Below, piece by piece: positions 1 through 64,000 of a stretch of 64,000 bases of DNA. Position 1 is the first letter of the stretch. Every line of letters begins with the position of its first letter. The position numbers were made by a program, and so were the translations under genes. Source of the stretch: a virus (taxonomy: Duplodnaviria > Caudoviricetes). The stretch lies in IMG/VR virus record IMGVR_UViG_3300024058_000001, positions 40,772 to 104,771 of that record, one strand, 5' to 3'. The notes under the pieces are model-generated. The model was not told where the DNA came from and made no database searches. It saw only the letters and a list, made by a program, of their open reading frames with translations.

Positions 1-26
1 TAGGTGTATCAAAGACTATATGGCGT

Positions 27-395
27 TCATAAACTATGCGTTTCATTAGTGCCACCTTGTTTAAGCCGTATATGTGCAAATGCAGACGATTTATTATTAG
101 ACTTCGGTTTGTTATGTTTTCTTACAAATTGCTTCGTTTTAGGCTTTTCAATAGCTTTTATATCAAGATTTGAATTCCTATATATGCTACCTTTATAGTT
201 ATCAGCACTACCACCTGGGCCATACATTATGTCCAATGTTTGATTAAGATCCTTTGTCAAATTAAACCAATAATCAAATTTCTTTTTCCACTTCTTATAA
301 TGAGCAGGATATCTAAGCTTAATTAATTTCTCTTCTATTGCAATCCTGAGTTGATCATGTAATTGAGTATTAAATGATGTATGAGTTTTTTTCAT
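27..395 (-). CDS. Hypothetical basic protein
   Basis: 122-aa ORF directly downstream of the tail-tip genes; no recognisable motif. Confidence 0.6.
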   Translation of the reverse strand: MKKTHTSFNTQLHDQLRIAIEEKLIKLRYPAHYKKWKKKFDYWFNLTKDLNQTLDIMYGPGGSADNYKGSIYRNSNLDIKAIEKPKTKQFVRKHNKPKSNNKSSAFAHIRLKQGGTNETHSL

Positions 396-400
396 AATGT

Positions 401-2569
401 TTATTCCACTGACCTATTTTCTAATCGAAATCCAGTAACAGAATTTTCTACTTTAATATTACCATGTCGTATTCGTCCTAATATATTTCTAAAACATATA
501 CTACCCGAACCAAATTGAAATAATTGTATTTTATAGTTTGTAAGAAGGAAAAATTTTATATCTTTAAAAGAAGCTATAGTTGCAACCAATGGTGTTTCAT
601 CTTCTGCGGTAGATGCAGCTAATTCTTGACTAATGTACAAAGATTGAAATGCTTCTTCATCCCCTATCCCTGATATCTCTGAATCAACAAAAGTTGATGT
701 AAGTACTGGCATTACTTTAACCCATGCATTTAGCATTCTTTTAAAATCAATTTCATAATTAGGCCCTCCTAATGGAGCATCTAAGTCATCTAACAATACA
801 ATTAATGATGGTTGTAAAGTAAAATCACCTGTAGAAGGGCCAAAATTAATGGATTGGTTAAAACCCAAACCACCAAATCTATAGCCATCTTCTGTTTGAG
901 TTACAGAGTCTTGAAATTCTGGTAAAAAAGAGTTTACAATTATATCTAATGCTGCCTGATTCTCTAAAAAAAATATTCCGATGTTTAAATTATTAGTCTG
1001 AGTATTTGCAATTGTAAAAGGAGAAGATGGATCAAGCGGTAATGTAGTAACTGATCTATCAAAACGTAATTGCATTTCTAGTATAAAAGTTCCTGCTATA
1101 TCAGGATCTTCTATCTCTGTTAAACCTGCACATACTCCTGATCCTTCTAAATCATCTGTATCACCATGTGCATAATCTTCTAATTCTTCATCAATAGTTA
1201 CTTTAATGTCTTCGTGCCATTTAAAAAGATTAAGATCAGTAATATCAAAACTAGGTTTACTTAATCCAGGAAAAACGACATCATCATGCAATTCTCTTAA
1301 TGTATTACCACTTGCTGAAATTCCACCATTTGGATCAAGTAAACTTGACACAAATACTATATTACCTTTAGGTTCTACAGGAGCTACGTTACCTTCAAGT
1401 CCTATGATAGAAAACGAATTACCTGTAGTAGTTGGAGTTCTACAAGAAAAAAGCTGTGGTTCTAATGCAGCAAAATTACCTTCTGCTAAAGAACTAGCCA
1501 AAGAAGTCATTTTAAATATTTTATTTGCAAGTGCTTTAACTGTGGGAACTGGTTCTCCTGGCAAAGTAACACCATTTAATATTTCCAGTTTTGCTTCAGT
1601 AGAATTAGTAAATTCTACAGATATTTCTGTAATAGAAGGAAAACTATCTAAACATGCTTGATTGGGATATGTTCTTTCAATTGGAATATTTAGTTTTTGA
1701 AACGTCATTAAACGCCACCACCCTTGATTTTCTTCTATTGCATCAAAGTTTACTGGCCCGTGTAATTGCTTTGCTGGTGGTTCAGCATCTAAAAGAGTTT
1801 GAATTTGTTCAGTTTCTGCTTTTACACGTATTTGCAAATCAGTAGGAAAAATAGCTGTTCTTGTAAATACTAGACCAGGAAATTCAGGTAAAGTGGATTC
1901 AATTTCAAATCCCACATCACTAACACTATAATACTCAAAAAATAGAGCACCAGGTACTGTATGACGTAAATCTTCAATATGAATTGCTCGTAAAGGTGTA
2001 TTTGGTGGTAAAGTAGGAGAATTCGTTACGTCTTCTTGATTCACACTATCTGGAAGTCTAAATGTTCCAATAACCGTTCCATCTTTATGTATATATGGTC
2101 TACCACGATCTATATCTGTCCATTCATCCTTAGCTTCATCATTAGGCCCAGGTTCTACAGGGTCTTGATTAGGATCAACACTAAAATAAGTAGATAATTC
2201 GGAGCCAATTACACTTAAAATCTTTTCAACAGATTCCCGTAACTCAACTATATGTAATACTCGTACATTGTTCCCATCTATCTCTGAAAAATCTGTGAGA
2301 AATTCTCCTGCAATTCCAACCTGTATTTCTTCTAGTGTTCTTACTTGTTGTAGTTCTCGAATATGAACACCTTTAACTCTATCGGCTCCTATAAATTCAG
2401 GCCCACTAAATCCCAATGGGCCAGTCCTAAGAGGATCATCTGTCCATCGTGGTACAGGCAATCCATTATCGTCTGTCCCTAATGATCCTTGTTCAAAACC
2501 AATAGTTTCTTCTGCTATATCGCCAATTCGTGAATGACACGTAGGACAAAGTAAATCGAATGCAGCCAT
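401..2569 (-). CDS. Tail tip / receptor-binding-associated structural protein
   Basis: Follows the tail hub gene. N-terminal CPTC and three HIxE/DL motifs (VHIRELQ, LHIVELR, IHIEDLR) of the kind seen in phage tail proteins; acidic beta-rich C-terminus. Confidence 0.6.
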   Translation of the reverse strand: MAAFDLLCPTCHSRIGDIAEETIGFEQGSLGTDDNGLPVPRWTDDPLRTGPLGFSGPEFIGADRVKGVHIRELQQVRTLEEIQVGIAGEFLTDFSEIDGNNVRVLHIVELRESVEKILSVIGSELSTYFSVDPNQDPVEPGPNDEAKDEWTDIDRGRPYIHKDGTVIGTFRLPDSVNQEDVTNSPTLPPNTPLRAIHIEDLRHTVPGALFFEYYSVSDVGFEIESTLPEFPGLVFTRTAIFPTDLQIRVKAETEQIQTLLDAEPPAKQLHGPVNFDAIEENQGWWRLMTFQKLNIPIERTYPNQACLDSFPSITEISVEFTNSTEAKLEILNGVTLPGEPVPTVKALANKIFKMTSLASSLAEGNFAALEPQLFSCRTPTTTGNSFSIIGLEGNVAPVEPKGNIVFVSSLLDPNGGISASGNTLRELHDDVVFPGLSKPSFDITDLNLFKWHEDIKVTIDEELEDYAHGDTDDLEGSGVCAGLTEIEDPDIAGTFILEMQLRFDRSVTTLPLDPSSPFTIANTQTNNLNIGIFFLENQAALDIIVNSFLPEFQDSVTQTEDGYRFGGLGFNQSINFGPSTGDFTLQPSLIVLLDDLDAPLGGPNYEIDFKRMLNAWVKVMPVLTSTFVDSEISGIGDEEAFQSLYISQELAASTAEDETPLVATIASFKDIKFFLLTNYKIQLFQFGSGSICFRNILGRIRHGNIKVENSVTGFRLENRSVE

Positions 2570-2571
2570 AA

Positions 2572-5500
2572 TTACTCCAGATACCTAGCGAATGGCCCTG
2601 AATCTTGTGGTTGCTTAGGAAGTTCTTCTTTAGCTGATGCCAGCGCCCGTGATGCTTGTGCTAATTCGCTAGTTTCAAAATTTAATATAAATAATTTTCT
2701 TATTTTTTCTCTAGGATCAGATTGTCGTACACCTGGTTCTTTTAGTAACGGAAGAATAACAATATTTTGAACAAATTTTTCACTTGTAAGTTGGACGATT
2801 GTAGTAAATCCATTTACAAAACTATGAGTTACTGATCCTACTTCTAATTTCAAGTTATTGACATTTACAGAAGACCGTAAATCTATAGTTTCGTCGCCTA
2901 TTACTGTAATAGATCCACTAACTTGTGGGTCTTTTAAACGTGCTAGTTCCCCATCCGCTCTTGTTTGCATTCTTTTTAATATATCTTCTTCATTATTAAA
3001 CCCTGTAACCGAATCCTTAAGGATAGCATATTGACCATCCGTGATAGACCTGCAACGTTTACCTGTACCTGCTGTTACTTTAGGTGGATCAGCATCAATA
3101 GTAAACTCTACTTCTATAGGCCCAGTTGTAAAAAAGTAATCTAGTAACACTCTAACCTTTACTAAACCTTCAGGATCTCCCTGAATACCAACACGGGATT
3201 TCAATACCCTGCCTACCTTAGTGCTAGGTGCCCAAATTTTAGGAATTTCTTCTAAACTAACTCTTACGGCATCTTTTCCTCGGTACTCTAAGGACGCACC
3301 AATCGGTTGTCTTTCAGTGCTATATCTATTAATACTTCGTATAATAGGTCGTAGTTTTAAATCGTTTGCTGAAAAGTTTCTAGTATTTTTAAACGAAAAA
3401 GCCCGTCCTCTACTTTTGTCAAACAATGAGGTACCAAAATTAGAATTGCCAGAAGATGAATCATTAGACGTTCCTGTAAATGTTGTAGTTCGTTGACCTG
3501 TATCCTGACCTGTCAATGTTGGATTTCCACGATCATCAAATCCTACAGTTAATTTTTCTCCTGTATCTGGATCAATAAATGTATCTCCTGATCTAGCTCT
3601 TTTCTTAATTGATCCACCCTTATTTTTAAAAGTTACTGTTTTATTAGCAGAATTAGTTTCAACTTCTATTTCTGATCCCTTACTAAATTTAAATGTACTA
3701 TTTTGTTCTTTACCAAAAGAACTAGAAAAATTTCCTAATTCTGTTATACCAAAATCATTTAAACTAACTTGAATGTTATCGTCAAATCTCACAACAGGAC
3801 GTTCTTTTTGAAAACCCAAGACTTGAATATCTCTAATATTTTTACCGCTAAGATCAAACTGCAATGCATGTCTTCCAGCTTTACCGACTGTATCAATAAA
3901 ACTAGAAATACGAACAGTTTTCCGTATTTGAATAGGAGCACCAATTACTGTAATATTATCTATTGTTTCTAATTCTGTTTCTTGAACATCATAACTAATA
4001 ATATTTTTTCCAAAATTAAATGTTCTTGTCGTAAACCCACCCGACCCAAAATTATATACAGATGTTATACCTGTCGACATATCATGATAAAGTTTTGCAT
4101 TTCCAACTTTGTTTAATACAAGTTCGGCTGCTTCTAATGTAGTTAAATCGGTTATATCAATCAATCCAGGAAAATCTGTAGGCCCGTTGGTAATTCCTAA
4201 GTCTTTAAGAATTTGGTCTGCATTACGAAAAAATAAGATTTCTGAAGTATTAGAAGAAACATTGGGCAATCCCTTGATTTGTGCTGCTCTTAATTTACCC
4301 TCAGTAACTTGATTATCTGCTTTTACTTTTACTACGTTAAATACTGTAATTCCTTCATCTAATTCTTCTTCAAATAAAGCTTTTTCTGTTAATTCGATAA
4401 TAGTACTATGACACGTATAAATAACTCTAAATCCTCCACCTTCGTCTAACGCATCTGCTTTAGTGGTAATAAATCCTCTAAAAACAAGTCTGCTATTGAT
4501 TAGTACATCTATATCATCGTTTATAGCAGGATCACCACCTGGCCTAAAATCACGTGGTAAACTAAATGATGCGGTTGACAAGTTACTTCCAAAGCCTAAT
4601 CTAACTTGTTCCAATATAGCAGTAGATTCAGGAGTTCCGTTTATTTTTACTACATACGTTGGACTACTGAATCTTTCTAAATCTTTATTAAACGTAGGAG
4701 TAGCCGTTGCTTCGTTTGAATTAGGACTTTCTTGTCCTAATCCGTTAATTCCTCTAACTATAAATGTAACTGCAACACCTTCCGTTTGACCTCCAACTTG
4801 ATAAGATGTACCTTGTACGGGAAGGCTATTTACTTTTACAAATGTAGGGCCTGTATCTTTTCTAAATATGTTAAAAAATGCATTGGTTGCTGTCCAAGTT
4901 AGATTAATAGTATCTGAATTTCCTCCGTCTACTGCTATTAAACCTGTAGGAGCAGAAGGAACATCATTATCTACAGTTGTTTCAATATTTTTATCAATTT
5001 CTATATTTTTATCCATTTGTATAGTTGCAAAGAAATCTAATGGTTCTTTTATAAATCCGTTAGAGTCAATTGTTTCTTCATTTGTAACAAAAATAATTGC
5101 ATCAGAAAATATTTCTTGATCACCAATTAAAATGATTTTAGCATCTATACTAATATTTTGAGTAGAAGTTTCTCCTACAAATGTATCAGTAAGTATAGTT
5201 TCTTCACGTTCTATTTGTATAACACCTTCTGCAAAAATAATCTGAGTTGTAATCTCTCCTACAAATGCATCTGAAGTAATAAGCTTTGTTTGAGTTGAAG
5301 TAACAATTGCATCAGATGTAATAATTTCTTCATTAGTAACTACTTCGGCCATTAATGTAGCAAAACATAAATCTACTAATGATCCCGATATTTTAAACCA
5401 ATTAATACCATCTTCTGTTTTAACTGCATCTCCTCTTAAATAAAGTAAATCTAATGAATTTTTTGCATTTTCAAATTCATATCTGTTACTTGCGTCATGA

Positions 5501-7524
5501 GGAGCAGATTTAAATACAACTGCATATAGTACATTTTTTTGTAATAAAGGAGCTTGTGGTATTGTAGCTCTTGTAACAGGAGTACTTTTAGATGTTGCAA
5601 ATTCAGATTTAGCGATAGTTGTTGATCCAATTACTACACCATTAGGAAAACCATTTGTTGTTTCTTGTATTTCAATATCCATATCTCCTAATGTTCCACT
5701 ATCTACCTTTAATACCGAAAACCATATTTGAGTAAGGGCTGCTGTTTCACTAGAAGTAAACGTTTGACCTACTTGAGCCGTACCAAGTTCATCATTTAAA
5801 TCTGCTAGAGAAGATTGAAAATTAAATCTTCCCATTTGAAATTGATCAATAAATGGATTAACTTGTGCTTCCATTCTAATAACAATCGAACCATCGGCTA
5901 ATGTAAGACTACTCCAAAGCCCAGGTTCAAATTTAATAAAATGATTACCTCCAGTCATTAATCCATCTGGACTAAATCCTGTTGTTACTACAAAATAACG
6001 ATAAAAGTTTGAAGTACTTGCAGGAGTAGCAGATTTTAAAGTAATAACATATTCTATACCTGCAGTTAATACTGGCTTAGTAATAAAATTTACTGTAGTT
6101 TTTGGTGGTGAAGAAGTAAACGAAGTTGGTAAATCAGCAGGAGAAAATGCTACAGATTCAATTGGAATTCCATCGGGTACACCAGCTACTATTGTTTCTA
6201 GACTAATAATTAAATCAGAGGGAGCATTACCATTTTCAGCTATTACCAAATCTACAGAATTTAATTTTCCTGTAATTGACGGAGTAAAGCTTTGACCAGC
6301 AGAAAAACCCGCATGAATTCGATGTATATTGTTAAAGCTAAATGCTGCAAGTGCTATATTATCAATTCTAGTAGGAATTTCCAGTATCTGTGTTTGAGAA
6401 GAAACAGTATGAGTCCCTATAGGAGCAATTTCAGCATCAGAATTTATATTTTGGGTTATTTCTACTTCTTCTGCCATAAACGTAGCAAAACCCAAATCTT
6501 GGTTAGGAAGCTCACCCCAAGATGTTCCATCATTTGCTTGAACTGCACTTCCAGGACTATAATGGTTATCTGTACCTCTACCAAAAAATCTATAATTATT
6601 AACATCATTATGTGTTGCAGAAAATACAATAGCATATTTGGTACCTGATGTTAATACAGGCTTTTCGGGAATAAAAACTTCGTAAACATCAGAGGGTATA
6701 ACTGTTAATGTAAAGTCTTGCGGTCTAATTTTTCCTTGTGCTTGTATAACTGATCCAATTATTGTACCATTAGGAAGACCACCTGTAGTTTCTTGAATCT
6801 CTATATTTAAATCTCCTAATGCACCTATATTGTTTTTTATTGCAGAAAATTGAATCTTTTCAAGTTTTGCAGTTACGCTAGGCACAAAAGTTTGTCCAAT
6901 TTTTCTTGTACCTGCTACATCATCTAAACTAGTTACTGTATCAGTTCTAGTAATATTAAATTGATCTATGAATGGAGTAAAATCCACATCCATAGTAGTA
7001 ACAAAACCTATATCTTCACTTTCACGTGGCGTACCTGTAAAACTTGGACTACCAAGAAATAACTCTCCATCTGGATAAATTTCGCTAGTTGTAACAGACA
7101 TTTTTTTAAATCTTACCCCATAAAAAACAAAATTTGGAAATAAAGGTTGAAAAGATTTTAATGTAATTGCATATTTAACACCTTGTTGCAAAGGTATACT
7201 TGGGCTAAATACAACTGTTGTTGGAAGGTTAGCATCAATTCCAAAAAAGTTAGGATCTACAGGAACTGAAGAAGCTGATAAACTAGTACTACCTAATACA
7301 ATTCCACTAGGTCTAGGAGGAATCTGACTATCCATAGTTTCTATAGCAATTACTAAAGGAAATGTATAAAGACTCAAATTTCCTGGAAATCTAGAAATAG
7401 TCAAATCTATAGATACAAGATTACCCGTTACTCCAGGAGTAAAACTCTGTGCAGCGCTACTACCATCATCAATATCTATTCCTCCTGATGATACAGCAAT
7501 TGATATTTGATCTCTTTTTGGCAT
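2572..7524 (-). CDS. Large tail-tip protein: four repeated beta-sandwich domains, 14-aa repeat linker, FN3 domain and Tal/hub-like C-terminal region
   Basis: Four domains start (A/G)Q(S/T)FxP/S (AQSFTP, GQTFVP, GQSFTP, GQTFTS). FN3 signature PSAPTGL...INLTW...FIVRGINGLGQES. C-terminal hub-like region (VFRGFI, IDNITVIG, GSITVIGD...VTHSF). Position downstream of tape measure. Confidence 0.7.
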   Translation of the reverse strand: MPKRDQISIAVSSGGIDIDDGSSAAQSFTPGVTGNLVSIDLTISRFPGNLSLYTFPLVIAIETMDSQIPPRPSGIVLGSTSLSASSVPVDPNFFGIDANLPTTVVFSPSIPLQQGVKYAITLKSFQPLFPNFVFYGVRFKKMSVTTSEIYPDGELFLGSPSFTGTPRESEDIGFVTTMDVDFTPFIDQFNITRTDTVTSLDDVAGTRKIGQTFVPSVTAKLEKIQFSAIKNNIGALGDLNIEIQETTGGLPNGTIIGSVIQAQGKIRPQDFTLTVIPSDVYEVFIPEKPVLTSGTKYAIVFSATHNDVNNYRFFGRGTDNHYSPGSAVQANDGTSWGELPNQDLGFATFMAEEVEITQNINSDAEIAPIGTHTVSSQTQILEIPTRIDNIALAAFSFNNIHRIHAGFSAGQSFTPSITGKLNSVDLVIAENGNAPSDLIISLETIVAGVPDGIPIESVAFSPADLPTSFTSSPPKTTVNFITKPVLTAGIEYVITLKSATPASTSNFYRYFVVTTGFSPDGLMTGGNHFIKFEPGLWSSLTLADGSIVIRMEAQVNPFIDQFQMGRFNFQSSLADLNDELGTAQVGQTFTSSETAALTQIWFSVLKVDSGTLGDMDIEIQETTNGFPNGVVIGSTTIAKSEFATSKSTPVTRATIPQAPLLQKNVLYAVVFKSAPHDASNRYEFENAKNSLDLLYLRGDAVKTEDGINWFKISGSLVDLCFATLMAEVVTNEEIITSDAIVTSTQTKLITSDAFVGEITTQIIFAEGVIQIEREETILTDTFVGETSTQNISIDAKIILIGDQEIFSDAIIFVTNEETIDSNGFIKEPLDFFATIQMDKNIEIDKNIETTVDNDVPSAPTGLIAVDGGNSDTINLTWTATNAFFNIFRKDTGPTFVKVNSLPVQGTSYQVGGQTEGVAVTFIVRGINGLGQESPNSNEATATPTFNKDLERFSSPTYVVKINGTPESTAILEQVRLGFGSNLSTASFSLPRDFRPGGDPAINDDIDVLINSRLVFRGFITTKADALDEGGGFRVIYTCHSTIIELTEKALFEEELDEGITVFNVVKVKADNQVTEGKLRAAQIKGLPNVSSNTSEILFFRNADQILKDLGITNGPTDFPGLIDITDLTTLEAAELVLNKVGNAKLYHDMSTGITSVYNFGSGGFTTRTFNFGKNIISYDVQETELETIDNITVIGAPIQIRKTVRISSFIDTVGKAGRHALQFDLSGKNIRDIQVLGFQKERPVVRFDDNIQVSLNDFGITELGNFSSSFGKEQNSTFKFSKGSEIEVETNSANKTVTFKNKGGSIKKRARSGDTFIDPDTGEKLTVGFDDRGNPTLTGQDTGQRTTTFTGTSNDSSSGNSNFGTSLFDKSRGRAFSFKNTRNFSANDLKLRPIIRSINRYSTERQPIGASLEYRGKDAVRVSLEEIPKIWAPSTKVGRVLKSRVGIQGDPEGLVKVRVLLDYFFTTGPIEVEFTIDADPPKVTAGTGKRCRSITDGQYAILKDSVTGFNNEEDILKRMQTRADGELARLKDPQVSGSITVIGDETIDLRSSVNVNNLKLEVGSVTHSFVNGFTTIVQLTSEKFVQNIVILPLLKEPGVRQSDPREKIRKLFILNFETSELAQASRALASAKEELPKQPQDSGPFARYLE
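5041..5345 (-). repeat. Seven tandem 14-aa repeats (consensus xxxxQ/ExIxSDAxI) inside the large tail protein
   Basis: VVTNEEIITSDAIV/TSTQTKLITSDAFV/GEITTQIIFAEGVI/QIEREETILTDTFV/GETSTQNISIDAKI/ILIGDQEIFSDAII/FVTNEETIDSNGFI. Confidence 0.85.
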
Positions 7525-7525
7525 A

Positions 7526-7951
7526 TTAGTTCACAACTATTCTTCCGTCTTTGTGTATTTTCATTATCCTTTTATGATTTTTTTCATTTTCGTCTGTATA
7601 TTGGAATCCTAAATAATAAACATGTTCAGGTGTACCAACTTCTACTAGATTATTTCCAAATGTTCTTGTTACTTCCCTATAATAAATAAGCCGATATTTG
7701 TAAGGATTTTTCCTTAGCATATCGGCCCTGGGCTGTAATCGTTCACTAGCAGTCTTCGCTGTTTCGATTGTTCCTTTTTCTAAGTCAACAATGTAACTAA
7801 GTCCATCAGCTTCTTGTAATCCAAAAAGCTGTAACTCATCCTGCCTTTCTAGTACATCTTTAAATAGTCTCTCTTTATCGCCTTCAAATTGATTTATTGA
7901 ACTTCCATCTTTAAACACTGCAAACCAAGGTAACGTTATCATGTTAACCAT
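7526..7951 (-). CDS. Hypothetical protein (possible assembly chaperone); start reassigned to the ATG at 7951
   Basis: GGAGG SD lies just upstream of ATG 7951. The track start at 8005 falls inside a hairpin. Confidence 0.6.
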   Translation of the reverse strand: MVNMITLPWFAVFKDGSSINQFEGDKERLFKDVLERQDELQLFGLQEADGLSYIVDLEKGTIETAKTASERLQPRADMLRKNPYKYRLIYYREVTRTFGNNLVEVGTPEHVYYLGFQYTDENEKNHKRIMKIHKDGRIVVN

Positions 7952-7996
7952 GTTAGCCTCCATTAAATTTGGGATATTGTATTGTATTACAAATAC

Positions 7997-8025
7997 CCCT
8001 AGCAACTAGCATTGAATTGCCAGGG
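7997..8025 (-). terminator. Stem-loop downstream of the 154-aa structural gene
   Basis: Minus strand CCCTGGCAATT-N7-AGTTGCTAGGG (with G-U pairs) right after the stop codon; weak U-tract. Confidence 0.55.
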
Positions 8026-8030
8026 TCTTA

Positions 8031-8495
8031 TTAAGTCTCGTCGTATTTCAACGTAAACGTCTTCTGGTTAACTGCACCAGGAGGAGTTGAAACAGTTGTC
8101 TGTAACTGCAAGGTCATGTAACCCGAAAAATCAGGATTACCTGCAGGAGCAGCAGGAGTTAAAGCTGCGCCTTCAGTTGTTGGAATATCAACCGTTGCAA
8201 CAATAGACGTAGTGTCAGTAGGAGTAGCAAAAGTCGCATCAACTGCTGCTTTAATTGCTTCACCAGTAACAAACGTACCTGCTGATTTGAAAAAACGCAA
8301 ATTAGCAATAGACGTAAATGTTCCAGAGAACCTTCCACGAAGCCACTTCTCAAAGCTATTATTACCAGCCGTGATAGGGTCGTTAGTAGGTACAATGTTA
8401 ACTGCATCTACACTACCGAAATTCGCATTAGCGATTCCGTTAGTTACTGTTTCAGCTACTGTATTGCTTTCACTGAATTCAAATGTTGCTGCCAT
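8031..8495 (-). CDS. Small Thr/Ala-rich beta-sandwich virion protein, probably abundant (pilin/fibre-subunit-like)
   Basis: 154 aa, beta-rich. Its 21-nt leader is identical to that of the major capsid gene, and it has a 3' hairpin like the other major structural genes. Confidence 0.65.
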   Translation of the reverse strand: MAATFEFSESNTVAETVTNGIANANFGSVDAVNIVPTNDPITAGNNSFEKWLRGRFSGTFTSIANLRFFKSAGTFVTGEAIKAAVDATFATPTDTTSIVATVDIPTTEGAALTPAAPAGNPDFSGYMTLQLQTTVSTPPGAVNQKTFTLKYDET

Positions 8496-8502
8496 GATTA
8501 AA

Positions 8503-8523
8503 TCACCACCTTTCTTTTATAGG
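8503..8523 (-). promoter_or_regulatory. Strong translation leader CCTATAAAAGAAAGGTGGTGA (copy 2)
   Basis: Exact 21-nt match to 25072-25092 upstream of the capsid gene. Confidence 0.85.
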
Positions 8524-9657
8524 TTATCCTTTAAATGATACTCTTATCCGAAATCTTATATTTAAAATTCCAGATGGACTAGCACTTGTAGGAGGAGTTA
8601 TACTTAAGTTAAGAAGTTTCGCATTATTAGATGGAATAGGATTTTCAAATAAATGAACGATTTCTTGTCCAATCAGTGAAAATGTCGTTTCTGCATCGTC
8701 TTCTATTTCATATTCATAATCTATTAGTACATCTTCTGTAGCAGAAGGCAGAGCAGTTCCTAATGTAATTTCCCCTGATATTCCATCAAATGTCCCACTT
8801 GTAAAAAAGTTAGTTCCTAATCTATTAGGATCACTATTTAAAAATACACCAACAACTGCTATAAGGGGAGTATGACTAACAGTAACAGTTGTATCTGTAT
8901 CAGATGTTTGTCTTTCTAAATCTACTATTACAGGATTACTAATAATTCCGCTTGATTGTACACCAAACCAATCTTGTGATGCAACTTCTGAACCAAAGTC
9001 TTTTACATTTGGCGAATATGTTACAGTAATATTTTGAGTAGCTGGAGGGATTTTACCTGTTACTCCGTCCCCAAATGATAATAATCCACTTGCAAAACTA
9101 AATGTGTATATCTCATCCGTAGAACCAAATCCTGCTAAATTATCTACCCTTGTATATACAATTCCGCCAACTCGTACAATTAAAGGGTACAATACGTCAT
9201 CATCTAAAACAGGAGGAAATGCAACAGTAAAGGTTTGGCTTGCTGCTCCTGTACTAGCACCTTGCAATTCATCAATAAGTTCTAATGATAAAATTCGGAA
9301 TTGAATATCTCTAGCATCTACAGATTCAAAACCTCCACCTTTATCATTAAACAATTGAAAAGGATTATCAGGATGCTGAAATTCTTCTCCAGCTATTACA
9401 CCTGTAAACACTAAAGGATTGCTCTCTATACCTACCTCCACAGTTGGAGCCGTAGATGCAAATAGCTTTAAATCAGGTTCATTTTTAGTAATCTGTGCAT
9501 CAGAAAATATAGTCTCTGTAAATTCCACTAAAACTATAGAATCTGATTCAACAGTTTGAGTAGTAATAAGCTGTATTGTTGCATCAGACAGTAAATTTTG
9601 TGTTACTGTACCAAAAATAGTTGCATCTGATGTAACATTCTGCTGTACTGTAGGCAT
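8524..9657 (-). CDS. Tail/baseplate-associated protein with four N-terminal 14-aa SDAxI repeats
   Basis: N-terminal repeats, plus an internal FGDGVTGKIP motif typical of baseplate wedge-type beta domains. Confidence 0.65.
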   Translation of the reverse strand: MPTVQQNVTSDATIFGTVTQNLLSDATIQLITTQTVESDSIVLVEFTETIFSDAQITKNEPDLKLFASTAPTVEVGIESNPLVFTGVIAGEEFQHPDNPFQLFNDKGGGFESVDARDIQFRILSLELIDELQGASTGAASQTFTVAFPPVLDDDVLYPLIVRVGGIVYTRVDNLAGFGSTDEIYTFSFASGLLSFGDGVTGKIPPATQNITVTYSPNVKDFGSEVASQDWFGVQSSGIISNPVIVDLERQTSDTDTTVTVSHTPLIAVVGVFLNSDPNRLGTNFFTSGTFDGISGEITLGTALPSATEDVLIDYEYEIEDDAETTFSLIGQEIVHLFENPIPSNNAKLLNLSITPPTSASPSGILNIRFRIRVSFKG

Positions 9658-9658
9658 A

Positions 9659-10087
9659 TTAGACGTTTTGCTCCAATGTATTTGGAATTTTAATTGTTAT
9701 ATTGTAATCTTGTATATTACCATGTGTTTGTTCTTGAAATTGAATACCATCTGTTGCTATTTGTCCGTCATATCGTAAATGCCTAGTCGGGCTAAGTATA
9801 TGCAATTGCCCTGGGCCAACTTGTATTCCATTAATTAAATTATTTCTGAGTGTTTCCATATCATCCCAACTATTTGTTTTATTGAATAGAACACCCTTTA
9901 GTTCAATAGTACGTTCATTTACCCCAAGTTCTTGTACAATTGCGCCATCTAATAAAGGTACAATCAATCTAGCAGTTCGTTTACCAGGCGTAGGTCTAGT
10001 AATAAAAGGATTAGGAAAAAATGTAAATGTTCCTTGATCCCCATTAACACCTCTGCGCCATTCTACTGTTACTTTAACTGTGCTCAT
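9659..10087 (-). CDS. Distal tail (Dit)-like protein
   Basis: 142 aa immediately after the tape measure gene; tube-fold-like pattern (VPLLDGAIVQELGVNERTIELKG). Confidence 0.6.
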   Translation of the reverse strand: MSTVKVTVEWRRGVNGDQGTFTFFPNPFITRPTPGKRTARLIVPLLDGAIVQELGVNERTIELKGVLFNKTNSWDDMETLRNNLINGIQVGPGQLHILSPTRHLRYDGQIATDGIQFQEQTHGNIQDYNITIKIPNTLEQNV

Positions 10088-11733
10088 TATCCAAATGTAT
10101 CCTGTGCGCGTTCTTCTCTACCTGCATTAGTGGCCTCTCGTCTTATATTGTTTAGTTTCGTATTAACAGCAGCCTGTGCTCCCTCTCTAGTTGCTTCTTT
10201 AATATCTTCTGATGATATACTAAGATTTACTATTACATTAGATAAAGGTTTCAATGCTGCTTCGATTGCACCACCTAAAAAATCTCCAATTTCTGATCCA
10301 AGCTTTAATATACCGTCTAATCTTCCTTTAAATTTTGATAAGGATATATCAGCATCAGTAATCGCCCCGTCTACCGCAAGAAATTCGTCAAAGGATTTAG
10401 TAATAAGCTTATTTGATTCTAATTGTTGTTTAATTAAAGCAAAAAAATCTTCTCCAATTTGCTTAATAGCTTCTGTAGCAGTTAAGCCACCTTGTCTAAA
10501 ATCCTTAAATTGTTGTGCGATATCTCCAAATATTCCAGTTATACCATCTGCTCCCTTTTCTCGTTGTAGCTCTTTAAGTCTTTTTTGACGTTCTTTAAAC
10601 GTATCTTCTTCTGTTTCTGTTGTTGCTCTTATTTCATCTCTTATACCCTGTTGAAAAAATCTAAATTGATTGCCGAATTCCAATTGCTCTGCTGTTAATG
10701 TTGAAAGTCCCGCACGTTGAGCTTGTAATAATAGAGCATCTGCTTTTGTAACATCTCTAGCTAATTGTTGACGTTCTATACGGGTTTTCCCTAACCTTAA
10801 TGATTGTAACTCTAATGCTTTATTAAAATCAAATATTTTGCTAGTAGTAGAACCAATAGCATCATCAACATCTTGATTTTTAAATGCATTGACTAAAGCT
10901 TGTGCAATTCCAATAGTACCCTCACCTGAAATAAGTGCTTTTGTTGCTCCTTTTATTGCTCTTGTAAATTTAAGATTAATGACATTTGATGCTATAGCAA
11001 TATCTGTAGTAAACTTATTGAAAGCAAGTCCAGTTTTACCTGTTTCTTTATCTAGTTCGTCTTGAACATTAGCTAAAATTTGTAATTTAGAAGCTAAAGT
11101 GTCAGTTTCATCTGCTGCTGCTCCACCAAATTTTTCCGCTAATTTATCCAGCAATGTACCTTGACGAATTGCTGCCTTGATGTCTGCCCGTCTTAAGTCT
11201 GTTAATTGCAGAAGAACCCGAATATTACCTTTTTGAGCAAGATTTAATATGCGAGTTGTAGTAGTTAAATCTCGACCAGTTGCTGCAGCCACATCTTGTG
11301 CTACAATAACAGTTTTTTGTGCCTTTTCTAAGTCTCTCGTAGATTGCAACGCAATGGTAGTAGCTCGTTGTACATCTTGAACAGAAAATCTAGTGGTACG
11401 GGCCGTTTGTTCCGCACCACGTGTGATTAAAGCAGCACTCTTTTCGCTTTCTTCGCCCACTAATCGTAATTGTGTGCGTAATCGTACAAACGATGCTTCT
11501 GCAGATATTGCTTGTTGATTTGTTTTAGTAAATCCAACAGCAGCTTTTGCAATTGAAGAAACAAGAAAAATACCTGCAGCAATGCCTAGCGTTTGAGCAC
11601 TAAACGCAATAGACGCAAGAACACCCGCAAGCTTTAGCCCTGTGCCAATTACACCTTTAAAACCAGCTTTTGCAGCGTTAAAGCCTGAAGCATCAAATTT
11701 TGATGAAATTCTAAAAAGTAAACTACTAGCCAT
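10087..11733 (-). CDS. Tape measure protein
   Basis: Ala-rich helical protein after the tail chaperones; N-terminal FRISSKFDASGF and AQDVAAATGRDL motifs. Confidence 0.85.
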   Translation of the reverse strand: MASSLLFRISSKFDASGFNAAKAGFKGVIGTGLKLAGVLASIAFSAQTLGIAAGIFLVSSIAKAAVGFTKTNQQAISAEASFVRLRTQLRLVGEESEKSAALITRGAEQTARTTRFSVQDVQRATTIALQSTRDLEKAQKTVIVAQDVAAATGRDLTTTTRILNLAQKGNIRVLLQLTDLRRADIKAAIRQGTLLDKLAEKFGGAAADETDTLASKLQILANVQDELDKETGKTGLAFNKFTTDIAIASNVINLKFTRAIKGATKALISGEGTIGIAQALVNAFKNQDVDDAIGSTTSKIFDFNKALELQSLRLGKTRIERQQLARDVTKADALLLQAQRAGLSTLTAEQLEFGNQFRFFQQGIRDEIRATTETEEDTFKERQKRLKELQREKGADGITGIFGDIAQQFKDFRQGGLTATEAIKQIGEDFFALIKQQLESNKLITKSFDEFLAVDGAITDADISLSKFKGRLDGILKLGSEIGDFLGGAIEAALKPLSNVIVNLSISSEDIKEATREGAQAAVNTKLNNIRREATNAGREERAQDTFG

Positions 11734-11962
11734 TTGCTATCCTGTAAGTGGTTCTTCCTTTTCTTGAATTTGACGGAATATTCTCCATCTGTTTTTCTAC
11801 GGTGCGTACTGCTTCTTTGTTTTGTTCTGCTAACATAGCAGTTAAAACACGCATTTGTTCAGTTGTTAAATCGTCTGTATATTCCGTTTTAAATACTTTG
11901 TATCTATAGGAGTTTGCCACGTGAAACGGAGCTAAAAAGTATGGACTCCTTATTAGTTTTTT
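11726..11962 (-). CDS. Tail assembly chaperone, -1 frameshift extension (gpGT-like)
   Basis: The -1 frame from the slippery site reads KLIRSPYFLAPFHVANSYRYK... with no stop, continuing into ORF 11726-11920. Confidence 0.8.
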   Translation of the reverse strand, partial: KKLIRSPYFLAPFHVANSYRYKVFKTEYTDDLTTEQMRVLTAMLAEQNKEAVRTVEKQMENIPSNSRKGRTTYRIANG

Positions 11963-12519
11963 ACTTCTTCATCCGTTAATACAAAATACTTTTCCCATCT
12001 ATTATACAGATCAAAAATAGTCAATTCATCTATTTGAGCGATTTCTTCTAAAGATTTAAAGTACCGAATCGTTTTATCATTTTTTTGTTTCAAGGCACAA
12101 AAAACCGTCATATATCGTTCTTCAGCAGCTATGCGAATTAATTGCACATCAGGATCAAATTTATATCGACTGAAATGCACAATTGCTTCAGTAATAGCAG
12201 CCTTGACATCATTTAAATCACGCCAAGTCATAGGAAGTAAAATACCTTCTATTTTATCTTTCTCAAATTCTGCTAGTTGTTCTTCAGCAAATTGCTTTTT
12301 TTCGTTAAGGATTTTAATTTGTTTTTCGTCCTTAACTTCGCTTAACTGCTCGTCTATGCGTATAGCATTATCTTGCAATGTTTCGACGGACGATGTATGA
12401 CGGTAAACACTAACCTCCAACGGAGGATTGTTTAATTTTTGATACGCTTTTGTTGCAACCTTCTCTTTAACTAAACTATCTACTAATTTCTTAGAATTAA
12501 CTTTTTCTTCAGTATTCAT
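11953..12519 (-). CDS. Tail assembly chaperone (gpG-like)
   Basis: Lies between tail tube and TMP, has a GGAGG SD and ends in a slippery heptamer. Confidence 0.8.
   Translation of the reverse strand: MNTEEKVNSKKLVDSLVKEKVATKAYQKLNNPPLEVSVYRHTSSVETLQDNAIRIDEQLSEVKDEKQIKILNEKKQFAEEQLAEFEKDKIEGILLPMTWRDLNDVKAAITEAIVHFSRYKFDPDVQLIRIAAEERYMTVFCALKQKNDKTIRYFKSLEEIAQIDELTIFDLYNRWEKYFVLTDEEVKN
11956..11962 (-). promoter_or_regulatory. Programmed -1 ribosomal frameshift heptamer A AAA AAC
   Basis: GTA AAA AAC TAA at the end of the chaperone ORF, between the tail tube and tape measure genes. Confidence 0.85.
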
Positions 12520-12540
12520 TGTAGCCTCCCGATTTATTTT

Positions 12541-12583
12541 GAAGGGGGGAATAGCAAGGCAATTAGCCCTGCTATGCCCCTTC
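12541..12583 (-). terminator. Long stem-loop downstream of the tail tube gene
   Basis: GAAGGGG-C-ATAGCAGGGC-TAATT-GCCTTGCTAT-TCC-CCCCTTC, followed by an A-rich rather than U-rich tract. Confidence 0.6.
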
Positions 12584-12604
12584 AGTATGTATACTGATTA
12601 TTTT

Positions 12605-13366
12605 TTAAGAATCAATATATGTAGTAAAAGCTTCAAAAACGTCATCTGTAGAAAAATCAGCTTCAGGAATTGTAATAGTACTACCTACTAAAGTAGCATT
12701 ATCAAATTTGTCACCATTTTTCAATACAAGAATTAACGCTTTGCCATTTAAATCTGCATCCGCAGCTTCAACAGCCTGTGGAGTATTGTCTGTATCTGCC
12801 TCAAAATTACCTGACACAAGTGCAGCAACTTTATCAGCTTGTGAATTTGAATTGCCTTGAGCAAAAGCACTAGAACCTGATCTCAAAAGTCGACTATATT
12901 CTAAAGCCACACCTTTAAGTCTTAGTACGTTTGTAGACGTACCATCACGGGTAATAGCACCTTCTTCTCTTACAGGTTCACCTGTAGCAGAACCTCTAAT
13001 CCTTGTAAACTTACAAAGAACCGACTGAAAAATAACACTATCAGAAGGTCTACGAATATTTAACATAATCGTAATTTCTTTATAATTAGCAGGATCATCC
13101 ACTGTAGCAACTGCACTTGGATCTAAATCATTAATAGACGTATCCACTAGTTTACTATCAGTATCAAAATAATTAAAACTAATTTCTACGCCATCAAAAT
13201 TTGTCACAATAGCAACTGCTTCGGCTGAATCAAATTCAAAAATTCTTCGTTCATCAAATGCTGGAGTATAGTCAAAATTCTGCGCCAACGGCACACGAAC
13301 TGCACCATGACTCTGACTTACTAATTCCAGCAGTGTATTTGTTCCAACAACTGTTTCAATGCCCAT
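12605..13366 (-). CDS. Major tail tube protein
   Basis: Position between tail terminator and chaperones; strong GGATGGTGA SD; 3' hairpin; acidic beta-rich 253 aa. Confidence 0.75.
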   Translation of the reverse strand: MGIETVVGTNTLLELVSQSHGAVRVPLAQNFDYTPAFDERRIFEFDSAEAVAIVTNFDGVEISFNYFDTDSKLVDTSINDLDPSAVATVDDPANYKEITIMLNIRRPSDSVIFQSVLCKFTRIRGSATGEPVREEGAITRDGTSTNVLRLKGVALEYSRLLRSGSSAFAQGNSNSQADKVAALVSGNFEADTDNTPQAVEAADADLNGKALILVLKNGDKFDNATLVGSTITIPEADFSTDDVFEAFTTYIDS

Positions 13367-13381
13367 TTATTTCACCATCCT

Positions 13382-14014
13382 TTAATTTATCTCTGTATCT
13401 GAGTTTAGATTTTGTGTTACGTTTAACTGTTGACCTAATTCGTTCCAAAACACTCTAATCAGGAGTATGTATCTTTTTACATTTTGGTTTTCTTGATCTA
13501 CAATAAACTTTTCGTTAATTGAGTTACTTTCTTTATCAAGCTCTATAAACCCTATTACGGGTTTATTAGGATTGCTATAATCCCTTAATTGAATTGTCGA
13601 CACATCGGGAGTACTAGTGTGACCAGCATTTGTAAGTGCAAAAATAACTCTATCACGCAAATTTCTTACTACGCGAGTTGAACCTGTAAATGTTTCACTA
13701 TCTTGCGAAATACAGGTTATTTCAATAAGTGTTTGATTACGAACACCAAAAATTGGAGAGCCATCGGGAGAATGACCAATCAATTTATCAAACGCTCGTT
13801 CCCCTAAGTTAAATAATCCTCTTTCTGTTGTGCTAATTGCAGGAAACTGTTGGGGAGCAATTGGATAGTCGAACACCCAAAAAAATTCTTCGCCACTGGG
13901 TAATGGTGGACTACCCAAATGCCCTCCGTCTATATTTTCAATAAGCCAATTGTTAAAAGAGGCCATCAGGTTTTCTTTTCCTGAACTATGTACGAAACCT
14001 TTTGGAACTGGCAT
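13382..14014 (-). CDS. Tail completion/terminator protein
   Basis: Synteny and FPAISTTE motif; ends with one SDAxI-type motif (VTQNLNSDTEIN). Confidence 0.65.
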   Translation of the reverse strand: MPVPKGFVHSSGKENLMASFNNWLIENIDGGHLGSPPLPSGEEFFWVFDYPIAPQQFPAISTTERGLFNLGERAFDKLIGHSPDGSPIFGVRNQTLIEITCISQDSETFTGSTRVVRNLRDRVIFALTNAGHTSTPDVSTIQLRDYSNPNKPVIGFIELDKESNSINEKFIVDQENQNVKRYILLIRVFWNELGQQLNVTQNLNSDTEIN

Positions 14015-14625
14015 TATATGTCAATCTCCGTAACCTTTGGAGGGCGCACAACTTTTCCCTCTTTTTCCATCTTCTTTAACCATTCTCCATAAAATTTAGT
14101 AAACCATAATTCCCCTGCATAACGTGCTCTTGTAGTAAAATGTACACCTTTACCAAAATCCATTGCATCTTTATATGGTACTTGATTATCAACTGCTATC
14201 TCTTGTACTGCAGGAGTTTTATCTTCTGCAACACTAGATGCTTTCCCTTCTGCAACCGAACTTGCACTAAAATGATATTCTTTATGATAAGGAGTTTTAT
14301 TGGATTTTTTAAATGGATCATATAACGATGTATCTTTAATTTGTCTACTATAATCTATTGTGTATTTATCTAAAATAGCAGTCCAACCACCGCGCAATTT
14401 TCCTGTATCCATAGGAGTTACTCTTATTAAATATTTATGTATTTCAAATACTAAATTTCTGTATAATTCTAAATTATATTTAGAAAATCTTTTAATAGAT
14501 TTTTCAATTTCTTTTGTTTCTTTAATGTTCTCTATAGTAAGAGTAACTTTAAGGGGGCCACTTCTTTGTCTAGAACGTTGTTCCGCTTCTGATTTTATAT
14601 TTACACCAAAAACTGTTTCACCCAT
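14014..14625 (-). CDS. HK97 gp10-like neck protein
   Basis: TPMDTGKLRGGW motif; synteny. Confidence 0.75.
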   Translation of the reverse strand: MGETVFGVNIKSEAEQRSRQRSGPLKVTLTIENIKETKEIEKSIKRFSKYNLELYRNLVFEIHKYLIRVTPMDTGKLRGGWTAILDKYTIDYSRQIKDTSLYDPFKKSNKTPYHKEYHFSASSVAEGKASSVAEDKTPAVQEIAVDNQVPYKDAMDFGKGVHFTTRARYAGELWFTKFYGEWLKKMEKEGKVVRPPKVTEIDI

Positions 14626-15056
14626 TATGCATTCCCCACTTTTCTAAATATATATCCAAATAAAACTTCTTTACCTATAATTGAATGAGTATGAGATTTA
14701 CCTACTATACGATATTCATGCTTTTCATAAATAATTCTATCGCCTTCACTTTGCCCGCCAATTTGCTCAGTAGTATCTATAATATTAAGTTTTTCTGTAA
14801 GAGTAACAGAAATATCGCCTAATTGATAAAGTCCACCAGAATATAATACATCTTGTTGACTAACACTATTAATAACTGCTTTTGCAGGTTTTCTACTAAA
14901 TCCTAGCTTGGGTTGTATTCCTCTTGCAGGATCGCCTGGATCAGCTATACCAGTAAACTTTTTAATGATAATAGGCTCTCCATAAGGTACATTAGTACTT
15001 GCTAATGCATCATCAATAAATTTCCTATCTTTATCACTAAACTGTTCACCAGCCAT
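14625..15056 (-). CDS. Head closure (stopper) protein
   Basis: GDRIIYEKHEYRIV motif, size and synteny. Confidence 0.7.
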   Translation of the reverse strand: MAGEQFSDKDRKFIDDALASTNVPYGEPIIIKKFTGIADPGDPARGIQPKLGFSRKPAKAVINSVSQQDVLYSGGLYQLGDISVTLTEKLNIIDTTEQIGGQSEGDRIIYEKHEYRIVGKSHTHSIIGKEVLFGYIFRKVGNA

Positions 15057-15058
15057 AT

Positions 15059-15829
15059 TTAAACCTTCTCATCTGTTTCAGGTTGTTGATATTCTTCTTC
15101 TTCTTTTTTTTCTTCTTTTTTTGGTTCTTTAGGATCGTTTTTTCTAATTTCATCTTTCCTTGTAAGCATAGTTTTTTTAGTCTCCCTAATTTTTTGTTCT
15201 AATGCAACTCTATCTCCGCCAGTAGTTTTTAATCTTTCATTAGATAACATTTCTTGTTCTTCTGCATATTTACTGGATATAGCTGACGATTTAATAGCAT
15301 TTCCATCATATTGATAATTGCAACAATTATTCCAATCAACATCATCTGTAATAATTTTGCAAGTACTTGGTTGTTGAAATCTTATACAACGTATGCATCC
15401 AAAACCTTCATCTCTCTCATCGTATCCAGCTTCTTCTTTTAATAATCTAAAAGGATTTGTTTGACTAGGTTTTGCATTTGGCCCCGTCATACGTAATTGA
15501 CAAGTACCTTCTGGTTCTATATGTCCTAGAACATTAGTGCATTCGCCTGTTTCTGGAATGTACATACTACAAGTTACACATTGATATTTTCCTTCTATAT
15601 CATCTGTAACTAAGACAACCATTTTGCCATCGCCTAACATAATATTTCTTTTTTCAATTGCTTTTTCAAACTCTTCTTTTAAAATAGATACTGATTCATT
15701 CTTAACAAACAAATGGACAAATCTTCTACCACCATCTGTTACTGTTGTACCTTTTCTAATTGTGTTTAATTGTTCTTCCGTAACATCAATACGATAACCT
15801 TTAATTATAACTGAATATATTTTGCTCAT
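15059..15829 (-). CDS. Protein with a shared N-terminal leader domain and two HiPIP-like Cys4 modules
   Basis: C-x2-C-x9-C-x12-C and C-x2-C-x8-C-x12-C; the first ~60 aa are similar to the N-terminus of ORF 37043-39343. Confidence 0.6.
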   Translation of the reverse strand: MSKIYSVIIKGYRIDVTEEQLNTIRKGTTVTDGGRRFVHLFVKNESVSILKEEFEKAIEKRNIMLGDGKMVVLVTDDIEGKYQCVTCSMYIPETGECTNVLGHIEPEGTCQLRMTGPNAKPSQTNPFRLLKEEAGYDERDEGFGCIRCIRFQQPSTCKIITDDVDWNNCCNYQYDGNAIKSSAISSKYAEEQEMLSNERLKTTGGDRVALEQKIRETKKTMLTRKDEIRKNDPKEPKKEEKKEEEEYQQPETDEKV

Positions 15830-16575
15830 TAGCTTATCTCCGCATCAGATAATATTGCTTGAATAGTTTGTTCACCTATAAATGCATCGTTTGATATTGT
15901 TTCAATATTTATTATCTTAGGTAAAATTCGATTAGTCTTATTGTAATGCCGAAGCATTTGTAAATCAGATAATAATTGTGCTTCATTATCTTGAATTATT
16001 TGATTTGTTTGACTAACAATATTAGATTTATTAATTGTACGTCCACCAACACTTACACTAAAGAAATCTTTTGATTCTAAAATTAAAGCTCTTAGTACAT
16101 TAGTATAAAAACGTTTACAAATAGCAGGTCTATAATCTTCAGGAATATTATCTTGATCAACAGGTCTATATATTAAAACTGATATTTCACTAGCAGAATG
16201 ACTAGCTATTTGGAATAACTGTGGATCAGTAAAAGGAAAGAATGTATATGTTGCTATCAAGGATTCATCGGTAGTTAGTGGAGTAAGTAATACAACACGT
16301 CCACCAATAAAATCAATAATATAATCATCTGTTTCAAATAGCAATTCTGATACACCAGTAATATTATTAAGTTTCTTTATCTTTGGTTTGGGAACAGCTT
16401 GCCAGTTACCGTTCTTTGCATCAAAAACACCATTAGATGAATCAAACGGACATAATTCTTCGTCCACTACGCTACATAACAGTTTAGTTAATAGCACATC
16501 TTTACACAATTGTGTAATCTCTGTTATATCATCAGGAATTGCTATTGATGGATCTAAAAAGATAACGTCAGACAT
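15829..16575 (-). CDS. Head-tail adaptor-like protein with two C-terminal SDAxI repeats
   Basis: Near the stopper gene; FFSVSVGGRTINKS beta-hairpin typical of adaptors; inserted DYIIDFIGGRV beta domain. Confidence 0.55.
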   Translation of the reverse strand: MSDVIFLDPSIAIPDDITEITQLCKDVLLTKLLCSVVDEELCPFDSSNGVFDAKNGNWQAVPKPKIKKLNNITGVSELLFETDDYIIDFIGGRVVLLTPLTTDESLIATYTFFPFTDPQLFQIASHSASEISVLIYRPVDQDNIPEDYRPAICKRFYTNVLRALILESKDFFSVSVGGRTINKSNIVSQTNQIIQDNEAQLLSDLQMLRHYNKTNRILPKIINIETISNDAFIGEQTIQAILSDAEIS

Positions 16576-16585
16576 TTGTTACTCC

Positions 16586-17167
16586 TTAATTTCCTATGAC
16601 GTTGTGTGTTCCGTTAGCGAACACCACAAGATCATGTGTTTCTCTAATAATACCTGTCTTAAAAAATTCTATTAAATACAATGCAGCATCTAAAAACACA
16701 GTTGCATTCCCTGAAGCATCTGTTTGTGCAACAGCAATAGCAACTGCAGGATTGGATTTGTCAAATATTCTAATTTGAGCATTGGGAATAGGAACAAGTG
16801 TAACTGAATTCTTTACAGTTACTGTAACTGCAAATGCTCCAGAACCTGTCGTACCATCAACTGGCACAACTCTGTATTCTTCTGTTGCCACAGTTGGAAT
16901 TCCATCTATAGTAGTATTAAACGTAGTTAAATATTTTGTAAAAGATGCATTAGATGCAATAGGAAATTTAAAAAACCACCTGTTAGTGGCACCAATTCTA
17001 GTCATAGCAGTTGATGCTAAATCTTCTTCTTCAGGCCCCCCATTAATATGAGAGATCCTAACAGTAGGCGTAGTATAATCTGCAGGAAATGTTGGTTCAC
17101 TTCCTGACAGTCTTAGCACTGTTAAGAGTATAGTATTTTCTTGACTTTGATTAAATTCAAATCCCAT
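16586..17167 (-). CDS. Ig-like virion protein (carboxypeptidase-regulatory-like domain)
   Basis: PIPNAQIRI...TDASGNATVFLDAALY pattern. Confidence 0.6.
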   Translation of the reverse strand: MGFEFNQSQENTILLTVLRLSGSEPTFPADYTTPTVRISHINGGPEEEDLASTAMTRIGATNRWFFKFPIASNASFTKYLTTFNTTIDGIPTVATEEYRVVPVDGTTGSGAFAVTVTVKNSVTLVPIPNAQIRIFDKSNPAVAIAVAQTDASGNATVFLDAALYLIEFFKTGIIRETHDLVVFANGTHNVIGN

Positions 17168-17189
17168 TAGTTATCACCTTTACTTTATT

Positions 17190-17621
17190 TTAGACTATTT
17201 CTGCTCCAGCTTGAATAAACTTAAATTTGCTAATATCATCTAGTACACATTGATGCTTGATCAAATCAGCAAGGGTAGTTGCGTCTATAACACCCTGTTT
17301 TGCTTCGTTAACGTATTGCTCTGTTAAATCTTTAGCAATTTTTACAGGATTAGGTGCATTAGTATCAACCCATACAATTTCTTTTGATCCATCGTTCTTC
17401 TGTCTCCATTGTTCTCTATCTGTTCGATCTGTGGGGATATCGGCTAATTCCACATCTTCATATGGTAAATCCTTTTGGGGAGTACCGTCAATAGGATGAT
17501 TTAACTTAGCTGTTTGTCTAGTCATTAAATCTGCATCAGTTTCTCCTGGTAGTCTAGCTTTCTCTGCAAATTGGGTAATTAGCACTGATCCATCTGGTTT
17601 TTTAAATATGCGTATTTTCAT
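17190..17621 (-). CDS. Fibre-associated / fibre assembly-like protein
   Basis: Directly downstream of a fibre gene; DIPTDRTDREQW motif. Confidence 0.45.
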   Translation of the reverse strand: MKIRIFKKPDGSVLITQFAEKARLPGETDADLMTRQTAKLNHPIDGTPQKDLPYEDVELADIPTDRTDREQWRQKNDGSKEIVWVDTNAPNPVKIAKDLTEQYVNEAKQGVIDATTLADLIKHQCVLDDISKFKFIQAGAEIV

Positions 17622-17643
17622 AAATACTCCTTTTTAATGTTTA

Positions 17644-18975
17644 TTAATGATTTCCTACAGCCATTACACCAACGTTATCTCTGTCTGATTCACTACCATT
17701 ATTGTCACGAATTGAAACATCTACACTATCTGTAAATATGCCAAACCCTCCGGTACTATCAATAGTAACATAACCAACAGCCTTTCCTGTTCCAGCTATT
17801 ACGTAATTTGCATCAGCAAAATCAATGTCCCAGTTTATTGTAGCTTCCCCTGTTCCTCTGTCCGTTATACTAGATACATTATAACTATCTACTAAAGTTG
17901 CTGTACCTGATGCTTGATCGTAATGAATCCATCCTTGTATTAACTGCTTTGCAACTGATTCATATGGATGTTGTGCATACGATATTGCTGTATCACCGTC
18001 TACTATACACATACCATCAAAGTAAACAGTTGTAGTATTTCCATCATTTGTCAATCGTAGGTTTATATTCGTCGCAGATGCATCAATAGTACGTGTCACA
18101 GAAATAAATTCCCATGCACCGCCACCAGTATGATACGGAGAATTTGAACTTCCTCCACTATCACCTAATAATAAACGTCCTGCATTTGCAGCAGTTGCTC
18201 TTATCCAACACGAAAAAGTTAGATCACGACCTCTGAAAATCGTGTTCTCCGAAGTAGTAATAACGGGTATAAAAAAACGACTTAGAGAGTTCCCACTTGC
18301 ATCTGATAGCAACGCAAGAGAAAATTCACCAAATAGAACATTCCCTGCACCAGATTCCTGAGAAACTGATCCACCATCAAGCAACGTCCACGCATTAAGC
18401 GCATCTGGTGGAACACTTGTCCCATTTCCCCATTGACTGAAATTTCCGTTTTCTATTAAATTTGTAAATTGTTGGGTTTCTCCACCTGATAATCCCGCAG
18501 CAGGTGCATCTTTAAATATTGCATTACCTGTGCCAGTGTCTTTTGTTAATATTTGTTCATTAGTAGCACCAGCTACATCTGTAATCTTATTTACTGCTGT
18601 TTGTCTAGCATCGTTTATCCAAACTGATCCGTTAAATCTTAAGAAATCATCAGTAGTAACGGATGTTAGAGTAACATCAGATAAGTCATTAAATGCTGAC
18701 GCACCTGATACATCAATAGTAACTACACCTCCACCATCATCTGTTAGCTTTCCGTTTGTAACATTAATTGTAGTGACATTCGATACATTTGGTGCGCCGT
18801 CTGTCTCTTTAACTGTTAATGGTGTTCCAGTAAGATCAAGTGATACTTGTCCCCCACTTTGATCCGTAAGCTTCCCGTTAGTTACACGAATAACCGAAAC
18901 ATTGCTTACTACAGGACTGCCATCTTCTTCTCTTACTGTAACAAATTGTGTTGAACCTGTAAAACCTTGTGACAT
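17644..18975 (-). CDS. Fibre protein with a carbohydrate-binding-like domain
   Basis: Duplicated ~41-aa N-terminal unit (TVxExDGxPxVSNVxxIxVTNGKLTDxxGG); LSDV fibre motif; NLIENGNFSQW CBM-like domain; C-terminal SYNVSSITDRGTG fibre-tip domain. Confidence 0.7.
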   Translation of the reverse strand: MSQGFTGSTQFVTVREEDGSPVVSNVSVIRVTNGKLTDQSGGQVSLDLTGTPLTVKETDGAPNVSNVTTINVTNGKLTDDGGGVVTIDVSGASAFNDLSDVTLTSVTTDDFLRFNGSVWINDARQTAVNKITDVAGATNEQILTKDTGTGNAIFKDAPAAGLSGGETQQFTNLIENGNFSQWGNGTSVPPDALNAWTLLDGGSVSQESGAGNVLFGEFSLALLSDASGNSLSRFFIPVITTSENTIFRGRDLTFSCWIRATAANAGRLLLGDSGGSSNSPYHTGGGAWEFISVTRTIDASATNINLRLTNDGNTTTVYFDGMCIVDGDTAISYAQHPYESVAKQLIQGWIHYDQASGTATLVDSYNVSSITDRGTGEATINWDIDFADANYVIAGTGKAVGYVTIDSTGGFGIFTDSVDVSIRDNNGSESDRDNVGVMAVGNH

Positions 18976-18996
18976 GATTTATCTCTCCAATTTTGT

Positions 18997-19152
18997 CTAT
19001 TTATTAAGACCTAGAATTTTTTCAAGAATTTCCAAACGAGCACGTATATCTTGACTTAAATCTGAATTTTTATCAATAACATCATATGCAATTTGAGCTT
19101 CAGTTTGAATTTGTTGTATTGTTTTTTTATTTGTAATCTTTTTAATAGTCAT
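18997..19152 (-). CDS. Small coiled-coil protein (51 aa, not in the ORF track)
   Basis: MTIKKITNKK...RARLEILEKILGLNK; GGAG SD; fills the intergenic gap. Confidence 0.6.
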   Translation of the reverse strand: MTIKKITNKKTIQQIQTEAQIAYDVIDKNSDLSQDIRARLEILEKILGLNK

Positions 19153-19166
19153 AATTATACTCCAGT

Positions 19167-19496
19167 TTAAGTAACTTCTACTCCAAATAAATTAAAAGAT
19201 AGAGTAGCCAAAGTTGCTAATACTCTAACAACATCGGTTGCTGCCAAAGTAATTCCTAATGTAGCAGTAAACGTCTCATTACCAGGAATTGCAATATCGT
19301 AATAAATATACTGTTCATCTGAATCTACTGCTCCAGCAACTGCTATAGAAATTCTAAAAGACGTAGCAGTAGAACTACGATTTGCAACTGTTATTGAACT
19401 TCCTGTAACAGATGTACTACCAGGCACTGTATAAATATCTGTAAGCGTAGCTGCCAAAGGGTTTGATTGTCCTAAAACTTTAAGTGTGTCAGCCAT
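19167..19496 (-). CDS. Small beta-sandwich virion structural protein
   Basis: TDIYTVP...ITVANR...FNLFGVEVT pattern typical of phage fibre clusters. Confidence 0.6.
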   Translation of the reverse strand: MADTLKVLGQSNPLAATLTDIYTVPGSTSVTGSSITVANRSSTATSFRISIAVAGAVDSDEQYIYYDIAIPGNETFTATLGITLAATDVVRVLATLATLSFNLFGVEVT

Positions 19497-19497
19497 A

Positions 19498-19893
19498 TTA
19501 TCCTCCCATTGTTAGAAATAGTCTTCCAAAACTTGCAGGTGCTGCCACAGGAGTATCACTAGTTCCTGTATTAATCCATACACGTTTATCAGTAACACTA
19601 GAAATAGATCCACCTGATGTAACAACCTCTGCAATAGGAATCCGTCCAGACGTAAAGCCTGATGTATTAGTCGAAGCAACTCCAACAGACGTTATCTCCA
19701 CAAAATTTGTAGTATTATTAGTTAATACAACATTTTGAGAAGACGCATTTGTAATAACATTGTCATCACGTATACGGCCAGCTTTAACAGTTAAATTTAA
19801 ACCTGATGCAGCTAGGGGCCCAAAGTCTCTAAGATCATCAATTAAAACATCTAAATCTCTAATTTGTCCTGAACGAACTTCTGTACGTGCCAT
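19498..19893 (-). CDS. Short paralog of the long fibre protein
   Basis: Shares the N-terminus and the GFTxGRIPxAEV domain with ORF 20321-22486. Confidence 0.65.
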   Translation of the reverse strand: MARTEVRSGQIRDLDVLIDDLRDFGPLAASGLNLTVKAGRIRDDNVITNASSQNVVLTNNTTNFVEITSVGVASTNTSGFTSGRIPIAEVVTSGGSISSVTDKRVWINTGTSDTPVAAPASFGRLFLTMGG

Positions 19894-19898
19894 TTATA

Positions 19899-20246
19899 TC
19901 ATCCTTTTTTCTTAAATTTCTTCTTGAATTCGTCTTTAGTAATCTTTTTATCAACATCTTTCTTAAGGGCTACTTTTTGTGCAATAATTCTGTCTTTGTT
20001 TCTTTGTTCTTTCATTCTAAGTATATTAGTATCGTTTTGATATAATGCCCATTCTCGCATAGTTCTTTTTAAATAATCTTTAGCACCTTGTAACTTTAAT
20101 ACTTGTTCTTTGTAACGAGCAGCGTCATCTTCTGCTTCTACTAGTTTTATTACTGCACTTCTATAATCTTTATCTAATTTTTCTAATTTATCGTTTGCAA
20201 ATTCCCCAAAATTCCATCTTCGAGCTTCATTAATATTGTCAGACAT
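19899..20246 (-). CDS. Hypothetical coiled-coil protein
   Basis: GGAGG SD; helical, charged 115 aa. Confidence 0.6.
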   Translation of the reverse strand: MSDNINEARRWNFGEFANDKLEKLDKDYRSAVIKLVEAEDDAARYKEQVLKLQGAKDYLKRTMREWALYQNDTNILRMKEQRNKDRIIAQKVALKKDVDKKITKDEFKKKFKKKG

Positions 20247-20275
20247 TGTATTGTCCTCCAGCTTTTAGTTTTTGT

Positions 20276-20299
20276 GGGGTAGGGCCGAAGCCCTACCCC
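20276..20299 (-). terminator. Perfect 10-bp GC stem with a cUUCGg tetraloop after the fibre gene
   Basis: GGGGTAGGGC-TTCG-GCCCTACCCC on the minus strand; no U-tract follows. Confidence 0.7.
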
Positions 20300-20320
20300 G
20301 TATTAATTAAATTTTAGCTA

Positions 20321-22486
20321 TTATGGTTTTCTGTAAGAAACAAGCACTTCGTCGCCAGATAAAGGAGCAGAATTAAATGTAATCGTAGCTCCAGAGATGG
20401 TGTAGTCGTCAGACCCACCCTCATTCTGAAGAATACCATTCAAGTATACTTCCTCTGTTCCAGCAGTAGGTGTGTTCGCAAGAACACCAGTAGTATCTGC
20501 GCCATCAAAATCAAACGCCACGTCTTCACGTGTAATAAAGTTTGATTCCGTAAGACCTCCACTACCAGCACTTTCTGCGTCCAACCATGCTCGTCTGTCA
20601 ACAATTGCCGTAATGTCGCCTGAAGCAGCAGTAACTTCTGCAAGCGGAATGCGTCCAGCCGTAAAGCCAGAAACATTATTCGATACAGTACCGCTACCGT
20701 CTACTTCGACAAATGACACGTCATCATCAGCTACAGTGGTAGTACCAGCACTTACTGCGGTAACAACGTTATCATTTCTAACGGTGCCTGCAGCAAAATC
20801 AGCAACTAGTCCTGTACCTTCTGTAACTTGAAGATCACTAAGATGGTCTACATCAACTGCACCAGACACAATTTCGTCTGAATCGACAGAATCAGTAGCC
20901 AGTTCATTAGCTGTAATACCACTAGCTTTAATACGAAGAGTATCCGCATTAATTTCTATTGTGGAGTCATCAACATTTACGTCAAGTTCTCCGCCAGCAG
21001 CTTGGCCTAAACCAAGACCAGCAATATCGGCATTAATAGCATCCTTATCTACTGAGTCAGGAGCGTAATGCTCTGCATCAATAGAATCTGCTACGTAATG
21101 CTCACTGTCAATTTGGTCGTCGCCAATCTTTGCGCTAGTAACCGCATCAGCAGCCAGTTGAGCCGTATCAATACCTAAATTTTTAACATTCAAGGTATCG
21201 GTAGTAATCTCAATAGTGGTATCATCAACATTTACGTCGAGTTCGCCACCAGCAGCTTGACCTAAGCCAAGACCTGCGATATCAGCATTGATTGCATCTT
21301 TATCAACTGAATCAGGAGCATAATGTTCGGCATCAATAGAATCAGCCACATAATGTTCGCTGTCAATTTGATCATCAGCAATCTTCGCACCAGTCACAGC
21401 ATCAGCAGCTAATTGAGCAGTGTCAATACCTAAATCTTTAACATTTAGGATATCAGCAGAAATCTCAATAGTAGAATCATCTACTCTAACACTAAGTGTG
21501 TTACCAGACTTTAGAAGACCATCACCAGCAGTAATTTGGCCTGCACCAGAAAACTGGGCAAACTCCAAAAACTTGTTAGCTTTGCTACTAGTTAGTGTAA
21601 TAGGATCATTGGCAGTAAGAACAAAACCATTATCCTTATTAACTGTACCTTCCTCAATGAAGGTAAACAAACCAGCAGTGACTTCAGCATCAGTATCGGC
21701 ATCGGTAGTACGAGTAAGAGTCAACGTAGTTGACGTTCCACCAGTAACTTCCCAAAGACCATTGTAAACACCGCGAGTAGCTTCTGTGCCACCTGCATCG
21801 GTTGTTTCATCTGAAGCCGTTTCAGCATCTTTAATGAGAATTCTATTTCCAGAAACAGGCTCTACCCCGTCAATAAGACCAAGGGAGGCACCTGCACTTA
21901 AACTAGAAATCGTCATAACCCCAGTAGCACTGACAACATCAATAGTAACACTTGAAGTCCAGTTGGAATCAGAATCTGTAGCCATACGAGCAGAAAGTTT
22001 AACATCTAAACCTTGTGCAACGCCATCTACATAAAGTTTGTTAGCTGCGTCAGTGTCAACCAACGGAGTTTTAACTCTAATTGTACCACTAGGAGAAAAA
22101 TCATACGTTGCCGTAAGATCAAGCTCCGAAGCAGTAACAGCATCAGTCGCAATTTCATTTGACGTAATGCCACTAGCTTTAACCTGCAATGTATCAGCAG
22201 AGATTTCAATAGTAGAATCATCGACGTTAACCGATAAAGCACTACCTCCACCACCACCTAAGCCATCGCCAGCTACAGAAGAGTTAAGCTGTGTTCCAGT
22301 AATACCTGCGTCTTTGACTTTGAGTACATCTGTATCAATCGTCAGTGTACTATCATCGTCATTAACTTCTAAAGCAGCGCCACCGCCACCAACTAAACCA
22401 TTACCAGCTACAGAAGTGTTAAGTTCTGTCTCTGTAACAGTTGCAGCTTTAATTTGTACATTTCCTCTAATTTGTGTAACAGCCAT
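20321..22486 (-). CDS. Long acidic fibre protein (head/collar fibre-like)
   Basis: Repeated VNVDDSTIEI and AVTxAKI shaft motifs; C-terminal VYLNG...DYT domain; GGGGTGA SD and 3' hairpin. Confidence 0.75.
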   Translation of the reverse strand: MAVTQIRGNVQIKAATVTETELNTSVAGNGLVGGGGAALEVNDDDSTLTIDTDVLKVKDAGITGTQLNSSVAGDGLGGGGGSALSVNVDDSTIEISADTLQVKASGITSNEIATDAVTASELDLTATYDFSPSGTIRVKTPLVDTDAANKLYVDGVAQGLDVKLSARMATDSDSNWTSSVTIDVVSATGVMTISSLSAGASLGLIDGVEPVSGNRILIKDAETASDETTDAGGTEATRGVYNGLWEVTGGTSTTLTLTRTTDADTDAEVTAGLFTFIEEGTVNKDNGFVLTANDPITLTSSKANKFLEFAQFSGAGQITAGDGLLKSGNTLSVRVDDSTIEISADILNVKDLGIDTAQLAADAVTGAKIADDQIDSEHYVADSIDAEHYAPDSVDKDAINADIAGLGLGQAAGGELDVNVDDTTIEITTDTLNVKNLGIDTAQLAADAVTSAKIGDDQIDSEHYVADSIDAEHYAPDSVDKDAINADIAGLGLGQAAGGELDVNVDDSTIEINADTLRIKASGITANELATDSVDSDEIVSGAVDVDHLSDLQVTEGTGLVADFAAGTVRNDNVVTAVSAGTTTVADDDVSFVEVDGSGTVSNNVSGFTAGRIPLAEVTAASGDITAIVDRRAWLDAESAGSGGLTESNFITREDVAFDFDGADTTGVLANTPTAGTEEVYLNGILQNEGGSDDYTISGATITFNSAPLSGDEVLVSYRKP
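20967..21483 (-). repeat. Tandem 255-bp (85-aa) duplication inside the fibre gene
   Basis: DDQIDSEHYVADSIDAEHYAPDSVDKDAINADIAGLGLGQAAGGELDVNVDD occurs twice, 255 nt apart. Confidence 0.9.
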
Positions 22487-22549
22487 TATTAAATCACCCC
22501 ATATTTTATTTTTATTTTTGTTTCATTTTCATGTTCGGGTGAATTTTCA

Positions 22550-22828
22550 TTACGCTTTCACTTGCTTGTTCACATAGCCAGCCCCGTGACACTTGGAGCA
22601 TTTGGAATATCCATGTCTCAAATTCGCTTTACATTCGCATCGTTCAATCACATTATCAGTTTCTAAGTTTTTAAAACATTCTCTAAGGTTATTATAAAAT
22701 GCATCCATAACCTGTTTTTTAAAATACCTGTATTCATCGGAGCTTTTCCCGAACTTAAACTCTCCGATTCCTAATATTTCTTTCATTTGTGTTAAATTAT
22801 TTAAAAATATACATTCAGATATGTTCAT
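22550..22828 (-). CDS. Hypothetical protein with a C-terminal Cys cluster (CxC...CxxCxGxG)
   Basis: CECKANLRHGYSKCSKCHGAGY. Confidence 0.55.
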   Translation of the reverse strand: MNISECIFLNNLTQMKEILGIGEFKFGKSSDEYRYFKKQVMDAFYNNLRECFKNLETDNVIERCECKANLRHGYSKCSKCHGAGYVNKQVKA

Positions 22829-22832
22829 ATGA

Positions 22833-23087
22833 TTATAACCTTTGATAAACCACAGTAATACGATCAGGATCTACTCCACCTGTAGGAGAATTTATAAATT
22901 CAAATGATTGATTTGTCAATATATTATAATCTTCATTTACTAATAATTCCAAACCATTCAATTGAACTTGTAAAGAAGCACCAACAAACGTGAAGCTTGT
23001 GGTAAATGTTTTATTTGCTCCATCAATTGTTCCAAATGCTTCTTCTTTAAATATTAATATTCCACCACGTAATACGGCCATATTCAA
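22833..23087 (-). CDS. Small virion protein, stand-alone copy of the fibre C-terminal domain
   Basis: GTIDGANKTFT...VQLNGL...DY resembles the end of ORF 20321-22486. Confidence 0.6.
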   Translation of the reverse strand: MNMAVLRGGILIFKEEAFGTIDGANKTFTTSFTFVGASLQVQLNGLELLVNEDYNILTNQSFEFINSPTGGVDPDRITVVYQRL

Positions 23088-23102
23088 TCCTCACGTTCAG
23101 TT

Positions 23103-23945
23103 TTAAACCCTAATTCGTTTATACGGGGATAAACTCGTAAGTGCCCCCTCCGTTAGAGATTTTACATGTGCGCTATACGGAAAATCTCCATATGATTTAG
23201 GAAATCCTTCAGATGTTAACGACATCGCACTTGATCCAGCAAATATTCCTTTTGTAGATAGAACAGCAGCAGCTACAATTCTTGCACATGCACTTCTTAT
23301 TTCCCTTGGCAAAGATTCTAGATTTTCATATCCATAATCGTACTCAAGTTCGATATTTTGAAATCCTCTTAAAAATGTATAATTCCAAAAAGGTACTGCT
23401 TGATTTTCTAAGAATAAGATTCTAGGCGGGATAATCACAGTCCCTTTTGCCATATCAACAAATAAATCTGCTCTTTCGTATTGTAAAGTCGTATTATTAA
23501 AATTTGCTGTGTTACCACTTGCAACTTTTACATCATCTGGAACAGTATCCGTTTCAGGAAATGTAAAAGGAGGCACTACTACATCATCAATAGGTTCTAC
23601 TCCGCCCCTATTACCTACGTCTGTGCCTAGTGTGTCTATATTGTTTAAATGAAAAGGTCTTTTAAATTCAAACCATTGTACGGCTGGAATTAATCTTAAA
23701 ATAGCTTTCCTTATAAATCTTATGGGTCTGTGGCGTAATACCATATTAGGCGTACCACTACCGTCATAAAATTCATTAGTAGTGGTCAGGTCAAAGTTCT
23801 CTCCAATGTATCTATCTATCTCTCTCTTAGCCCAAGGAATAAATTCAGTTTCTATAATCTTGTCTAGAGTAGTAGGCATATCTGAAACGTCTAATCCTGC
23901 CATCCACATTTTTGCGTCATCAATTGTGCAGTAATTAAAACCCAT
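23103..23945 (-). CDS. Head-tail connector protein (gp6/gp15-like) with a large insertion
   Basis: YCTIDDAK...REIDRYIG and YDYGYENLESLPREIRSAC...LSPYKR motifs; directly after the capsid gene. Likely start MGFNY at 23945. Confidence 0.7.
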   Translation of the reverse strand: MGFNYCTIDDAKMWMAGLDVSDMPTTLDKIIETEFIPWAKREIDRYIGENFDLTTTNEFYDGSGTPNMVLRHRPIRFIRKAILRLIPAVQWFEFKRPFHLNNIDTLGTDVGNRGGVEPIDDVVVPPFTFPETDTVPDDVKVASGNTANFNNTTLQYERADLFVDMAKGTVIIPPRILFLENQAVPFWNYTFLRGFQNIELEYDYGYENLESLPREIRSACARIVAAAVLSTKGIFAGSSAMSLTSEGFPKSYGDFPYSAHVKSLTEGALTSLSPYKRIRV

Positions 23946-23975
23946 ATCATTTTCCTTTTTCAAATTAGTTTTTTA

Positions 23976-24005
23976 GCGGGGAAAAGGTTTTACCCTTTCC
24001 CCCGC
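23976..24005 (-). terminator. Stem-loop downstream of the major capsid gene
   Basis: GCGGGGGAAAGG-GTAAAA-CCTTTTCCCCGC followed by TAAAAAAC. Confidence 0.65.
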
Positions 24006-24051
24006 ATTAAAACTTATGTATTATTCCAATGTTATCATTAACGTAAAGCTA

Positions 24052-25062
24052 TTAGGCTCCGACGTTTATGATTTTTCCCTGGAACGCCTCTGCGGTCAAC
24101 TGCAGAACGGTAAACTCAGCAACTAAAGTACGATAAGCGGATTGAAGTAAAGCAAGATCAATCGAAGATAGTGGCATTAAATCCACCATCTGGATTGCAT
24201 TACCATCTTCAAGAACTGTCTTGTCATCAATAACAAGAATAAAAGCATTACCCGCATCGGGAGTGATGTATCTTGAACCGATTACATCAACAACACCGAA
24301 AGGAGACAGCCAACGAGTAACCGAAATTCCCGCAGGAATATCAGCCATCGTGCCTGCACCAGCCTGGAAGAGTCTGTAAAAAGAACCCAACACAAGCTCG
24401 TTAAACTTCTGTAAGTCACGATAAGACATGACTACAGCTTGAGGCTTACCACCCACCGTTACAATATTTTGTTCGACTGTAGTAATGTCGGACAGAGCTA
24501 AAGGAGAACCAGTATTATCAAGCACGTTATCCGTGATTTGCTTTGCTAATCCATCGAATTGAAGACCAGTACCAGTGGAAGAATCTCCATTGATAATAGC
24601 CCATTCCTCCATGAGAGCAACGTTAAGCATCTTTACTTTTACTTGATGTTTCTTAATGTCAGTGTAAGTTCCACCAGCCATTTGCTCGAAGAACGAAACA
24701 TTAACGGTATCACCAAGAGAAGTATACGGAGCCGACCTAAACTTATAGTTAGGCTGACTTGCTTGAGGTAGTCCACCCTTTTCAAAAAATCCCTGTTCTG
24801 GAGCAGTACCACCCAAAAACAAATGTCCAGCAGAATCGGCTCCCGTTGAAACTGTGGGAGTCAATTGATACCAAGCATGGGCTTTTCCATTACCAGCGAT
24901 TCGATTAAAACGATTACGTAAGGGAGTATCAGTAGGAGCCATAATTGCCATTTCAGCCTGCAAGTCTTCACGGACTAGCAAAAGACCGCTAACATCTGTG
25001 GAAGAAATTGCTTTCTGAATGTCATTAATAGCTTGCTCTACTATTTGCGCGTTATAATTCAT
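24052..25062 (-). CDS. Major capsid protein (HK97 fold)
   Basis: 336 aa after the protease. APTDTPL, EEWAIINGDS and QFDGLAKQI motifs; strongest SD and 3' hairpin; probable propeptide ending at IQK|A. Confidence 0.9.
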   Translation of the reverse strand: MNYNAQIVEQAINDIQKAISSTDVSGLLLVREDLQAEMAIMAPTDTPLRNRFNRIAGNGKAHAWYQLTPTVSTGADSAGHLFLGGTAPEQGFFEKGGLPQASQPNYKFRSAPYTSLGDTVNVSFFEQMAGGTYTDIKKHQVKVKMLNVALMEEWAIINGDSSTGTGLQFDGLAKQITDNVLDNTGSPLALSDITTVEQNIVTVGGKPQAVVMSYRDLQKFNELVLGSFYRLFQAGAGTMADIPAGISVTRWLSPFGVVDVIGSRYITPDAGNAFILVIDDKTVLEDGNAIQMVDLMPLSSIDLALLQSAYRTLVAEFTVLQLTAEAFQGKIINVGA

Positions 25063-25071
25063 TGTATATAT

Positions 25072-25092
25072 TCACCACCTTTCTTTTATAGG
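25072..25092 (-). promoter_or_regulatory. Strong translation leader CCTATAAAAGAAAGGTGGTGA (copy 1)
   Basis: Upstream of the capsid ATG; identical to 8503-8523. Confidence 0.85.
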
Positions 25093-25118
25093 ATACGCCT
25101 AGCCTTTAACGTTCTATG

Positions 25119-26195
25119 TTAAAGGGCTTTACCGAACTTAGCATCAAGCATCTTATTGACAACATTGTCTTTAAAACGCTCTTGATCGGGGGTCAACTTT
25201 GTTCCTTCTACACGCCATTTGGTTACAGTATCAATATCTTTCTGTAGAGTATTATCTACTTTACCATCAGCATCTAGACTTTTTTCAATCTTGAACTTTC
25301 TCGGCTTAGGTTGACGCATTTGCTGTTCTATCCCATCGAATCGCTTTCTCAGCGAATCCACTGCATCTACTACTTTTGATAGATCGTTCTGTGATCCATC
25401 GGCTTTCCTACTTCTTCCTGCTAAATAACCTGCACCAGCAGCAGCGCCAACTTGGGCGCGACGACTACGAACTGCACGACCTGCAATATGCGTCATAGCT
25501 GCACGTGAACGTGCTACGTCTTTTACTCTAGATGCACCAGTTTTTACTTTCCCTGCCACACTTCTCGCTTGGCCTGGAACTTTACTAGCTGCACTACGAA
25601 CTGCACCAACTGCGCGTTGTCCTACTGTGCGTCCTGCACTAATTGCGCGTTGTCCTAATTTACGACCTGCTCTAAGAGCTGCCATTGCAGCACTGCCTAA
25701 AGCTTTTTCTGTTGCTTCATCATCATCTTCATAATTCTTTTCTGTATCCTCATCGCCTTCTGGTTCCGTATCTTCATACGGATATGCACCTTCAGGATCT
25801 TGAGTTTGAGCATCTACAGTAGCGGGATGTTTACCAGGATATTTATCACCTTCGGAATCATGGCCATCTTTTTCGACCTCTTCTTCCGTTTCATCGTGAT
25901 CTTCCTTTTCAAATTCTCCCTCTACTTCTACATAATCAGCCTTTTCTGGATCGTCATCACCATATGGATAGTTGCCTTCGGCGTGTTGATTTTGTGGATC
26001 AACATCCGCAGCAGCTCCTGAATCTAAGGGATCAGTCTCCCCCAGGTCTGGATCTGATGTCGAACCTTTAGGCGTTCCTTTTGAACCCTCAATGGGTTTA
26101 TAAGCACCTTCATATGCTTTGTCGATAATATCGGCAAGATTTGTGACAACCTCTACCAATGCATCGACTTTCTTATTCAATTCATCTATTTTCAC
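25119..26195 (-). CDS. Putative nested in-frame scaffold protein (358 aa)
   Basis: GAGGAGG-N7-GTG in frame inside the protease gene, starting the coiled coil (M)KIDELNKKVDAL. Confidence 0.6.
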   Translation of the reverse strand: MKIDELNKKVDALVEVVTNLADIIDKAYEGAYKPIEGSKGTPKGSTSDPDLGETDPLDSGAAADVDPQNQHAEGNYPYGDDDPEKADYVEVEGEFEKEDHDETEEEVEKDGHDSEGDKYPGKHPATVDAQTQDPEGAYPYEDTEPEGDEDTEKNYEDDDEATEKALGSAAMAALRAGRKLGQRAISAGRTVGQRAVGAVRSAASKVPGQARSVAGKVKTGASRVKDVARSRAAMTHIAGRAVRSRRAQVGAAAGAGYLAGRSRKADGSQNDLSKVVDAVDSLRKRFDGIEQQMRQPKPRKFKIEKSLDADGKVDNTLQKDIDTVTKWRVEGTKLTPDQERFKDNVVNKMLDAKFGKAL

Positions 26196-27050
26196 GTTAT
26201 TCCCTCCTCGGTAAACGTCTTTTACATGCGATTCAAATGCAGAACCTAATACTTCTTGAGCTTTGTCAAGTACTGCATCTGTTTCTTCAGTTACTAAATT
26301 ATACTTCTCCATAGTTTCTAATGCCCGAACTGCATGAACTTTATCTGGCATTGGAATTAATCTTTCCTTTGTTACTACTGAATCTTTAACAGACTTTCTA
26401 ATAACACCAAAGTCGTCATCACTCAGTTTTTCTAATTGTTCTGTGTTTAATACTTTTCTAACCAACGAATCTGCTTTTTCTCTATGTTCCTTAACTTCTG
26501 TAAAAAGTGGATCGGTAGCTTCTGTTATAACAACTTTCTTGATATCCTCAACAATTTCTGTTTGATAAGGTATACCATTAATGCTTTTTATTAAAGAAAA
26601 AGAACATCCAGGATTTGCAGGATTATCTACTAGAGATAATTCATTAAGCTTATACTTGGTAATTCTACTAATATTTCTTGAACTACCAGTATCTAAGTCT
26701 TTAATTACTTCTTGTACCTTATTTACTGTTTGTCCACCAATAGAAAAACCATTCAAAATCCCTTCTTTAATCTTTTCCCATGTGTCACCTGCACCCTTCG
26801 ATATATAGGCTTCTATCCAAATTTTCTTAGTATCATCATTTGGAGTAATTTCTATAGCCTTGCCTACCGCTTTGGCTTCGTGCATCTCACGGATATTTCC
26901 TTGCCATTTACTAAATGCTTCCTTGCTACCATTATAGTCAACTATCTCGTTTTGTTTATCAATTTCCTCAGTAGTTGCCCAACCAGCGACTGTACGCTTT
27001 TCTGTATCTATTTTCTCAATAGGTACGTACAAATTAAACTTAGTGCTCAT
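25119..27050 (-). CDS. Prohead protease (HK97/XkdF-like) fused to a scaffold region
   Basis: IREMH (His), GFSIGG (Ser) and ELSLVDNPANP motifs; long acidic/coiled-coil C-terminal extension. Confidence 0.9.
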   Translation of the reverse strand: MSTKFNLYVPIEKIDTEKRTVAGWATTEEIDKQNEIVDYNGSKEAFSKWQGNIREMHEAKAVGKAIEITPNDDTKKIWIEAYISKGAGDTWEKIKEGILNGFSIGGQTVNKVQEVIKDLDTGSSRNISRITKYKLNELSLVDNPANPGCSFSLIKSINGIPYQTEIVEDIKKVVITEATDPLFTEVKEHREKADSLVRKVLNTEQLEKLSDDDFGVIRKSVKDSVVTKERLIPMPDKVHAVRALETMEKYNLVTEETDAVLDKAQEVLGSAFESHVKDVYRGGNNVKIDELNKKVDALVEVVTNLADIIDKAYEGAYKPIEGSKGTPKGSTSDPDLGETDPLDSGAAADVDPQNQHAEGNYPYGDDDPEKADYVEVEGEFEKEDHDETEEEVEKDGHDSEGDKYPGKHPATVDAQTQDPEGAYPYEDTEPEGDEDTEKNYEDDDEATEKALGSAAMAALRAGRKLGQRAISAGRTVGQRAVGAVRSAASKVPGQARSVAGKVKTGASRVKDVARSRAAMTHIAGRAVRSRRAQVGAAAGAGYLAGRSRKADGSQNDLSKVVDAVDSLRKRFDGIEQQMRQPKPRKFKIEKSLDADGKVDNTLQKDIDTVTKWRVEGTKLTPDQERFKDNVVNKMLDAKFGKAL

Positions 27051-27071
27051 TTTTACCTCCTAGATTTAAAT

Positions 27072-27096
27072 CGGGAGGGGTATAAATCCCCTCCCG
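27072..27096 (-). terminator. Stem-loop downstream of the 63-aa gene
   Basis: CGGGAGGGG-ATTTATA-CCCCTCCCG. Confidence 0.65.
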
Positions 27097-27110
27097 TTGG
27101 AACTGTTAAA

Positions 27111-27302
27111 TTACGTAACAGTAATAGCTTTGGTCACGCCATCAACACGGACTTGCAAAACATCAGTGTCACCGCGATACCACATATCACCATCCCGAAG
27201 ATCATCTGGATCAGCATCCAACGGGATCAAGTGCATCTGTTGCACATTTACTTTATTCCACTCTTGCTGAAGTTGCGGATTCTCTTGTGAATTCTCGGCC
27301 AT
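27111..27302 (-). CDS. Small, probably abundant virion (decoration-like) protein
   Basis: GAGGAGG SD, 3' hairpin and a DGDMWY fibre-type motif; just upstream of the protease. Confidence 0.5.
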   Translation of the reverse strand: MAENSQENPQLQQEWNKVNVQQMHLIPLDADPDDLRDGDMWYRGDTDVLQVRVDGVTKAITVT

Positions 27303-27340
27303 TTTGGTTTCCTCCTCTTTCTAGTATACTATAGTATATT

Positions 27341-27640
27341 CTATTTGCATTTCACACAAATAGATTTACCGTTTGAAACGGTAATTCTGTGTACTACTTC
27401 TTTACAAACATCACAAACTAACGGTCTTTTTTCTCCAATACCTGAAAATATTAAACCGCTTCCTATTGCAGTTGAAGATTCGGCCCTTCTTATAAGTTCT
27501 GGATTATCAGATTTACATTCAAACTTTGAACCGTCATCATGTTCAACAACAAAAGTCTTTTCGCCTGTACGTCTAACTTTCTTTGCTACTGAATCTTCTT
27601 TAATTTTACCTGTAGTATTTGTATTACGAATAAAACTCAT
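27341..27640 (-). CDS. Hypothetical protein with a C-terminal Zn ribbon
   Basis: CDVC...CVKC. Confidence 0.55.
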   Translation of the reverse strand: MSFIRNTNTTGKIKEDSVAKKVRRTGEKTFVVEHDDGSKFECKSDNPELIRRAESSTAIGSGLIFSGIGEKRPLVCDVCKEVVHRITVSNGKSICVKCK

Positions 27641-27870
27641 TTTATCTTTCCGTGAGCCTTTAAATTATACCATGCATTAAATAAGCCTCTTACACTTGCA
27701 AAACCACTACCCATAGATTTACTACTTAATGTTACTGCCTTGCCTATTTTTCCCAAGTCCTGTGGTCTTTCTACATAATCCAGCAATCCGTTTTCTACAG
27801 ATTCTGTAACAAATCTTCGGATTACGGGCTGCCAATCTAAATCTTGTTCTTCTACTACAAAGTATTCCAT
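27637..27870 (-). CDS. Hypothetical protein
   Basis: Translationally coupled 77-aa ORF. Confidence 0.55.
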   Translation of the reverse strand: MEYFVVEEQDLDWQPVIRRFVTESVENGLLDYVERPQDLGKIGKAVTLSSKSMGSGFASVRGLFNAWYNLKAHGKIK

Positions 27871-28754
27871 TATCTTCTCGCAGTCGTGTCATGATCACAA
27901 CGACAGTTACCTAAACAATCGTTAGTTCCCCACTCATCATCAAAATCCTGTATAGTCATCCATCTTCCTGAATTTTCTAAGCAACCTTCGCAAACTGGAC
28001 CACCTTTACCTTCATTAGGATGAATCGTCCATACCCCGCCTATAGGTTTAAAATGTCCTAGTTTTGGATCAGCTATAGCAAATGCAGCAACAGTTCCAGA
28101 AACAACTAACCCGAATGCAGCTAATGCATACATTTTTGCTCTAGCACGTTTAGGTTCTTGTATTTTTTCTTCTATTGCTTCTTCTAATTCCTCAAAGCTG
28201 TGATATTCTCTATCCATTAGTATGTCTAATGCCTCTTCTAGATTAGTAGCAAATGCAACTAAATAAACTTCGTTTTCGTCTAACCGTTCCTCAATTATTT
28301 CTTCATCTGTTTTAGAAAAACTATCGTCTAATTCTTGATTGCTAATTACTTGACCACGAAGTTTACCAAGTCTAAAACCATCTTCAAATCTATTACGTGC
28401 TTCATTACTTAATCGTCTTCTTAATTCTCCGATTCTTCCTCTAGCAATTAATTTGCGTCTATCACTTATAGTAACTTGTTTTTCTAGTCCTTCTTTAAGA
28501 TCTTCTTTAACTTTATCAAATATATAATCCCAAATATTTTCAATTGTACTTCTATATCTACTAACTATTTTATCAGCTTGCTTTGTAACTTTTGGAGCAA
28601 TAAGTTTTCTCTTAAAAATATCTCTAGGATCATTATCAAATTCGATGGATGATATGCTAGGGTAAGAATCAATAGTAGTTATAAACTTTACATTATCATT
28701 ATAAATCTCTCTGGCTTCTACTAAAGTTATCGGGGAATCAAATTTTAATATCAT
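27870..28754 (-). CDS. MuF-like minor head protein
   Basis: C-terminal VCEGC...CLGNCRC motif; located between portal and protease. Confidence 0.7.
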   Translation of the reverse strand: MILKFDSPITLVEAREIYNDNVKFITTIDSYPSISSIEFDNDPRDIFKRKLIAPKVTKQADKIVSRYRSTIENIWDYIFDKVKEDLKEGLEKQVTISDRRKLIARGRIGELRRRLSNEARNRFEDGFRLGKLRGQVISNQELDDSFSKTDEEIIEERLDENEVYLVAFATNLEEALDILMDREYHSFEELEEAIEEKIQEPKRARAKMYALAAFGLVVSGTVAAFAIADPKLGHFKPIGGVWTIHPNEGKGGPVCEGCLENSGRWMTIQDFDDEWGTNDCLGNCRCDHDTTARR

Positions 28755-28804
28755 GGCATTCCATTATCTTTTTTCATTAGATTATAAGAATCATTTAAAT
28801 TTCC

Positions 28805-28990
28805 TTACTTTATGCTTTCTCGTAACAATTTAATTTCGTTTAGTGTTGCACCCGTATTTTTAGCAATTGCCTCTAAAAGTTTGAGTGTAAGGATATCCAC
28901 ATTTCCTGTGTTAACTCCTATGGAACCTGGATTTGGTTTATTTACTTCCGTATCCTTTTTCTCTACCTTTTCAACTTTCTTCTTAGTCAT
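28805..28990 (-). CDS. Hypothetical protein
   Basis: 61 aa with AAGGA SD. Confidence 0.5.
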   Translation of the reverse strand: MTKKKVEKVEKKDTEVNKPNPGSIGVNTGNVDILTLKLLEAIAKNTGATLNEIKLLRESIK

Positions 28991-29047
28991 AATATTTTCC
29001 TTTAGCGTTAAAATAGTGTATTATATTGCCACTCATACTTTATATTA

Positions 29048-29263
29048 TCATACTCCATCTTCCGTATCCCATATATATCCTAAATCCGTCAAATTAGTAC
29101 GAAAATTTGTTTTACAAACACTATCTGTAACTGTATCTTCTTCGATTACATTAAGATCAATAGGTTTTAAATCAAGAGTTGCAGTTACACGCTTAGTGGT
29201 TTCATTGACACCATCATAATCTGCTTCAGTGATAGTAGTAATAGTAATAACTAAATCAGACAT
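29048..29263 (-). CDS. Hypothetical acidic protein
   Basis: Coupled ORF in a decoration/fibre cluster. Confidence 0.5.
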   Translation of the reverse strand: MSDLVITITTITEADYDGVNETTKRVTATLDLKPIDLNVIEEDTVTDSVCKTNFRTNLTDLGYIWDTEDGV

Positions 29264-29507
29264 TTCTCCCCCTCGAAATCACAGTAACTTCTATTGATCC
29301 ACTAAATTTTGTTTTAACTCTAAATTTAGCATTTGTTTTTGTAACTATTTGTTTATAAACAGGAAAAATACCAGAATCTTCCATTGTTAGTTGAACAGCA
29401 GGGACTCTATCAAAAGGAACCGAAAACGTTATAGTGGCAGTTTTTGTATTATTAAACGTTAACGTGTAGTGCTGTATATCTGTATTAATAGCTAAATGTT
29501 GTGGCAT
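29256..29507 (-). CDS. Small beta-sandwich (H-type-lectin-like) protein
   Basis: ITFSVPFDRVPAVQLT motif. Confidence 0.45.
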   Translation of the reverse strand: MPQHLAINTDIQHYTLTFNNTKTATITFSVPFDRVPAVQLTMEDSGIFPVYKQIVTKTNAKFRVKTKFSGSIEVTVISRGRNV

Positions 29508-29977
29508 TATATTATCTCCTCGTCTGTCTTTAATTTAGTTGTTACAAGAGATCCAGCAGAATCAGGCAAAACATTCCAATATTCGCCATCAGGTGCAATT
29601 TGAAAATTCTGTTTCAATTTGTTTAGTAATTCTGAACAATTTTTTAAAAACTCATCTCTTTCTATTTGTGTATATAGCAAATCGAGATTAGCCGTAGTTT
29701 CTGTAGAGGGCCATACATAATGCTGTATTAATTTTTTCTTATCATCATCGGAATACGTTGCCCAGTTGGAAAATATAGATATTAGTTCATTTCTGAAATT
29801 CTTGTAATTACTAACAGCTTTCATTCCATGATTACACCAATCAGAAATACTCGTAAGTTCTGTATATCCTGCTGAAACAGTAACTTCGTGTTTAAATCTT
29901 GGATTAGATTCTTGTGCAGAATCATAAGTAAGAACTTCTCCTGAAAAGTCTACATCATTTCTTTTAGTTAGTTTCAT
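29507..29977 (-). CDS. Hypothetical protein
   Basis: Coupled 156-aa ORF. Confidence 0.55.
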   Translation of the reverse strand: MKLTKRNDVDFSGEVLTYDSAQESNPRFKHEVTVSAGYTELTSISDWCNHGMKAVSNYKNFRNELISIFSNWATYSDDDKKKLIQHYVWPSTETTANLDLLYTQIERDEFLKNCSELLNKLKQNFQIAPDGEYWNVLPDSAGSLVTTKLKTDEEII

Positions 29978-29979
29978 AA

Positions 29980-30891
29980 TTACGCTCCTATACTAAACAT
30001 TGTACAGATTATTGATGGAGTAGCTGGTATTGTGGGTGGGCCAACTTCTAATGCTGTGAATTTTAATCCTAATCCTACTGAAGTACTTGTAACTCTTTGC
30101 ATCAGCCTTACTTTATCACCAGCATCTAATACTATTGTGATTCCTAAAACAATCACATCAGTAGCCGTGTTATCGCTAACCGATACGATAATATTAGAGT
30201 TAGGTTCATCTACAAACCCGCTACCACGATCTACTTGTAAAAACATATTCAATGCCTGTGAAGATCCTCCAGAGGACTTTCCGACTTGAGGTTGTGGCAA
30301 CATAAAGTACTTTCCAGCCGTATCTATTGTAATTTCACCTGGATTAACGGTTGTGCTATGAGTCATTCCTGCTATATCATCTTGAGTATTATATGTAATA
30401 ACAACAGGGGTTGTTACAGTTGGTTCTTGATCTACACTGCTACTTAATTGTGCAAATATACCAGAACCACCGCCACCGCCCAAATCTGCTATTGATTGCA
30501 CCGTAACTTTCTTTATATTGAACGAATCTGATGCATCAGCAATCAGAACTTCATCTGTTGGGGCTGCTGTAACCGATGCTTCAGGGTTGATAGCCACATC
30601 AAACGTTCGATTGACTGAAATATCCCCGCCTCCTACAAGCCCATCTCCTGCGATAAGAGTAACTGCTGTATGATCAATGTGCTCATTGGGGATAAAGTTC
30701 AACAATAGATCATGGTCAATACTTGTTTGGTCAACATCAAGCGTAAGGTCTTCATCTCCACCGTCATTTGTTTCAACAACGGTCAACTTAGTACTACCCG
30801 CAACGATCTTACTAAGTAAAAAATCGGGTGTGGAATCGTTAGACGTAACCCTTACCTTATTTGATTCCTTTTTACTAAGTGTAATAGCCAT
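29980..30891 (-). CDS. Fibre/spike protein with a C1q/BclA-like C-terminal domain
   Basis: AGDGLVGGG fibre motif; GEITIDTAGKY...LDAGDKVRL jelly-roll pattern. Confidence 0.6.
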   Translation of the reverse strand: MAITLSKKESNKVRVTSNDSTPDFLLSKIVAGSTKLTVVETNDGGDEDLTLDVDQTSIDHDLLLNFIPNEHIDHTAVTLIAGDGLVGGGDISVNRTFDVAINPEASVTAAPTDEVLIADASDSFNIKKVTVQSIADLGGGGGSGIFAQLSSSVDQEPTVTTPVVITYNTQDDIAGMTHSTTVNPGEITIDTAGKYFMLPQPQVGKSSGGSSQALNMFLQVDRGSGFVDEPNSNIIVSVSDNTATDVIVLGITIVLDAGDKVRLMQRVTSTSVGLGLKFTALEVGPPTIPATPSIICTMFSIGA

Positions 30892-31715
30892 TATACTGTT
30901 ACCAACATTTCAAATGGAACTGTTGCAGCAGACGACGAAACGGCAACCGCACTGTGATTTGCCTCAATACTTAGAGATTGTCCAGGAAGAACTGTTTTTG
31001 TGTTCGCTCCACCGTCAAAACTCACAAGTAGATTATTTGATGCATCGAGATTATCTATTAGGATTGCCTTTGAGGTTCCAGTAAATGTTACGTTAGCGGG
31101 AGTTGTCGTAGCGGTTCCGTTATGATGCTCTGCGACTCCTGCAGTACCAGCACCACCAGCACTATCCACCACCTTAAGATCATCTCCAGTAAAGATTAGT
31201 TTATCAGTCTGCGCCTTAATAGCTGCAAGAGTAATTTCTGTCGCTCTCGTAGCTAACGTTACTTCACTGGCTCTTGTCGCTAGTGTTGTCTCACTTGCCC
31301 TCGTAGCTAATGTTGTTTCGCTTGCCCTCGTAGCTAATGTTGTTTCAGTTGCAAAATCTACAGCTAGTAATGCAGCTAAAGTTGTTTCTGTTGAAAAATC
31401 TGTGGTTAATAAAGTAGCTAATTTACCATCAATCAATAGAAGTGTATCGTCTGTAGCAGGATTAATAATTGCAGCAGCAATATTTTTTAAGCCAACTGGA
31501 TCAACACCACCGCCACCGCCACCAGATACATCTAAACTAGCAGTCCCATCACCATTATCTGTTGCAGACGCTGGCAAATAGCCCACAACTTCGTTACTTT
31601 CTACAATAGGGAAGACTAATACTGAAGATGATTTTCTATTTTCATCGTATGGAAACGCTGGTAATTTTTTACTTACGTTTTTCTTTGGATCAATCGCCAT
31701 ATTTATTTCCTCCAA
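30891..31715 (-). CDS. Fibre-like protein with a 9-aa repeat stalk
   Basis: (ETTLATRAS)n stalk followed by a small beta domain. Confidence 0.6.
   Translation of the reverse strand: MEEINMAIDPKKNVSKKLPAFPYDENRKSSSVLVFPIVESNEVVGYLPASATDNGDGTASLDVSGGGGGGVDPVGLKNIAAAIINPATDDTLLLIDGKLATLLTTDFSTETTLAALLAVDFATETTLATRASETTLATRASETTLATRASEVTLATRATEITLAAIKAQTDKLIFTGDDLKVVDSAGGAGTAGVAEHHNGTATTTPANVTFTGTSKAILIDNLDASNNLLVSFDGGANTKTVLPGQSLSIEANHSAVAVSSSAATVPFEMLVTV
31220..31420 (-). repeat. 27-bp / 9-aa tandem repeats ETTLATRAS
   Basis: ATETTLATRASETTLATRASETTLATRASEVTLATRATEITLAA. Confidence 0.85.
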
Positions 31716-31920
31716 TTAATTTCATTAAATTTTTTATCCAATTTGTTTTTAAATTCTTATTATGAACCAAAATAAATCCGTCTCTTTTTAAAAGTTCTTT
31801 TGCAATATTTTCTGAAACAAGGACTATATTTTTACCATCATTGTTATGCGCTGCAAAATTAATAATTTTTCCATTAATTTTTATAGCTGATATTCCACTA
31901 GTACATTTAATGCGCTTCAT
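31690..31920 (-). CDS. Hypothetical protein
   Basis: 76-aa basic ORF, coupled to its neighbours. Confidence 0.45.
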   Translation of the reverse strand: MKRIKCTSGISAIKINGKIINFAAHNNDGKNIVLVSENIAKELLKRDGFILVHNKNLKTNWIKNLMKLIGGNKYGD

Positions 31921-32162
31921 TATTTAACTCTCCTATCTAACGTCATAGCATCATCACGAAAATCCATTTCAAATCCTGACTTTACATTTTTAATCTTATA
32001 AACTTCTGTATGAAGTTCATCTTTAAGAAACTCTAAAACTTCGTATATTGCTGTATTATCACTACTAAGAATTACTAAATCTCCTTTATTGAACTTATGA
32101 GATTTAATTCGTTTCGTAGATTTCCGAAATAATCCCTGCTCTATACTTCGTATCGATTTCAT
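31920..32162 (-). CDS. Small SH3-like barrel protein
   Basis: KFNKGDLV...YKIK pattern. Confidence 0.45.
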   Translation of the reverse strand: MKSIRSIEQGLFRKSTKRIKSHKFNKGDLVILSSDNTAIYEVLEFLKDELHTEVYKIKNVKSGFEMDFRDDAMTLDRRVK

Positions 32163-32697
32163 TATAAGCCTCTTTTAGCGATTTATGCTTAGTCTGAAGT
32201 TGAAATAAATTTGTCGTAATTTGCGCCATTGCTTCATTATTATGCGCGTTTCTCATATGATTATAAAAAAAATGAACTAATTCGTGAAATAACACCCATT
32301 CGTCCCCATTATAAATAATGATATCTTTACCTATTAATTTATCTAAATTTACTCCTGCATGATATCTACCGTTATAAAATTTTCCGATAGCCGTAGGTGG
32401 ATCATCTAAGGTCTCGGCTAAATAAATTCTAACCTTACTATTTACTTTATCAGCCGAAAAGAATTTCTTAAGAACTCCGTACATCTGTTCTGCCGTTTCT
32501 GCATCTGCTGCATACGAAATAATATGGTCTGTTTCTTGAGTAACTTTTGTACTAACTAGATTATAATCTTTAAGTTCTATTCTAAATCTTTTACCTGGAT
32601 TAATATACAATAATATAGAATAGCAAAATAATATAACTAAAATAACTCTAATTACTATTTTTCTTAACTTAACCACTATCGTCCTCATCAAATCCAA
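32104..32697 (-). CDS. Membrane-anchored zincin-like metallopeptidase
   Basis: N-terminal TM helix; HELVH followed by a downstream E (NNEAMA). Confidence 0.6.
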   Translation of the reverse strand: MDLMRTIVVKLRKIVIRVILVILFCYSILLYINPGKRFRIELKDYNLVSTKVTQETDHIISYAADAETAEQMYGVLKKFFSADKVNSKVRIYLAETLDDPPTAIGKFYNGRYHAGVNLDKLIGKDIIIYNGDEWVLFHELVHFFYNHMRNAHNNEAMAQITTNLFQLQTKHKSLKEAYNEIDTKYRAGIISEIYETN

Positions 32698-34459
32698 TTC
32701 TTAAATCTGCGTCTATTCCTTGTTTTCTTAATTCTTTTACAGTTTTATCTACTAATTTATTTTGTTCTTTATATTTCTTTTTTCTATTAACCGAAACTTT
32801 TATAGTATTAGTACCATCTGAAATAGAGGGAGGTACCGCATTTTCCATTGTAGGACGACCTGCATCGCCATCAACTTGTTGTTCAGGTTCAGGCCCTGGT
32901 TGCAATCCAAAAGGATCGGTTCTCTCATTTTGTTGAAATCCTCGATTAGGCATACCGCCTAATTCATCAAGTTTATCAATATCTTTAACTGGAACCATAC
33001 CAACACCAGTTTTAATCATTTGTTCATCTCCGCCCTCAATGGGCTTCTTACCAAGTTTCTTTCTTCTTTCATTAATTGAAATAACACCAGAATCCATGTC
33101 AAGTCTGTCAACCTGCGATTGCTGGATATCGTCTTTTAGCTCTGCACTTTGCCATTCAAATTTTACATCCTGAAAACCAAACTCTGCCTTTACAATCTCT
33201 TCATTAAAAAAAGAAGCTAACAAATTTAAAAGTGTTTTAACTCCTCTTGCTTGTGATAGCTTTGCTTGAACTTCAGCGGTAGTACGGTGAAAGTCTAAGA
33301 CAAACCCTATGTCCTGTGGGCTTATTCCGTATACCGCGCATTTAATGGCAACTGTCCATTTTAAATATTCCATCATTTGCATGTCTCTATTAGACTGCAC
33401 ACGCATAGGAATAAAATCTAATTTGTCAGATCCTGATGTAATTAATAGTTTATGAAGACCACCTCGACCTTGTACTTCTTGTTCCCATAAATTTTGAAAC
33501 ATCTGTCGTTGGTCTTCAGATACATTTTCTCCAAGATTTAGCACACCAGGAGGAACATTAGAATTTTTAAAATAATCAATATTATATTCATCTGCATATA
33601 AACTTGCAGTAATAATATACGCAGCTACTTCTAATGGAGAAACACCATAGCCAGTTTGTTGAGGATTTTGAGATATATATAGTAATTCGTCATTTGTAAA
33701 TTCTGCACGAATTACTCCTTTATCTTCCCATACATATGCAGGTTCTGGTGCTTTAGGTATCGTTCTATCTTCATTTCTATAAATCTTTACTTCTTGTCCT
33801 GGTAATGGATAAATCTCCGCCAAATTTCCAAGATAATCATAATTTTTTACAATAACACCAGAATCGTAAATTAAAATATCATCTAAAACTAACTCTAATA
33901 ATGTTCTAAATGTTGTTTCTGTTTGATTTGGATGCTCTAAAATACACTTAACTTTGTATTTATGTTCTTCTGCATTCTGTTTAACTCGTTTTGCCCACGC
34001 CTTAAAAAACCATCTAACGGCTTCTCTTTTTGCTTTTTCATCTATAGCCTTTTCAATAATTGGAGGAAGACTACTTCGTATTTCATCTTGTATTTCTTCT
34101 GGTAAAATTTGAGATTTAAACGGAGGAAGATCATATCCATAAGGATTAAGAGAAGTTAAAATAGATTCTTCCCACCTATCCAATTCAGCCTCTAAATTAT
34201 CGGTATCAGGGACTATATCCCATTTAGTCTGACTAATAAATCCTTTTATTACTCTGCGAATAGCCCAAGTAACTGGATCAGTATTCGCTAATCGCCCTAA
34301 TGTTGCAGCACTCAGAGTAAATTGTCGCTGAACTTTTTTACCAGTGGTATTATTAAGAAATCTAAACATACCTTTGCGAGGTACGGGTTCACCACGACCT
34401 GGATCAAGCTTTAGTGCTTTACTAAAGGTATTCTGAATTTTCTTAATTAAGTTTGCCAC
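32669..34459 (-). CDS. Portal protein
   Basis: YGVSPLE, YFKNSNVPPGVL, DMQMMEY, ISPQDIG and SINERRKKLGKKPIEGGD motifs. Confidence 0.93.
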   Translation of the reverse strand: MANLIKKIQNTFSKALKLDPGRGEPVPRKGMFRFLNNTTGKKVQRQFTLSAATLGRLANTDPVTWAIRRVIKGFISQTKWDIVPDTDNLEAELDRWEESILTSLNPYGYDLPPFKSQILPEEIQDEIRSSLPPIIEKAIDEKAKREAVRWFFKAWAKRVKQNAEEHKYKVKCILEHPNQTETTFRTLLELVLDDILIYDSGVIVKNYDYLGNLAEIYPLPGQEVKIYRNEDRTIPKAPEPAYVWEDKGVIRAEFTNDELLYISQNPQQTGYGVSPLEVAAYIITASLYADEYNIDYFKNSNVPPGVLNLGENVSEDQRQMFQNLWEQEVQGRGGLHKLLITSGSDKLDFIPMRVQSNRDMQMMEYLKWTVAIKCAVYGISPQDIGFVLDFHRTTAEVQAKLSQARGVKTLLNLLASFFNEEIVKAEFGFQDVKFEWQSAELKDDIQQSQVDRLDMDSGVISINERRKKLGKKPIEGGDEQMIKTGVGMVPVKDIDKLDELGGMPNRGFQQNERTDPFGLQPGPEPEQQVDGDAGRPTMENAVPPSISDGTNTIKVSVNRKKKYKEQNKLVDKTVKELRKQGIDADLRIGFDEDDSG

Positions 34460-34862
34460 TTTTTATCACCAGTTCTATAAGGGCTATTATATTTTTATGC
34501 TCTAATAGTTCCATTTGATTTCTATATGTTTTTCTAGCTTTCTCATCTTTGACATATGTCTTAATCAAAAAATGAACAAATTCATCTAGTTCATTAAATC
34601 TTACATGTAATAATTCATGAGCAATCGTACTATCTAATTCTTTCGGAGATTCTAATAAAAGTTTTTTGTTTAGTTCTATGTCTGCGGTACGGGTTTCTTC
34701 ATCCACGTACACCGTTGCGTATGATCCGCTAATTTTATCTTTCTTTTTTATCTTGGATGGTAATACAATATCAACCTCAAATTTGTAATCACTAATCCCA
34801 AGAAGTTTAGCGTATCGCACAACTTTCTTTTTTATATCGCTTTTTAATCTTTTTTTTATCAT
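34443..34862 (-). CDS. Zincin/SprT-like metallopeptidase
   Basis: TIAHELLH motif. Confidence 0.65.
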   Translation of the reverse strand: MIKKRLKSDIKKKVVRYAKLLGISDYKFEVDIVLPSKIKKKDKISGSYATVYVDEETRTADIELNKKLLLESPKELDSTIAHELLHVRFNELDEFVHFLIKTYVKDEKARKTYRNQMELLEHKNIIALIELVIKSGKLN

Positions 34863-35124
34863 CTCTTTTGAAATATTTCCTGCTCTTTATTTTTTTATCT
34901 TTATTCTTTTTTATTTCTTTTTCTGCAAGATACATATCAATTAATAAATCATGAATCTCTTCTTTTGTAATTGCAGGCTTTTTAGATGCAATTTTATCAG
35001 CAATTTCCATAAGTTCACCAGGAAGTTTTTTTCTTTCGCGTGGATGAAAATAGTCACTATACATAAATATCATCTGCCTTATCACAAAGATTACCGTTAC
35101 ACATGTCAACGGCCACATTTCCAT
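34807..35124 (-). CDS. Hypothetical membrane-anchored protein
   Basis: Hydrophobic N-terminus and Lys-rich tail. Confidence 0.5.
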   Translation of the reverse strand: MEMWPLTCVTVIFVIRQMIFMYSDYFHPRERKKLPGELMEIADKIASKKPAITKEEIHDLLIDMYLAEKEIKKNKDKKIKSRKYFKRDDKKKIKKRYKKESCAIR

Positions 35125-35126
35125 AA

Positions 35127-35408
35127 TTATATAATTCGTTCAGGCAACCAGGCTGAATATGCAGGTCTAACTCTTGGTGTATCTGATGCAATTTCGTTAT
35201 CAGGTTGAGTAACCCTATTAGTCATCTGATTTTGTTGGTGCTTTTGGCCGTGAACGATGTCCTCATTTTTCTTTTTTGGTCGTTTAATTCCTAAATCTTC
35301 TCTAACAAGTAAAAGTCCAGGAACATCTATAGAAGTTATTTCTTTTCTAATAGTTTGAAGTTTTCCTAAATAATCTCTAAGTTGTTCTATGAATTCCAAT
35401 TTGTTCAT
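35127..35408 (-). CDS. Small protein carrying a copy of the capsid protein N-arm
   Basis: IRKEITSIDVPGLLLVREDL versus capsid IQKAISSTDVSGLLLVREDL. Confidence 0.7.
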   Translation of the reverse strand: MNKLEFIEQLRDYLGKLQTIRKEITSIDVPGLLLVREDLGIKRPKKKNEDIVHGQKHQQNQMTNRVTQPDNEIASDTPRVRPAYSAWLPERII

Positions 35409-35412
35409 TTTA

Positions 35413-35730
35413 TTATCCTGTAAAATGGCTTATTACTCTAATTATAGTCCAACCTAGTCCTATAATTATAACTAATACTTTTAGTACAATAGACAAAAAT
35501 TCCGAAGCCCCTTGAACTTTCAATGACTTAGTTTCTAATGGCTCTAATCTCTTACCATAAGCTTTAATAGCGTTACCATTTTCTTCTATTAAATGAGGCA
35601 AATGATTTGTAACATGAGTATTTACTTCAGTAACAAGTTTGCCTAATTCAGTAACCTCATATTTAAGACCATCTACTTCATTTTCAATATGTTTTATTCT
35701 ACCTTCGTATCTATCATCTGCCATATTCAA
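35413..35730 (-). CDS. Coiled-coil protein with a C-terminal TM helix (XhlA/holin-like)
   Basis: Heptad coiled coil followed by FLSIVLKVLVIIIGLGWTII. Confidence 0.5.
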   Translation of the reverse strand: MNMADDRYEGRIKHIENEVDGLKYEVTELGKLVTEVNTHVTNHLPHLIEENGNAIKAYGKRLEPLETKSLKVQGASEFLSIVLKVLVIIIGLGWTIIRVISHFTG

Positions 35731-35733
35731 ACC

Positions 35734-36066
35734 TCACCTTGTTTCCAAAACAAATTTATATTGCTGTAAAAAATTATCCCAATCTGTAAATTTAAAAGCT
35801 TCATTATCTAACATTACATCGTATTTTGGTTTTCCAAACATTATGCTATCATATTTTATATTGTTTTTTTGAAGCCATACTTCTGTATCCATACCTAAAC
35901 TAACATCTCGTTTAGAATATATTAAAATTGTATGATTTAATTGTTTCAATTTATCTAAAGCTTCTTTAGCCCCAGGTAATACTTCACACTTTGAAACTTG
36001 ATCAAGTGCATGCCAATTGGATATAGGAGTACAAATAATTTTATCTAGCTCTAACGCAATAATCAT
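35734..36066 (-). CDS. HAD-superfamily phosphatase-like protein (degenerate motif I)
   Basis: IALELDKII, LPGAKEAL, WLQKNNIKYD and GKPKYDVMLDN motifs. Confidence 0.7.
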   Translation of the reverse strand: MIIALELDKIICTPISNWHALDQVSKCEVLPGAKEALDKLKQLNHTILIYSKRDVSLGMDTEVWLQKNNIKYDSIMFGKPKYDVMLDNEAFKFTDWDNFLQQYKFVLETR

Positions 36067-36075
36067 CGCTCACCT

Positions 36076-37032
36076 CTATTTAAAATAATCAAAACTAAAA
36101 CGTCTACGTCCTTCTCTTGGGCGTATTTGACGGCCATTAACTAAATAATTTCTATATGTTGCTGTATTAAGAACTTGATAAGTATTTGCTACTCTGCTAG
36201 AAACAATTTTTCCCTCATCAAATGCCCCTAACTTAGAATCAAAATAATAAACTAAATCGCCTGGTTTAAATCGACGAAATATTCTAAACTGTTTATCTAT
36301 AGCATTATCTCTCTTACTTGTCTTTGAACGTCTTTTACCAGCAGCATAGCCTGCTGCAGGCAATGCACTTATACCTGCTATACGCGCTGTTTTACCTGCA
36401 ATTCTTCTTTTACCTGCACGTGTACCCATACTTTGTCTAAATGTTTCTGCTTTATACCTTTGTTTACGTCCTATATTACGTACCTTAACTCCTACTGAAC
36501 CTAATTTACGTCCTATTGTAGAGACTGCACTAGCTATTCCTTTTTTTGTATTTACATTTGCAGTTGTTTCAATTCCTCTTTCATCTGACATTACAACAGG
36601 AACCTTTTCATAGCCAAGTTCTTTAAGAGCTACAAATCTATGATGACCATCTGTTACCATTTTACCAGGTTTTCCATCATGGTCAATTTCGGTATAAACT
36701 AATGGTTTAATATCTCCACTAATTTTAATAGCGTGTTTTATTTTGTCTACCTTGTTTCGGTCTAATGTTCTATTATATGGATTTGGAAGCAACTCAGAAA
36801 TGTTAATTTCTTCTATTTTTATCTTTACCATTCTTCCCCATTGACTATTTCCGCGATGCTCACTTCTAGGGCCAATGGCAGAAGATCCTTCACTCGAAGG
36901 ATTAAAATTAAAACCTTCTGCTTCAGGCGGATTAGTGCTAATAGCAGGAAATCTATATTCCCGTGTTTCAGCCTTATTTATCTGCCTAGTTAAATCTCTT
37001 AGTTGAGTCCATGTTTTCATATTTGTTATCAT
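36076..37032 (-). CDS. Modular protein: leader, ParB/Srx domain, cationic amphipathic unit and SH3-like domain
   Basis: PNPYN...VTDGHHRFVALKELG (ParB); TKK|GIASAVSTIGRKLG...; FKPGDLVYY. Confidence 0.7.
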   Translation of the reverse strand: MITNMKTWTQLRDLTRQINKAETREYRFPAISTNPPEAEGFNFNPSSEGSSAIGPRSEHRGNSQWGRMVKIKIEEINISELLPNPYNRTLDRNKVDKIKHAIKISGDIKPLVYTEIDHDGKPGKMVTDGHHRFVALKELGYEKVPVVMSDERGIETTANVNTKKGIASAVSTIGRKLGSVGVKVRNIGRKQRYKAETFRQSMGTRAGKRRIAGKTARIAGISALPAAGYAAGKRRSKTSKRDNAIDKQFRIFRRFKPGDLVYYFDSKLGAFDEGKIVSSRVANTYQVLNTATYRNYLVNGRQIRPREGRRRFSFDYFK

Positions 37033-37042
37033 CTTGTAATCT

Positions 37043-39343
37043 TTAAATTATTCGTGTTTTAGTTCTAGCAGCAAGATTTCTAACCCTTCCCAAATCTCGA
37101 TATGTTTTGGATCTTGTAGCTGCCTGTGCTCTGCCAATTTGTTTAATTCTTCCTAATTGTTGAACCTGCTGTCCCATCATTTGCCCAATTTGTTTTCTTT
37201 CTCTAACTATTCTATTGTATTGTGCATTAAGTGAAGGCTTCTTTATTTTTTGTCCTATTGAACGTATTTTACGTCCTACTGCACGTGCTGCACTGCCTAT
37301 ACCTTTTTCTGTATCTTCTGTAATACCATTCCAACCGCATCGTTTTCTTAAATTCTTTAATTCCTTTTTAATATTTTGTAATTCCATTACCTTTTTTCTT
37401 TTCTTACGTCCGTATGCTGACTTCATCCTATATCCCATCATTCTAGCTCCTGCAGTTCCTACCTTTATACCCAAATTTCTTCTACGAGCACCTTTTGGCA
37501 ATTTTCCTGCTGCGATACGAGACAAAGCTCCACCAGGACGTTTTAGTTCCGCTTTAGCACCAGCGTCAAGACCTATATTTATTAATTTATTACCTACACG
37601 TCTAACAACAGATCCCACTTTAGATCGTAAACCTTTTTCTGTATCACCATTTTTCAAATTATCTAGTTTCTTTTTAACATCTGTAATAGATACTACCTTA
37701 TAACTTTTCTTAGGTTTACCAAACGCGCCTAAACTATGTGCAAGATAACTACCTTCTGCAACAGGAAGGGCCACTCTTGCTACTCGTCCCACACGTGTTC
37801 TTCCAAATTTAGCTCCTGCACGTTGGGCTGATAATCCTGCTCTACTTCTTACTCCGCGTGTTCCTTTCCATCCTGCTTTTGTTCCTGAAATTAACTTAGG
37901 AGCTAACTTTCTGCCTATTGCTAACGCTCCACGTCCTGCAGCTACCAAAGCAGCTCCATATTTTTCTACATCCTCTGTATCATCCATATCTTTTTCTATA
38001 TCTGCCATTTGGTCAACTTTATCAAAAAGCTCCATAATATCATTTAGTTCTTCAGGAACTAAATACTTTATCAGTTCCTGTTGTTCTACTGGAGATGCAA
38101 ATTCCAACATGTCAATGATCTCAGCAATACTAAAATCTTTAGATAAATCCTTTGTTTGTGCACTTTTTTCTCTAAATACTCTGCCTAACAATCCTGATCC
38201 AGGTGTGTGAGCAACTGTTGTTACAGGTTTTGATGCACCAATGGCATCTCTTATTTTGCCAGTTCTAAAATCTTTAATTCCTCCACCTAAAGTTTGAGTT
38301 GTATATACTCTGTTTACTGGAATTTTTCCTACGTAAGTCTTTATTTTACCTCCAAGTTGCCTTAGCCTCTTTATACCAGCACGTCTAGTCGCTGGATGTG
38401 CTAACGCAGCAATAGCACCAAGACCTGCAGCAGCACCCGCAATACGGCCAGCTTTACCACGTTTAGAACCTTGCTCTGCTTTATTAATAATTTCCATATG
38501 ACCTTTAGGATCGTCACACCATATTTTTTGTAATGAACCATCTGAACTTACCTTAGTAACAGAAACACCTTTCATTGCAGGTAAACCAAATGTTGGCTCA
38601 ACTGGTTGTCCTGGTTGTCTTAATGGCCCAGGCACTTGCGCTTCTTCTGGTTCTACAGGTGCTTCAGGTACTTCAGGAACACCACCAGGTTCAACACTAG
38701 TATCTACTTGTCCTTTACAATGTGGACAAACTACTTGTAAGGGTTTTGCTTCTTCTGGAGTTTCCGCAGATTCCTCAACATCTTCTTGAGGTTCCTCTTC
38801 TGGAAGTTCTTCTTCTCCTTCAGATCCACCAAATTCTCCTGTTTCTAAATCTTCAGGAACTTCCTCTGCAGATTCGTCTTGAGGCTCTTCAATTACTTCC
38901 CCATTTTCATCAACAACATCTTCTTCTTTTTCTTCCTCTTCGGGCAAACGCTCTTGTGGGTCATTAGCGTTAGTTGTAGCTATTTGTTCACCAGGTTGTT
39001 CAGCTTGTCCTTGCATTTCTTGATCTGTCTGAGGATTTATATTATCTTCTACAGGTTTATCTAATACCTGTTCAGCCGTAGATTCTACCACTTCTTTTTC
39101 TTTAGGTGGTAACGCATTTTCTAATTCTTCTAACTCTTCTGGAGACATATTAGCCAATATGCCCTTTTTAATTTCATTATCAAACTCTTGTTTGCCAACA
39201 TCGATTCTACCCTTGCTCGTAAATACATGAACGATTTTCTTTTGGGTTTCAGTTGTAACTTCACCCTTTTTAATAGCGTCCAAGTCAGCTTGGGTAAAGT
39301 CAAATCGTTGACCCTTTACCACGATTGTATACACTTTACTCAT
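37043..39343 (-). CDS. Putative virion polyprotein with acidic spacers and four cationic amphipathic units
   Basis: Glu/Pro-rich region, then units starting after IINK, DVEK, DTEK and DTEK. Confidence 0.7.
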   Translation of the reverse strand: MSKVYTIVVKGQRFDFTQADLDAIKKGEVTTETQKKIVHVFTSKGRIDVGKQEFDNEIKKGILANMSPEELEELENALPPKEKEVVESTAEQVLDKPVEDNINPQTDQEMQGQAEQPGEQIATTNANDPQERLPEEEEKEEDVVDENGEVIEEPQDESAEEVPEDLETGEFGGSEGEEELPEEEPQEDVEESAETPEEAKPLQVVCPHCKGQVDTSVEPGGVPEVPEAPVEPEEAQVPGPLRQPGQPVEPTFGLPAMKGVSVTKVSSDGSLQKIWCDDPKGHMEIINKAEQGSKRGKAGRIAGAAAGLGAIAALAHPATRRAGIKRLRQLGGKIKTYVGKIPVNRVYTTQTLGGGIKDFRTGKIRDAIGASKPVTTVAHTPGSGLLGRVFREKSAQTKDLSKDFSIAEIIDMLEFASPVEQQELIKYLVPEELNDIMELFDKVDQMADIEKDMDDTEDVEKYGAALVAAGRGALAIGRKLAPKLISGTKAGWKGTRGVRSRAGLSAQRAGAKFGRTRVGRVARVALPVAEGSYLAHSLGAFGKPKKSYKVVSITDVKKKLDNLKNGDTEKGLRSKVGSVVRRVGNKLINIGLDAGAKAELKRPGGALSRIAAGKLPKGARRRNLGIKVGTAGARMMGYRMKSAYGRKKRKKVMELQNIKKELKNLRKRCGWNGITEDTEKGIGSAARAVGRKIRSIGQKIKKPSLNAQYNRIVRERKQIGQMMGQQVQQLGRIKQIGRAQAATRSKTYRDLGRVRNLAARTKTRII

Positions 39344-39483
39344 TTTAGTTCTCCTTTAGATTTTTCTTCAATTTTTGGACAAATTCGATGTTGCCAACCA
39401 ATTGTTTGACCATCTTTTATTATTGGTAAAATATTTTCATCATTAATATCAAAAGTGTCTTTACACTTCAGACATACAATCAT
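39340..39483 (-). CDS. Small Cys/His protein (47 aa, not in the ORF track)
   Basis: MIVCLKC...HRICPK; ATGA overlaps at both ends. Confidence 0.55.
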   Translation of the reverse strand: MIVCLKCKDTFDINDENILPIIKDGQTIGWQHRICPKIEEKSKGELK

Positions 39484-39683
39484 TTTTTAATTCGCCTCTT
39501 AGCCAGCATATGCCCATGCAATCTGTTTGATATATCATTGCTTATAGGAATTATTTCATAGCCTTTATCTTCTAATTCAAAAATTAATTCAGCAGTGAAA
39601 CATTGGAATTCATCACCGTTAACTATATCTCTAAAAAGCTTAACTATTTTAGCTTTTTCGTTAATTTCCAGACGTATTTTCAT
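39480..39683 (-). CDS. Hypothetical protein
   Basis: Coupled 67-aa ORF. Confidence 0.5.
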   Translation of the reverse strand: MKIRLEINEKAKIVKLFRDIVNGDEFQCFTAELIFELEDKGYEIIPISNDISNRLHGHMLAKRRIKK

Positions 39684-40047
39684 TTTTCTTAATTACTCTT
39701 TTCTTATTTGTATAAGGATTAACTAAACCTTTTTCTATCATTATATCATTAACAGATTTTTTGCTGTTATCTAAATATAAAAATGCAATATAACGGTCAT
39801 GATATTTTCCTGGCTTCAAAGATTTCAACATGATTTCTTTATTTAGTATTGTTTCTTCTAAATATTTTTTTGCAGCTAAAGCCTTTTCTAAATTCTTTTT
39901 ATCTTTTAATTCGTATGAATCAATACCTGCAAATCGAATTTTAATAGTACGAACAATCCTAAATCCTAAATCTACGGCTACTACAACTGTATCTCCATCA
40001 ACAATTCTAGTGACCATCGCGTTATATTTAAACATTTTTTCCTCCAT
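39661..40047 (-). CDS. Thermonuclease (SNase-like)
   Basis: RIVDGDT, IRFAGIDSYE and KYHDRYIA motifs. Confidence 0.88.
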   Translation of the reverse strand: MEEKMFKYNAMVTRIVDGDTVVVAVDLGFRIVRTIKIRFAGIDSYELKDKKNLEKALAAKKYLEETILNKEIMLKSLKPGKYHDRYIAFLYLDNSKKSVNDIMIEKGLVNPYTNKKRVIKKNENTSGN

Positions 40048-41350
40048 TAGCTAGTTTTACAGCAGCAGGAATATCTATAATTCCTCTTCCTTGTTCACGA
40101 TCAGCATATCCTATACCTTTAGCTGTTGCCCTTAAAAACATTTTTACCTTTTCGCCTCTATTCCTAGACTTCGGTAATTTTGCAGCTTCTATTAATAAGG
40201 CAGCAGCACCTGCAACATGAGGAGTTGCCATAGAAGTTCCAGACATTTTTTGAAACATTGTATTATTACTGTCCACAACAGTACATTTATCTACTTTTTG
40301 ATCTGCTGTTTTAACAGATGTAATACCATCTCCATAAGGACATCCATGTTCCGCTTTAATACCACCACCAGGAGCTACAACATCAGGCTTACTTAAATTT
40401 CGGTTCCTATCTATAACAGGGCCACGTGAACTATACGTTGGTATCCTGTTTATTTGATCAACCGAACCTACTGTTATAACTTTTTCTGCCACACCTGGAG
40501 ATGATATTGTGTCGGGTCTTGGCCCTTCATTACCTGCAGCAACAACTACAACAATTCCTTCTTCTGCTAATCTGTTGGCTTCCCGTGACATGGCATCATT
40601 TGCATGACCACCGCCACCAAGACTCATGGAAATAACATCTGCGCCCTGACTAGCTGCCCAAGACATACCTCTAATTATTCTATCTGTTGTATTGCGTCCT
40701 GATGCAGCAAGAACTTTTGCATCAATTAACGCAACTTTTGGAGCTACACCTTTATAGGTAGAATCATTACTTGCGACTATACCCGCGCAATGCGTACCAT
40801 GCCCAACTTCGTCTAATTTCCTTGGATATAATTTGTTTTTAATTTGATTAAATAATGGAAAATAACTTTTACCTGTAAAATCTTGCCTTGCTACTACTTT
40901 TCCTTTTAAACTTGGATGATTATCATTTATACCAGTATCTATGATAGCTACTTTTACGCCTTCACCTTCGTATCCAGCACCATGAAGATTAAAAGCACCG
41001 CATTGATTCACAGCTTTGTTCATCATAGTGTGTACTTCGACTACTTGTTCTATTTCTACATTTAAAGAATTGCTAATTCGTAGAATTTGTTTTTCTGATA
41101 AATAAGTAGGGAATTCAACAACTATGGCATTAATACGTTTATGAACTTGAAGTATCTTCCCGCCTAATTCTTTTAATTGTTTAAAATCGAAACCAATCTT
41201 TTTAAGATATCGATAAACAAGAAATAATAGAACAAACCCCAATATAGGATGATCTGCAAAAACAGTTTTTGCTATTTTACCTACTTTTAGATAAAAAAAA
41301 TATCTATTTGTAAGTAACTTTTTATCGAGGGGTTGTTGATATAAACTCAT
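40028..41350 (-). CDS. Subtilisin-like S8 serine protease with an N-terminal TM segment and propeptide
   Basis: Complete catalytic set: AIIDTG, HGTHCAG, AAGNEG, GTSMATPHVAG. Confidence 0.93.
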   Translation of the reverse strand: MSLYQQPLDKKLLTNRYFFYLKVGKIAKTVFADHPILGFVLLFLVYRYLKKIGFDFKQLKELGGKILQVHKRINAIVVEFPTYLSEKQILRISNSLNVEIEQVVEVHTMMNKAVNQCGAFNLHGAGYEGEGVKVAIIDTGINDNHPSLKGKVVARQDFTGKSYFPLFNQIKNKLYPRKLDEVGHGTHCAGIVASNDSTYKGVAPKVALIDAKVLAASGRNTTDRIIRGMSWAASQGADVISMSLGGGGHANDAMSREANRLAEEGIVVVVAAGNEGPRPDTISSPGVAEKVITVGSVDQINRIPTYSSRGPVIDRNRNLSKPDVVAPGGGIKAEHGCPYGDGITSVKTADQKVDKCTVVDSNNTMFQKMSGTSMATPHVAGAAALLIEAAKLPKSRNRGEKVKMFLRATAKGIGYADREQGRGIIDIPAAVKLANGGKNV

Positions 41351-41426
41351 TTATTTGTCCTCATTTTAGACAAAACAGTCTCCTCCCGCACATGAATATA
41401 TTGTGCGCGGTCAAATGCTTTATCTT

Positions 41427-42200
41427 TTATATTTTTTTTAAACGTTCAACAGAAGCTTTTAGAGACTTGATACTTTTCTTTTTAACAGGAGGAGAAACGT
41501 ATTCATCCTCTGTTTTTTTTGCTTTTCCAGCTTTTTCTACTGGTCTAAGCACTTGCAAATTTGAAACTAGTTCGTGATTAAACGTGCCATTTGCCCATTT
41601 AACCATAGCAGCTTGATTACCATCCACAGCAGAATACACTTTCAATACCTGACCAACTAGTTTATTTCCACTGCGTAAAATCTTAATGACTACATCATGT
41701 ACGCGAATAGAATCACTATAGTTATGTTGACCTTGTATCTGATCAGAAAGTCGATCTTCTTCATAATAAGGTTTGTATGCCTTATTATCTGTATCAGCAT
41801 ATTCTTCTTTAAGATAATCACCCTTAATGGTTCCAGAATTATCTTCCGTAGGAACCTTTTCTTCTTTATTATCGGTTGTATGACGATTATCTTTGCGTGT
41901 AGGATCACCAGTACCTTGACTTTTATCACCCGTTGCTACCACACGTTCTGGTACATCAGACATTCTGCTATATCCACCACGAAACTGATCATTTTTAAAA
42001 GCGGGTGTATTCTTAAGATCAACCCCTTTTCTAATTTCTTCAGCCGTAGTGGCTTCAAACTTCATTCCACCATATTTCATTTCAGCAAGCTTATCATACA
42101 TTTCATCAACGAAAGTTTCTTCTACTTTAGTCAAAGGAATGCACTTACTACGTTTTTCAAGTATCGTATCTAACTTCTGTTTTAGCTCTTTATTGTCCAT
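41427..42200 (-). CDS. Hypothetical modular protein with a C-terminal SH3-like domain
   Basis: Low-complexity middle; ILEK, IRK and VEK sites; VGQVLKV...VKWANG. Confidence 0.55.
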   Translation of the reverse strand: MDNKELKQKLDTILEKRSKCIPLTKVEETFVDEMYDKLAEMKYGGMKFEATTAEEIRKGVDLKNTPAFKNDQFRGGYSRMSDVPERVVATGDKSQGTGDPTRKDNRHTTDNKEEKVPTEDNSGTIKGDYLKEEYADTDNKAYKPYYEEDRLSDQIQGQHNYSDSIRVHDVVIKILRSGNKLVGQVLKVYSAVDGNQAAMVKWANGTFNHELVSNLQVLRPVEKAGKAKKTEDEYVSPPVKKKSIKSLKASVERLKKI

Positions 42201-42411
42201 TTTCTATATCCTCATTCTTATTTGTACTAGCGTTTTCTCTAGTACTTTCATCCAATTTTACTATATCACGATATAAATCCCAAGTGTAGTCGCATATTGC
42301 GTCTACTTGTTCGGGTGTAATATTTTTAGTATGAATCCTTGAAGTTGCTTCGCAAACATCACGCCATTGTTCTGGAGCTTTTTCTGGTAAATTATTAAGA
42401 TCAATTCTCAT
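42190..42411 (-). CDS. Hypothetical protein
   Basis: Coupled 73-aa ORF. Confidence 0.5.
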   Translation of the reverse strand: MRIDLNNLPEKAPEQWRDVCEATSRIHTKNITPEQVDAICDYTWDLYRDIVKLDESTRENASTNKNEDIENGQ

Positions 42412-44267
42412 TATTTGCGCCTCAAACTTCTAAGAGTTTTAATACCTTTAAGTTTTCGTCCCATTTTAAACAATGCTATGGAAATAGGACGTTCAATTGG
42501 TTTTAAAAATTTTAATTTTGGTAATTTAGTAATTCCTCTTAATACTCTAGACGCACTAAATAAACCAACACCTAAAATTTCATTAGGTTTAATACCCAAT
42601 GCTGCTAAAGTAAAAGCACTTCCTATTACTCCTATAGCAGCATCAGAACCAAGATCGCCAAATATGCCTACTGTAGAACTAACAACTTTTGCAGTATTTC
42701 CTGCCGTACCTCTTACTATTCCTTTACCAATATTAGTCAACTTTCTTTCGGCTCTATTAACAGAATTATTAGCCTGTGCATTAACCGATGCATCTGATAA
42801 TCTAGATATGCGTTGTTCACGCCGTTGGCTTTGTCTCTGCTGTCGTCGTGTAGCAGGTTCAGGAGCTTTAGGAATTGTATCTTGTTTTTTACCTCCGCGC
42901 CCTGCCCAACCTCGACGTGCAGCTTCTGCATGTCTAACGGCATCTCCAATCCAACCTTTTTCTACAGTTAATTTATCTAGTTTATCATAAATAATCTCAA
43001 AACTTTTTTTATGTTTAAAATATTGAATTTGACGTTCTCTGTTTTCTGCTGCACCTCTAGTAGCAAATTTTTCTTTGCGTCCATCAGAGAAATGTAATGC
43101 ATATCCACTATCTTCTCTACGTATTACTTTGTCTACTCTAAGAAGTTGTTGTTCAGAATCGGATGCTTTTCTGGAAGGGTCAATAGAAGACAAAAGATGT
43201 TGTGCTTCTTCTAAGATAGGAGTAACTAATTCGTCTGTATCTCTCTCCGTAATGATTCCCTGAATCTGACCTCTTGTTTGTAATTCTTCTAAATTATGAA
43301 TAAGTTCTACTAATTCTTGTACTACTTGTCCAAGCCGTATTTTTTCTGTAGAAGCTTCGTTGCCAGGAAGTCCATCAGGAGGATTACTGTGCATATTGGG
43401 ATAATCTGTAAGATTTTGACCACTATACTCTTTCCTTACTTTTTCTTTACCTTTTTCTCTAGGATTTACTGCAGACGCTGCTGCATCTTTTTTAGTTTCT
43501 TGTTCCTGATCTCCCTTGACTGACGGAATAACATCTAAAATATTATTTAATTCTTTCTTTTCTTTGTCATTCAATGAATCAGATAATTTTTTCTTTTCTT
43601 TTTCAGATAGTTGGCCCAATTCTCTTAAAACATTTGCAACATAATTGCCATCATCTTCAGGAGTACTAATTTGTTTCAAAAATTTTTGTGGGGGTTCTGG
43701 CTGTCTACCCTTAGGTTTAGCCCGCCTTAACCTAGAAAGTAATATACCACTAGCAGCAATTCCAACCGCCCATTTCATTCGTGGGCTTTTAACAGCATGT
43801 ACGACTCGCTGACCAGCACGACCAACACTTTCTGCAGCCTTAATTCCTCTTTGAACAACTTTCGCGCCTGCTTTTACACCTCTAATTCCCGCTGCAACTG
43901 TACGAATAACAGGCTTTGCAATTTGTATAGCTGTCGCTGCACCTAATGATAAAAGCGCAGTTCGACCTACCCAAGCTGTTCCTCGCGCTCCTCTTGCAGC
44001 TTCTGCATGTCTAGCATTATCTCCAAACCAACCACGTTCTTTTTGTACTTTTAATGATTTACTTTGACTTAAAGAATATTGAATACTTGTATTTGCAACA
44101 TTACGAGTGCCTCTAGGTTTTTTGTTAGAACTTGTCACTTGTTTGTTTTCTCTTGTATCCACAAGAATCTTATTAATTTCATCTCGCGTTACAATCTTCA
44201 CGCTCTTAGTATACTTTTTACTAAGTGCGATATCTAATTGTTTATTTCTTTCATCATCAATAAGCAT
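42411..44267 (-). CDS. Putative virion polyprotein with two GWxGDxxRHAEAAR-initiated cationic units
   Basis: VQK|ERGWFGDNARHAEAARG and VEK|GWIGDAVRHAEAARRGW; internal RERQIQYFKH module. Confidence 0.65.
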   Translation of the reverse strand: MLIDDERNKQLDIALSKKYTKSVKIVTRDEINKILVDTRENKQVTSSNKKPRGTRNVANTSIQYSLSQSKSLKVQKERGWFGDNARHAEAARGARGTAWVGRTALLSLGAATAIQIAKPVIRTVAAGIRGVKAGAKVVQRGIKAAESVGRAGQRVVHAVKSPRMKWAVGIAASGILLSRLRRAKPKGRQPEPPQKFLKQISTPEDDGNYVANVLRELGQLSEKEKKKLSDSLNDKEKKELNNILDVIPSVKGDQEQETKKDAAASAVNPREKGKEKVRKEYSGQNLTDYPNMHSNPPDGLPGNEASTEKIRLGQVVQELVELIHNLEELQTRGQIQGIITERDTDELVTPILEEAQHLLSSIDPSRKASDSEQQLLRVDKVIRREDSGYALHFSDGRKEKFATRGAAENRERQIQYFKHKKSFEIIYDKLDKLTVEKGWIGDAVRHAEAARRGWAGRGGKKQDTIPKAPEPATRRQQRQSQRREQRISRLSDASVNAQANNSVNRAERKLTNIGKGIVRGTAGNTAKVVSSTVGIFGDLGSDAAIGVIGSAFTLAALGIKPNEILGVGLFSASRVLRGITKLPKLKFLKPIERPISIALFKMGRKLKGIKTLRSLRRK

Positions 44268-44377
44268 TTAATAACCCATCCTATAATCATAAAATAATAT
44301 CCACATATAATCAGTGCTAAATTTTTTGAAGATATGCAGCATAGTAAATCCTAAAATTATTCCTAATATAAATTTTC

Positions 44378-44680
44378 TTATGTCCAATACGATCCACCAG
44401 TGGAACTCCCTGGATAAATACTACCACCGCTACCATGTGAAGTGTTTCCTGTAATGCGTAAAGGTTGTTTTTCTTTATCTTTTAATCCACTTAATTGCGG
44501 TGGATAGGGATGTTTGGTTCTATTATCAAAAACACGTCCTCTAATATCCGCAGGATTTTTATACGGCGGAGAATAAACATCTCGTTCTACAAACATATCA
44601 TATTCCGACATATGAGTTTTTTGTCGATTAATTTTAACCATCAAATCTCGTAATTGTTCTATTTTTAAAAGTCCAGGCAT
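44378..44680 (-). CDS. Hypothetical protein with a QLRDL leader
   Basis: IEQLRDLMVKINRQK is similar to the N-termini of ORFs 36076 and 35127. Confidence 0.55.
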   Translation of the reverse strand: MPGLLKIEQLRDLMVKINRQKTHMSEYDMFVERDVYSPPYKNPADIRGRVFDNRTKHPYPPQLSGLKDKEKQPLRITGNTSHGSGGSIYPGSSTGGSYWT

Positions 44681-44853
44681 TATTCTGTATCCAGTTTATT
44701 TTTTATTCTAACAGTATTATGTTTATGTCTACGCCGTTCAATTGTTGCTTTACAAATTTCGCAATGTTCCACAATAGCTTCGTAACCTTGGCTGGTTATG
44801 CGGATAGTAGTATTAGATGAACATGTAATTTCGTCACAAAAATCACAATACAT
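44680..44853 (-). CDS. Small Zn-ribbon protein (57 aa, not in the ORF track)
   Basis: MYCDFC...HCEIC; GGAG SD; TAATG coupling to the next gene. Confidence 0.6.
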   Translation of the reverse strand: MYCDFCDEITCSSNTTIRITSQGYEAIVEHCEICKATIERRRHKHNTVRIKNKLDTE

Positions 44854-44866
44854 TGTAGCTCCTTTG

Positions 44867-46741
44867 TTAAGGTCGTTCGCCGTAACGTACTAGTTTATCT
44901 CTATCTTTTTCAGAAGGGCCAGTACCAAAATTGCCTGTTCCTTTGAATGAAGCAAATCCAACACTAAATGTATTTTTGGAATGTTCTATACATAGTTTGG
45001 TACATCCCGCTGCTGCATCTGATACATCCTTAGAACCTTCTTTTCGACCTTCCATCATTGACCGTCTATATGATAAATCTGGATGATCTACTTTTCCATT
45101 GGACTTTCTGATTAATTCTTCACATTCCCTAATGAATATGGGGTGTTTATAGATATCAAAAAGTCCTTTGTATATCTGTTCTTTTAACGTATCATAAGCT
45201 TGGGTATTTCTATCTACAGACAATATTTCAGCGTTAATTCCCGCTTTCTTTAATATCTGTATACTATCAAGGCTTTGCCAGCCGTCAAAAGTAACCATCT
45301 TGATATTGAACCCGATGTGACTAAGACTTTGTAGAAATTCTCGAATTTCATCAAAAATAATTTCTTGTCCTGGTCTGGCTTTAATTTGTAGAATTAAATC
45401 TATAATGACAGAAGTCTGTTTCTGTCCTGTTAACCCTGATATTTGAAATCCTTCTGCTTTTGCTAAATCCTGAATATAAGATTCACTAAGTTTTACATTT
45501 TGATTGCGTAAAGCATGACCTAACGCAAGGCCACAATAATCTCCAGATTCTTTACCCTTTGCCAAATCAACATGAACAAAATATTGCTGTCCTCTTAAAG
45601 GACGAAAAAAATCTTTAAATCTTAAACCTAAAATATCATCAGTCGAAATATGATCCCCAATTACGGGATTCACTCTATTTGCATTGATGGATTCGGTAAT
45701 TCTTGATTTATATTTGAAATAACCGCCTTCAGCAGTAGTGCCTTCACACTCATAAATTCTTTGAGCATCTTCAGGATTCCGTATGTAATCATCTAAAAAA
45801 TCTTCTTTTGTACGTTTAGGATTCCATTCCCATGTAGCTGCTTTAACCCTATATGTTTTTTCTTCGTTCTCTGATTCAGCATATCGTATCATCATAAAAT
45901 CATTGTCGTCTCTTTTGTATGAAAACATCAACGTTTTACGTTTACCGCCAAATCTTGTTTTTTGAGTTGTTGTTAAAGCCTGATGAAGCTCAGACGCTTT
46001 TTTCGGTTCAAATCCGCCCACTTCGTCATAGGCCACTAATAAAAGATTTAATCCCTCACCTGTATACTCAACACTATCTAAGGAATACGCGGTGATGCCC
46101 TTTGGAAATATAATTTCTCTTTTCTGAATATCGTTCTTTAAACTAACTCCATGCTTTTCAAACCAATTATCCTTTGTGCCAGGAATTGTACAACATTTTA
46201 CCATACTGGCAAAATTCTTAAAAAACACATCTTTGGCCAATCTAGCATTAAGAGAAACATTTCCTATGTCTATCGCGGATTCGGGGCCTGTAAGATCCGT
46301 ATCGTTTAGCCCCAAAAATTTCTGAGGGTTCTTCATGCAAAGAAGCCAGTAACAACAATAGGTAAAAATCTTAGCAATTGTTCGATCCTTGCCTCCGCCC
46401 TTACCAATCAATGCAATTCCTTCACTATATTTCTCACTCCACTTAGTCGGGTCAGTTCCTAGCATTTTATCTACAAAATCTTGTTGTGCTGGATAACAAG
46501 CTTCATTCAAAAATGTTTCAAAGAACTCTCTAGAGCTAACAGGAAATTCTTCCCATATTAAATCTTTATTAGCTACTGAACCAATTCCTCCATGCGATCT
46601 ACAAAATCCTGTTCCTGCATGGTCTGTACGCCATCCAGCCGATCTTTTGCAATATTTGCCATTTTCAAGCTTGCCATTGCATCGACTTTCTACAGGGCCT
46701 GATACATTAGATTTTTGTGGAATATCCTTGTTTTCAGTCAT
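44867..46741 (-). CDS. terL: Terminase large subunit with an N-terminal Cys/His (CxxHGG) extension
   Basis: Walker A GKGGGKD, Walker B LVAYDEV, nuclease HVDLA and SKDVSDA. Confidence 0.9.
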   Translation of the reverse strand: MTENKDIPQKSNVSGPVESRCNGKLENGKYCKRSAGWRTDHAGTGFCRSHGGIGSVANKDLIWEEFPVSSREFFETFLNEACYPAQQDFVDKMLGTDPTKWSEKYSEGIALIGKGGGKDRTIAKIFTYCCYWLLCMKNPQKFLGLNDTDLTGPESAIDIGNVSLNARLAKDVFFKNFASMVKCCTIPGTKDNWFEKHGVSLKNDIQKREIIFPKGITAYSLDSVEYTGEGLNLLLVAYDEVGGFEPKKASELHQALTTTQKTRFGGKRKTLMFSYKRDDNDFMMIRYAESENEEKTYRVKAATWEWNPKRTKEDFLDDYIRNPEDAQRIYECEGTTAEGGYFKYKSRITESINANRVNPVIGDHISTDDILGLRFKDFFRPLRGQQYFVHVDLAKGKESGDYCGLALGHALRNQNVKLSESYIQDLAKAEGFQISGLTGQKQTSVIIDLILQIKARPGQEIIFDEIREFLQSLSHIGFNIKMVTFDGWQSLDSIQILKKAGINAEILSVDRNTQAYDTLKEQIYKGLFDIYKHPIFIRECEELIRKSNGKVDHPDLSYRRSMMEGRKEGSKDVSDAAAGCTKLCIEHSKNTFSVGFASFKGTGNFGTGPSEKDRDKLVRYGERP

Positions 46742-46754
46742 ATAAGCCTAGTTG

Positions 46755-46789
46755 TGTATCGTTTTGATACAATTTTGGGAATTATACCA
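46755..46789 (-). promoter_or_regulatory. Extended -10 promoter (TGGTATAAT) with a downstream inverted repeat TGTATC-N5-GATACA, upstream of terminase
   Basis: Read directly at 46781-46789 and 46755-46771; no consensus -35. Confidence 0.55.
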
Positions 46790-46850
46790 TGAAAAACAAT
46801 AGTGTCTCCCATACTATGTGCCAAAAACGGGCAAAATGACTACACTTTTG

Positions 46851-47240
46851 CTACTTTTTTTTAATTTTTTTGATTACAGACTCATTAAGGCTTATGCGCT
46901 TGTATAGGCTTCTTATCGCACGTTTTCGGAGGGTTAATACGGTTGTTCTAGCTATACCTAGCTTTTCACCTATCTCACCTTCGGTATGCTTAAAACCCCC
47001 GTCTAAGCCAAAATATAGCGTTAATACCTTCTGTTGTCTTAGGGTAAGCTCTTTTATAGCTTCTAACAAAAGGTCTATTCTAGCTTGTTGTGCATTATCA
47101 GGTTTTAGAACTTTATTCTTATTTAATGATATTTCTATCATTTTATCTATGATTGATTTTCCAGTTTTATTTAATGTTTTATAAGGCCGTCTTTCTAACT
47201 CCTGAAAATCTACTTTAATTAATCTCTTAAGTTTTCCCAT
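46851..47240 (-). CDS. Sigma-70 region-4 HTH protein (probable late regulator)
   Basis: LTLRQQKVLTLYFGLDG...TEGEIGEKLGIARTTV...RAIRSL. Confidence 0.8.
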   Translation of the reverse strand: MGKLKRLIKVDFQELERRPYKTLNKTGKSIIDKMIEISLNKNKVLKPDNAQQARIDLLLEAIKELTLRQQKVLTLYFGLDGGFKHTEGEIGEKLGIARTTVLTLRKRAIRSLYKRISLNESVIKKIKKK

Positions 47241-47805
47241 GCTCCTTTACCTTTTTACTTTCATTCCACGTGTCCTCGTCGTGAACTGCAATTTTGTTGA
47301 ACCCATCCATAATCCAAACCTGTTCAACAAGTTTGTAAATTTTTATAAAAATAAGTCTATTAATATTTGCTCGGAATCTTAGCGATAAAAGTAAATTAGA
47401 AACTTCTTTTAATGCAAGATGTTTTGTTACATGTGAATTGATTAAATTAATCATCTCATTGTTTAAAGAACTAGATGCCAATTCATCAACAAATAAACTA
47501 AAAAATTTAGATTTTATATCTACTGTTGTATAATTATCATTAGCTGTTCCTTTGTCTTCTAAATGATATCCAAATTTCAGCCACATGATAAACATATAAC
47601 ACGCGATCTTTAATAAATCTTTTTCTCGGTTAAGATTTTGGTATCTGTAAACATATTTGTTAATGGTTCCCAACAGCCAGTTAAACCCGTAATTATCTAC
47701 CAATTCATCGGTAACTTCTTTCTTATCATCTTTTGCATACTTCTTCCCACCATATAAAAATTGATCCTTCACAAGCTGTAAAAACGTATCTGATGATTCG
47801 GACAT
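47227..47805 (-). CDS. DUF3310-like protein
   Basis: GTINKYVYRY...EKDLLKIACY resembles the GNxxKYxxR...EDLxKA family motif. Confidence 0.55.
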   Translation of the reverse strand: MSESSDTFLQLVKDQFLYGGKKYAKDDKKEVTDELVDNYGFNWLLGTINKYVYRYQNLNREKDLLKIACYMFIMWLKFGYHLEDKGTANDNYTTVDIKSKFFSLFVDELASSSLNNEMINLINSHVTKHLALKEVSNLLLSLRFRANINRLIFIKIYKLVEQVWIMDGFNKIAVHDEDTWNESKKVKEHGKT

Positions 47806-47836
47806 AATTGTACGTCTCCTTTTATATATTTTATTG

Positions 47837-48160
47837 TTAAGTGTGTGATACTGTTGCTGAAATTATCTTTCTTAATCTATTAGCTGCCTCAGTTATATCA
47901 TAATCGCCTTGTTTAAAAAGTTGCAATACTTCGTATTCATCACACGGAACTTTCTCAACCCAGTTTGTATTATTTAGTATATTCTCAAGTTGCTCATTCT
48001 CAAATTTTTTAAATGTTCTAATTCCATTGTGTGAAATACCACCTTGGACATAGTGAGTTTCGCCTTGGTCAACACCAAAGCCACCACCTGCCCATGAGCC
48101 AAGACCAAATACTTCTCCCGCTTTAATAAACGGTAAATCATGCAACATTTTGTACCTCAT
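47837..48160 (-). CDS. Hypothetical protein
   Basis: YKMLHDLPFIKAGEVF N-terminus; GGAG SD. Confidence 0.55.
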   Translation of the reverse strand: MRYKMLHDLPFIKAGEVFGLGSWAGGGFGVDQGETHYVQGGISHNGIRTFKKFENEQLENILNNTNWVEKVPCDEYEVLQLFKQGDYDITEAANRLRKIISATVSHT

Positions 48161-48182
48161 AACTTCTCCTTAGTTTATATTT

Positions 48183-49499
48183 TTATTCAAAGACGGATGG
48201 ATGATGATAATCTTCGTCATCATCTTTTGGTGCTCCAAATCCAACTGGCTTAATATCTTTATCTTTTACTTTGTCAAAATTTGCGTCAAACTGCTCATTT
48301 GTTAAAAGTACTTTACTACCCGATTTGGAATCCGAATCAATAGCTTCAATAAGGGCAGCAGTAACTAATTCTCGCATATGAGCACCTGTATAACCTTGGC
48401 TATATTTAGCAATCTTATCAAAATCTACATTCTTTACATCAAAATCTTTTGTGTAAAGTTCCAATAATTTTTTCCTTTCTTTAGCATTAGGTTTAGGTAT
48501 TTCTATAACCCTGTCAAATCTACCTGGTCTATTTCTTATAGCTGATTCGATATGTTTTACATTGTTTGTTGTTGCAATAACAACTACGTATTCATTTTCA
48601 ATAAGTCCATCTAATTGATTCATTAATTCCCCTAATATACCTCGATTATCCGACTCATTTCTGCTACCTCCGTATAAATCAATATCTTCTAAAAATAGAA
48701 TAGTCGGTGATAGGGAACGGGCTAACGTACAAACTTGGGCCACATGATCAGACCTAGTTAAAAATCTAGGAGTAACCCATATAAAAGAACATTTTGCCGT
48801 ATGACATAAGATTTTTCCAATCATTGTTTTTCCAGTGCCAGGAACACCTTGTAAAATGATTCCTCTTTTAAACTTGACTCCCGCATCTTTATATTTATTA
48901 ATATTATTAAATAGATTGTCTACGTTAGTTTTAATTTCCTTAATAAGTTTATTAGGTAAAACAATATCATCCCAAGAATATACGGTTTTTAAATCCATAT
49001 GAGATAAATCTGGACTAATTTTTGCATTCTTTAAATAGTTATTATCTTCTGCATATTTTTCTAAATTGTTTAAAAATGACAATGTTTTTCCTTCATCTTT
49101 AGGAGCATAAAATAAATTCATTCCCCATTTGTCATGGCCATATAGTCCATCAAATTCTAAAACAAATTTATAATCCTCATGAGTTATAAACATATATCCT
49201 TCTGTGATACAGCGTTTAAATTTTCCTGGGCTTATTTCTATATCCTGCTTCTTTAAAGCATAATAATCATTCTCGACAATACCTATGCATTTTTCTATTT
49301 TATAATTATGCTTATTTAAAAAATCCTCAAATATTATAGCGATAAGATTTTTGTGATATGTAGATTCATAGGTTTTGCTACTAGATAGTATATCCTTAGA
49401 GGAAATACCAAGAAAATCACTGATTAAAGAAATTTGAAGGGAATTATGCCATCGTGCTTTACGATGTATATTTATCCAATCATCTTTAGTAAAATTCAT
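48183..49499 (-). CDS. AAA+ ATPase
   Basis: GVPGTGKT, LFLEDID, ATTN and NRPGRFD motifs. Confidence 0.92.
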   Translation of the reverse strand: MNFTKDDWINIHRKARWHNSLQISLISDFLGISSKDILSSSKTYESTYHKNLIAIIFEDFLNKHNYKIEKCIGIVENDYYALKKQDIEISPGKFKRCITEGYMFITHEDYKFVLEFDGLYGHDKWGMNLFYAPKDEGKTLSFLNNLEKYAEDNNYLKNAKISPDLSHMDLKTVYSWDDIVLPNKLIKEIKTNVDNLFNNINKYKDAGVKFKRGIILQGVPGTGKTMIGKILCHTAKCSFIWVTPRFLTRSDHVAQVCTLARSLSPTILFLEDIDLYGGSRNESDNRGILGELMNQLDGLIENEYVVVIATTNNVKHIESAIRNRPGRFDRVIEIPKPNAKERKKLLELYTKDFDVKNVDFDKIAKYSQGYTGAHMRELVTAALIEAIDSDSKSGSKVLLTNEQFDANFDKVKDKDIKPVGFGAPKDDDEDYHHPSVFE

Positions 49500-49500
49500 A

Positions 49501-49755
49501 TTACTTGACCTTTCGTTTACGTTTAGAAGGATTCAGCCATCCTTTTAGACATCTGTTTAAAGTATTTATAAATTTCCCGTTCCATTCTATTAAATCATCT
49601 ATAAAGTCCAATTTAAATCCAATTTCATACATTAATATAACTAATATACCTATTTCTAAAATGTAATAGTCGAACATGAACGTCATTAAAGAAAATAAAC
49701 CAATTATAGTTGCAAAATGTATTAAAGATGCTATAGCTTTAGATTTGAAAGTCAT
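49501..49755 (-). CDS. Small membrane protein
   Basis: Two hydrophobic segments. Confidence 0.55.
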   Translation of the reverse strand: MTFKSKAIASLIHFATIIGLFSLMTFMFDYYILEIGILVILMYEIGFKLDFIDDLIEWNGKFINTLNRCLKGWLNPSKRKRKVK

Positions 49756-49922
49756 TTCGGTTCCATCATCTTCTTTCTACGGACAACAATAACCTTATCA
49801 CCTTTGATTAGATTAAACGCTTTACCATCCTTAGTAAGTATTCGCCCAATAAATTTTGTTCCATCGATTACTTCAAGAGTTTTTACCGTATGCGCTCTTT
49901 TATTTATGCTCTGTTTTATCAT
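49752..49922 (-). CDS. Hypothetical protein (56 aa, not in the ORF track)
   Basis: MIKQSINKRAH...MMEPK; fills the gap and overlaps the next gene via ATGA. Confidence 0.45.
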   Translation of the reverse strand: MIKQSINKRAHTVKTLEVIDGTKFIGRILTKDGKAFNLIKGDKVIVVRRKKMMEPK

Positions 49923-50589
49923 TAGATGATACTTCTTTCTTGGTATCTTTGGCAGAATGTTTCTTTGCAGATTCTGTCATCTCTTTTTTTACTTTTTCTT
50001 CTATTTCCTTCTTAGTTTTTTCTTCTTCCTTCTTAGTTTTTTCTTCTTCCTTCTTTAAAAATTCGGCGTATTCTTTGGCATAACTGCTGTATTCTTTGGA
50101 AATAAAATCCATTAGTTGCTTGTAGTTAGGGAAAATCTTTCCTCCACAATTAAAATTTTGTCTAAGTCTTGCCAATACCCAATCATTAAATTCCACAATA
50201 GGAGCATAACTAACAGTATAAATAGGTATATTCTTATGATGGGCTTCTACAATTTCTTCTATAGTTCCACCGATTGGAATTTTAGGATCATAAGAAACAA
50301 TAATAAATTTGGAATTATTCACACAAGTTATATCAGCTTGTTGAATATCTCCCATTACTTGATCCCATAACTCCCATGCTCCCCCGCGCTTAAGGTTATA
50401 AAGTTTTGTTTTTTGATCCTCAATGTTATCTGCTAGACTATTGTTACATTCCGCTGTAGTAGGATCTTGTACATGAAATTGTAATTCTACTAACTTTGAA
50501 GTTAAATCTTCACGCCATTTTACTCCGCTATCCTTAGCAGCTTGTATTGAACCAACTAAATAACATTTTAGTTTATTCATGGTTAACAA
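49900..50589 (-). CDS. Nucleoside 2-deoxyribosyltransferase-like protein with a KE-rich tail
   Basis: YLVGSI...WRE...DP...D...GTIEE pattern; KKEEEKT 21-bp tandem repeat near 50005-50055. Confidence 0.7.
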   Translation of the reverse strand: MLTMNKLKCYLVGSIQAAKDSGVKWREDLTSKLVELQFHVQDPTTAECNNSLADNIEDQKTKLYNLKRGGAWELWDQVMGDIQQADITCVNNSKFIIVSYDPKIPIGGTIEEIVEAHHKNIPIYTVSYAPIVEFNDWVLARLRQNFNCGGKIFPNYKQLMDFISKEYSSYAKEYAEFLKKEEEKTKKEEEKTKKEIEEKVKKEMTESAKKHSAKDTKKEVSSNDKTEHK

Positions 50590-50786
50590 TGCCTCCCATT
50601 ACCAGGATTTTTTTAATATATCTACTACATCCCATACATTTTTTTCTAAATTTTTTAATCTTCGTCTAGTATTAGACCCTTCAACAACCACAACAATAAG
50701 ACAAATAAAAAGTATACATTCGGTTAATGTCAATATCATTGTTTTTAAGCTCTATATGCCCTTTCTTTTAGAAACTTTCTCCCATT

Positions 50787-51053
50787 TCATTCAACAAACT
50801 CTGTTCCAGTCCACACCTTAACCTCAACATGTGTAATTCCCAAATACCTAGCCACTGACAGCCTATGATTACCGTCAATAATAAACCAATTTACATGAAT
50901 CGTAAGTGGTTCCAATATCCCCTGCTTCTTTATGCTTTCAAAAAGCTCATCGAATATTTTGTCTCCCGCCAATACGCCTGGATTTGGGGGGTATTCACAC
51001 TTAATCAATTTTACAGGAACTTTCATTTTTACCGTCCTTCGTTTTTCTATCAA
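50787..51053 (-). CDS. Stand-alone ParB/Srx-like domain protein
   Basis: SIKKQGILEPL...IIDGNHRL. Confidence 0.8.
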   Translation of the reverse strand: MIEKRRTVKMKVPVKLIKCEYPPNPGVLAGDKIFDELFESIKKQGILEPLTIHVNWFIIDGNHRLSVARYLGITHVEVKVWTGTEFVE

Positions 51054-52031
51054 TTAAGAAACATACGTCTTCCCAAACGGTATAATTAATTTTCCTCTGA
51101 TAATTCGGTGTATTGAAGGAAAGAAATTACCGCTTTCATCAAAATCCACAGTTGCGAATGCATGGTCATGAGAATTTGGTTTTCCACGTTGCCACTCTGG
51201 ATTAACATCTGCTAGACACCCAATAGAAGCTGCATATACAGGCAATTCTCTAACAGGTGACGGGTGCGTATAAATTTGAACTTGATGAGTATGGCCATAC
51301 ATTACATTCTTTCCATATTTTACTGCGTGTTGCTTTGCATGTGCATCATTGTAAAATGATCCATGAGTAAAATATAAATGGCCTAATGCAATATTATCGT
51401 TATATTGTAAAACTTTCCAACCACTTTTTGTAAGACCTAATCGACTATCAATGTCTATATGTTTCTTCCAGTAATCTCCATCCTTTTTCTCCATCAGTTT
51501 ATTCGCTCTATCTTCATGGTTTCCTTTTAGAAAAACTTTAACGCAATTTGAAGGTAACACTTTTTCAATTTCAGCTAAAATCTTTGAAGCTTCTAAAAAC
51601 TCTAAATCTAATTCCTTTAATTCATCCGTAGAAATATCGGGACGTTTTTGTTTGTCTTTTCCTAAAAGAGGATGATAATCCATAAAATCTCCGATAACAA
51701 TACAATGTGTTGGTTTATAATCTTTACATACTTGAAGTGCAATATTAACTGCGGATTTACTATGATATGGAATTTGAAAATCAGAGAACACAAAGCATCG
51801 CTTTAAAGGTTGTGGCTTGGTGCTTCTAAGTACCTTGCGCTTGGGCAGAGTAACAATAGACTCGTACTCCGTTAGCATCTTTTTCTTTTCAAACTGAGTA
51901 TCAATATCATACTGCCTACACCATCTTCGTATAGTCTTTTCGTCTATACTAAGAATCTCAGCTACTCGCTGTTTTGTATAGTCATGCTTTTTCAATAAAT
52001 CCAGTAAACGTTTTTTAGTTGGTTTTTTCAC
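51054..52031 (-). CDS. HTH plus calcineurin-like metallophosphoesterase
   Basis: N-terminal HTH; SDFQ, GDFMD, GNHE, THG and GHTH motifs. Confidence 0.85.
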   Translation of the reverse strand: MKKPTKKRLLDLLKKHDYTKQRVAEILSIDEKTIRRWCRQYDIDTQFEKKKMLTEYESIVTLPKRKVLRSTKPQPLKRCFVFSDFQIPYHSKSAVNIALQVCKDYKPTHCIVIGDFMDYHPLLGKDKQKRPDISTDELKELDLEFLEASKILAEIEKVLPSNCVKVFLKGNHEDRANKLMEKKDGDYWKKHIDIDSRLGLTKSGWKVLQYNDNIALGHLYFTHGSFYNDAHAKQHAVKYGKNVMYGHTHQVQIYTHPSPVRELPVYAASIGCLADVNPEWQRGKPNSHDHAFATVDFDESGNFFPSIHRIIRGKLIIPFGKTYVS

Positions 52032-52073
52032 TACTAAACCTCCTGTATTTAAGTATCTTCTGCCTATGTTCTA

Positions 52074-52102
52074 ATTGTACCACATAAGACTACATTTGTC
52101 AA
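52074..52102 (-). promoter_or_regulatory. Sigma-70 promoter TTGACA-N17-TACAAT with extended TG
   Basis: TTGACAAATGTAGTCTTATGTGGTACAAT. Confidence 0.8.
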
Positions 52103-53790
52103 GTTTTTACTACAGATATCTCATCGTCCTTAGTTAACTCTATACAATGGTTTAGATACTGCTTAGCTTCTGTATGGGTTATAAGCACTATCCGTTTAAA
52201 CCGTGAAGTAAGCAATTCTAAAGTCTTTATAAAGTTATGTTGCTTTGCTTCATCTAAACTTCCTAATCCTTCGTCTATTATTAAAGTTTCTACTTTAAAA
52301 TTATTACGTCTAGATAGTAATTCCGACAATCCTAGTCTAATAGCTAAATCGATAATCATACGTTCTCCACCACTATAGTTAAAATATGATCTAACTTCCA
52401 ATCCATCTTGTATCGTTATTTTAAACGTATCAACCAAATCTCCATTAACTGATTCCCGCTGAGTAACAAATTTGATAGAAATGGGTAAATCAGATAATAA
52501 TTTTAGATTTTCATTTACTAAAAGGTCTAATTCATTAATCAAATTGTCAATAATTAACAAAGGTATACCTTTATGACTAAAAGCTTGAGATAAACTAGAA
52601 TATATTTCTTGTTCTTTAATTAATTGATTAATAATAACTCGGTGATCACTTAGTTTAGAAATTATATCTTTTAATTCCTTAGCGGGATTCTTTAAACTTT
52701 CTAGTTCACCTTCTAACTTGGATGCTTCGCCATGTAACCCAGTAATTTTATTCTTGTGAGATTTAATAACAAAATTCATTGTTATTAGCTTTTTGTTTGT
52801 ATCCTTAAACTTTACGATTATTATTTTTTTAGAATCATCAATATGCATCTTTTTATCTAGTATATCTTGATATTCTTTTCTCAGGTTCTCTTTAATAATG
52901 TCCTTATTTGATTTATCTATATTAGAATAACAAATTGGGCATTTTTCATTAAGTAAGTCTAATGCTGCAGCTTGGCTAGATAATCTACTAATATTTTGGT
53001 CAATGTTTCTAAGTTCCATATCTAGTTCTTTAATACGCAATACATAAGAATTATATTCTTCTTGAATACTGCTACACTTGGATTCCATCTTTTTATAATC
53101 TTTTTTAGTATTTTCATAATCTTTTAAAATTTTACTTAATTCTGTTTGTTTAGATTTTTGTATAGACTTAACATCTGAAATCTGATGAAGGCGTTCTTCC
53201 AGATAACCACAGGCTATATCTAATTTATCTTTCTGAGTATTACTTTGCATAAATTTATCTATGCATTCCTTTTTATATTTGTCATACATATTTAATTGCA
53301 AAATATCTAGCATAACTTGAGCAGCTTCTTTTGGAGAAAGCTTAGAAAAACTGTCTGCTTCTCCTTGCTCTATACAACAACTATTTCTAAAGGTATCATA
53401 ATTCATACCTAATACTTTATTAATTTCTTCTTGTGTATTCTTTAATACGGGCCTAGATAATTCCTTAGTAACCATACCACTAGAATTAAGAATATGAAAA
53501 GAAAGCTCTGTCTTTTTTCCAAGAGTTCTTTTCCTTAAAACCTTAAAGATTTTTCCATTTACATCAAATTTTATCACAGCCGTACAACTACTTTCTCCGT
53601 AATGTATCAAATCGTCACCTGCACCTCCAATCCTTGATTTACCCCACAAAGCCCATGTAACGGATTCCTTTACTAAAGCCGACTTACCACTTCCGTTTAA
53701 TCCAACTAATCCAATTAATCCTTCAGGAAAGTCTACATGAGTAAGCTTGTGAGATAAAAAATTATTTAACGATACACTTAATAAATTCAT
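52099..53790 (-). CDS. SbcC/Rad50/gp46-like SMC ATPase
   Basis: GLNGSGKS, Q-loop IEQG, Zn-hook CPIC, YSGGE, LIIDEG and ITH motifs. Confidence 0.92.
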   Translation of the reverse strand: MNLLSVSLNNFLSHKLTHVDFPEGLIGLVGLNGSGKSALVKESVTWALWGKSRIGGAGDDLIHYGESSCTAVIKFDVNGKIFKVLRKRTLGKKTELSFHILNSSGMVTKELSRPVLKNTQEEINKVLGMNYDTFRNSCCIEQGEADSFSKLSPKEAAQVMLDILQLNMYDKYKKECIDKFMQSNTQKDKLDIACGYLEERLHQISDVKSIQKSKQTELSKILKDYENTKKDYKKMESKCSSIQEEYNSYVLRIKELDMELRNIDQNISRLSSQAAALDLLNEKCPICYSNIDKSNKDIIKENLRKEYQDILDKKMHIDDSKKIIIVKFKDTNKKLITMNFVIKSHKNKITGLHGEASKLEGELESLKNPAKELKDIISKLSDHRVIINQLIKEQEIYSSLSQAFSHKGIPLLIIDNLINELDLLVNENLKLLSDLPISIKFVTQRESVNGDLVDTFKITIQDGLEVRSYFNYSGGERMIIDLAIRLGLSELLSRRNNFKVETLIIDEGLGSLDEAKQHNFIKTLELLTSRFKRIVLITHTEAKQYLNHCIELTKDDEISVVKT

Positions 53791-54119
53791 TGTTTGTTTT
53801 CTTTATCTTTTTTATTAACCAAATCAGCGACCATATTAGCTAAACTTTCTTTAGATACAACTTCACCCTTTGCAGCCTTAAACACTGCATCTGCATCTTC
53901 AGGATTAGTAATAGGTTCTCCAAAGGCAACTTTAACTCCCTTCTTGTCCAATCTAGCAGTTACACTACGAATTTCATTAAGAAGATTTTTTACAAAAGCT
54001 GCCATAACATCATCGTATTTCTTGGCATCATCCACCATTGCAGTAATTTTTAAAGGAATAATCCACGTCTTTTCTTCAGTCCAATTACGTTTATCGTCTA
54101 ACGGATTTACATCGCTCAT
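53787..54119 (-). CDS. Hypothetical protein
   Basis: GAGG SD; coupled to the SMC gene. Confidence 0.55.
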   Translation of the reverse strand: MSDVNPLDDKRNWTEEKTWIIPLKITAMVDDAKKYDDVMAAFVKNLLNEIRSVTARLDKKGVKVAFGEPITNPEDADAVFKAAKGEVVSKESLANMVADLVNKKDKENKQ

Positions 54120-54146
54120 AATTTTTTCCTCTCTTTTGGTTTATTT

Positions 54147-54320
54147 TTATTTATTTTGTCGTTCTACGTTATCCATGTAATAGGTTACTAAAAAACTAAG
54201 AACAGGTACATATACAAAGATCCATTCTAGAATTTCAGTTTTTGCAGCTAAATACCCAGGTAAAACTAGTATTACAAAAACACACATAAATAGAAGTATT
54301 CTTGTCAATGTATTATTCAT
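54147..54320 (-). CDS. Small two-TM membrane protein (57 aa, not in the ORF track)
   Basis: MNNTLTRILLFMCVFVILVLPGYLAAKTEILEWIFVYVPVLSFLVTYY... Confidence 0.5.
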   Translation of the reverse strand: MNNTLTRILLFMCVFVILVLPGYLAAKTEILEWIFVYVPVLSFLVTYYMDNVERQNK

Positions 54321-54433
54321 CTTCTGTTTTCTCTCTAATCCAATCTTTTTTCTTGTTTATTTGATTTTTCTTTTTATTAGGTTTAACTCTAGTTCTTGGA
54401 TTTATTTTCCATGTATGCCTGGGCTTAGGTTTT

Positions 54434-55150
54434 TTATTGTTTGTTGGCATGCTCTATACCTTGTAAAATAATCTTAAAAACTCCAGGATTAAAATAATCG
54501 TTATGATCATAATCTGTGCTATGACTGTTATGGATTTCTAAACCTGAAAATGGCATAATCCTTGGAGTTATTCTATCTGTCTCGTCGTCTGTTAAAAATC
54601 CCCAATATCCTAAATGCCCAAACGGTGGGGGAGACATCCGTACTACTGTATCACCATGACTAGAAAAATTAAAACAAGCCTTAATTTGTTTATTTTTTAG
54701 TAGATTGTCTATCTTACTTTTTTTAATATGGGCTGAAACCACTGAACCAATTAAAGTAATAGATTGAACACGTAACGCACGATTTCTACGCAACATTTTA
54801 ATTGTAACCCAGGTACCATAAGAATGACCAACAATATGTATACGGGCACCAGGATTTGCCTTTTTTAACTTTAATAGATACTTCTCAAACTTACTAATTG
54901 CCCAATTATCAGGTAGATGGTCTAATTTTAGTTTTTCAAGCAAAGGAACAAGCCATCTTCGTATCCATGATTTAACTGGCGTTAGATATCCAAAACTAAA
55001 CAAACGATATTCCATTATTTTTTCATCGAATTCATCTAGATAATGCTCCTTTATCCAGTTGCCAAATACATGTTGCCAAACGTCTGTATTCTTAGCATCA
55101 GTTAATATTCCATGTATACTTACAATAATAGTTTTCTTAACCATTGCCAT
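54434..55150 (-). CDS. Alpha/beta hydrolase
   Basis: IHGI oxyanion motif, GHSYG nucleophile elbow, DTVV and HNDYF. Confidence 0.8.
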   Translation of the reverse strand: MAMVKKTIIVSIHGILTDAKNTDVWQHVFGNWIKEHYLDEFDEKIMEYRLFSFGYLTPVKSWIRRWLVPLLEKLKLDHLPDNWAISKFEKYLLKLKKANPGARIHIVGHSYGTWVTIKMLRRNRALRVQSITLIGSVVSAHIKKSKIDNLLKNKQIKACFNFSSHGDTVVRMSPPPFGHLGYWGFLTDDETDRITPRIMPFSGLEIHNSHSTDYDHNDYFNPGVFKIILQGIEHANKQ

Positions 55151-56141
55151 TAACCTCCGAAATAAGTTTTAAACCCGCATTAATTATATCTTCTTTTTCA
55201 GTTTCGTCCATTTGTTTGTCCTTAAAATATTCTTTAAGTGCAACTTCTTCTTTAATAGATTCCGTTATTTTAGAATTTCTAGTAATACTTTTTGATATTA
55301 CATTGTATTCAATCTTTAAACTAAAAACATCTCTTCCTAAAATCATTTTTTTAATATTATCTTTATTGACTTGTTTAAGAGCTTCTTTAGTTCCTGTAAA
55401 TACTATCTTAACCATAGAATCTGCAAGATTAACATCTTTCCAAGGAGCCGAAGCCTCTTTATTATCTTTAAAAACTTCTATATCAAATTGATACATTTTT
55501 CTTGTAGGTAAACTTAAAGAATGTATTTTACCCTTGTTATCAAAAAACCACGTTACTTTTGTATCTAAACGTTCGGCAAAAGTTAAATTATTTATACTTC
55601 CTACGTAAAAAATTAACGGATTTTTATGTAAAACTTGGGATTTATGAAAATGCCCAAAAGCAAATATATCAACATCAGGGTTATTCTCTATAAGACTTTC
55701 TATTGAAACACCCTCGCTTAATGCTATATTGTTGCTCGTCATAGCACCACTTATTTGCTCATGACCAAAATAAAACTTTAATCGTGGAACATCCTTACTA
55801 CCCTCCGTTTTAAAAATATACGGAGGAGCTACAACTTTTACTTTGTTTATGTTTAGATCAGACAAATAACTTAAAGATGATATACCTCTATCCTGATCAT
55901 GATTGCCTTCTAGTAATATAACCGAATCTATGACATGATCTCTAACAGACATCAGCCATTTATTAAAACATTGCATCTCTAACGGAGATGGCTTTCGTTT
56001 ATCGAATATATCACCTGTAACAGCGACATACGTAGGCATACACGACTTTATTTGCTCAACGATCTTATGCAATATAAACCTAGTATCCTTAAATCGTTTA
56101 GCTTCATTTATATGTAAATCACTACAAATAAACATTGACAT
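55137..56141 (-). CDS. SbcD/Mre11/gp47-like nuclease
   Basis: SDLH, GDIFD, GNHD, GHFH and YVGS motifs. Confidence 0.9.
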   Translation of the reverse strand: MSMFICSDLHINEAKRFKDTRFILHKIVEQIKSCMPTYVAVTGDIFDKRKPSPLEMQCFNKWLMSVRDHVIDSVILLEGNHDQDRGISSLSYLSDLNINKVKVVAPPYIFKTEGSKDVPRLKFYFGHEQISGAMTSNNIALSEGVSIESLIENNPDVDIFAFGHFHKSQVLHKNPLIFYVGSINNLTFAERLDTKVTWFFDNKGKIHSLSLPTRKMYQFDIEVFKDNKEASAPWKDVNLADSMVKIVFTGTKEALKQVNKDNIKKMILGRDVFSLKIEYNVISKSITRNSKITESIKEEVALKEYFKDKQMDETEKEDIINAGLKLISEVNGNG

Positions 56142-56143
56142 TA

Positions 56144-56722
56144 TTAGGCTCCAGGTACGTGTATTCTACTTTTCTTGTTTTTATTATCTTGAACTTTTTC
56201 GTACAACATTACAGTTTGTCTTGCCATACGTAAAGACATAGACTGTGCCAATACACGATGGCAAACACTTTTAACTTGATTTATGTGACAGTTTTCTAGC
56301 CATCCTATTTGCATCGTATCTTTATCTATATCCCAAAAAATTCTAAACTTCAATGCTCGTTCTTCCATAAGTCTAGCAACCTTTTCTTCCTTGCTTTCCT
56401 CTTCAGGCTTTTTCTTATTTTCGATTATTCGTTTTCCTTCAACTATACGAGACTTGTTTAATTTATCCCATTGCAGTACTCTATCGCATAAATACTCAGC
56501 TAAAGCTTGATTACAATTTGCAACATATTTTAAAAGTAATTGACCAGTATTATCATAAGAACAAATATCTACAATTGCTCTTTTTTCTGAGGATACTTTC
56601 GGCTTCTCAACCATTACTTCTTTTGGCTTTTCTTTAGATACTTCTACTGCTTGTACATCTTTTGTTTCTGTTACTTTTGCATCCGATTTTACTTCTTCTT
56701 TCTTTTTATCAAACATTCCCAT
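56144..56722 (-). CDS. Hypothetical protein
   Basis: GGAGG SD; charged 192 aa. Confidence 0.55.
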   Translation of the reverse strand: MGMFDKKKEEVKSDAKVTETKDVQAVEVSKEKPKEVMVEKPKVSSEKRAIVDICSYDNTGQLLLKYVANCNQALAEYLCDRVLQWDKLNKSRIVEGKRIIENKKKPEEESKEEKVARLMEERALKFRIFWDIDKDTMQIGWLENCHINQVKSVCHRVLAQSMSLRMARQTVMLYEKVQDNKNKKSRIHVPGA

Positions 56723-56969
56723 TTTGCGTTCCTCCTGTATTTAATTTATTTTTTGTTTCTGTTAGTACTTCTCCGCACCAAGGACAATGACTAATTGTTT
56801 TGCCTCGGTATCCGCCAAAACCACGAACAGCCGAAAGAACAAAGCCATCATTTAAGGTACCAATGTTCTCTTTCCAATCTTTACATTTAAGACATTCCAT
56901 AGGCTTACTCATTTGTGTTTTTTGACCAATCCCGTTAAAGAATAACTTCCAAAGTCTACCATAATCCAA
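56709..56969 (-). CDS. Zn-finger protein
   Basis: CLKC...HCPWCG. Confidence 0.5.
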   Translation of the reverse strand: MDYGRLWKLFFNGIGQKTQMSKPMECLKCKDWKENIGTLNDGFVLSAVRGFGGYRGKTISHCPWCGEVLTETKNKLNTGGTQNGNV

Positions 56970-57217
56970 GGGTCTTTTCCTTCTTTTATTCCATCCTTAT
57001 ACGTCTTAATTAATAGTTCTTTATTAAGTTTAAATGATTCCTTTGCGGTTAATTTATGCTCAAGCAATACATCACTATATTGAATGTCACCTTTTTTAAA
57101 TGCTGTAGCTCCTGAGTTAGGCGTAACAAATCCGCCAGTATTCTTAGCAACCTTTGCTACTCGCTTATCACTTTTTTTTCTTTCAGACTCTTTTTTCGTT
57201 AGCCATTTCGGTTTCAT
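56909..57217 (-). CDS. Hjc-like PD-(D/E)XK resolvase/nuclease
   Basis: TPNSGA...KGDI...LLEHK. Confidence 0.7.
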   Translation of the reverse strand: MKPKWLTKKESERKKSDKRVAKVAKNTGGFVTPNSGATAFKKGDIQYSDVLLEHKLTAKESFKLNKELLIKTYKDGIKEGKDPWIMVDFGSYSLTGLVKKHK

Positions 57218-57218
57218 T

Positions 57219-57872
57219 TTAATGTAACATCCAGTTCCAAAAATATGTATGTAAACGACTGATCAACCTCGGATACCAAGTAATATTACTAAACGGAAAC
57301 ATAGATAACTCATGTTGTATAGTTGTTAAAAAATGCTTCCTGCATACAGTTGTAATATAACCTGTGGGTCTTGTGTAACCTGGTTTACCACATACCTCGC
57401 AAACGTAATGAGACTTTGCTTCGTAATCATGAATTAATCCACGTGCTACAGGTGACACACCTTCTACATAAAATCTTAAACCACCAAATTTTTCTTTAAT
57501 TTGTCTTACTTTAAAATCGGGAAGTTCAGTGTATGCCATTTCGTCCAATTTTTGACATAGTTCATACACTAGGTTTAACCAACCATCGTTTATTTCTAAT
57601 CCCCAACTAGGCGTACACCATTCAAATTCCTTAAAGTCTTCATGGTTCATTTTAATATCTTTTTCTCCGAATTGACGAGCTTGCGCCCAATGACACTCAC
57701 ATATAAATTCGTCAAAACCTGCCCAAGAACAATCTCCACATTCGTAAACCGTTGTTTTACTTCCGCAACGATCACACAGACTACCATCTCCATACCCGCA
57801 ATTACCAACAACAGAGCATTCCATAGGACAATGAATATTATTACATATTGCATGTTCTAATGATCGACTCAT
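57219..57872 (-). CDS. Cys-rich conserved phage protein
   Basis: QIKEKFGGLRFY...CEVCGKPG motif. Confidence 0.65.
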   Translation of the reverse strand: MSRSLEHAICNNIHCPMECSVVGNCGYGDGSLCDRCGSKTTVYECGDCSWAGFDEFICECHWAQARQFGEKDIKMNHEDFKEFEWCTPSWGLEINDGWLNLVYELCQKLDEMAYTELPDFKVRQIKEKFGGLRFYVEGVSPVARGLIHDYEAKSHYVCEVCGKPGYTRPTGYITTVCRKHFLTTIQHELSMFPFSNITWYPRLISRLHTYFWNWMLH

Positions 57873-57884
57873 AAATCCTCTCTA

Positions 57885-58139
57885 TTAAGTTAAAGTTACA
57901 GTTTCAATACCAAAATCCTTTTTTATCTTATCTATCAAATCATACTCTTTCAGCTTTTTATTTAGGTTTATTACGTCAAGACTTTTTATATATTTAAAGG
58001 TTTTATTCTTTGTGTAATAAATCCGTTTGAATTTGGTATAATAACTTTTGTTATTTACTGTAACAAGCAGATGATAAAAATAATCATCCGTTATCCACAT
58101 TTTCTTGGCTTCCATTGTATGCAATTCCTTGTCTTTCAA
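57885..58139 (-). CDS. Hypothetical protein
   Basis: Basic 84-aa ORF. Confidence 0.45.
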   Translation of the reverse strand: MKDKELHTMEAKKMWITDDYFYHLLVTVNNKSYYTKFKRIYYTKNKTFKYIKSLDVINLNKKLKEYDLIDKIKKDFGIETVTLT

Positions 58140-58689
58140 TCCTAAAAGTACGCAAATAATCTAAAGCAAAACAATTACTAAATGCATCCCATAGTGCATG
58201 ATGCCTAAACATATCATGAATATCTAATTTGTTATTTAGGTAATTGTCTGTTTTTTGTTGTGCATATTCCAGCATATCACCACGTAGTTTATCAAATGGT
58301 ACACCAAACGTAGTAGATAGTAAAAAAACTGCGCCTGTTAAATCAAAAATTCTTCGACTAAATAGCTTAACAGACTTAGGCAAATCCTTTTCTATAAATT
58401 TAGAATCAAAATACGATACACCTCTGCCCATCATTATAGAACTAGGTTTAAGCCAGTTACACAGTTCTTTGTCTAATTCGTCTAAAGTAACCAAAGATCC
58501 ATCGTCTAATTGTTGAAAAGATATTTTGTTTACCATCATAGACTTAGGTTTACAAAACAGACCATGCCTAAACTTAACAGCCTTATAAAAGTGTTCTTTT
58601 GTCTTGTAGTTAACAAGGCCAATAGATATAAGTTTCCCCTCCAAAGTATCGGAAGAACACTCAATATCTACACTAATTATATCGCTCAT
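58084..58689 (-). CDS. DEDDh 3'-5' exonuclease
   Basis: SVDIE, YFDSKF and HHALWDA motifs. Confidence 0.85.
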   Translation of the reverse strand: MSDIISVDIECSSDTLEGKLISIGLVNYKTKEHFYKAVKFRHGLFCKPKSMMVNKISFQQLDDGSLVTLDELDKELCNWLKPSSIMMGRGVSYFDSKFIEKDLPKSVKLFSRRIFDLTGAVFLLSTTFGVPFDKLRGDMLEYAQQKTDNYLNNKLDIHDMFRHHALWDAFSNCFALDYLRTFRIERQGIAYNGSQENVDNG

Positions 58690-58826
58690 TTTTTTAACTC
58701 TTTCCTAATACTATACAAAAACTCGCTAACAGCCAATGCATTAAAAAAATTATCATCCTCGAAAGATTCTATCTTTGCATCAGCTATTGCATTATCTACA
58801 ATCTTTGGGCCAATCCATTCATTCAT
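58686..58826 (-). CDS. Hypothetical protein (46 aa, not in the ORF track)
   Basis: GGAGG SD and ATGA overlap with the next gene. Confidence 0.5.
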   Translation of the reverse strand: MNEWIGPKIVDNAIADAKIESFEDDNFFNALAVSEFLYSIRKELKK

Positions 58827-58863
58827 AATATATTTCCTCCACGATAATTTTAGTTCCTTTACA

Positions 58864-59079
58864 TTAGATTTTTTCTTTTCTTACAATTTCAAGCTCGTCT
58901 ACAGACTTAACTCCTAAAAACTTCAGATCAAGATTAAGAGATGCTATCTTTACATTTTGTATATCGTCTACTTTAACCTTTACAGATCGCCCACGTATCT
59001 TGCCTACGTAAACAAACCCTGGTGCATGTTCCTGTGGTACGGCAAATCCATGATTATCTACTTCTTTTTGTTCGCCCAT
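58864..59079 (-). CDS. Hypothetical protein (likely start MGEQK)
   Basis: GGAGG SD precedes the internal ATG. Confidence 0.5.
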   Translation of the reverse strand: MGEQKEVDNHGFAVPQEHAPGFVYVGKIRGRSVKVKVDDIQNVKIASLNLDLKFLGVKSVDELEIVRKEKI

Positions 59080-59099
59080 AAAAATCCTCCTAATTTCGT

Positions 59100-59447
59100 T
59101 TAGATTACCAAGAAATGATTTAAATCTGGCCATAACTTCATAAATCCTTTCTTTGGTTTGACATATAAAACTCCAGTTTCTTGCGATTTAATAACTTTTG
59201 GATTATTAAGTGAAGATGCAGGAGTTGTTCGTATAACTAAATCTTTTTTACTATCATTAAAAAATTCAATTTTCACAAATTCGTTAAGTTGTTTAGTATC
59301 ATCATTAAATTCAGCTTTGTTTTCTTTTAGATACTTGTCCAATGGATCGTTAATACGTGGTTGATTTTCGTAATGATAACCACATAAGGATACGACTATA
59401 TTATTTTTAACAATACATCCACAATCTAGCGGAAATATCTTATCCAT
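59100..59447 (-). CDS. Hypothetical protein
   Basis: CGC...CGYH N-terminus; coupled to recA. Confidence 0.5.
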   Translation of the reverse strand: MDKIFPLDCGCIVKNNIVVSLCGYHYENQPRINDPLDKYLKENKAEFNDDTKQLNEFVKIEFFNDSKKDLVIRTTPASSLNNPKVIKSQETGVLYVKPKKGFMKLWPDLNHFLVI

Positions 59448-60462
59448 TAGTTTTCTCCTTAATTCTTTCTAGGATTTTGACTTTCAAACCTTTCATAAGT
59501 TTATCATCATCCCGTAGCGCACAAATTGCTTTAGGTTTTCCTACAAATTTTTCTTTTCCTATAGTGTAAGTTTTCCCACTATTTTCTATAAAACCTTCAA
59601 GCAATCCATAACAAAATACTTCTTTAGCTAAATCAATTTGTCCTTTTCTATCTCCGTCAGTAAAAAAGTCAAACTCTCCCCGACGAAACGGAGGGAACGT
59701 TTTATTCTTAACTATCTTAAATTTAATTGCCTGTCCAATAATTTTATCTGAATCCTTATCATCCTTAAGCCATGCTCTCCTAAACTCGATCCTGATGGAC
59801 GCAGCATGCCGTAATCCTAGTCCACCTGGCGTTGTGTCTGGTGAACCATACATAACGCCTATCTTCTCTCGTATCTGATTAATAAACAATACTAGACAAT
59901 CATTTGGTAACATATCCTCGCCTACCTTCATGTTAAGCGCAGAATGTAGCTTTCGTATTAGTCTGTTAACCATCTTAGCCCTTATTCCTAGTTGTTCTGC
60001 ATCTTCCATAGGTTTCTCTAAATCTTTTTCTGGCACTAACGCTGCTGTACTATCGACTACAACTATGCCACAATCTGCCGATCTAACAACAGCATCTAAA
60101 ATATCACAAGCTTGTTCTCCTGTTTCAGGTTTAGCTAACTGTACTGTAGATACATCTAATCCTAAGCACTTAGCCCATTCAGGATCAAATGAACCTTCTA
60201 CATCTAACCACACAACCTTTTTACCATCTTTCTGAACATGGGCTGCAGTCTTTGCAGCCATAACAGATTTTCCAGTTCCTTCTCTACCAAAGTATTCTAC
60301 TACACGCCCGTAAGGAAGTCCACCGCCAGTTTCTATATCTAATGTCAAACTTCCCGTAGATACACGATCCACATCTAGTCCTACTAGTGAATCACCAGAA
60401 ATGATCGTGTTGCGACCAAAACGTTTATTAAGTTCTCCGATGGTGTCGCTTAGGTCTGACAC
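59440..60462 (-). CDS. recA: RecA recombinase (bacterial type)
   Basis: STGSLTLD, GGLPYGR, GREGTGKS, VVVDS, FINQIREKIGVMYGSP and KNK motifs. Confidence 0.95.
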   Translation of the reverse strand: MSDLSDTIGELNKRFGRNTIISGDSLVGLDVDRVSTGSLTLDIETGGGLPYGRVVEYFGREGTGKSVMAAKTAAHVQKDGKKVVWLDVEGSFDPEWAKCLGLDVSTVQLAKPETGEQACDILDAVVRSADCGIVVVDSTAALVPEKDLEKPMEDAEQLGIRAKMVNRLIRKLHSALNMKVGEDMLPNDCLVLFINQIREKIGVMYGSPDTTPGGLGLRHAASIRIEFRRAWLKDDKDSDKIIGQAIKFKIVKNKTFPPFRRGEFDFFTDGDRKGQIDLAKEVFCYGLLEGFIENSGKTYTIGKEKFVGKPKAICALRDDDKLMKGLKVKILERIKEKTNG

Positions 60463-60982
60463 GGCTTTTACCTCCTTCTTTTACTCTTGCAATAAATCCT
60501 TTGCTATCATTCATTTCTTTTCCAAGTTCTAACATAACGTGGTGACAACCAACCACAATCGCATCTGCAATATTGTGATCTTTTGTTCTCATATGAAACT
60601 CTTTGTTAACCGCTGATACAATTTCTTCTTTTTTAGACTTTCCCGTCAACCCTGGAAATGATTTTCTAACGGTAGATGCCATATAAAAATTTACATTTTT
60701 ACCGCTATACGAAAACCATAAATACTGTATTTGTCCTGCAATCCGATTTAACTTTTTCAATACAGTCGGATCTTTAGCAAAAAACGTATCTTCTACAGAA
60801 ATATCTGTAGGTCTATACATTTTTATAAGTCCAGCTACAGAATGAGCTATATAAAAGAATTTGGCAGCTTCAGAGAGAGTAGATTTAGGAGGATTAATGA
60901 CTCCCGAAGCTACCAATCCATCCTCTTCAAATACCGACCATCCTGTTGCTACGCTGGATAAATCTAAACCTAATGTTTTCAT
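60428..60982 (-). CDS. ruvC: RuvC-like Holliday junction resolvase
   Basis: LGLDLS...TGW, VED, and DHNIADAI motifs. Confidence 0.8.
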   Translation of the reverse strand: MKTLGLDLSSVATGWSVFEEDGLVASGVINPPKSTLSEAAKFFYIAHSVAGLIKMYRPTDISVEDTFFAKDPTVLKKLNRIAGQIQYLWFSYSGKNVNFYMASTVRKSFPGLTGKSKKEEIVSAVNKEFHMRTKDHNIADAIVVGCHHVMLELGKEMNDSKGFIARVKEGGKSRVRPKRHHRRT

Positions 60983-61503
60983 ACTAAATACCTTATAGCC
61001 TTTCTTAACAATTTTGCATCATCCTTAAATCTTCCCAGTCCGTTGTTACATCTGTCACAAAGTAAACCTCTAACTTTTTTAGTCTTGTGGTTATGATCTA
61101 CGGATAACCGTTTCTTTATCATAGACTCAGGTATACAACAAATAGCACATTTACCTTTTTGACGCTTAAACATTCTGTTGTAATCCTCTAGAGTTATACC
61201 GTACCTTTGCTTATATTGAGTACGCCTATGCCTGTCAGGGTTTGCTTTGTTATACTCAGTACCATAAACTAACATTTTATCTCTGTTCTTTTTCCTATAA
61301 ATTCTTCCATACGCTAGTCGTTTTTTTCTATGTTTTCTATACGATTTAGCAGTATATCCCGACATTTTTTCAGGATTATTTTTGAACCATTCTTTACTTT
61401 TGGCATCTACTCTTTTTTTGTTTTTTCTATAGTATTCTCTATTATACTTTATATAGTACTCTTTGTCGTACACCCTTAACTTCTTTTTGCCTTTTAAGGG
61501 CAT
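60979..61503 (-). CDS. Endonuclease VII-like HNH nuclease
   Basis: YGIT...QKGKCAIC...VDHNH...VRGLLCDRCNNGLG. Confidence 0.88.
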   Translation of the reverse strand: MPLKGKKKLRVYDKEYYIKYNREYYRKNKKRVDAKSKEWFKNNPEKMSGYTAKSYRKHRKKRLAYGRIYRKKNRDKMLVYGTEYNKANPDRHRRTQYKQRYGITLEDYNRMFKRQKGKCAICCIPESMIKKRLSVDHNHKTKKVRGLLCDRCNNGLGRFKDDAKLLRKAIRYLV

Positions 61504-61504
61504 A

Positions 61505-62245
61505 CTATTCGATATCTCCTAATCCATCCAGGGCATCATCTAACCCCTCAGTAACAGGAGCTTCCGTAGCAACAACTCCAACAGATTCCTTAGTTTTGGA
61601 TTCTGTAGTCTCTCGCTGTGGTACTTGCCCATTCATAAGCATTCGTACTTTTTCTACAGTTGAAGGTTTGAAAATGGTATTCAAACTAAACGTCTTCAAC
61701 TTCTTATCGGCTTCCGTCAATGGTGTACTTTCCCGTTCTGGAATAACTGTGTACTTTGTTTCTAGTTTTTTTCCAGTCCTATTAACCACCAAATCATACT
61801 GAGTTGGATCGCCATATTTTTCTGCAATCTTCATAATAGTTTCTTTTAATGTGCGACTAAATAACCAAACTTTCATTCCTCCATCTTTTCTATCAATAAC
61901 ATTTACAACATACCGTACATTTGCTTCATATCCATACGCTTTTCTAAATACCGACTTTGCTTGCTTTTCGTTCTCCGTACCACCCTTATCTCTAAGTGCC
62001 TTACCTTCTTCAAACAATTTAGTCTTATCAGGATGATTACACATTGGACAATCTTTTCCAGGGCATACAGCAGCACGTTTTACCTTATTAAACCAATGCT
62101 CATTAAATATTTTATAAGCACCAACAATCCGTACTGTATTTTCTCCCTCTTCTAAAACTAATCGCGTTAGTTTGTTATTGCCTCCAGTCTTAGTTGTCAT
62201 TTCTTTTTCTTCGGGCGAATCAGCCCAAGGATTTACGTCACTCAT
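61505..62245 (-). CDS. Single-stranded DNA-binding protein (gp32-like)
   Basis: HW...C..CP.C Zn site, VNVIDR, DPTQYDL and an acidic C-terminus. Confidence 0.75.
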   Translation of the reverse strand: MSDVNPWADSPEEKEMTTKTGGNNKLTRLVLEEGENTVRIVGAYKIFNEHWFNKVKRAAVCPGKDCPMCNHPDKTKLFEEGKALRDKGGTENEKQAKSVFRKAYGYEANVRYVVNVIDRKDGGMKVWLFSRTLKETIMKIAEKYGDPTQYDLVVNRTGKKLETKYTVIPERESTPLTEADKKLKTFSLNTIFKPSTVEKVRMLMNGQVPQRETTESKTKESVGVVATEAPVTEGLDDALDGLGDIE

Positions 62246-62262
62246 AGTAATACCTCCTGTTT

Positions 62263-62694
62263 TTATTTTTTTGCTTCTATTTGCTTATCAATCACTTCTA
62301 TTTCTAAACTCTTCTTCAATGTTAAAATTCCTTGATTTGCTGCTTCTAGATATCCTTCAAATACATGCTCTGCTTCAGCCCAACTAGCAATAGCATTTCT
62401 TGCTTGTCTTTCTGCTACAGCAGAAACAAATTTACCTTCATTCCAGGTTGATCTAATACCCACATACTCAGCTACTTCGTTGTTTGCTCTAGCAACTTTA
62501 GTACGTCGATACTTATCTGATAAATACATATAAGCACCTGTAAGTCTATCAAGTCTATCTCTATACCATTCTAATCGACTAAATGCACCATCTCGTACAG
62601 AAGTCCGTAAATCTTCACCTATATCGGATACTAACTTAAAAACTTCTTGGTCTTTTACTGTAACTAATTTATCACTTTGTTTTGTTGATGTCAT
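62263..62694 (-). CDS. UvsY-like helical recombination mediator
   Basis: All-helical 143 aa next to SSB/RecA; based mainly on synteny. Confidence 0.4.
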   Translation of the reverse strand: MTSTKQSDKLVTVKDQEVFKLVSDIGEDLRTSVRDGAFSRLEWYRDRLDRLTGAYMYLSDKYRRTKVARANNEVAEYVGIRSTWNEGKFVSAVAERQARNAIASWAEAEHVFEGYLEAANQGILTLKKSLEIEVIDKQIEAKK

Positions 62695-63035
62695 GTCAGT
62701 AAATCCTCCTGTTCATTTGTATCGAATGTTAACGTAATTTCTTGTATAACGTACTTATCAAACCAATGTTTTTTATACATCTTTATTTTCCCAGGTACAT
62801 ATTTAACTTCTAAAGCAGACGCTTGTGTTCTTTTTACTCCTGGTTTAAACTCCATTATATCGTACATAGCTCTTTCGGCTTCTTTGTAGGAAGCATACGA
62901 AAAAGGTATGCCACCATTAGTACCAATAGGAGTATAAACTTTTTCGACAAGCTTGCCTTTTTCATCCTTAGCTTCCCACCTAGTACAAAGAATCCATCTA
63001 GGTGCTAATTTACTTGGCTTTATCTTTTTTCCCAT
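62691..63035 (-). CDS. Hypothetical protein
   Basis: Coupled 114-aa ORF. Confidence 0.5.
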   Translation of the reverse strand: MGKKIKPSKLAPRWILCTRWEAKDEKGKLVEKVYTPIGTNGGIPFSYASYKEAERAMYDIMEFKPGVKRTQASALEVKYVPGKIKMYKKHWFDKYVIQEITLTFDTNEQEDLLT

Positions 63036-63231
63036 TTTTGCGTCCTTCCCTCATACGATTTATATCTTTTGCAAGAAATCCTGCAACAATCTTGTACAAC
63101 TTTTCTTCTGCTGTATCAAGATTTTCTCCTTCTTCAAGAACAACTTCAATTTCGTCTCCGAAAGAAGCAGAATTGAAATCACCTAGATTAATTGTACGAC
63201 CTAACTTTTTTACTAATCTGGTTACTCTCAT
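63010..63231 (-). CDS. Hypothetical conserved phage protein
   Basis: RTINLGDFNS motif; first gene after a strong promoter. Confidence 0.55.
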   Translation of the reverse strand: MRVTRLVKKLGRTINLGDFNSASFGDEIEVVLEEGENLDTAEEKLYKIVAGFLAKDINRMREGRKNGKKDKAK

Positions 63232-63260
63232 AGTTTTTCTCCCATTCTTATCATATTAAT

Positions 63261-63289
63261 AGTATACCATAAAAGACTCTATTTGTCAA
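63261..63289 (-). promoter_or_regulatory. Sigma-70 promoter TTGACA-N17-TATACT with extended TG
   Basis: TTGACAAATAGAGTCTTTTATGGTATACT. Confidence 0.82.
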
Positions 63290-64000
63290 GTGATTTCTTG
63301 TAATGTTTACAATGTTTCTGGAAGTCACAATAGCCACATGACTTAAGATTATGTGTATATTCACCTTTTTCTCTAAGTTTGACCAAATCCTTAAAATCCT
63401 GTATAATAGCTTCATGGTCTGCTTCTGTCCTAACAGTCGTCCGTATTGCAGATTTTCGTGAATAGAACATAGTGGGCACTGTCTCCGTTACCTTAAGTTC
63501 ATGCTTCACGGCCCAATCATAAATAGTAAGTTGCTTATTTTTATCTATGTCTTCTTGCGTAGGCACTTTCCATGACGTTTTAAAATCGACAACTCCCAAT
63601 TTATTTGATTCTAAAGGCATTAATAAATCTACCTTACCAATTATCTCAAAATCCGTTCCTTGGTCATTCTTAACAGGAATACAAAAGTTCCATTCAACCT
63701 CTAGAGATTCCCTTAAATAATTTTCTCTTTTAGCAAAATCATAAAACTTATGAATCATCCCATACCCATAATTAAGTTGTTGTTCGTATCCTTCCGTATT
63801 AGAAAACATGTTACCTACTGACTCTACAGAAAACATAAAATGCTTTTTCCAGTTTCGTATTAAAAACTCTTTACTAAAATCTTTAGCATTATACATGTGC
63901 TCCATCAACGAATGGAATGCTACCCCTGTCACCAAAGGATAGCTTAAGGGAACAAACGGTTTTATGTACTTTACATACTTCAAGAAGTACATCCATTCGC
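63279..64000 (-). CDS. PD-(D/E)XK nuclease (RecB/Cas4-like), probably 5'-truncated by the window edge
   Basis: GVAFH, GKVDL, VVDFKT, QLTIY and CGYCDFQKHC motifs. Confidence 0.85.
   Translation of the reverse strand, partial: EWMYFLKYVKYIKPFVPLSYPLVTGVAFHSLMEHMYNAKDFSKEFLIRNWKKHFMFSVESVGNMFSNTEGYEQQLNYGYGMIHKFYDFAKRENYLRESLEVEWNFCIPVKNDQGTDFEIIGKVDLLMPLESNKLGVVDFKTSWKVPTQEDIDKNKQLTIYDWAVKHELKVTETVPTMFYSRKSAIRTTVRTEADHEAIIQDFKDLVKLREKGEYTHNLKSCGYCDFQKHCKHYKKSLDK

Follow-up and report, generated by a model that had tools for sequence, protein, structure and literature searches.

A modular 14-residue repeat in neck and tail proteins of uncultured siphophages as a candidate building block of fibre stalks

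Why should a 14-residue motif of the form TQxIxSDAxI recur in four neck and tail proteins that otherwise have unrelated folds? The window analysed here (64,000 nucleotides, positions 40,772 to 104,771 of the virus record IMGVR_UViG_3300024058_000001) belongs to the complete 104.8-kb genome of an uncultured siphophage. A search of all six frames of this genome located 15 units, the same number that an earlier note on this DNA had counted in four proteins. All of them lie in exact 14-residue register and are confined to four virion genes of the minus strand, at the following window positions.

2572 to 7524, minus strand: tip protein, 1650 aa, composed of D1-m1-D2-m7-FN3 and a hub-like C-terminal part (m, number of units).
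5050 to 5343, minus strand: seven tandem units, tip aa 728-825, between lectin-like D2 and FN3 (register, HMM scores).
6427 to 6468, minus strand: single unit, tip aa 353-366, between the lectin-like duplicates D1 and D2 (register, HMM score).
9490 to 9657, minus strand: N-terminal array of p377, four units from Met1 (register, HMM; gene 8524-9657).
13388 to 13429, minus strand: single C-terminal unit of p210, followed by Asn and stop; putative tail terminator / Tc1 (gene 13382-14014).
15835 to 15918, minus strand: two C-terminal units of p248, followed by Ser and stop; putative head-tail adaptor (gene 15829-16575).

The core of the unit reads (T/K)-(Q/E/K)-T-I-x-S-D-A-x-I, with conserved T7, I8, S10, D11, A12, and I14 and no conserved Gly or Pro. 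The period is 14 residues, or 15 in some relatives. The seven-unit tip array keeps its register through units 3 and 4, although both are degenerate, and the domain end FAT(F/L)MAE precedes both motif sites of the tip protein. The 15 copies scored 7.5-14.9 bits with a unit HMM. Across the genome's 892 six-frame ORFs, the best other real match reached 3.1 bits, and the sole match above that value (11.1 bits) was the antisense strand of the p377 array itself. Cross-validation gave a consistent picture: an HMM built from p377 alone returned the p210 C-terminus and the unit at tip aa 353 as its top out-of-sample real matches, and an HMM built from p248 and p210 ranked that same tip unit and one p377 unit first.

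Mean identity between units is 28% at the amino-acid level and 47% at the nucleotide level, and Tandem Repeats Finder (TRF) did not detect the arrays in the DNA. The similarity is thus held at the protein level and does not reflect recent DNA duplication, which rules out a DNA-level repeat. The description of a portable module appended to unrelated folds at termini and junctions holds. Two further regularities were examined. A "cap" rule, under which the final unit would be recognisable by Glu at position 13, is true of units at protein C-termini and fails for array ends generally. Covariation of adjacent units, considered for meander, solenoid, and triple-helix arrangements, reflected within-protein homogeneity only; a two-unit periodicity is weak, with Gly at position 1 recurring at lag 2.

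The repeat is widely distributed. A search with a profile of three units (E <= 1e-3, clustering at 50% identity) recovered 183 array-bearing protein clusters from uncultured phages, in which arrays are N-terminal, C-terminal, or internal. The fused domains identified with Pfam are Laminin_G_3, DUF4082, Lectin_like, F5/8-C, and fn3, and the anchors joined by arrays are the FN3-hub tip or the p377 core. Copy number shifts by whole 14-residue units, from 0 to 2 on the adaptor and from 0 to 5 at the N terminus of p377, whose homologues accordingly measure roughly 308 + 14n aa. Arrays are also the points at which related phages fuse or split genes differently. The window has the layout D1-m1-D2-m7-FN3-hub plus m4-core, L005 has D-m9-core, and L003 has D-m11-KLF-stop, a separate core, and Met-m3-FN3-hub. 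Near-pure array ORFs are found as well: one of 960 aa in the 168-kb phage G008 comprises about 60 units, and one in L157 has 17; such proteins behave as a fibre shaft would. Many proteins begin or end with a bare array without a head, an arrangement that would suit a role in trans-docking. In the relative G003, the stretch between a lectin head and FN3 that arrays fill elsewhere is a poly-Ser linker of about 210 aa, and poly-Ser tails stand at the C-termini of Dit, the terminator, and the tube protein. Positions equivalent to arrays and stubs can therefore hold a linker or a tail.

Known families offered little guidance. Pfam was silent for the window proteins, and among 87 array proteins it identified no repeat family; tblastn of p248 and p377 against GenBank phages gave no match. 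Searches of the PDB with arrays (phmmer and hmmsearch) found nothing relevant, and the ESM Atlas yielded no usable match to them. Taken together, the Pfam, PHROG, PDB sequence and profile, and ESM Atlas searches produced nothing for the arrays, p248, p210, or p154.

On balance, we think it somewhat more likely than not that the 14-residue unit makes up a beta-rich fibre or stalk repeat of tailed phages, whose arrays would fold on oligomerisation into a shaft that tethers lectin-like heads. In two AF2 monomer runs with alignments, flanking domains reached a pLDDT of about 90 and the arrays stayed at 33-50 without secondary structure. In the tip protein, the array scored 33-43 versus about 90 for D2, a domain that resembles phage baseplate proteins, central-fibre proteins, and lectins in Foldseek; in p377, the N-terminal array remained below 50 and the core was near 90. 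Well-folded flanks around a structureless segment would be typical of obligate-oligomer fibre segments in AF2 models. Low array confidence in these models could also reflect a flexible tether, a fold that depends on a partner, or poor repeat alignment. The tandem arrays would most likely fold only as oligomers, probably trimers as in other phage fibres, and the resulting shaft would tether D1 and D2 to the tail-tip protein. On the baseplate-type p377, the four-unit array would stand as a short stalk at the N terminus. Trimmed to one or two units, the module may serve as an accessory C-terminal tail on neck ring proteins, on the adaptor and terminator here and also on the head-closure protein and Dit in relatives. 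Three-fold shafts have no obvious fit to rings of 6- or 12-fold symmetry that carry single units, and this counts against the shaft reading.

The anchor p377 provides a further view of how arrays are joined. Two features follow its array.

8524 to 9447, minus strand: p377 core, an all-beta baseplate-type accessory protein and anchor domain (AF2, VIA-align).
9448 to 9489, minus strand: p377 junction strand NEPDLKLFAS, aa 57-70 (strand 63-67 in AF2; C-terminus of separate proteins in relatives).

VIA-align matched the core to a contractile injection system baseplate protein (Z = 13) and to a phage P1 baseplate protein (Z = 9.8), both over aa 126-218 only. In the AF2 model of p377, strand 63-67 has a pLDDT of about 93 and lies within a folded stretch from about aa 60 onward. 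In relatives, a head-array protein encoded by its own gene ends in the strand that matches aa 57-70. Thirteen cluster representatives terminate in EPxLKLYVV followed by stop, and the 308-aa cores begin just past that point. These 308-aa homologues lack the equivalent of strand 63-67, which is folded into the fused window protein in the AF2 model, and in L003 and L012 the gene after the X-array-EPxLKLYVV-stop protein encodes such a strand-less core. The comparison of fused and split genes, together with one AF2 model, suggests that the EPxLKLY strand after the arrays may be a split donor strand that inserts in trans. This split arrangement concerns the EPxLKLY strand and not the 14-mer, for which no acceptor came to light.

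The short stubs on ring proteins are harder to accommodate. The names of p210 (putative tail terminator) and p248 (putative adaptor) are suggested by gene order, compared with the siphophage type-1 neck (Ad1-Hc1-Ne1-Tc1), and by weak PHROG matches of neighbouring genes (Hc1, E = 0.007, for 14625-15056; Neck1/tail completion, E = 6e-4, for 14014-14625), and neither protein has a family or PDB match in Pfam, PHROGs, or the PDB. The 22 aligned adaptor sequences, counting the query, comprise 11 with two units, 10 with one, and a single sequence with none; most of the 21 stubbed adaptors end in S-D/N-A/T-E-I/V-x followed by stop. Half of the aligned p210 homologues (5 of 10) have the stub, and the core ends in RIFWFEL with or without it. 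The ring-protein cores are complete without stubs, and stub presence differs between phages. The best reading is that stubs of one or two units on the adaptor, head-closure protein, terminator, and Dit are accessory tails that are gained and lost between phages. The stub sequence is nevertheless conserved across adaptors that are only 45% identical, and the adaptor and terminator stubs are jointly present or jointly absent in 11 phages. Both observations argue for a specific function that the shaft model does not explain. L007 carries stubs on Hc1 and Dit only. A search for longer adaptor-array-head fusions, which was a weak one, found none.

A binding function was the core of the earlier note, which proposed that each copy binds one common incomplete beta-sandwich partner. 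That proposal gained no direct support, as the arrays covalently connect lectin-like heads to anchors. Two hints of it persist: the conserved p154 accompanies arrays, and in relatives a split EPxLKLY strand follows them. Whole proteins of about 60 units and poly-Ser at equivalent positions in G003 also speak against a one-partner binding site. The idea that the repeats fold only on themselves, which would have told against the proposal, was in turn not borne out by the AF2 monomer models, in which arrays are unfolded. One of the suggested partners, p193 (16586-17167), is kept in phages with stub-less ring proteins, as is p159, which the note did not list. Both p193 and a p131-type domain persist in phages with stub-less adaptors, which gives no link between them and the stubs; for p109, few loci bore on the question. 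Another of the suggested partners is the best candidate, should the repeat have a trans-acting partner at all.

8031 to 8495, minus strand: p154, small and very conserved, candidate trans-acting partner (conservation, co-occurrence with arrays).

A narrower version of the docking proposal, which we regard as unlikely and which is drawn from sequence comparison, would make each unit a peptide epitope for a common small conserved beta protein, most plausibly p154. Such a partner would cover the arrays and bind to single units on the neck and Dit rings. Conservation within the module is highest for p154, at a mean column identity of 66% across 14 phages versus 30-50% for its neighbours, and the protein also occurs in unrelated gene contexts, near a capsid gene in L102 and in L103. 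The proposed co-occurrence largely held: of the examined array-bearing contigs that were complete enough, all but G008 contained p154, and G003, which lost the arrays, is also without p154 and p159. Arrays that stay unfolded alone in AF2 and conserved single terminal units would fit as well. Against this, G008 (168 kb, 90% complete) has its roughly 60 units and no detected p154, p154 persists where ring proteins have no stubs, and more distant p154 homologues (<=38% identity), as well as a few at 45-50%, have no detectable arrays within 10 kb. The co-occurrence is, moreover, confounded by shared ancestry and synteny. We consider it unlikely that the single and tandem units on the adaptor, terminator, Dit, p377, and tip form a positional docking code, read by p154 or by each other. 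If such a code were true, the phage would set appendage sites from neck to tip by adding or removing 14-residue tags.

Less probable again is a homotypic arrangement in which arrays and stubs of different polypeptides co-assemble into one mixed beta-shaft, so that bare arrays (Met-m4-core) and ring stubs would dock array-bearing fibres or heads in trans. It would account for P0159 and P0144, which are complete small domain-array-stop genes without a virion anchor, for the many anchors that open exactly with Met-array, for the joint gain and loss of adaptor and terminator stubs, and for the one sequence type common to ring tails and tip linker in G003. As a speculation, 12 adaptors and 6 terminators would yield six three-chain bundles. 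However, the window arrays beyond the neck stubs are all on tail-tip proteins, which should lie roughly 80 nm from the neck as judged from the 548-aa tape measure, and the stubs of L007, on Hc1 and Dit only, also count against it. The least probable reading, that arrays are mainly neutral, exchange-tolerant junctions for recombinational domain shuffling and stubs the scars of lost heads, draws on head swaps and fusion or fission points that all fall at arrays, on whole-unit copy-number variation, and on the like distribution of poly-Ser in G003, but sits poorly with the nucleotide divergence of the units and their silence in TRF, with stub conservation across divergent adaptors, and, as weak evidence, with the missing adaptor-array-head fusions. 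A role as a glycosylation tag is unsupported for this phage, since a GT1 glycosyltransferase is absent from the window genome and from G001.

The fibre or stalk repeat favoured here is new, without a counterpart in Pfam or the PDB, although uncultured phages encode at least 183 protein clusters that carry it. A simple rule, from lectin head to array to anchor, may serve to read how this clade builds its adhesion devices, and this aids annotation and host-range prediction. The natural split and fused versions, head-array-strand plus core, are test cases for modular attachment of phage appendages. If the neck-ring tags are docking sites, they would also represent a compact and portable way of placing proteins on a virion.

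Among known systems, the triple beta-spiral of adenovirus fibre, reovirus sigma1, and PRD1 P5 is a beta repeat of about 15 residues with variable copy number that folds on trimerisation, and its shaft runs from a virion anchor to a receptor-binding head. The phage arrays share the short tandem repeat, putatively of beta structure, the variable copy number, and the position between anchor and head. The triple beta-spiral repeat has 15-16 residues, hydrophobic positions c, e, g, k, and m, and Gly or Pro at the turn, whereas the phage unit has a period of 14 and the pattern TQTIxSDAxI without a conserved Gly/Pro turn. In addition, the phage arrays match no PDB chain in sequence, their trimer is putative, and units also stand singly at the C-termini of ring proteins.

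The split X-array-EPxLKLYVV-stop protein and its 308-aa core would resemble chaperone-usher systems (Fim and Pap pilins) in their donor-strand logic, by which an alternating hydrophobic strand from one polypeptide could complete the fold of a second. Pilins and PapD-like domains matched the Ig-like domain of the p377 core weakly in VIA (Z about 6), a value in the generic Ig-like range. The candidate donor here is the EPxLKLY strand rather than the 14-mer, and Pfam and PHROG scans of the structural genes returned no chaperone or usher family. Beta-rolls and beta-solenoids of 14-15 residues (Lolium ice-binding protein, RTX) have a similar period, and one array protein had a marginal Pfam match to LbR_Ice_bind (E = 9e-4), but their consensus differs and AF2 monomers build no solenoid from the phage arrays.

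Lactococcal and streptococcal siphophages are described as having "evolved" Dit and Tal proteins, a neck passage structure, and CBM-decorated adhesion devices (PMC6669499, PMC7533335). They are alike in placing carbohydrate-binding modules at several sites from neck to tip and in exchanging them modularly (PMC6669499, PMC7533335). The heads in the present clade differ in that they hang on a dedicated repeat stalk with no sequence relationship to those devices, and its ring proteins bear the bare repeat only, without a CBM. Finally, poly-Ser/Thr linkers and tails occupy the array and stub positions in G003. The phage repeat differs from them in its conserved hydrophobic periodicity (I8, A12, and I14), which, at the level of sequence, would point to a folded beta structure and away from a flexible linker.

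A 14-aa unit of the QxIxSDAxI type recurs in four neck and tail proteins of the window; the best reading is that it is a new repeat of fibre stalks, which works as a modular tether and also makes up short terminal tails. The source record is complete (104,771 bp, with direct terminal repeats); the window corresponds to its bases 40772-104771, and a single minus-strand structural module extends across window positions 400-22,500. PHROG matches were weak and are compatible with a siphophage bearing a type-1 neck. Among GenBank phages, none was similar to p248 or p377.

Neck and tail genes of the window (all on the minus strand)
15829-16575, putative adaptor, p248 (gene order)
14625-15056, putative head closure protein Hc1 (weak PHROG match)
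14014-14625, putative Neck1/tail completion protein (weak PHROG match)
13382-14014, putative terminator/Tc1, p210 (gene order)
12605-13366, putative tube (gene order)
10087-11733, putative tape measure (gene order)
9659-10087, putative Dit (gene order and weak baseplate-hub match)
Next in order after Dit: p377 (8524-9657), p154 (8031-8495), p159 (7526-8005), the 1650-aa tip protein (2572-7524) and p722

Between the adaptor and Hc1 lies a Cys-rich 256-aa protein with a Lys/Glu-rich tail (15059-15829), of which most relatives retain just the first ~60 residues (65-80 aa in L003, L012 and L013), except for a 190-aa version in L005 that retains aa 51-220. ORF 20321-22486 encodes a 721-aa fibre-like protein with repeated 'DDSTIEI.ADTL.VK' segments and a 255-bp tandem duplication (20967-21481; 2 copies, 83% matches). 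The sequence of p131 (19498-19893) returns as the N-terminal domain (~107 aa) of longer fibre proteins in relatives (L003:1351-2634; L007:1338-3008; L012:7007-8686), whose C-terminal heads differ and include LamG_3. It appears to be a distinct, second anchor module, located among the head-proximal genes.

The 15 copies reported in the earlier note were all found, in strict 14-aa register: one plus seven in the tip protein, four at the N terminus of p377, one at the C terminus of p210, and two at that of p248. In the whole genome, read in six frames, the unit HMM scored these copies at 7.5-14.9 bits against 3.1 bits for the next real hit, and HMMs built from one protein retrieved units in the others. 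The conserved core is T7-I8-x-S10-D11-A12-x-I14, with Q, E, or K at position 6. At the nucleotide level the units are just 47% identical, and the arrays (tandem units) went undetected by TRF, which indicates that selection acts on the protein. The tip protein also contains an internal duplication of a ~340-aa double jelly-roll lectin-like domain (D1, aa 1-352; D2, aa 385-727), and both duplicates end in 'FAT(F/L)MAE' directly ahead of a repeat unit.

Units are gained and lost whole. Among 22 aligned adaptors (query included, identity down to 43%), two C-terminal units are present in 11, one in 10, and none in one, giving length classes ~14 aa apart. Homologues of p377 carry 0-5 N-terminal units, with a length of roughly 308 + 14n aa; others have 5-6 units behind a Laminin_G_3 domain. 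Arrays are also junctions where genes are fused or split.

Arrangement of lectin-like heads (D), arrays of n units (mn), and the folded p377 core
Window: tip D1-m1-D2-m7-FN3-hub; p377 m4-core
L005: single 790-aa protein, D-m9-core
L003: D-array protein, then separate core; tip begins Met-m3, then FN3
L012: D-array protein, then separate core; tip begins Met-m1, then FN3
L009: LamG-array-core, plus Met-m1-FN3
(Separate cores are 307/308 aa across L003 and L012.)

Directly after the p377 array stands 'NEPDLKLFAS' (9448-9489, aa 57-70); AF2 places aa 63-67 as a strand inside a confident fold that begins at about aa 60. Thirteen independent head-array cluster representatives terminate exactly in '...EPxLKLYVV*', and the common 308-aa cores start just past that strand, which they lack. 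The two genes are adjacent in L003 (16495-18021 and 18023-18949) and L012 (16990-18336 and 18501-19424). This fused versus split (Rosetta-stone) pattern suggests candidate strand complementation in trans, in which the donor would be the EPxLKLY-type strand, not the 14-mer.

A three-unit profile retrieved 183 clusters (E <= 1e-3) among 1.84 billion representatives, with N-terminal, internal, or C-terminal arrays, a longest unbroken exact-14-aa run of 17 units, and attached lectin-like (Laminin_G_3, DUF4082, Lectin_like, F5/8-C) and fn3 domains. Nearly pure-array ORFs (~60 units in a 960-aa ORF of a 168-kb phage; 17 in L157) have the appearance of fibre shafts. The L188 (IMGVR_UViG_3300032046_005540, 168 kb), L157, and P0200 proteins consist of an N-terminal 'W-D-x-x-N-W-D-D-G-R-x-W-D', 17 to ~60 units, and little else, probably a pure fibre class. 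L010 and L011 encode tandem paralogous ~60-aa genes ('...DADP..QEGDLWYR...LK.R.NG.T.T'), one paralogue bearing a C-terminal array of 4-5 units, adjoined by a PF26696 (PTL_trimer) gene.

Four different ring proteins bear stubs of one or two C-terminal units, varying by phage: adaptor and terminator (window, L003, L005, L012, L013), Dit (L005, L012, L007), and head-closure protein (L007). Their sequence is conserved, commonly ending in S-D/N-A/T-E-I/V plus one residue. Whether or not a stub is attached, the conserved residues that close each ring-protein core stay the same, which makes the stubs accessory. On adaptor and terminator, stubs are jointly present in 5 phages and jointly absent in 6 (G001, L006, L007, L009, L022, G003). 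The adaptor of G001, a phage with neither stub, diverges no further than the adaptors of stub-bearing phages. A stub could be a mini-tail left exposed, a seed on which array-bearing fibres dock, or a site for a partner.

In G003, a related 97.9-kb phage (L015/L023; IMGVR_UViG_3300035208_003134), ~210 residues of poly-Ser, (S)n broken by R, K, or C, occupy the tip-protein array position from lectin head to FN3 (L015:11796-14501). Further poly-Ser tails are found on Dit (~180 aa; L015:9817-10803) and, short, on the terminator (5457-6059) and tube (6086-6922). The same sites thus hold different linker or tail sequence.

The earlier note had proposed the motif as a candidate donor-strand docking code; the motif itself stood, and the docking reading gained no direct support. 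That one common partner, with p154 as candidate, reads the units seems unlikely. p154 (66% mean column identity across 14 phages) was present in every sufficiently complete array-bearing contig examined with one exception, among them L102 and L103, where the gene context is unrelated, and contigs that a DNA pattern retrieved independently; array-free G003 lacks both p154 and p159. However, the exception, G008, has ~60 units and no detectable p154; arrays went undetected in the neighbourhood of distant p154 homologues and of a few that are 45-50% identical; p154, p159, and p193 are all retained where ring stubs are missing; and the association is confounded by shared ancestry. Homotypic docking of arrays and stubs is somewhat less probable still. 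The p154-p159 gene pair is a conserved cassette that extends well beyond the window clade (54 IMG/VR loci), with p154 conserved far above its neighbours; in L102 the two genes sit between capsid and neck genes, flanking a glycosyltransferase/methyltransferase fusion.

For the fibre-stalk reading, the alternation I8/S10/A12/I14 implies a beta strand that buries one of its faces, and the arrays may form an oligomer-dependent beta shaft, probably trimeric. No match to the arrays turned up in the PDB, in Pfam or among Atlas clusters, and in two AF2 runs with alignments the arrays were modelled at pLDDT 33-50 without secondary structure, whereas the p377 core and D2 were confident (pLDDT about 90). 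The D2 model is a double jelly-roll similar to phage baseplate/central-fibre proteins and to fungal or F-type lectins.

Follow-up and report, generated by a model that had tools for sequence, protein, structure and literature searches.

To our knowledge, how accessory proteins enter the phage head has been worked out closely in only a few cases, for example T4 with its capsid targeting sequence (CTS) and P1 with its Dar proteins. The T4 internal proteins IPI-III and Alt have an N-terminal CTS; this signal brings otherwise diverse proteins into the scaffold core, and the prohead protease clips it off. The cargo varies and can be dispensed with, and a short targeting sequence at the N-terminus is all that foreign proteins need to be loaded into the head (PMC3012670). 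P1 DarA/Hdf, an accessory protein inside the head, is trimmed at its N-terminus by the prohead protease that also processes the major capsid protein (MCP), and it is anchored on the inner shell surface, touching the DNA (PMC12810830). Mimicry of an assembly contact, redirecting capsid size, is known from 80alpha and the SaPI1 protein CpmB (PMC5644958). Capsid-protein N-terminal regions, for their part, contact the scaffold core in the unexpanded heads of T4, P22, T7, SPP1 and 80alpha, and N-arms form inter-capsomer contacts in mature heads (PMC9546572).

Here we describe a 93-aa protein of an uncultured phage that carries a copy of the N-arm tip of the phage's own MCP. It is encoded at 35127-35408 (-) of the window (the whole 64,000-nt stretch analyzed, part of a complete 104,771-bp record with direct terminal repeats) and consists of a leader, the capsid-arm copy, a basic linker and a C-terminal motif. 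On our best reading of its sequence, it represents a new instance among protease-processed, head-targeted accessory proteins, with both processing and targeting proposed here.

The capsid-arm copy and its original

Residues 17 to 39 of the 93-aa protein align with MCP residues 12 to 34 with 15 of 23 positions identical (BLASTP, E 5e-7). The initial annotation had located a mimic of the MCP N-terminus here, and both the resemblance and its coordinates are correct: 35292-35351 encodes residues I20-L39 of the small protein and 24961-25020 encodes residues I15-L34 of the MCP. These two, MCP and small ORF, are the only capsid-arm copies in the whole 104.8-kb genome, and the rest of the 93-aa ORF showed no further resemblance when compared with the MCP, as expected if the remainder is unrelated to capsid. 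Profile-profile comparison of 18 small proteins with 51 MCPs gave an ungapped match of 31 columns between small-protein positions 10 to 40 and MCP positions 5 to 35 (probability 96.2%, E 2.2e-9), and the likeness therefore extends into the leader helix. An HMM of the small family on its own also matches every MCP of the clade (E 1e-8 to 1e-5). Across all ORFs, iterated and profile searches returned the small family, other ORFs bearing the module, and MCPs, and never the protease-scaffold protein described below. At the nucleotide level, the run G-L-L-L-V-R-E-D-L has the same nine residues in the small protein and the MCP, while 8 of its 27 bases and seven of its nine codons differ between the two genes, every difference being synonymous; over the full 57-nt module, 38 of 57 nucleotides are identical. 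So many synonymous changes point to an old homology kept at the protein level, as had been proposed, and not to a recent DNA duplication.

The two segments are also constrained alike at each position of the shared motif, G-L-x-L-[VT]-R-[EQ]-D-L. Its glycine is present in 18 of 18 small proteins and 47 of 51 MCPs, the second leucine of G-L-x-L in 17/18 and 51/51, and the arginine in every member of both sets (18/18 and 51/51), with x free in both families. Ahead of the glycine, a valine is present in 17/18 small proteins and 49/51 MCPs. The next position after G-L-x-L is V or T throughout both families, the [EQ] position holds 15 E and 3 Q in the small family and 42 E and 9 Q in the MCPs, and the aspartate and final leucine occur in all members of both; within the MCPs, L29, R31, D33 and L34 are invariant (51/51). 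Upstream, a lysine stands five residues before the conserved serine of the segment (small family, 18/18; MCP, 43/51), preceded two positions earlier (P3) by a hydrophobic residue in both families. Without a common partner that reads the two segments, such equal column-by-column constraints would be difficult to account for. Judged by sequence, copy and MCP segment are homologous and under the same residue-by-residue constraints, and the conservation pattern argues against the copy being neutral. Co-variation between each copy and its own MCP, scored against permuted pairings, is uninformative in a motif that hardly varies in the MCP: 2,236 of 5,040 permutations reach the observed score.

The MCP itself (24052-25062, -; 336 aa) is an HK97-fold protein of Pfam family SU10_MCP (PF17236; E 1.4e-14, 54.7 bits against a cut-off of 24.1). 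Its AlphaFold2 model, for which we used an alignment of 51 sequences (pLDDT 76) in place of one of 14 sequences (pLDDT 43), resembles the capsid proteins of SPO1 (Z 22.1), HK97 (Z 19.9) and SU10 (Z 19.1). Model and alignment place the original of the copy, K17 plus residues 18 to 34, at the tip of the N-arm (24961-25014, -): a helix spanning residues 5 to 17 ends at K17, residues 18 to 30 form a low-confidence coil, and the following helix starts at R31. Position 11 of the Pfam profile aligns to MCP residue 28, implying that this MCP has about 17 extra residues ahead of the family profile. The capsid chains of SU10, which are ordered from residue 4 to 6, align from the start of the MCP model, suggesting that the copied segment belongs to the mature arm. 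Together, the extra helix, the Pfam offset and the order in SU10 put the segment in the mature N-arm of the HK97 fold, where it had first been assigned, and make it plausible that the MCP loses a 17-residue leader. PDB sequence searches did not align the MCP N-terminus, and the SU10 paper makes no statement on whether that N-terminus is processed.

In several relatives, the MCP gene is interrupted directly after the shared segment (L017:9049-10245; L008 near 7808; L029 near 12257). The L017 gene carries an insert of about 0.9 kb with a 238-aa LAGLIDADG-type ORF (9166-9882) and, some 25 codons further on, a group I intron (Rfam RF00028, 65.9 bits, 10028-10229); in P0103, another relative's protein, the gene call joins an MCP to an HNH domain.

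Anatomy, neighborhood and presumed processing of the small protein

The 93-aa ORF is a real, conserved gene. As part of a tight operon, it is separated from the upstream gene by 4 nt and from the downstream gene by 2 nt, and its relatives, found by word-based and exhaustive profile searches and via loci around portal genes, form about 15 clusters at 50% identity, with 85 to 100 residues each, plus long forms of 165 to 339 residues in which an insert separates the capsid copy from the C-motif. Two candidates from the profile search, P0013 and P0019, are repetitive, unrelated proteins and were not counted as family members. In every locus examined the gene order is HAD-like, XhlA-like, small, MazG-like, HExxH (SprT-like), portal, and the small gene lies two to three genes upstream of the portal gene (here 32669-34459, -; Phage_portal, E 1.8e-33); the most divergent short member and one long form keep this same distance.

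The neighboring genes have features of their own. The XhlA-like ("hemolysin," phrog_937) protein directly upstream of the small gene (35413-35730, -) has a C-terminal membrane segment and, inside the head module, keeps its position in relatives. The 139-aa HExxH protein (34443-34862, -) matches SprT-like proteins weakly, shares 17 nt with the start of the portal gene, keeps its position in nearly all relatives, and could be a further protease of the head module. Among the long forms of the small family, for which Pfam gave no match, P0015 and P0017 (= L002:819-1880) have in common an insert of about 80 residues with no Pfam or Atlas match, which may be a cargo domain.

Four parts can be distinguished in the small protein. 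The leader (residues 1 to 22; 35343..35408, -) is an amphipathic helix whose last residue, K22, stands in an [LIF]-x-K context; all 18 small proteins have both L10 and K22, and P3 is L, I or F in every one. The capsid-arm copy follows (residues 23 to 39; 35292..35342, -), ending in the shared motif. Next, according to the sequence and the family alignment, comes a glycine with a Lys/Arg-rich linker (residues 40 to 52; 35253..35291, -); G40 is present in 15 of 18 small proteins, basic residues come next in nearly all members, and a basic run likewise follows the copy in the carriers from L018, L032 and L035. The C-terminal motif (residues 53 to 93; 35130..35252, -) reads H-G-Q-K-H ... T-x-P(-x-G) ... 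S-D-x-P, with G54, Q55 and P69 invariant among the 18, and an HMM made for this module alone picks it up both in the long forms and in members that have no capsid copy. For the 93-aa protein, disorder is predicted (Atlas model, pLDDT 0.38), which would suit a peptide that takes on its fold when bound to a partner; the ESM Atlas returned no usable match for the protein or for the long-form insert.

The lysine that the initial annotation took as the cleavage site is K22 in the small protein; its counterpart in the MCP is K17, P3 being hydrophobic in both, and we presume from this alignment that K22 is a site of the prohead protease. The presumed enzyme is a 643-aa prohead protease-scaffold fusion (25119-27050, -; Peptidase_S78; phrog_9427 head maturation protease, E 9.5e-39), which may serve the shared segment as protease, docking partner or both. 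At the end of its protease domain, this protein has the context L-I-K|S-I, which is conserved in L017 and L029; in the scaffold proteins of relatives, the Lys-site context is consistent only at this protease-domain border. Similar [ILV]-x-K contexts are located at domain borders of other head-module proteins, and the form in which a small residue and Ile/Leu follow the lysine precedes Gly/Ala/Arg-rich stretches in the protease-scaffold, in a ParB-like protein and in ORF 37043-39343. That ORF (-; 766 aa) has a very acidic N-terminal half and several cationic Gly/Ala/Arg-rich stretches, each after ...T/V-E-K; stretches of this kind also occur in the ParB_N-like protein (36076-37032, -) and inside the protease-scaffold, and they resemble polyprotein cassettes. 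By BLASTP, these stretches of the ParB-like protein show no significant likeness to those of the scaffold.

Taken together, the sequence comparisons lead us to propose that the 93-aa protein is an accessory head-module protein in which the copy of the capsid N-arm tip acts as an address label, loading a processed basic peptide into the prohead; we give this proposal an even chance of being right. The N-terminal region of an HK97-fold capsid protein would face inward in the prohead and contact the scaffold/protease core, and a free copy would therefore be recognized by whatever reads the MCP arm, in all likelihood the 643-aa protease-scaffold; more broadly, the reader could be the scaffold, the protease or a neighboring capsid subunit. 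The small protein would thereby be recruited into the assembling prohead, where the prohead protease would cut it after K22, as it would the MCP after K17, and remove the leader. The predicted product of about 70 residues would begin with the capsid-like end, continue with the basic linker and finish with the conserved C-motif, and it would stay in the head next to shell and DNA, from where it may be delivered with the DNA. Against this reading, conservation peaks 9 to 17 residues beyond the presumed cut, farther than a protease site by itself would require.

Distribution of the copy among relatives and alternative roles

The copy behaves as a portable module, since related phages carry it on several proteins that have nothing else in common. 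The syntenic gene of L030, L031 and L033 keeps the leader and the C-motif without the capsid-like segment, and in L034 and the complete genome G003 (L046:1198-1533, -) the segment has decayed in the syntenic gene. In L032, the syntenic gene likewise has no copy, and a separate 76-residue ORF (7605-7832) consists of leader, copy and basic tail. The copy stands at the C-terminal end of a 158-residue protein in L035. In L018-L021 and genome G004 it is found inside a highly charged polyprotein whose gene immediately precedes that of the portal (L018:1-2220, +; extended to ~830 aa in G004), at residues ~419 to 440, preceded by I-N-K and followed by glycine and a basic run and then by two helical repeats of about 100 residues; Pfam has no family for the L018 polyprotein. 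Three complete relatives, G001 to G003, have no copy beyond the MCP itself, which the same search detected in each. The motif was initially expected to be conserved in homologs of the small ORF; this is true of the 18 aligned members and the long forms, whereas in L030-L034 and G003 it is lost or decayed. The leader and C-motif are conserved even where the copy is lost, so that the core job of the gene is independent of the copy, a point against our reading. A segment that is lost, absent or moved among relatives is unlike a building part of the portal vertex and like a tag on accessory cargo.

The initial annotation had offered three roles for the copy: supplying an N-arm strand at the portal vertex, anchoring cargo to the inner shell, or regulating capsid assembly or size. 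Anchoring or loading of cargo fits best. A regulatory role would take the form of a decoy or timer, in which the copy competes for the prohead protease or scaffold and so tunes MCP processing, assembly or head size without becoming a lasting virion component. We judge this unlikely. In its favor, the copy is under the same constraints as the MCP segment, the leader and Lys context align with those of the MCP, an accessory distribution suits a regulator, and the CpmB precedent described above shows that mimicry of an assembly contact can redirect capsid size. However, a pure decoy leaves the basic linker and the conserved C-motif without a role, and the occurrence of the copy in a large charged polyprotein and on other proteins looks like cargo tagging.

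A strand at the portal vertex is more doubtful still. Here the cut, capsid-like end would dock in the groove of capsid subunits that normally takes up the N-arm of a neighbor. It would occupy such grooves where they are vacant around the portal vertex, and the basic part and C-motif would point toward portal or DNA. That the segment belongs to the HK97-fold N-arm, with equivalent residues ordered in the mature SU10 capsid, and that the small gene always lies so close upstream of the portal gene would suit such a strand, as would the inter-capsomer contacts that N-arms form in mature heads. A structural part of this kind should be universal wherever this MCP and portal occur, yet the copy is accessory: G001 to G003 have the same MCP motif and a homologous portal without an extra copy, the copy has decayed in the syntenic gene of other relatives, and it sits on different proteins in different relatives. 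The suggested portal-vertex role is thus disfavored.

Finally, we consider it very improbable that the copy is a functionless relic of a 5' capsid-gene piece recombined into the small gene, for instance with intron homing at the adjacent site, an origin with which the mobile introns directly after the segment in relatives' MCP genes (L017, with L008 and L029 also interrupted) and the loss of the copy in several lineages would agree, but which is at odds with an identical peptide written in seven different codons out of nine, with the retention of the copy in 18 members down to 38% overall identity at the same invariant positions as in the MCP, and with its recurrence on other proteins.

Comparison with known head-targeting systems

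An address label on an accessory head protein, as we propose for the 93-aa protein, would resemble the T4 CTS in function. The T4 CTS does not copy the capsid protein, however, whereas the label proposed here is a capsid-arm copy that would be mostly retained on the presumed product. Nor does the 93-aa ORF show a T4-type CTS with a Leu/Ile-x-Glu site: it has no Pfam or PHROG match, and its aligned site is [LIF]-x-K. P1 DarA offers a parallel for an accessory protein cut by the prohead protease; unlike the 93-aa protein, it is large and folded, no capsid-arm copy has been reported in it, and the two have no sequence relationship. SaPI1 CpmB is alike in being a small extra protein that mimics a short capsid-assembly contact motif (PMC5644958). 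CpmB comes from a phage parasite and copies the capsid-binding C-terminus of the 80alpha scaffold, whereas here the phage itself copies the capsid side; the searches, which never matched the protease-scaffold, gave no sign that the 93-aa protein is a scaffold mimic of the CpmB type.

The closest parallel is T4 gp61.1, a 54-aa protein annotated as hypothetical for which a literature search found no functional study. Comparison of the two T4 loci (L047:367-531, -; L050:46-501, +) showed that residues 2 to 38 of gp61.1 match residues 57 to 93 of gp23 (46% identical, E 1e-9) and are followed by a Lys-rich tail. We take its first ten residues to resemble the leader of the T4 internal proteins. The maturation cut of gp23 after residue 65 (PMC9546572) falls inside the 57-93 match, and the gp61.1 copy covers the first ~28 residues of the mature gp23 N-terminus. 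Like the 93-aa protein, gp61.1 thus combines a short leader, a copy of the phage's own capsid protein around and after the maturation cut (a presumed cut in the phage described here) and a Lys/Arg-rich stretch. The machinery differs: T4 has gp23 and gp21 with a Glu-type site, whereas this phage has an SU10/SPO1-like MCP and an S78-type protease-scaffold with a presumed Lys-type site. The 93-aa protein, unlike gp61.1, has an added conserved C-motif, and its gene is found beside the portal gene and not the primase gene. A PHROG scan of the 93-aa ORF that covers the gp61.1 families (phrog_1823 and phrog_2086) found no family at E 0.01, and this, together with the different capsid and protease lineage, suggests that the small protein is an independent instance, an analogue, of the gp61.1 design.

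It is tempting, if still rather speculative, to see freestanding copies of the newly cut capsid N-arm with a basic tail as a device that tailed phages use generally and have evolved on more than one occasion, a portable "capsid-self" tag docking peptides or cargo to the scaffold core or inner shell. If so, a capsid-arm label would be a simple and evolvable route into the head, working with a partner that already reads the capsid protein. Searching genome by genome for MCP-arm copies would then predict internal or ejected proteins of uncultured phages, and a capsid-arm copy could be used as a tag to load designed cargo into capsids. It is the same layout in two unrelated capsid and protease lineages, T4 gp61.1 on the one hand and the 93-aa protein on the other, that points to such a general rule.
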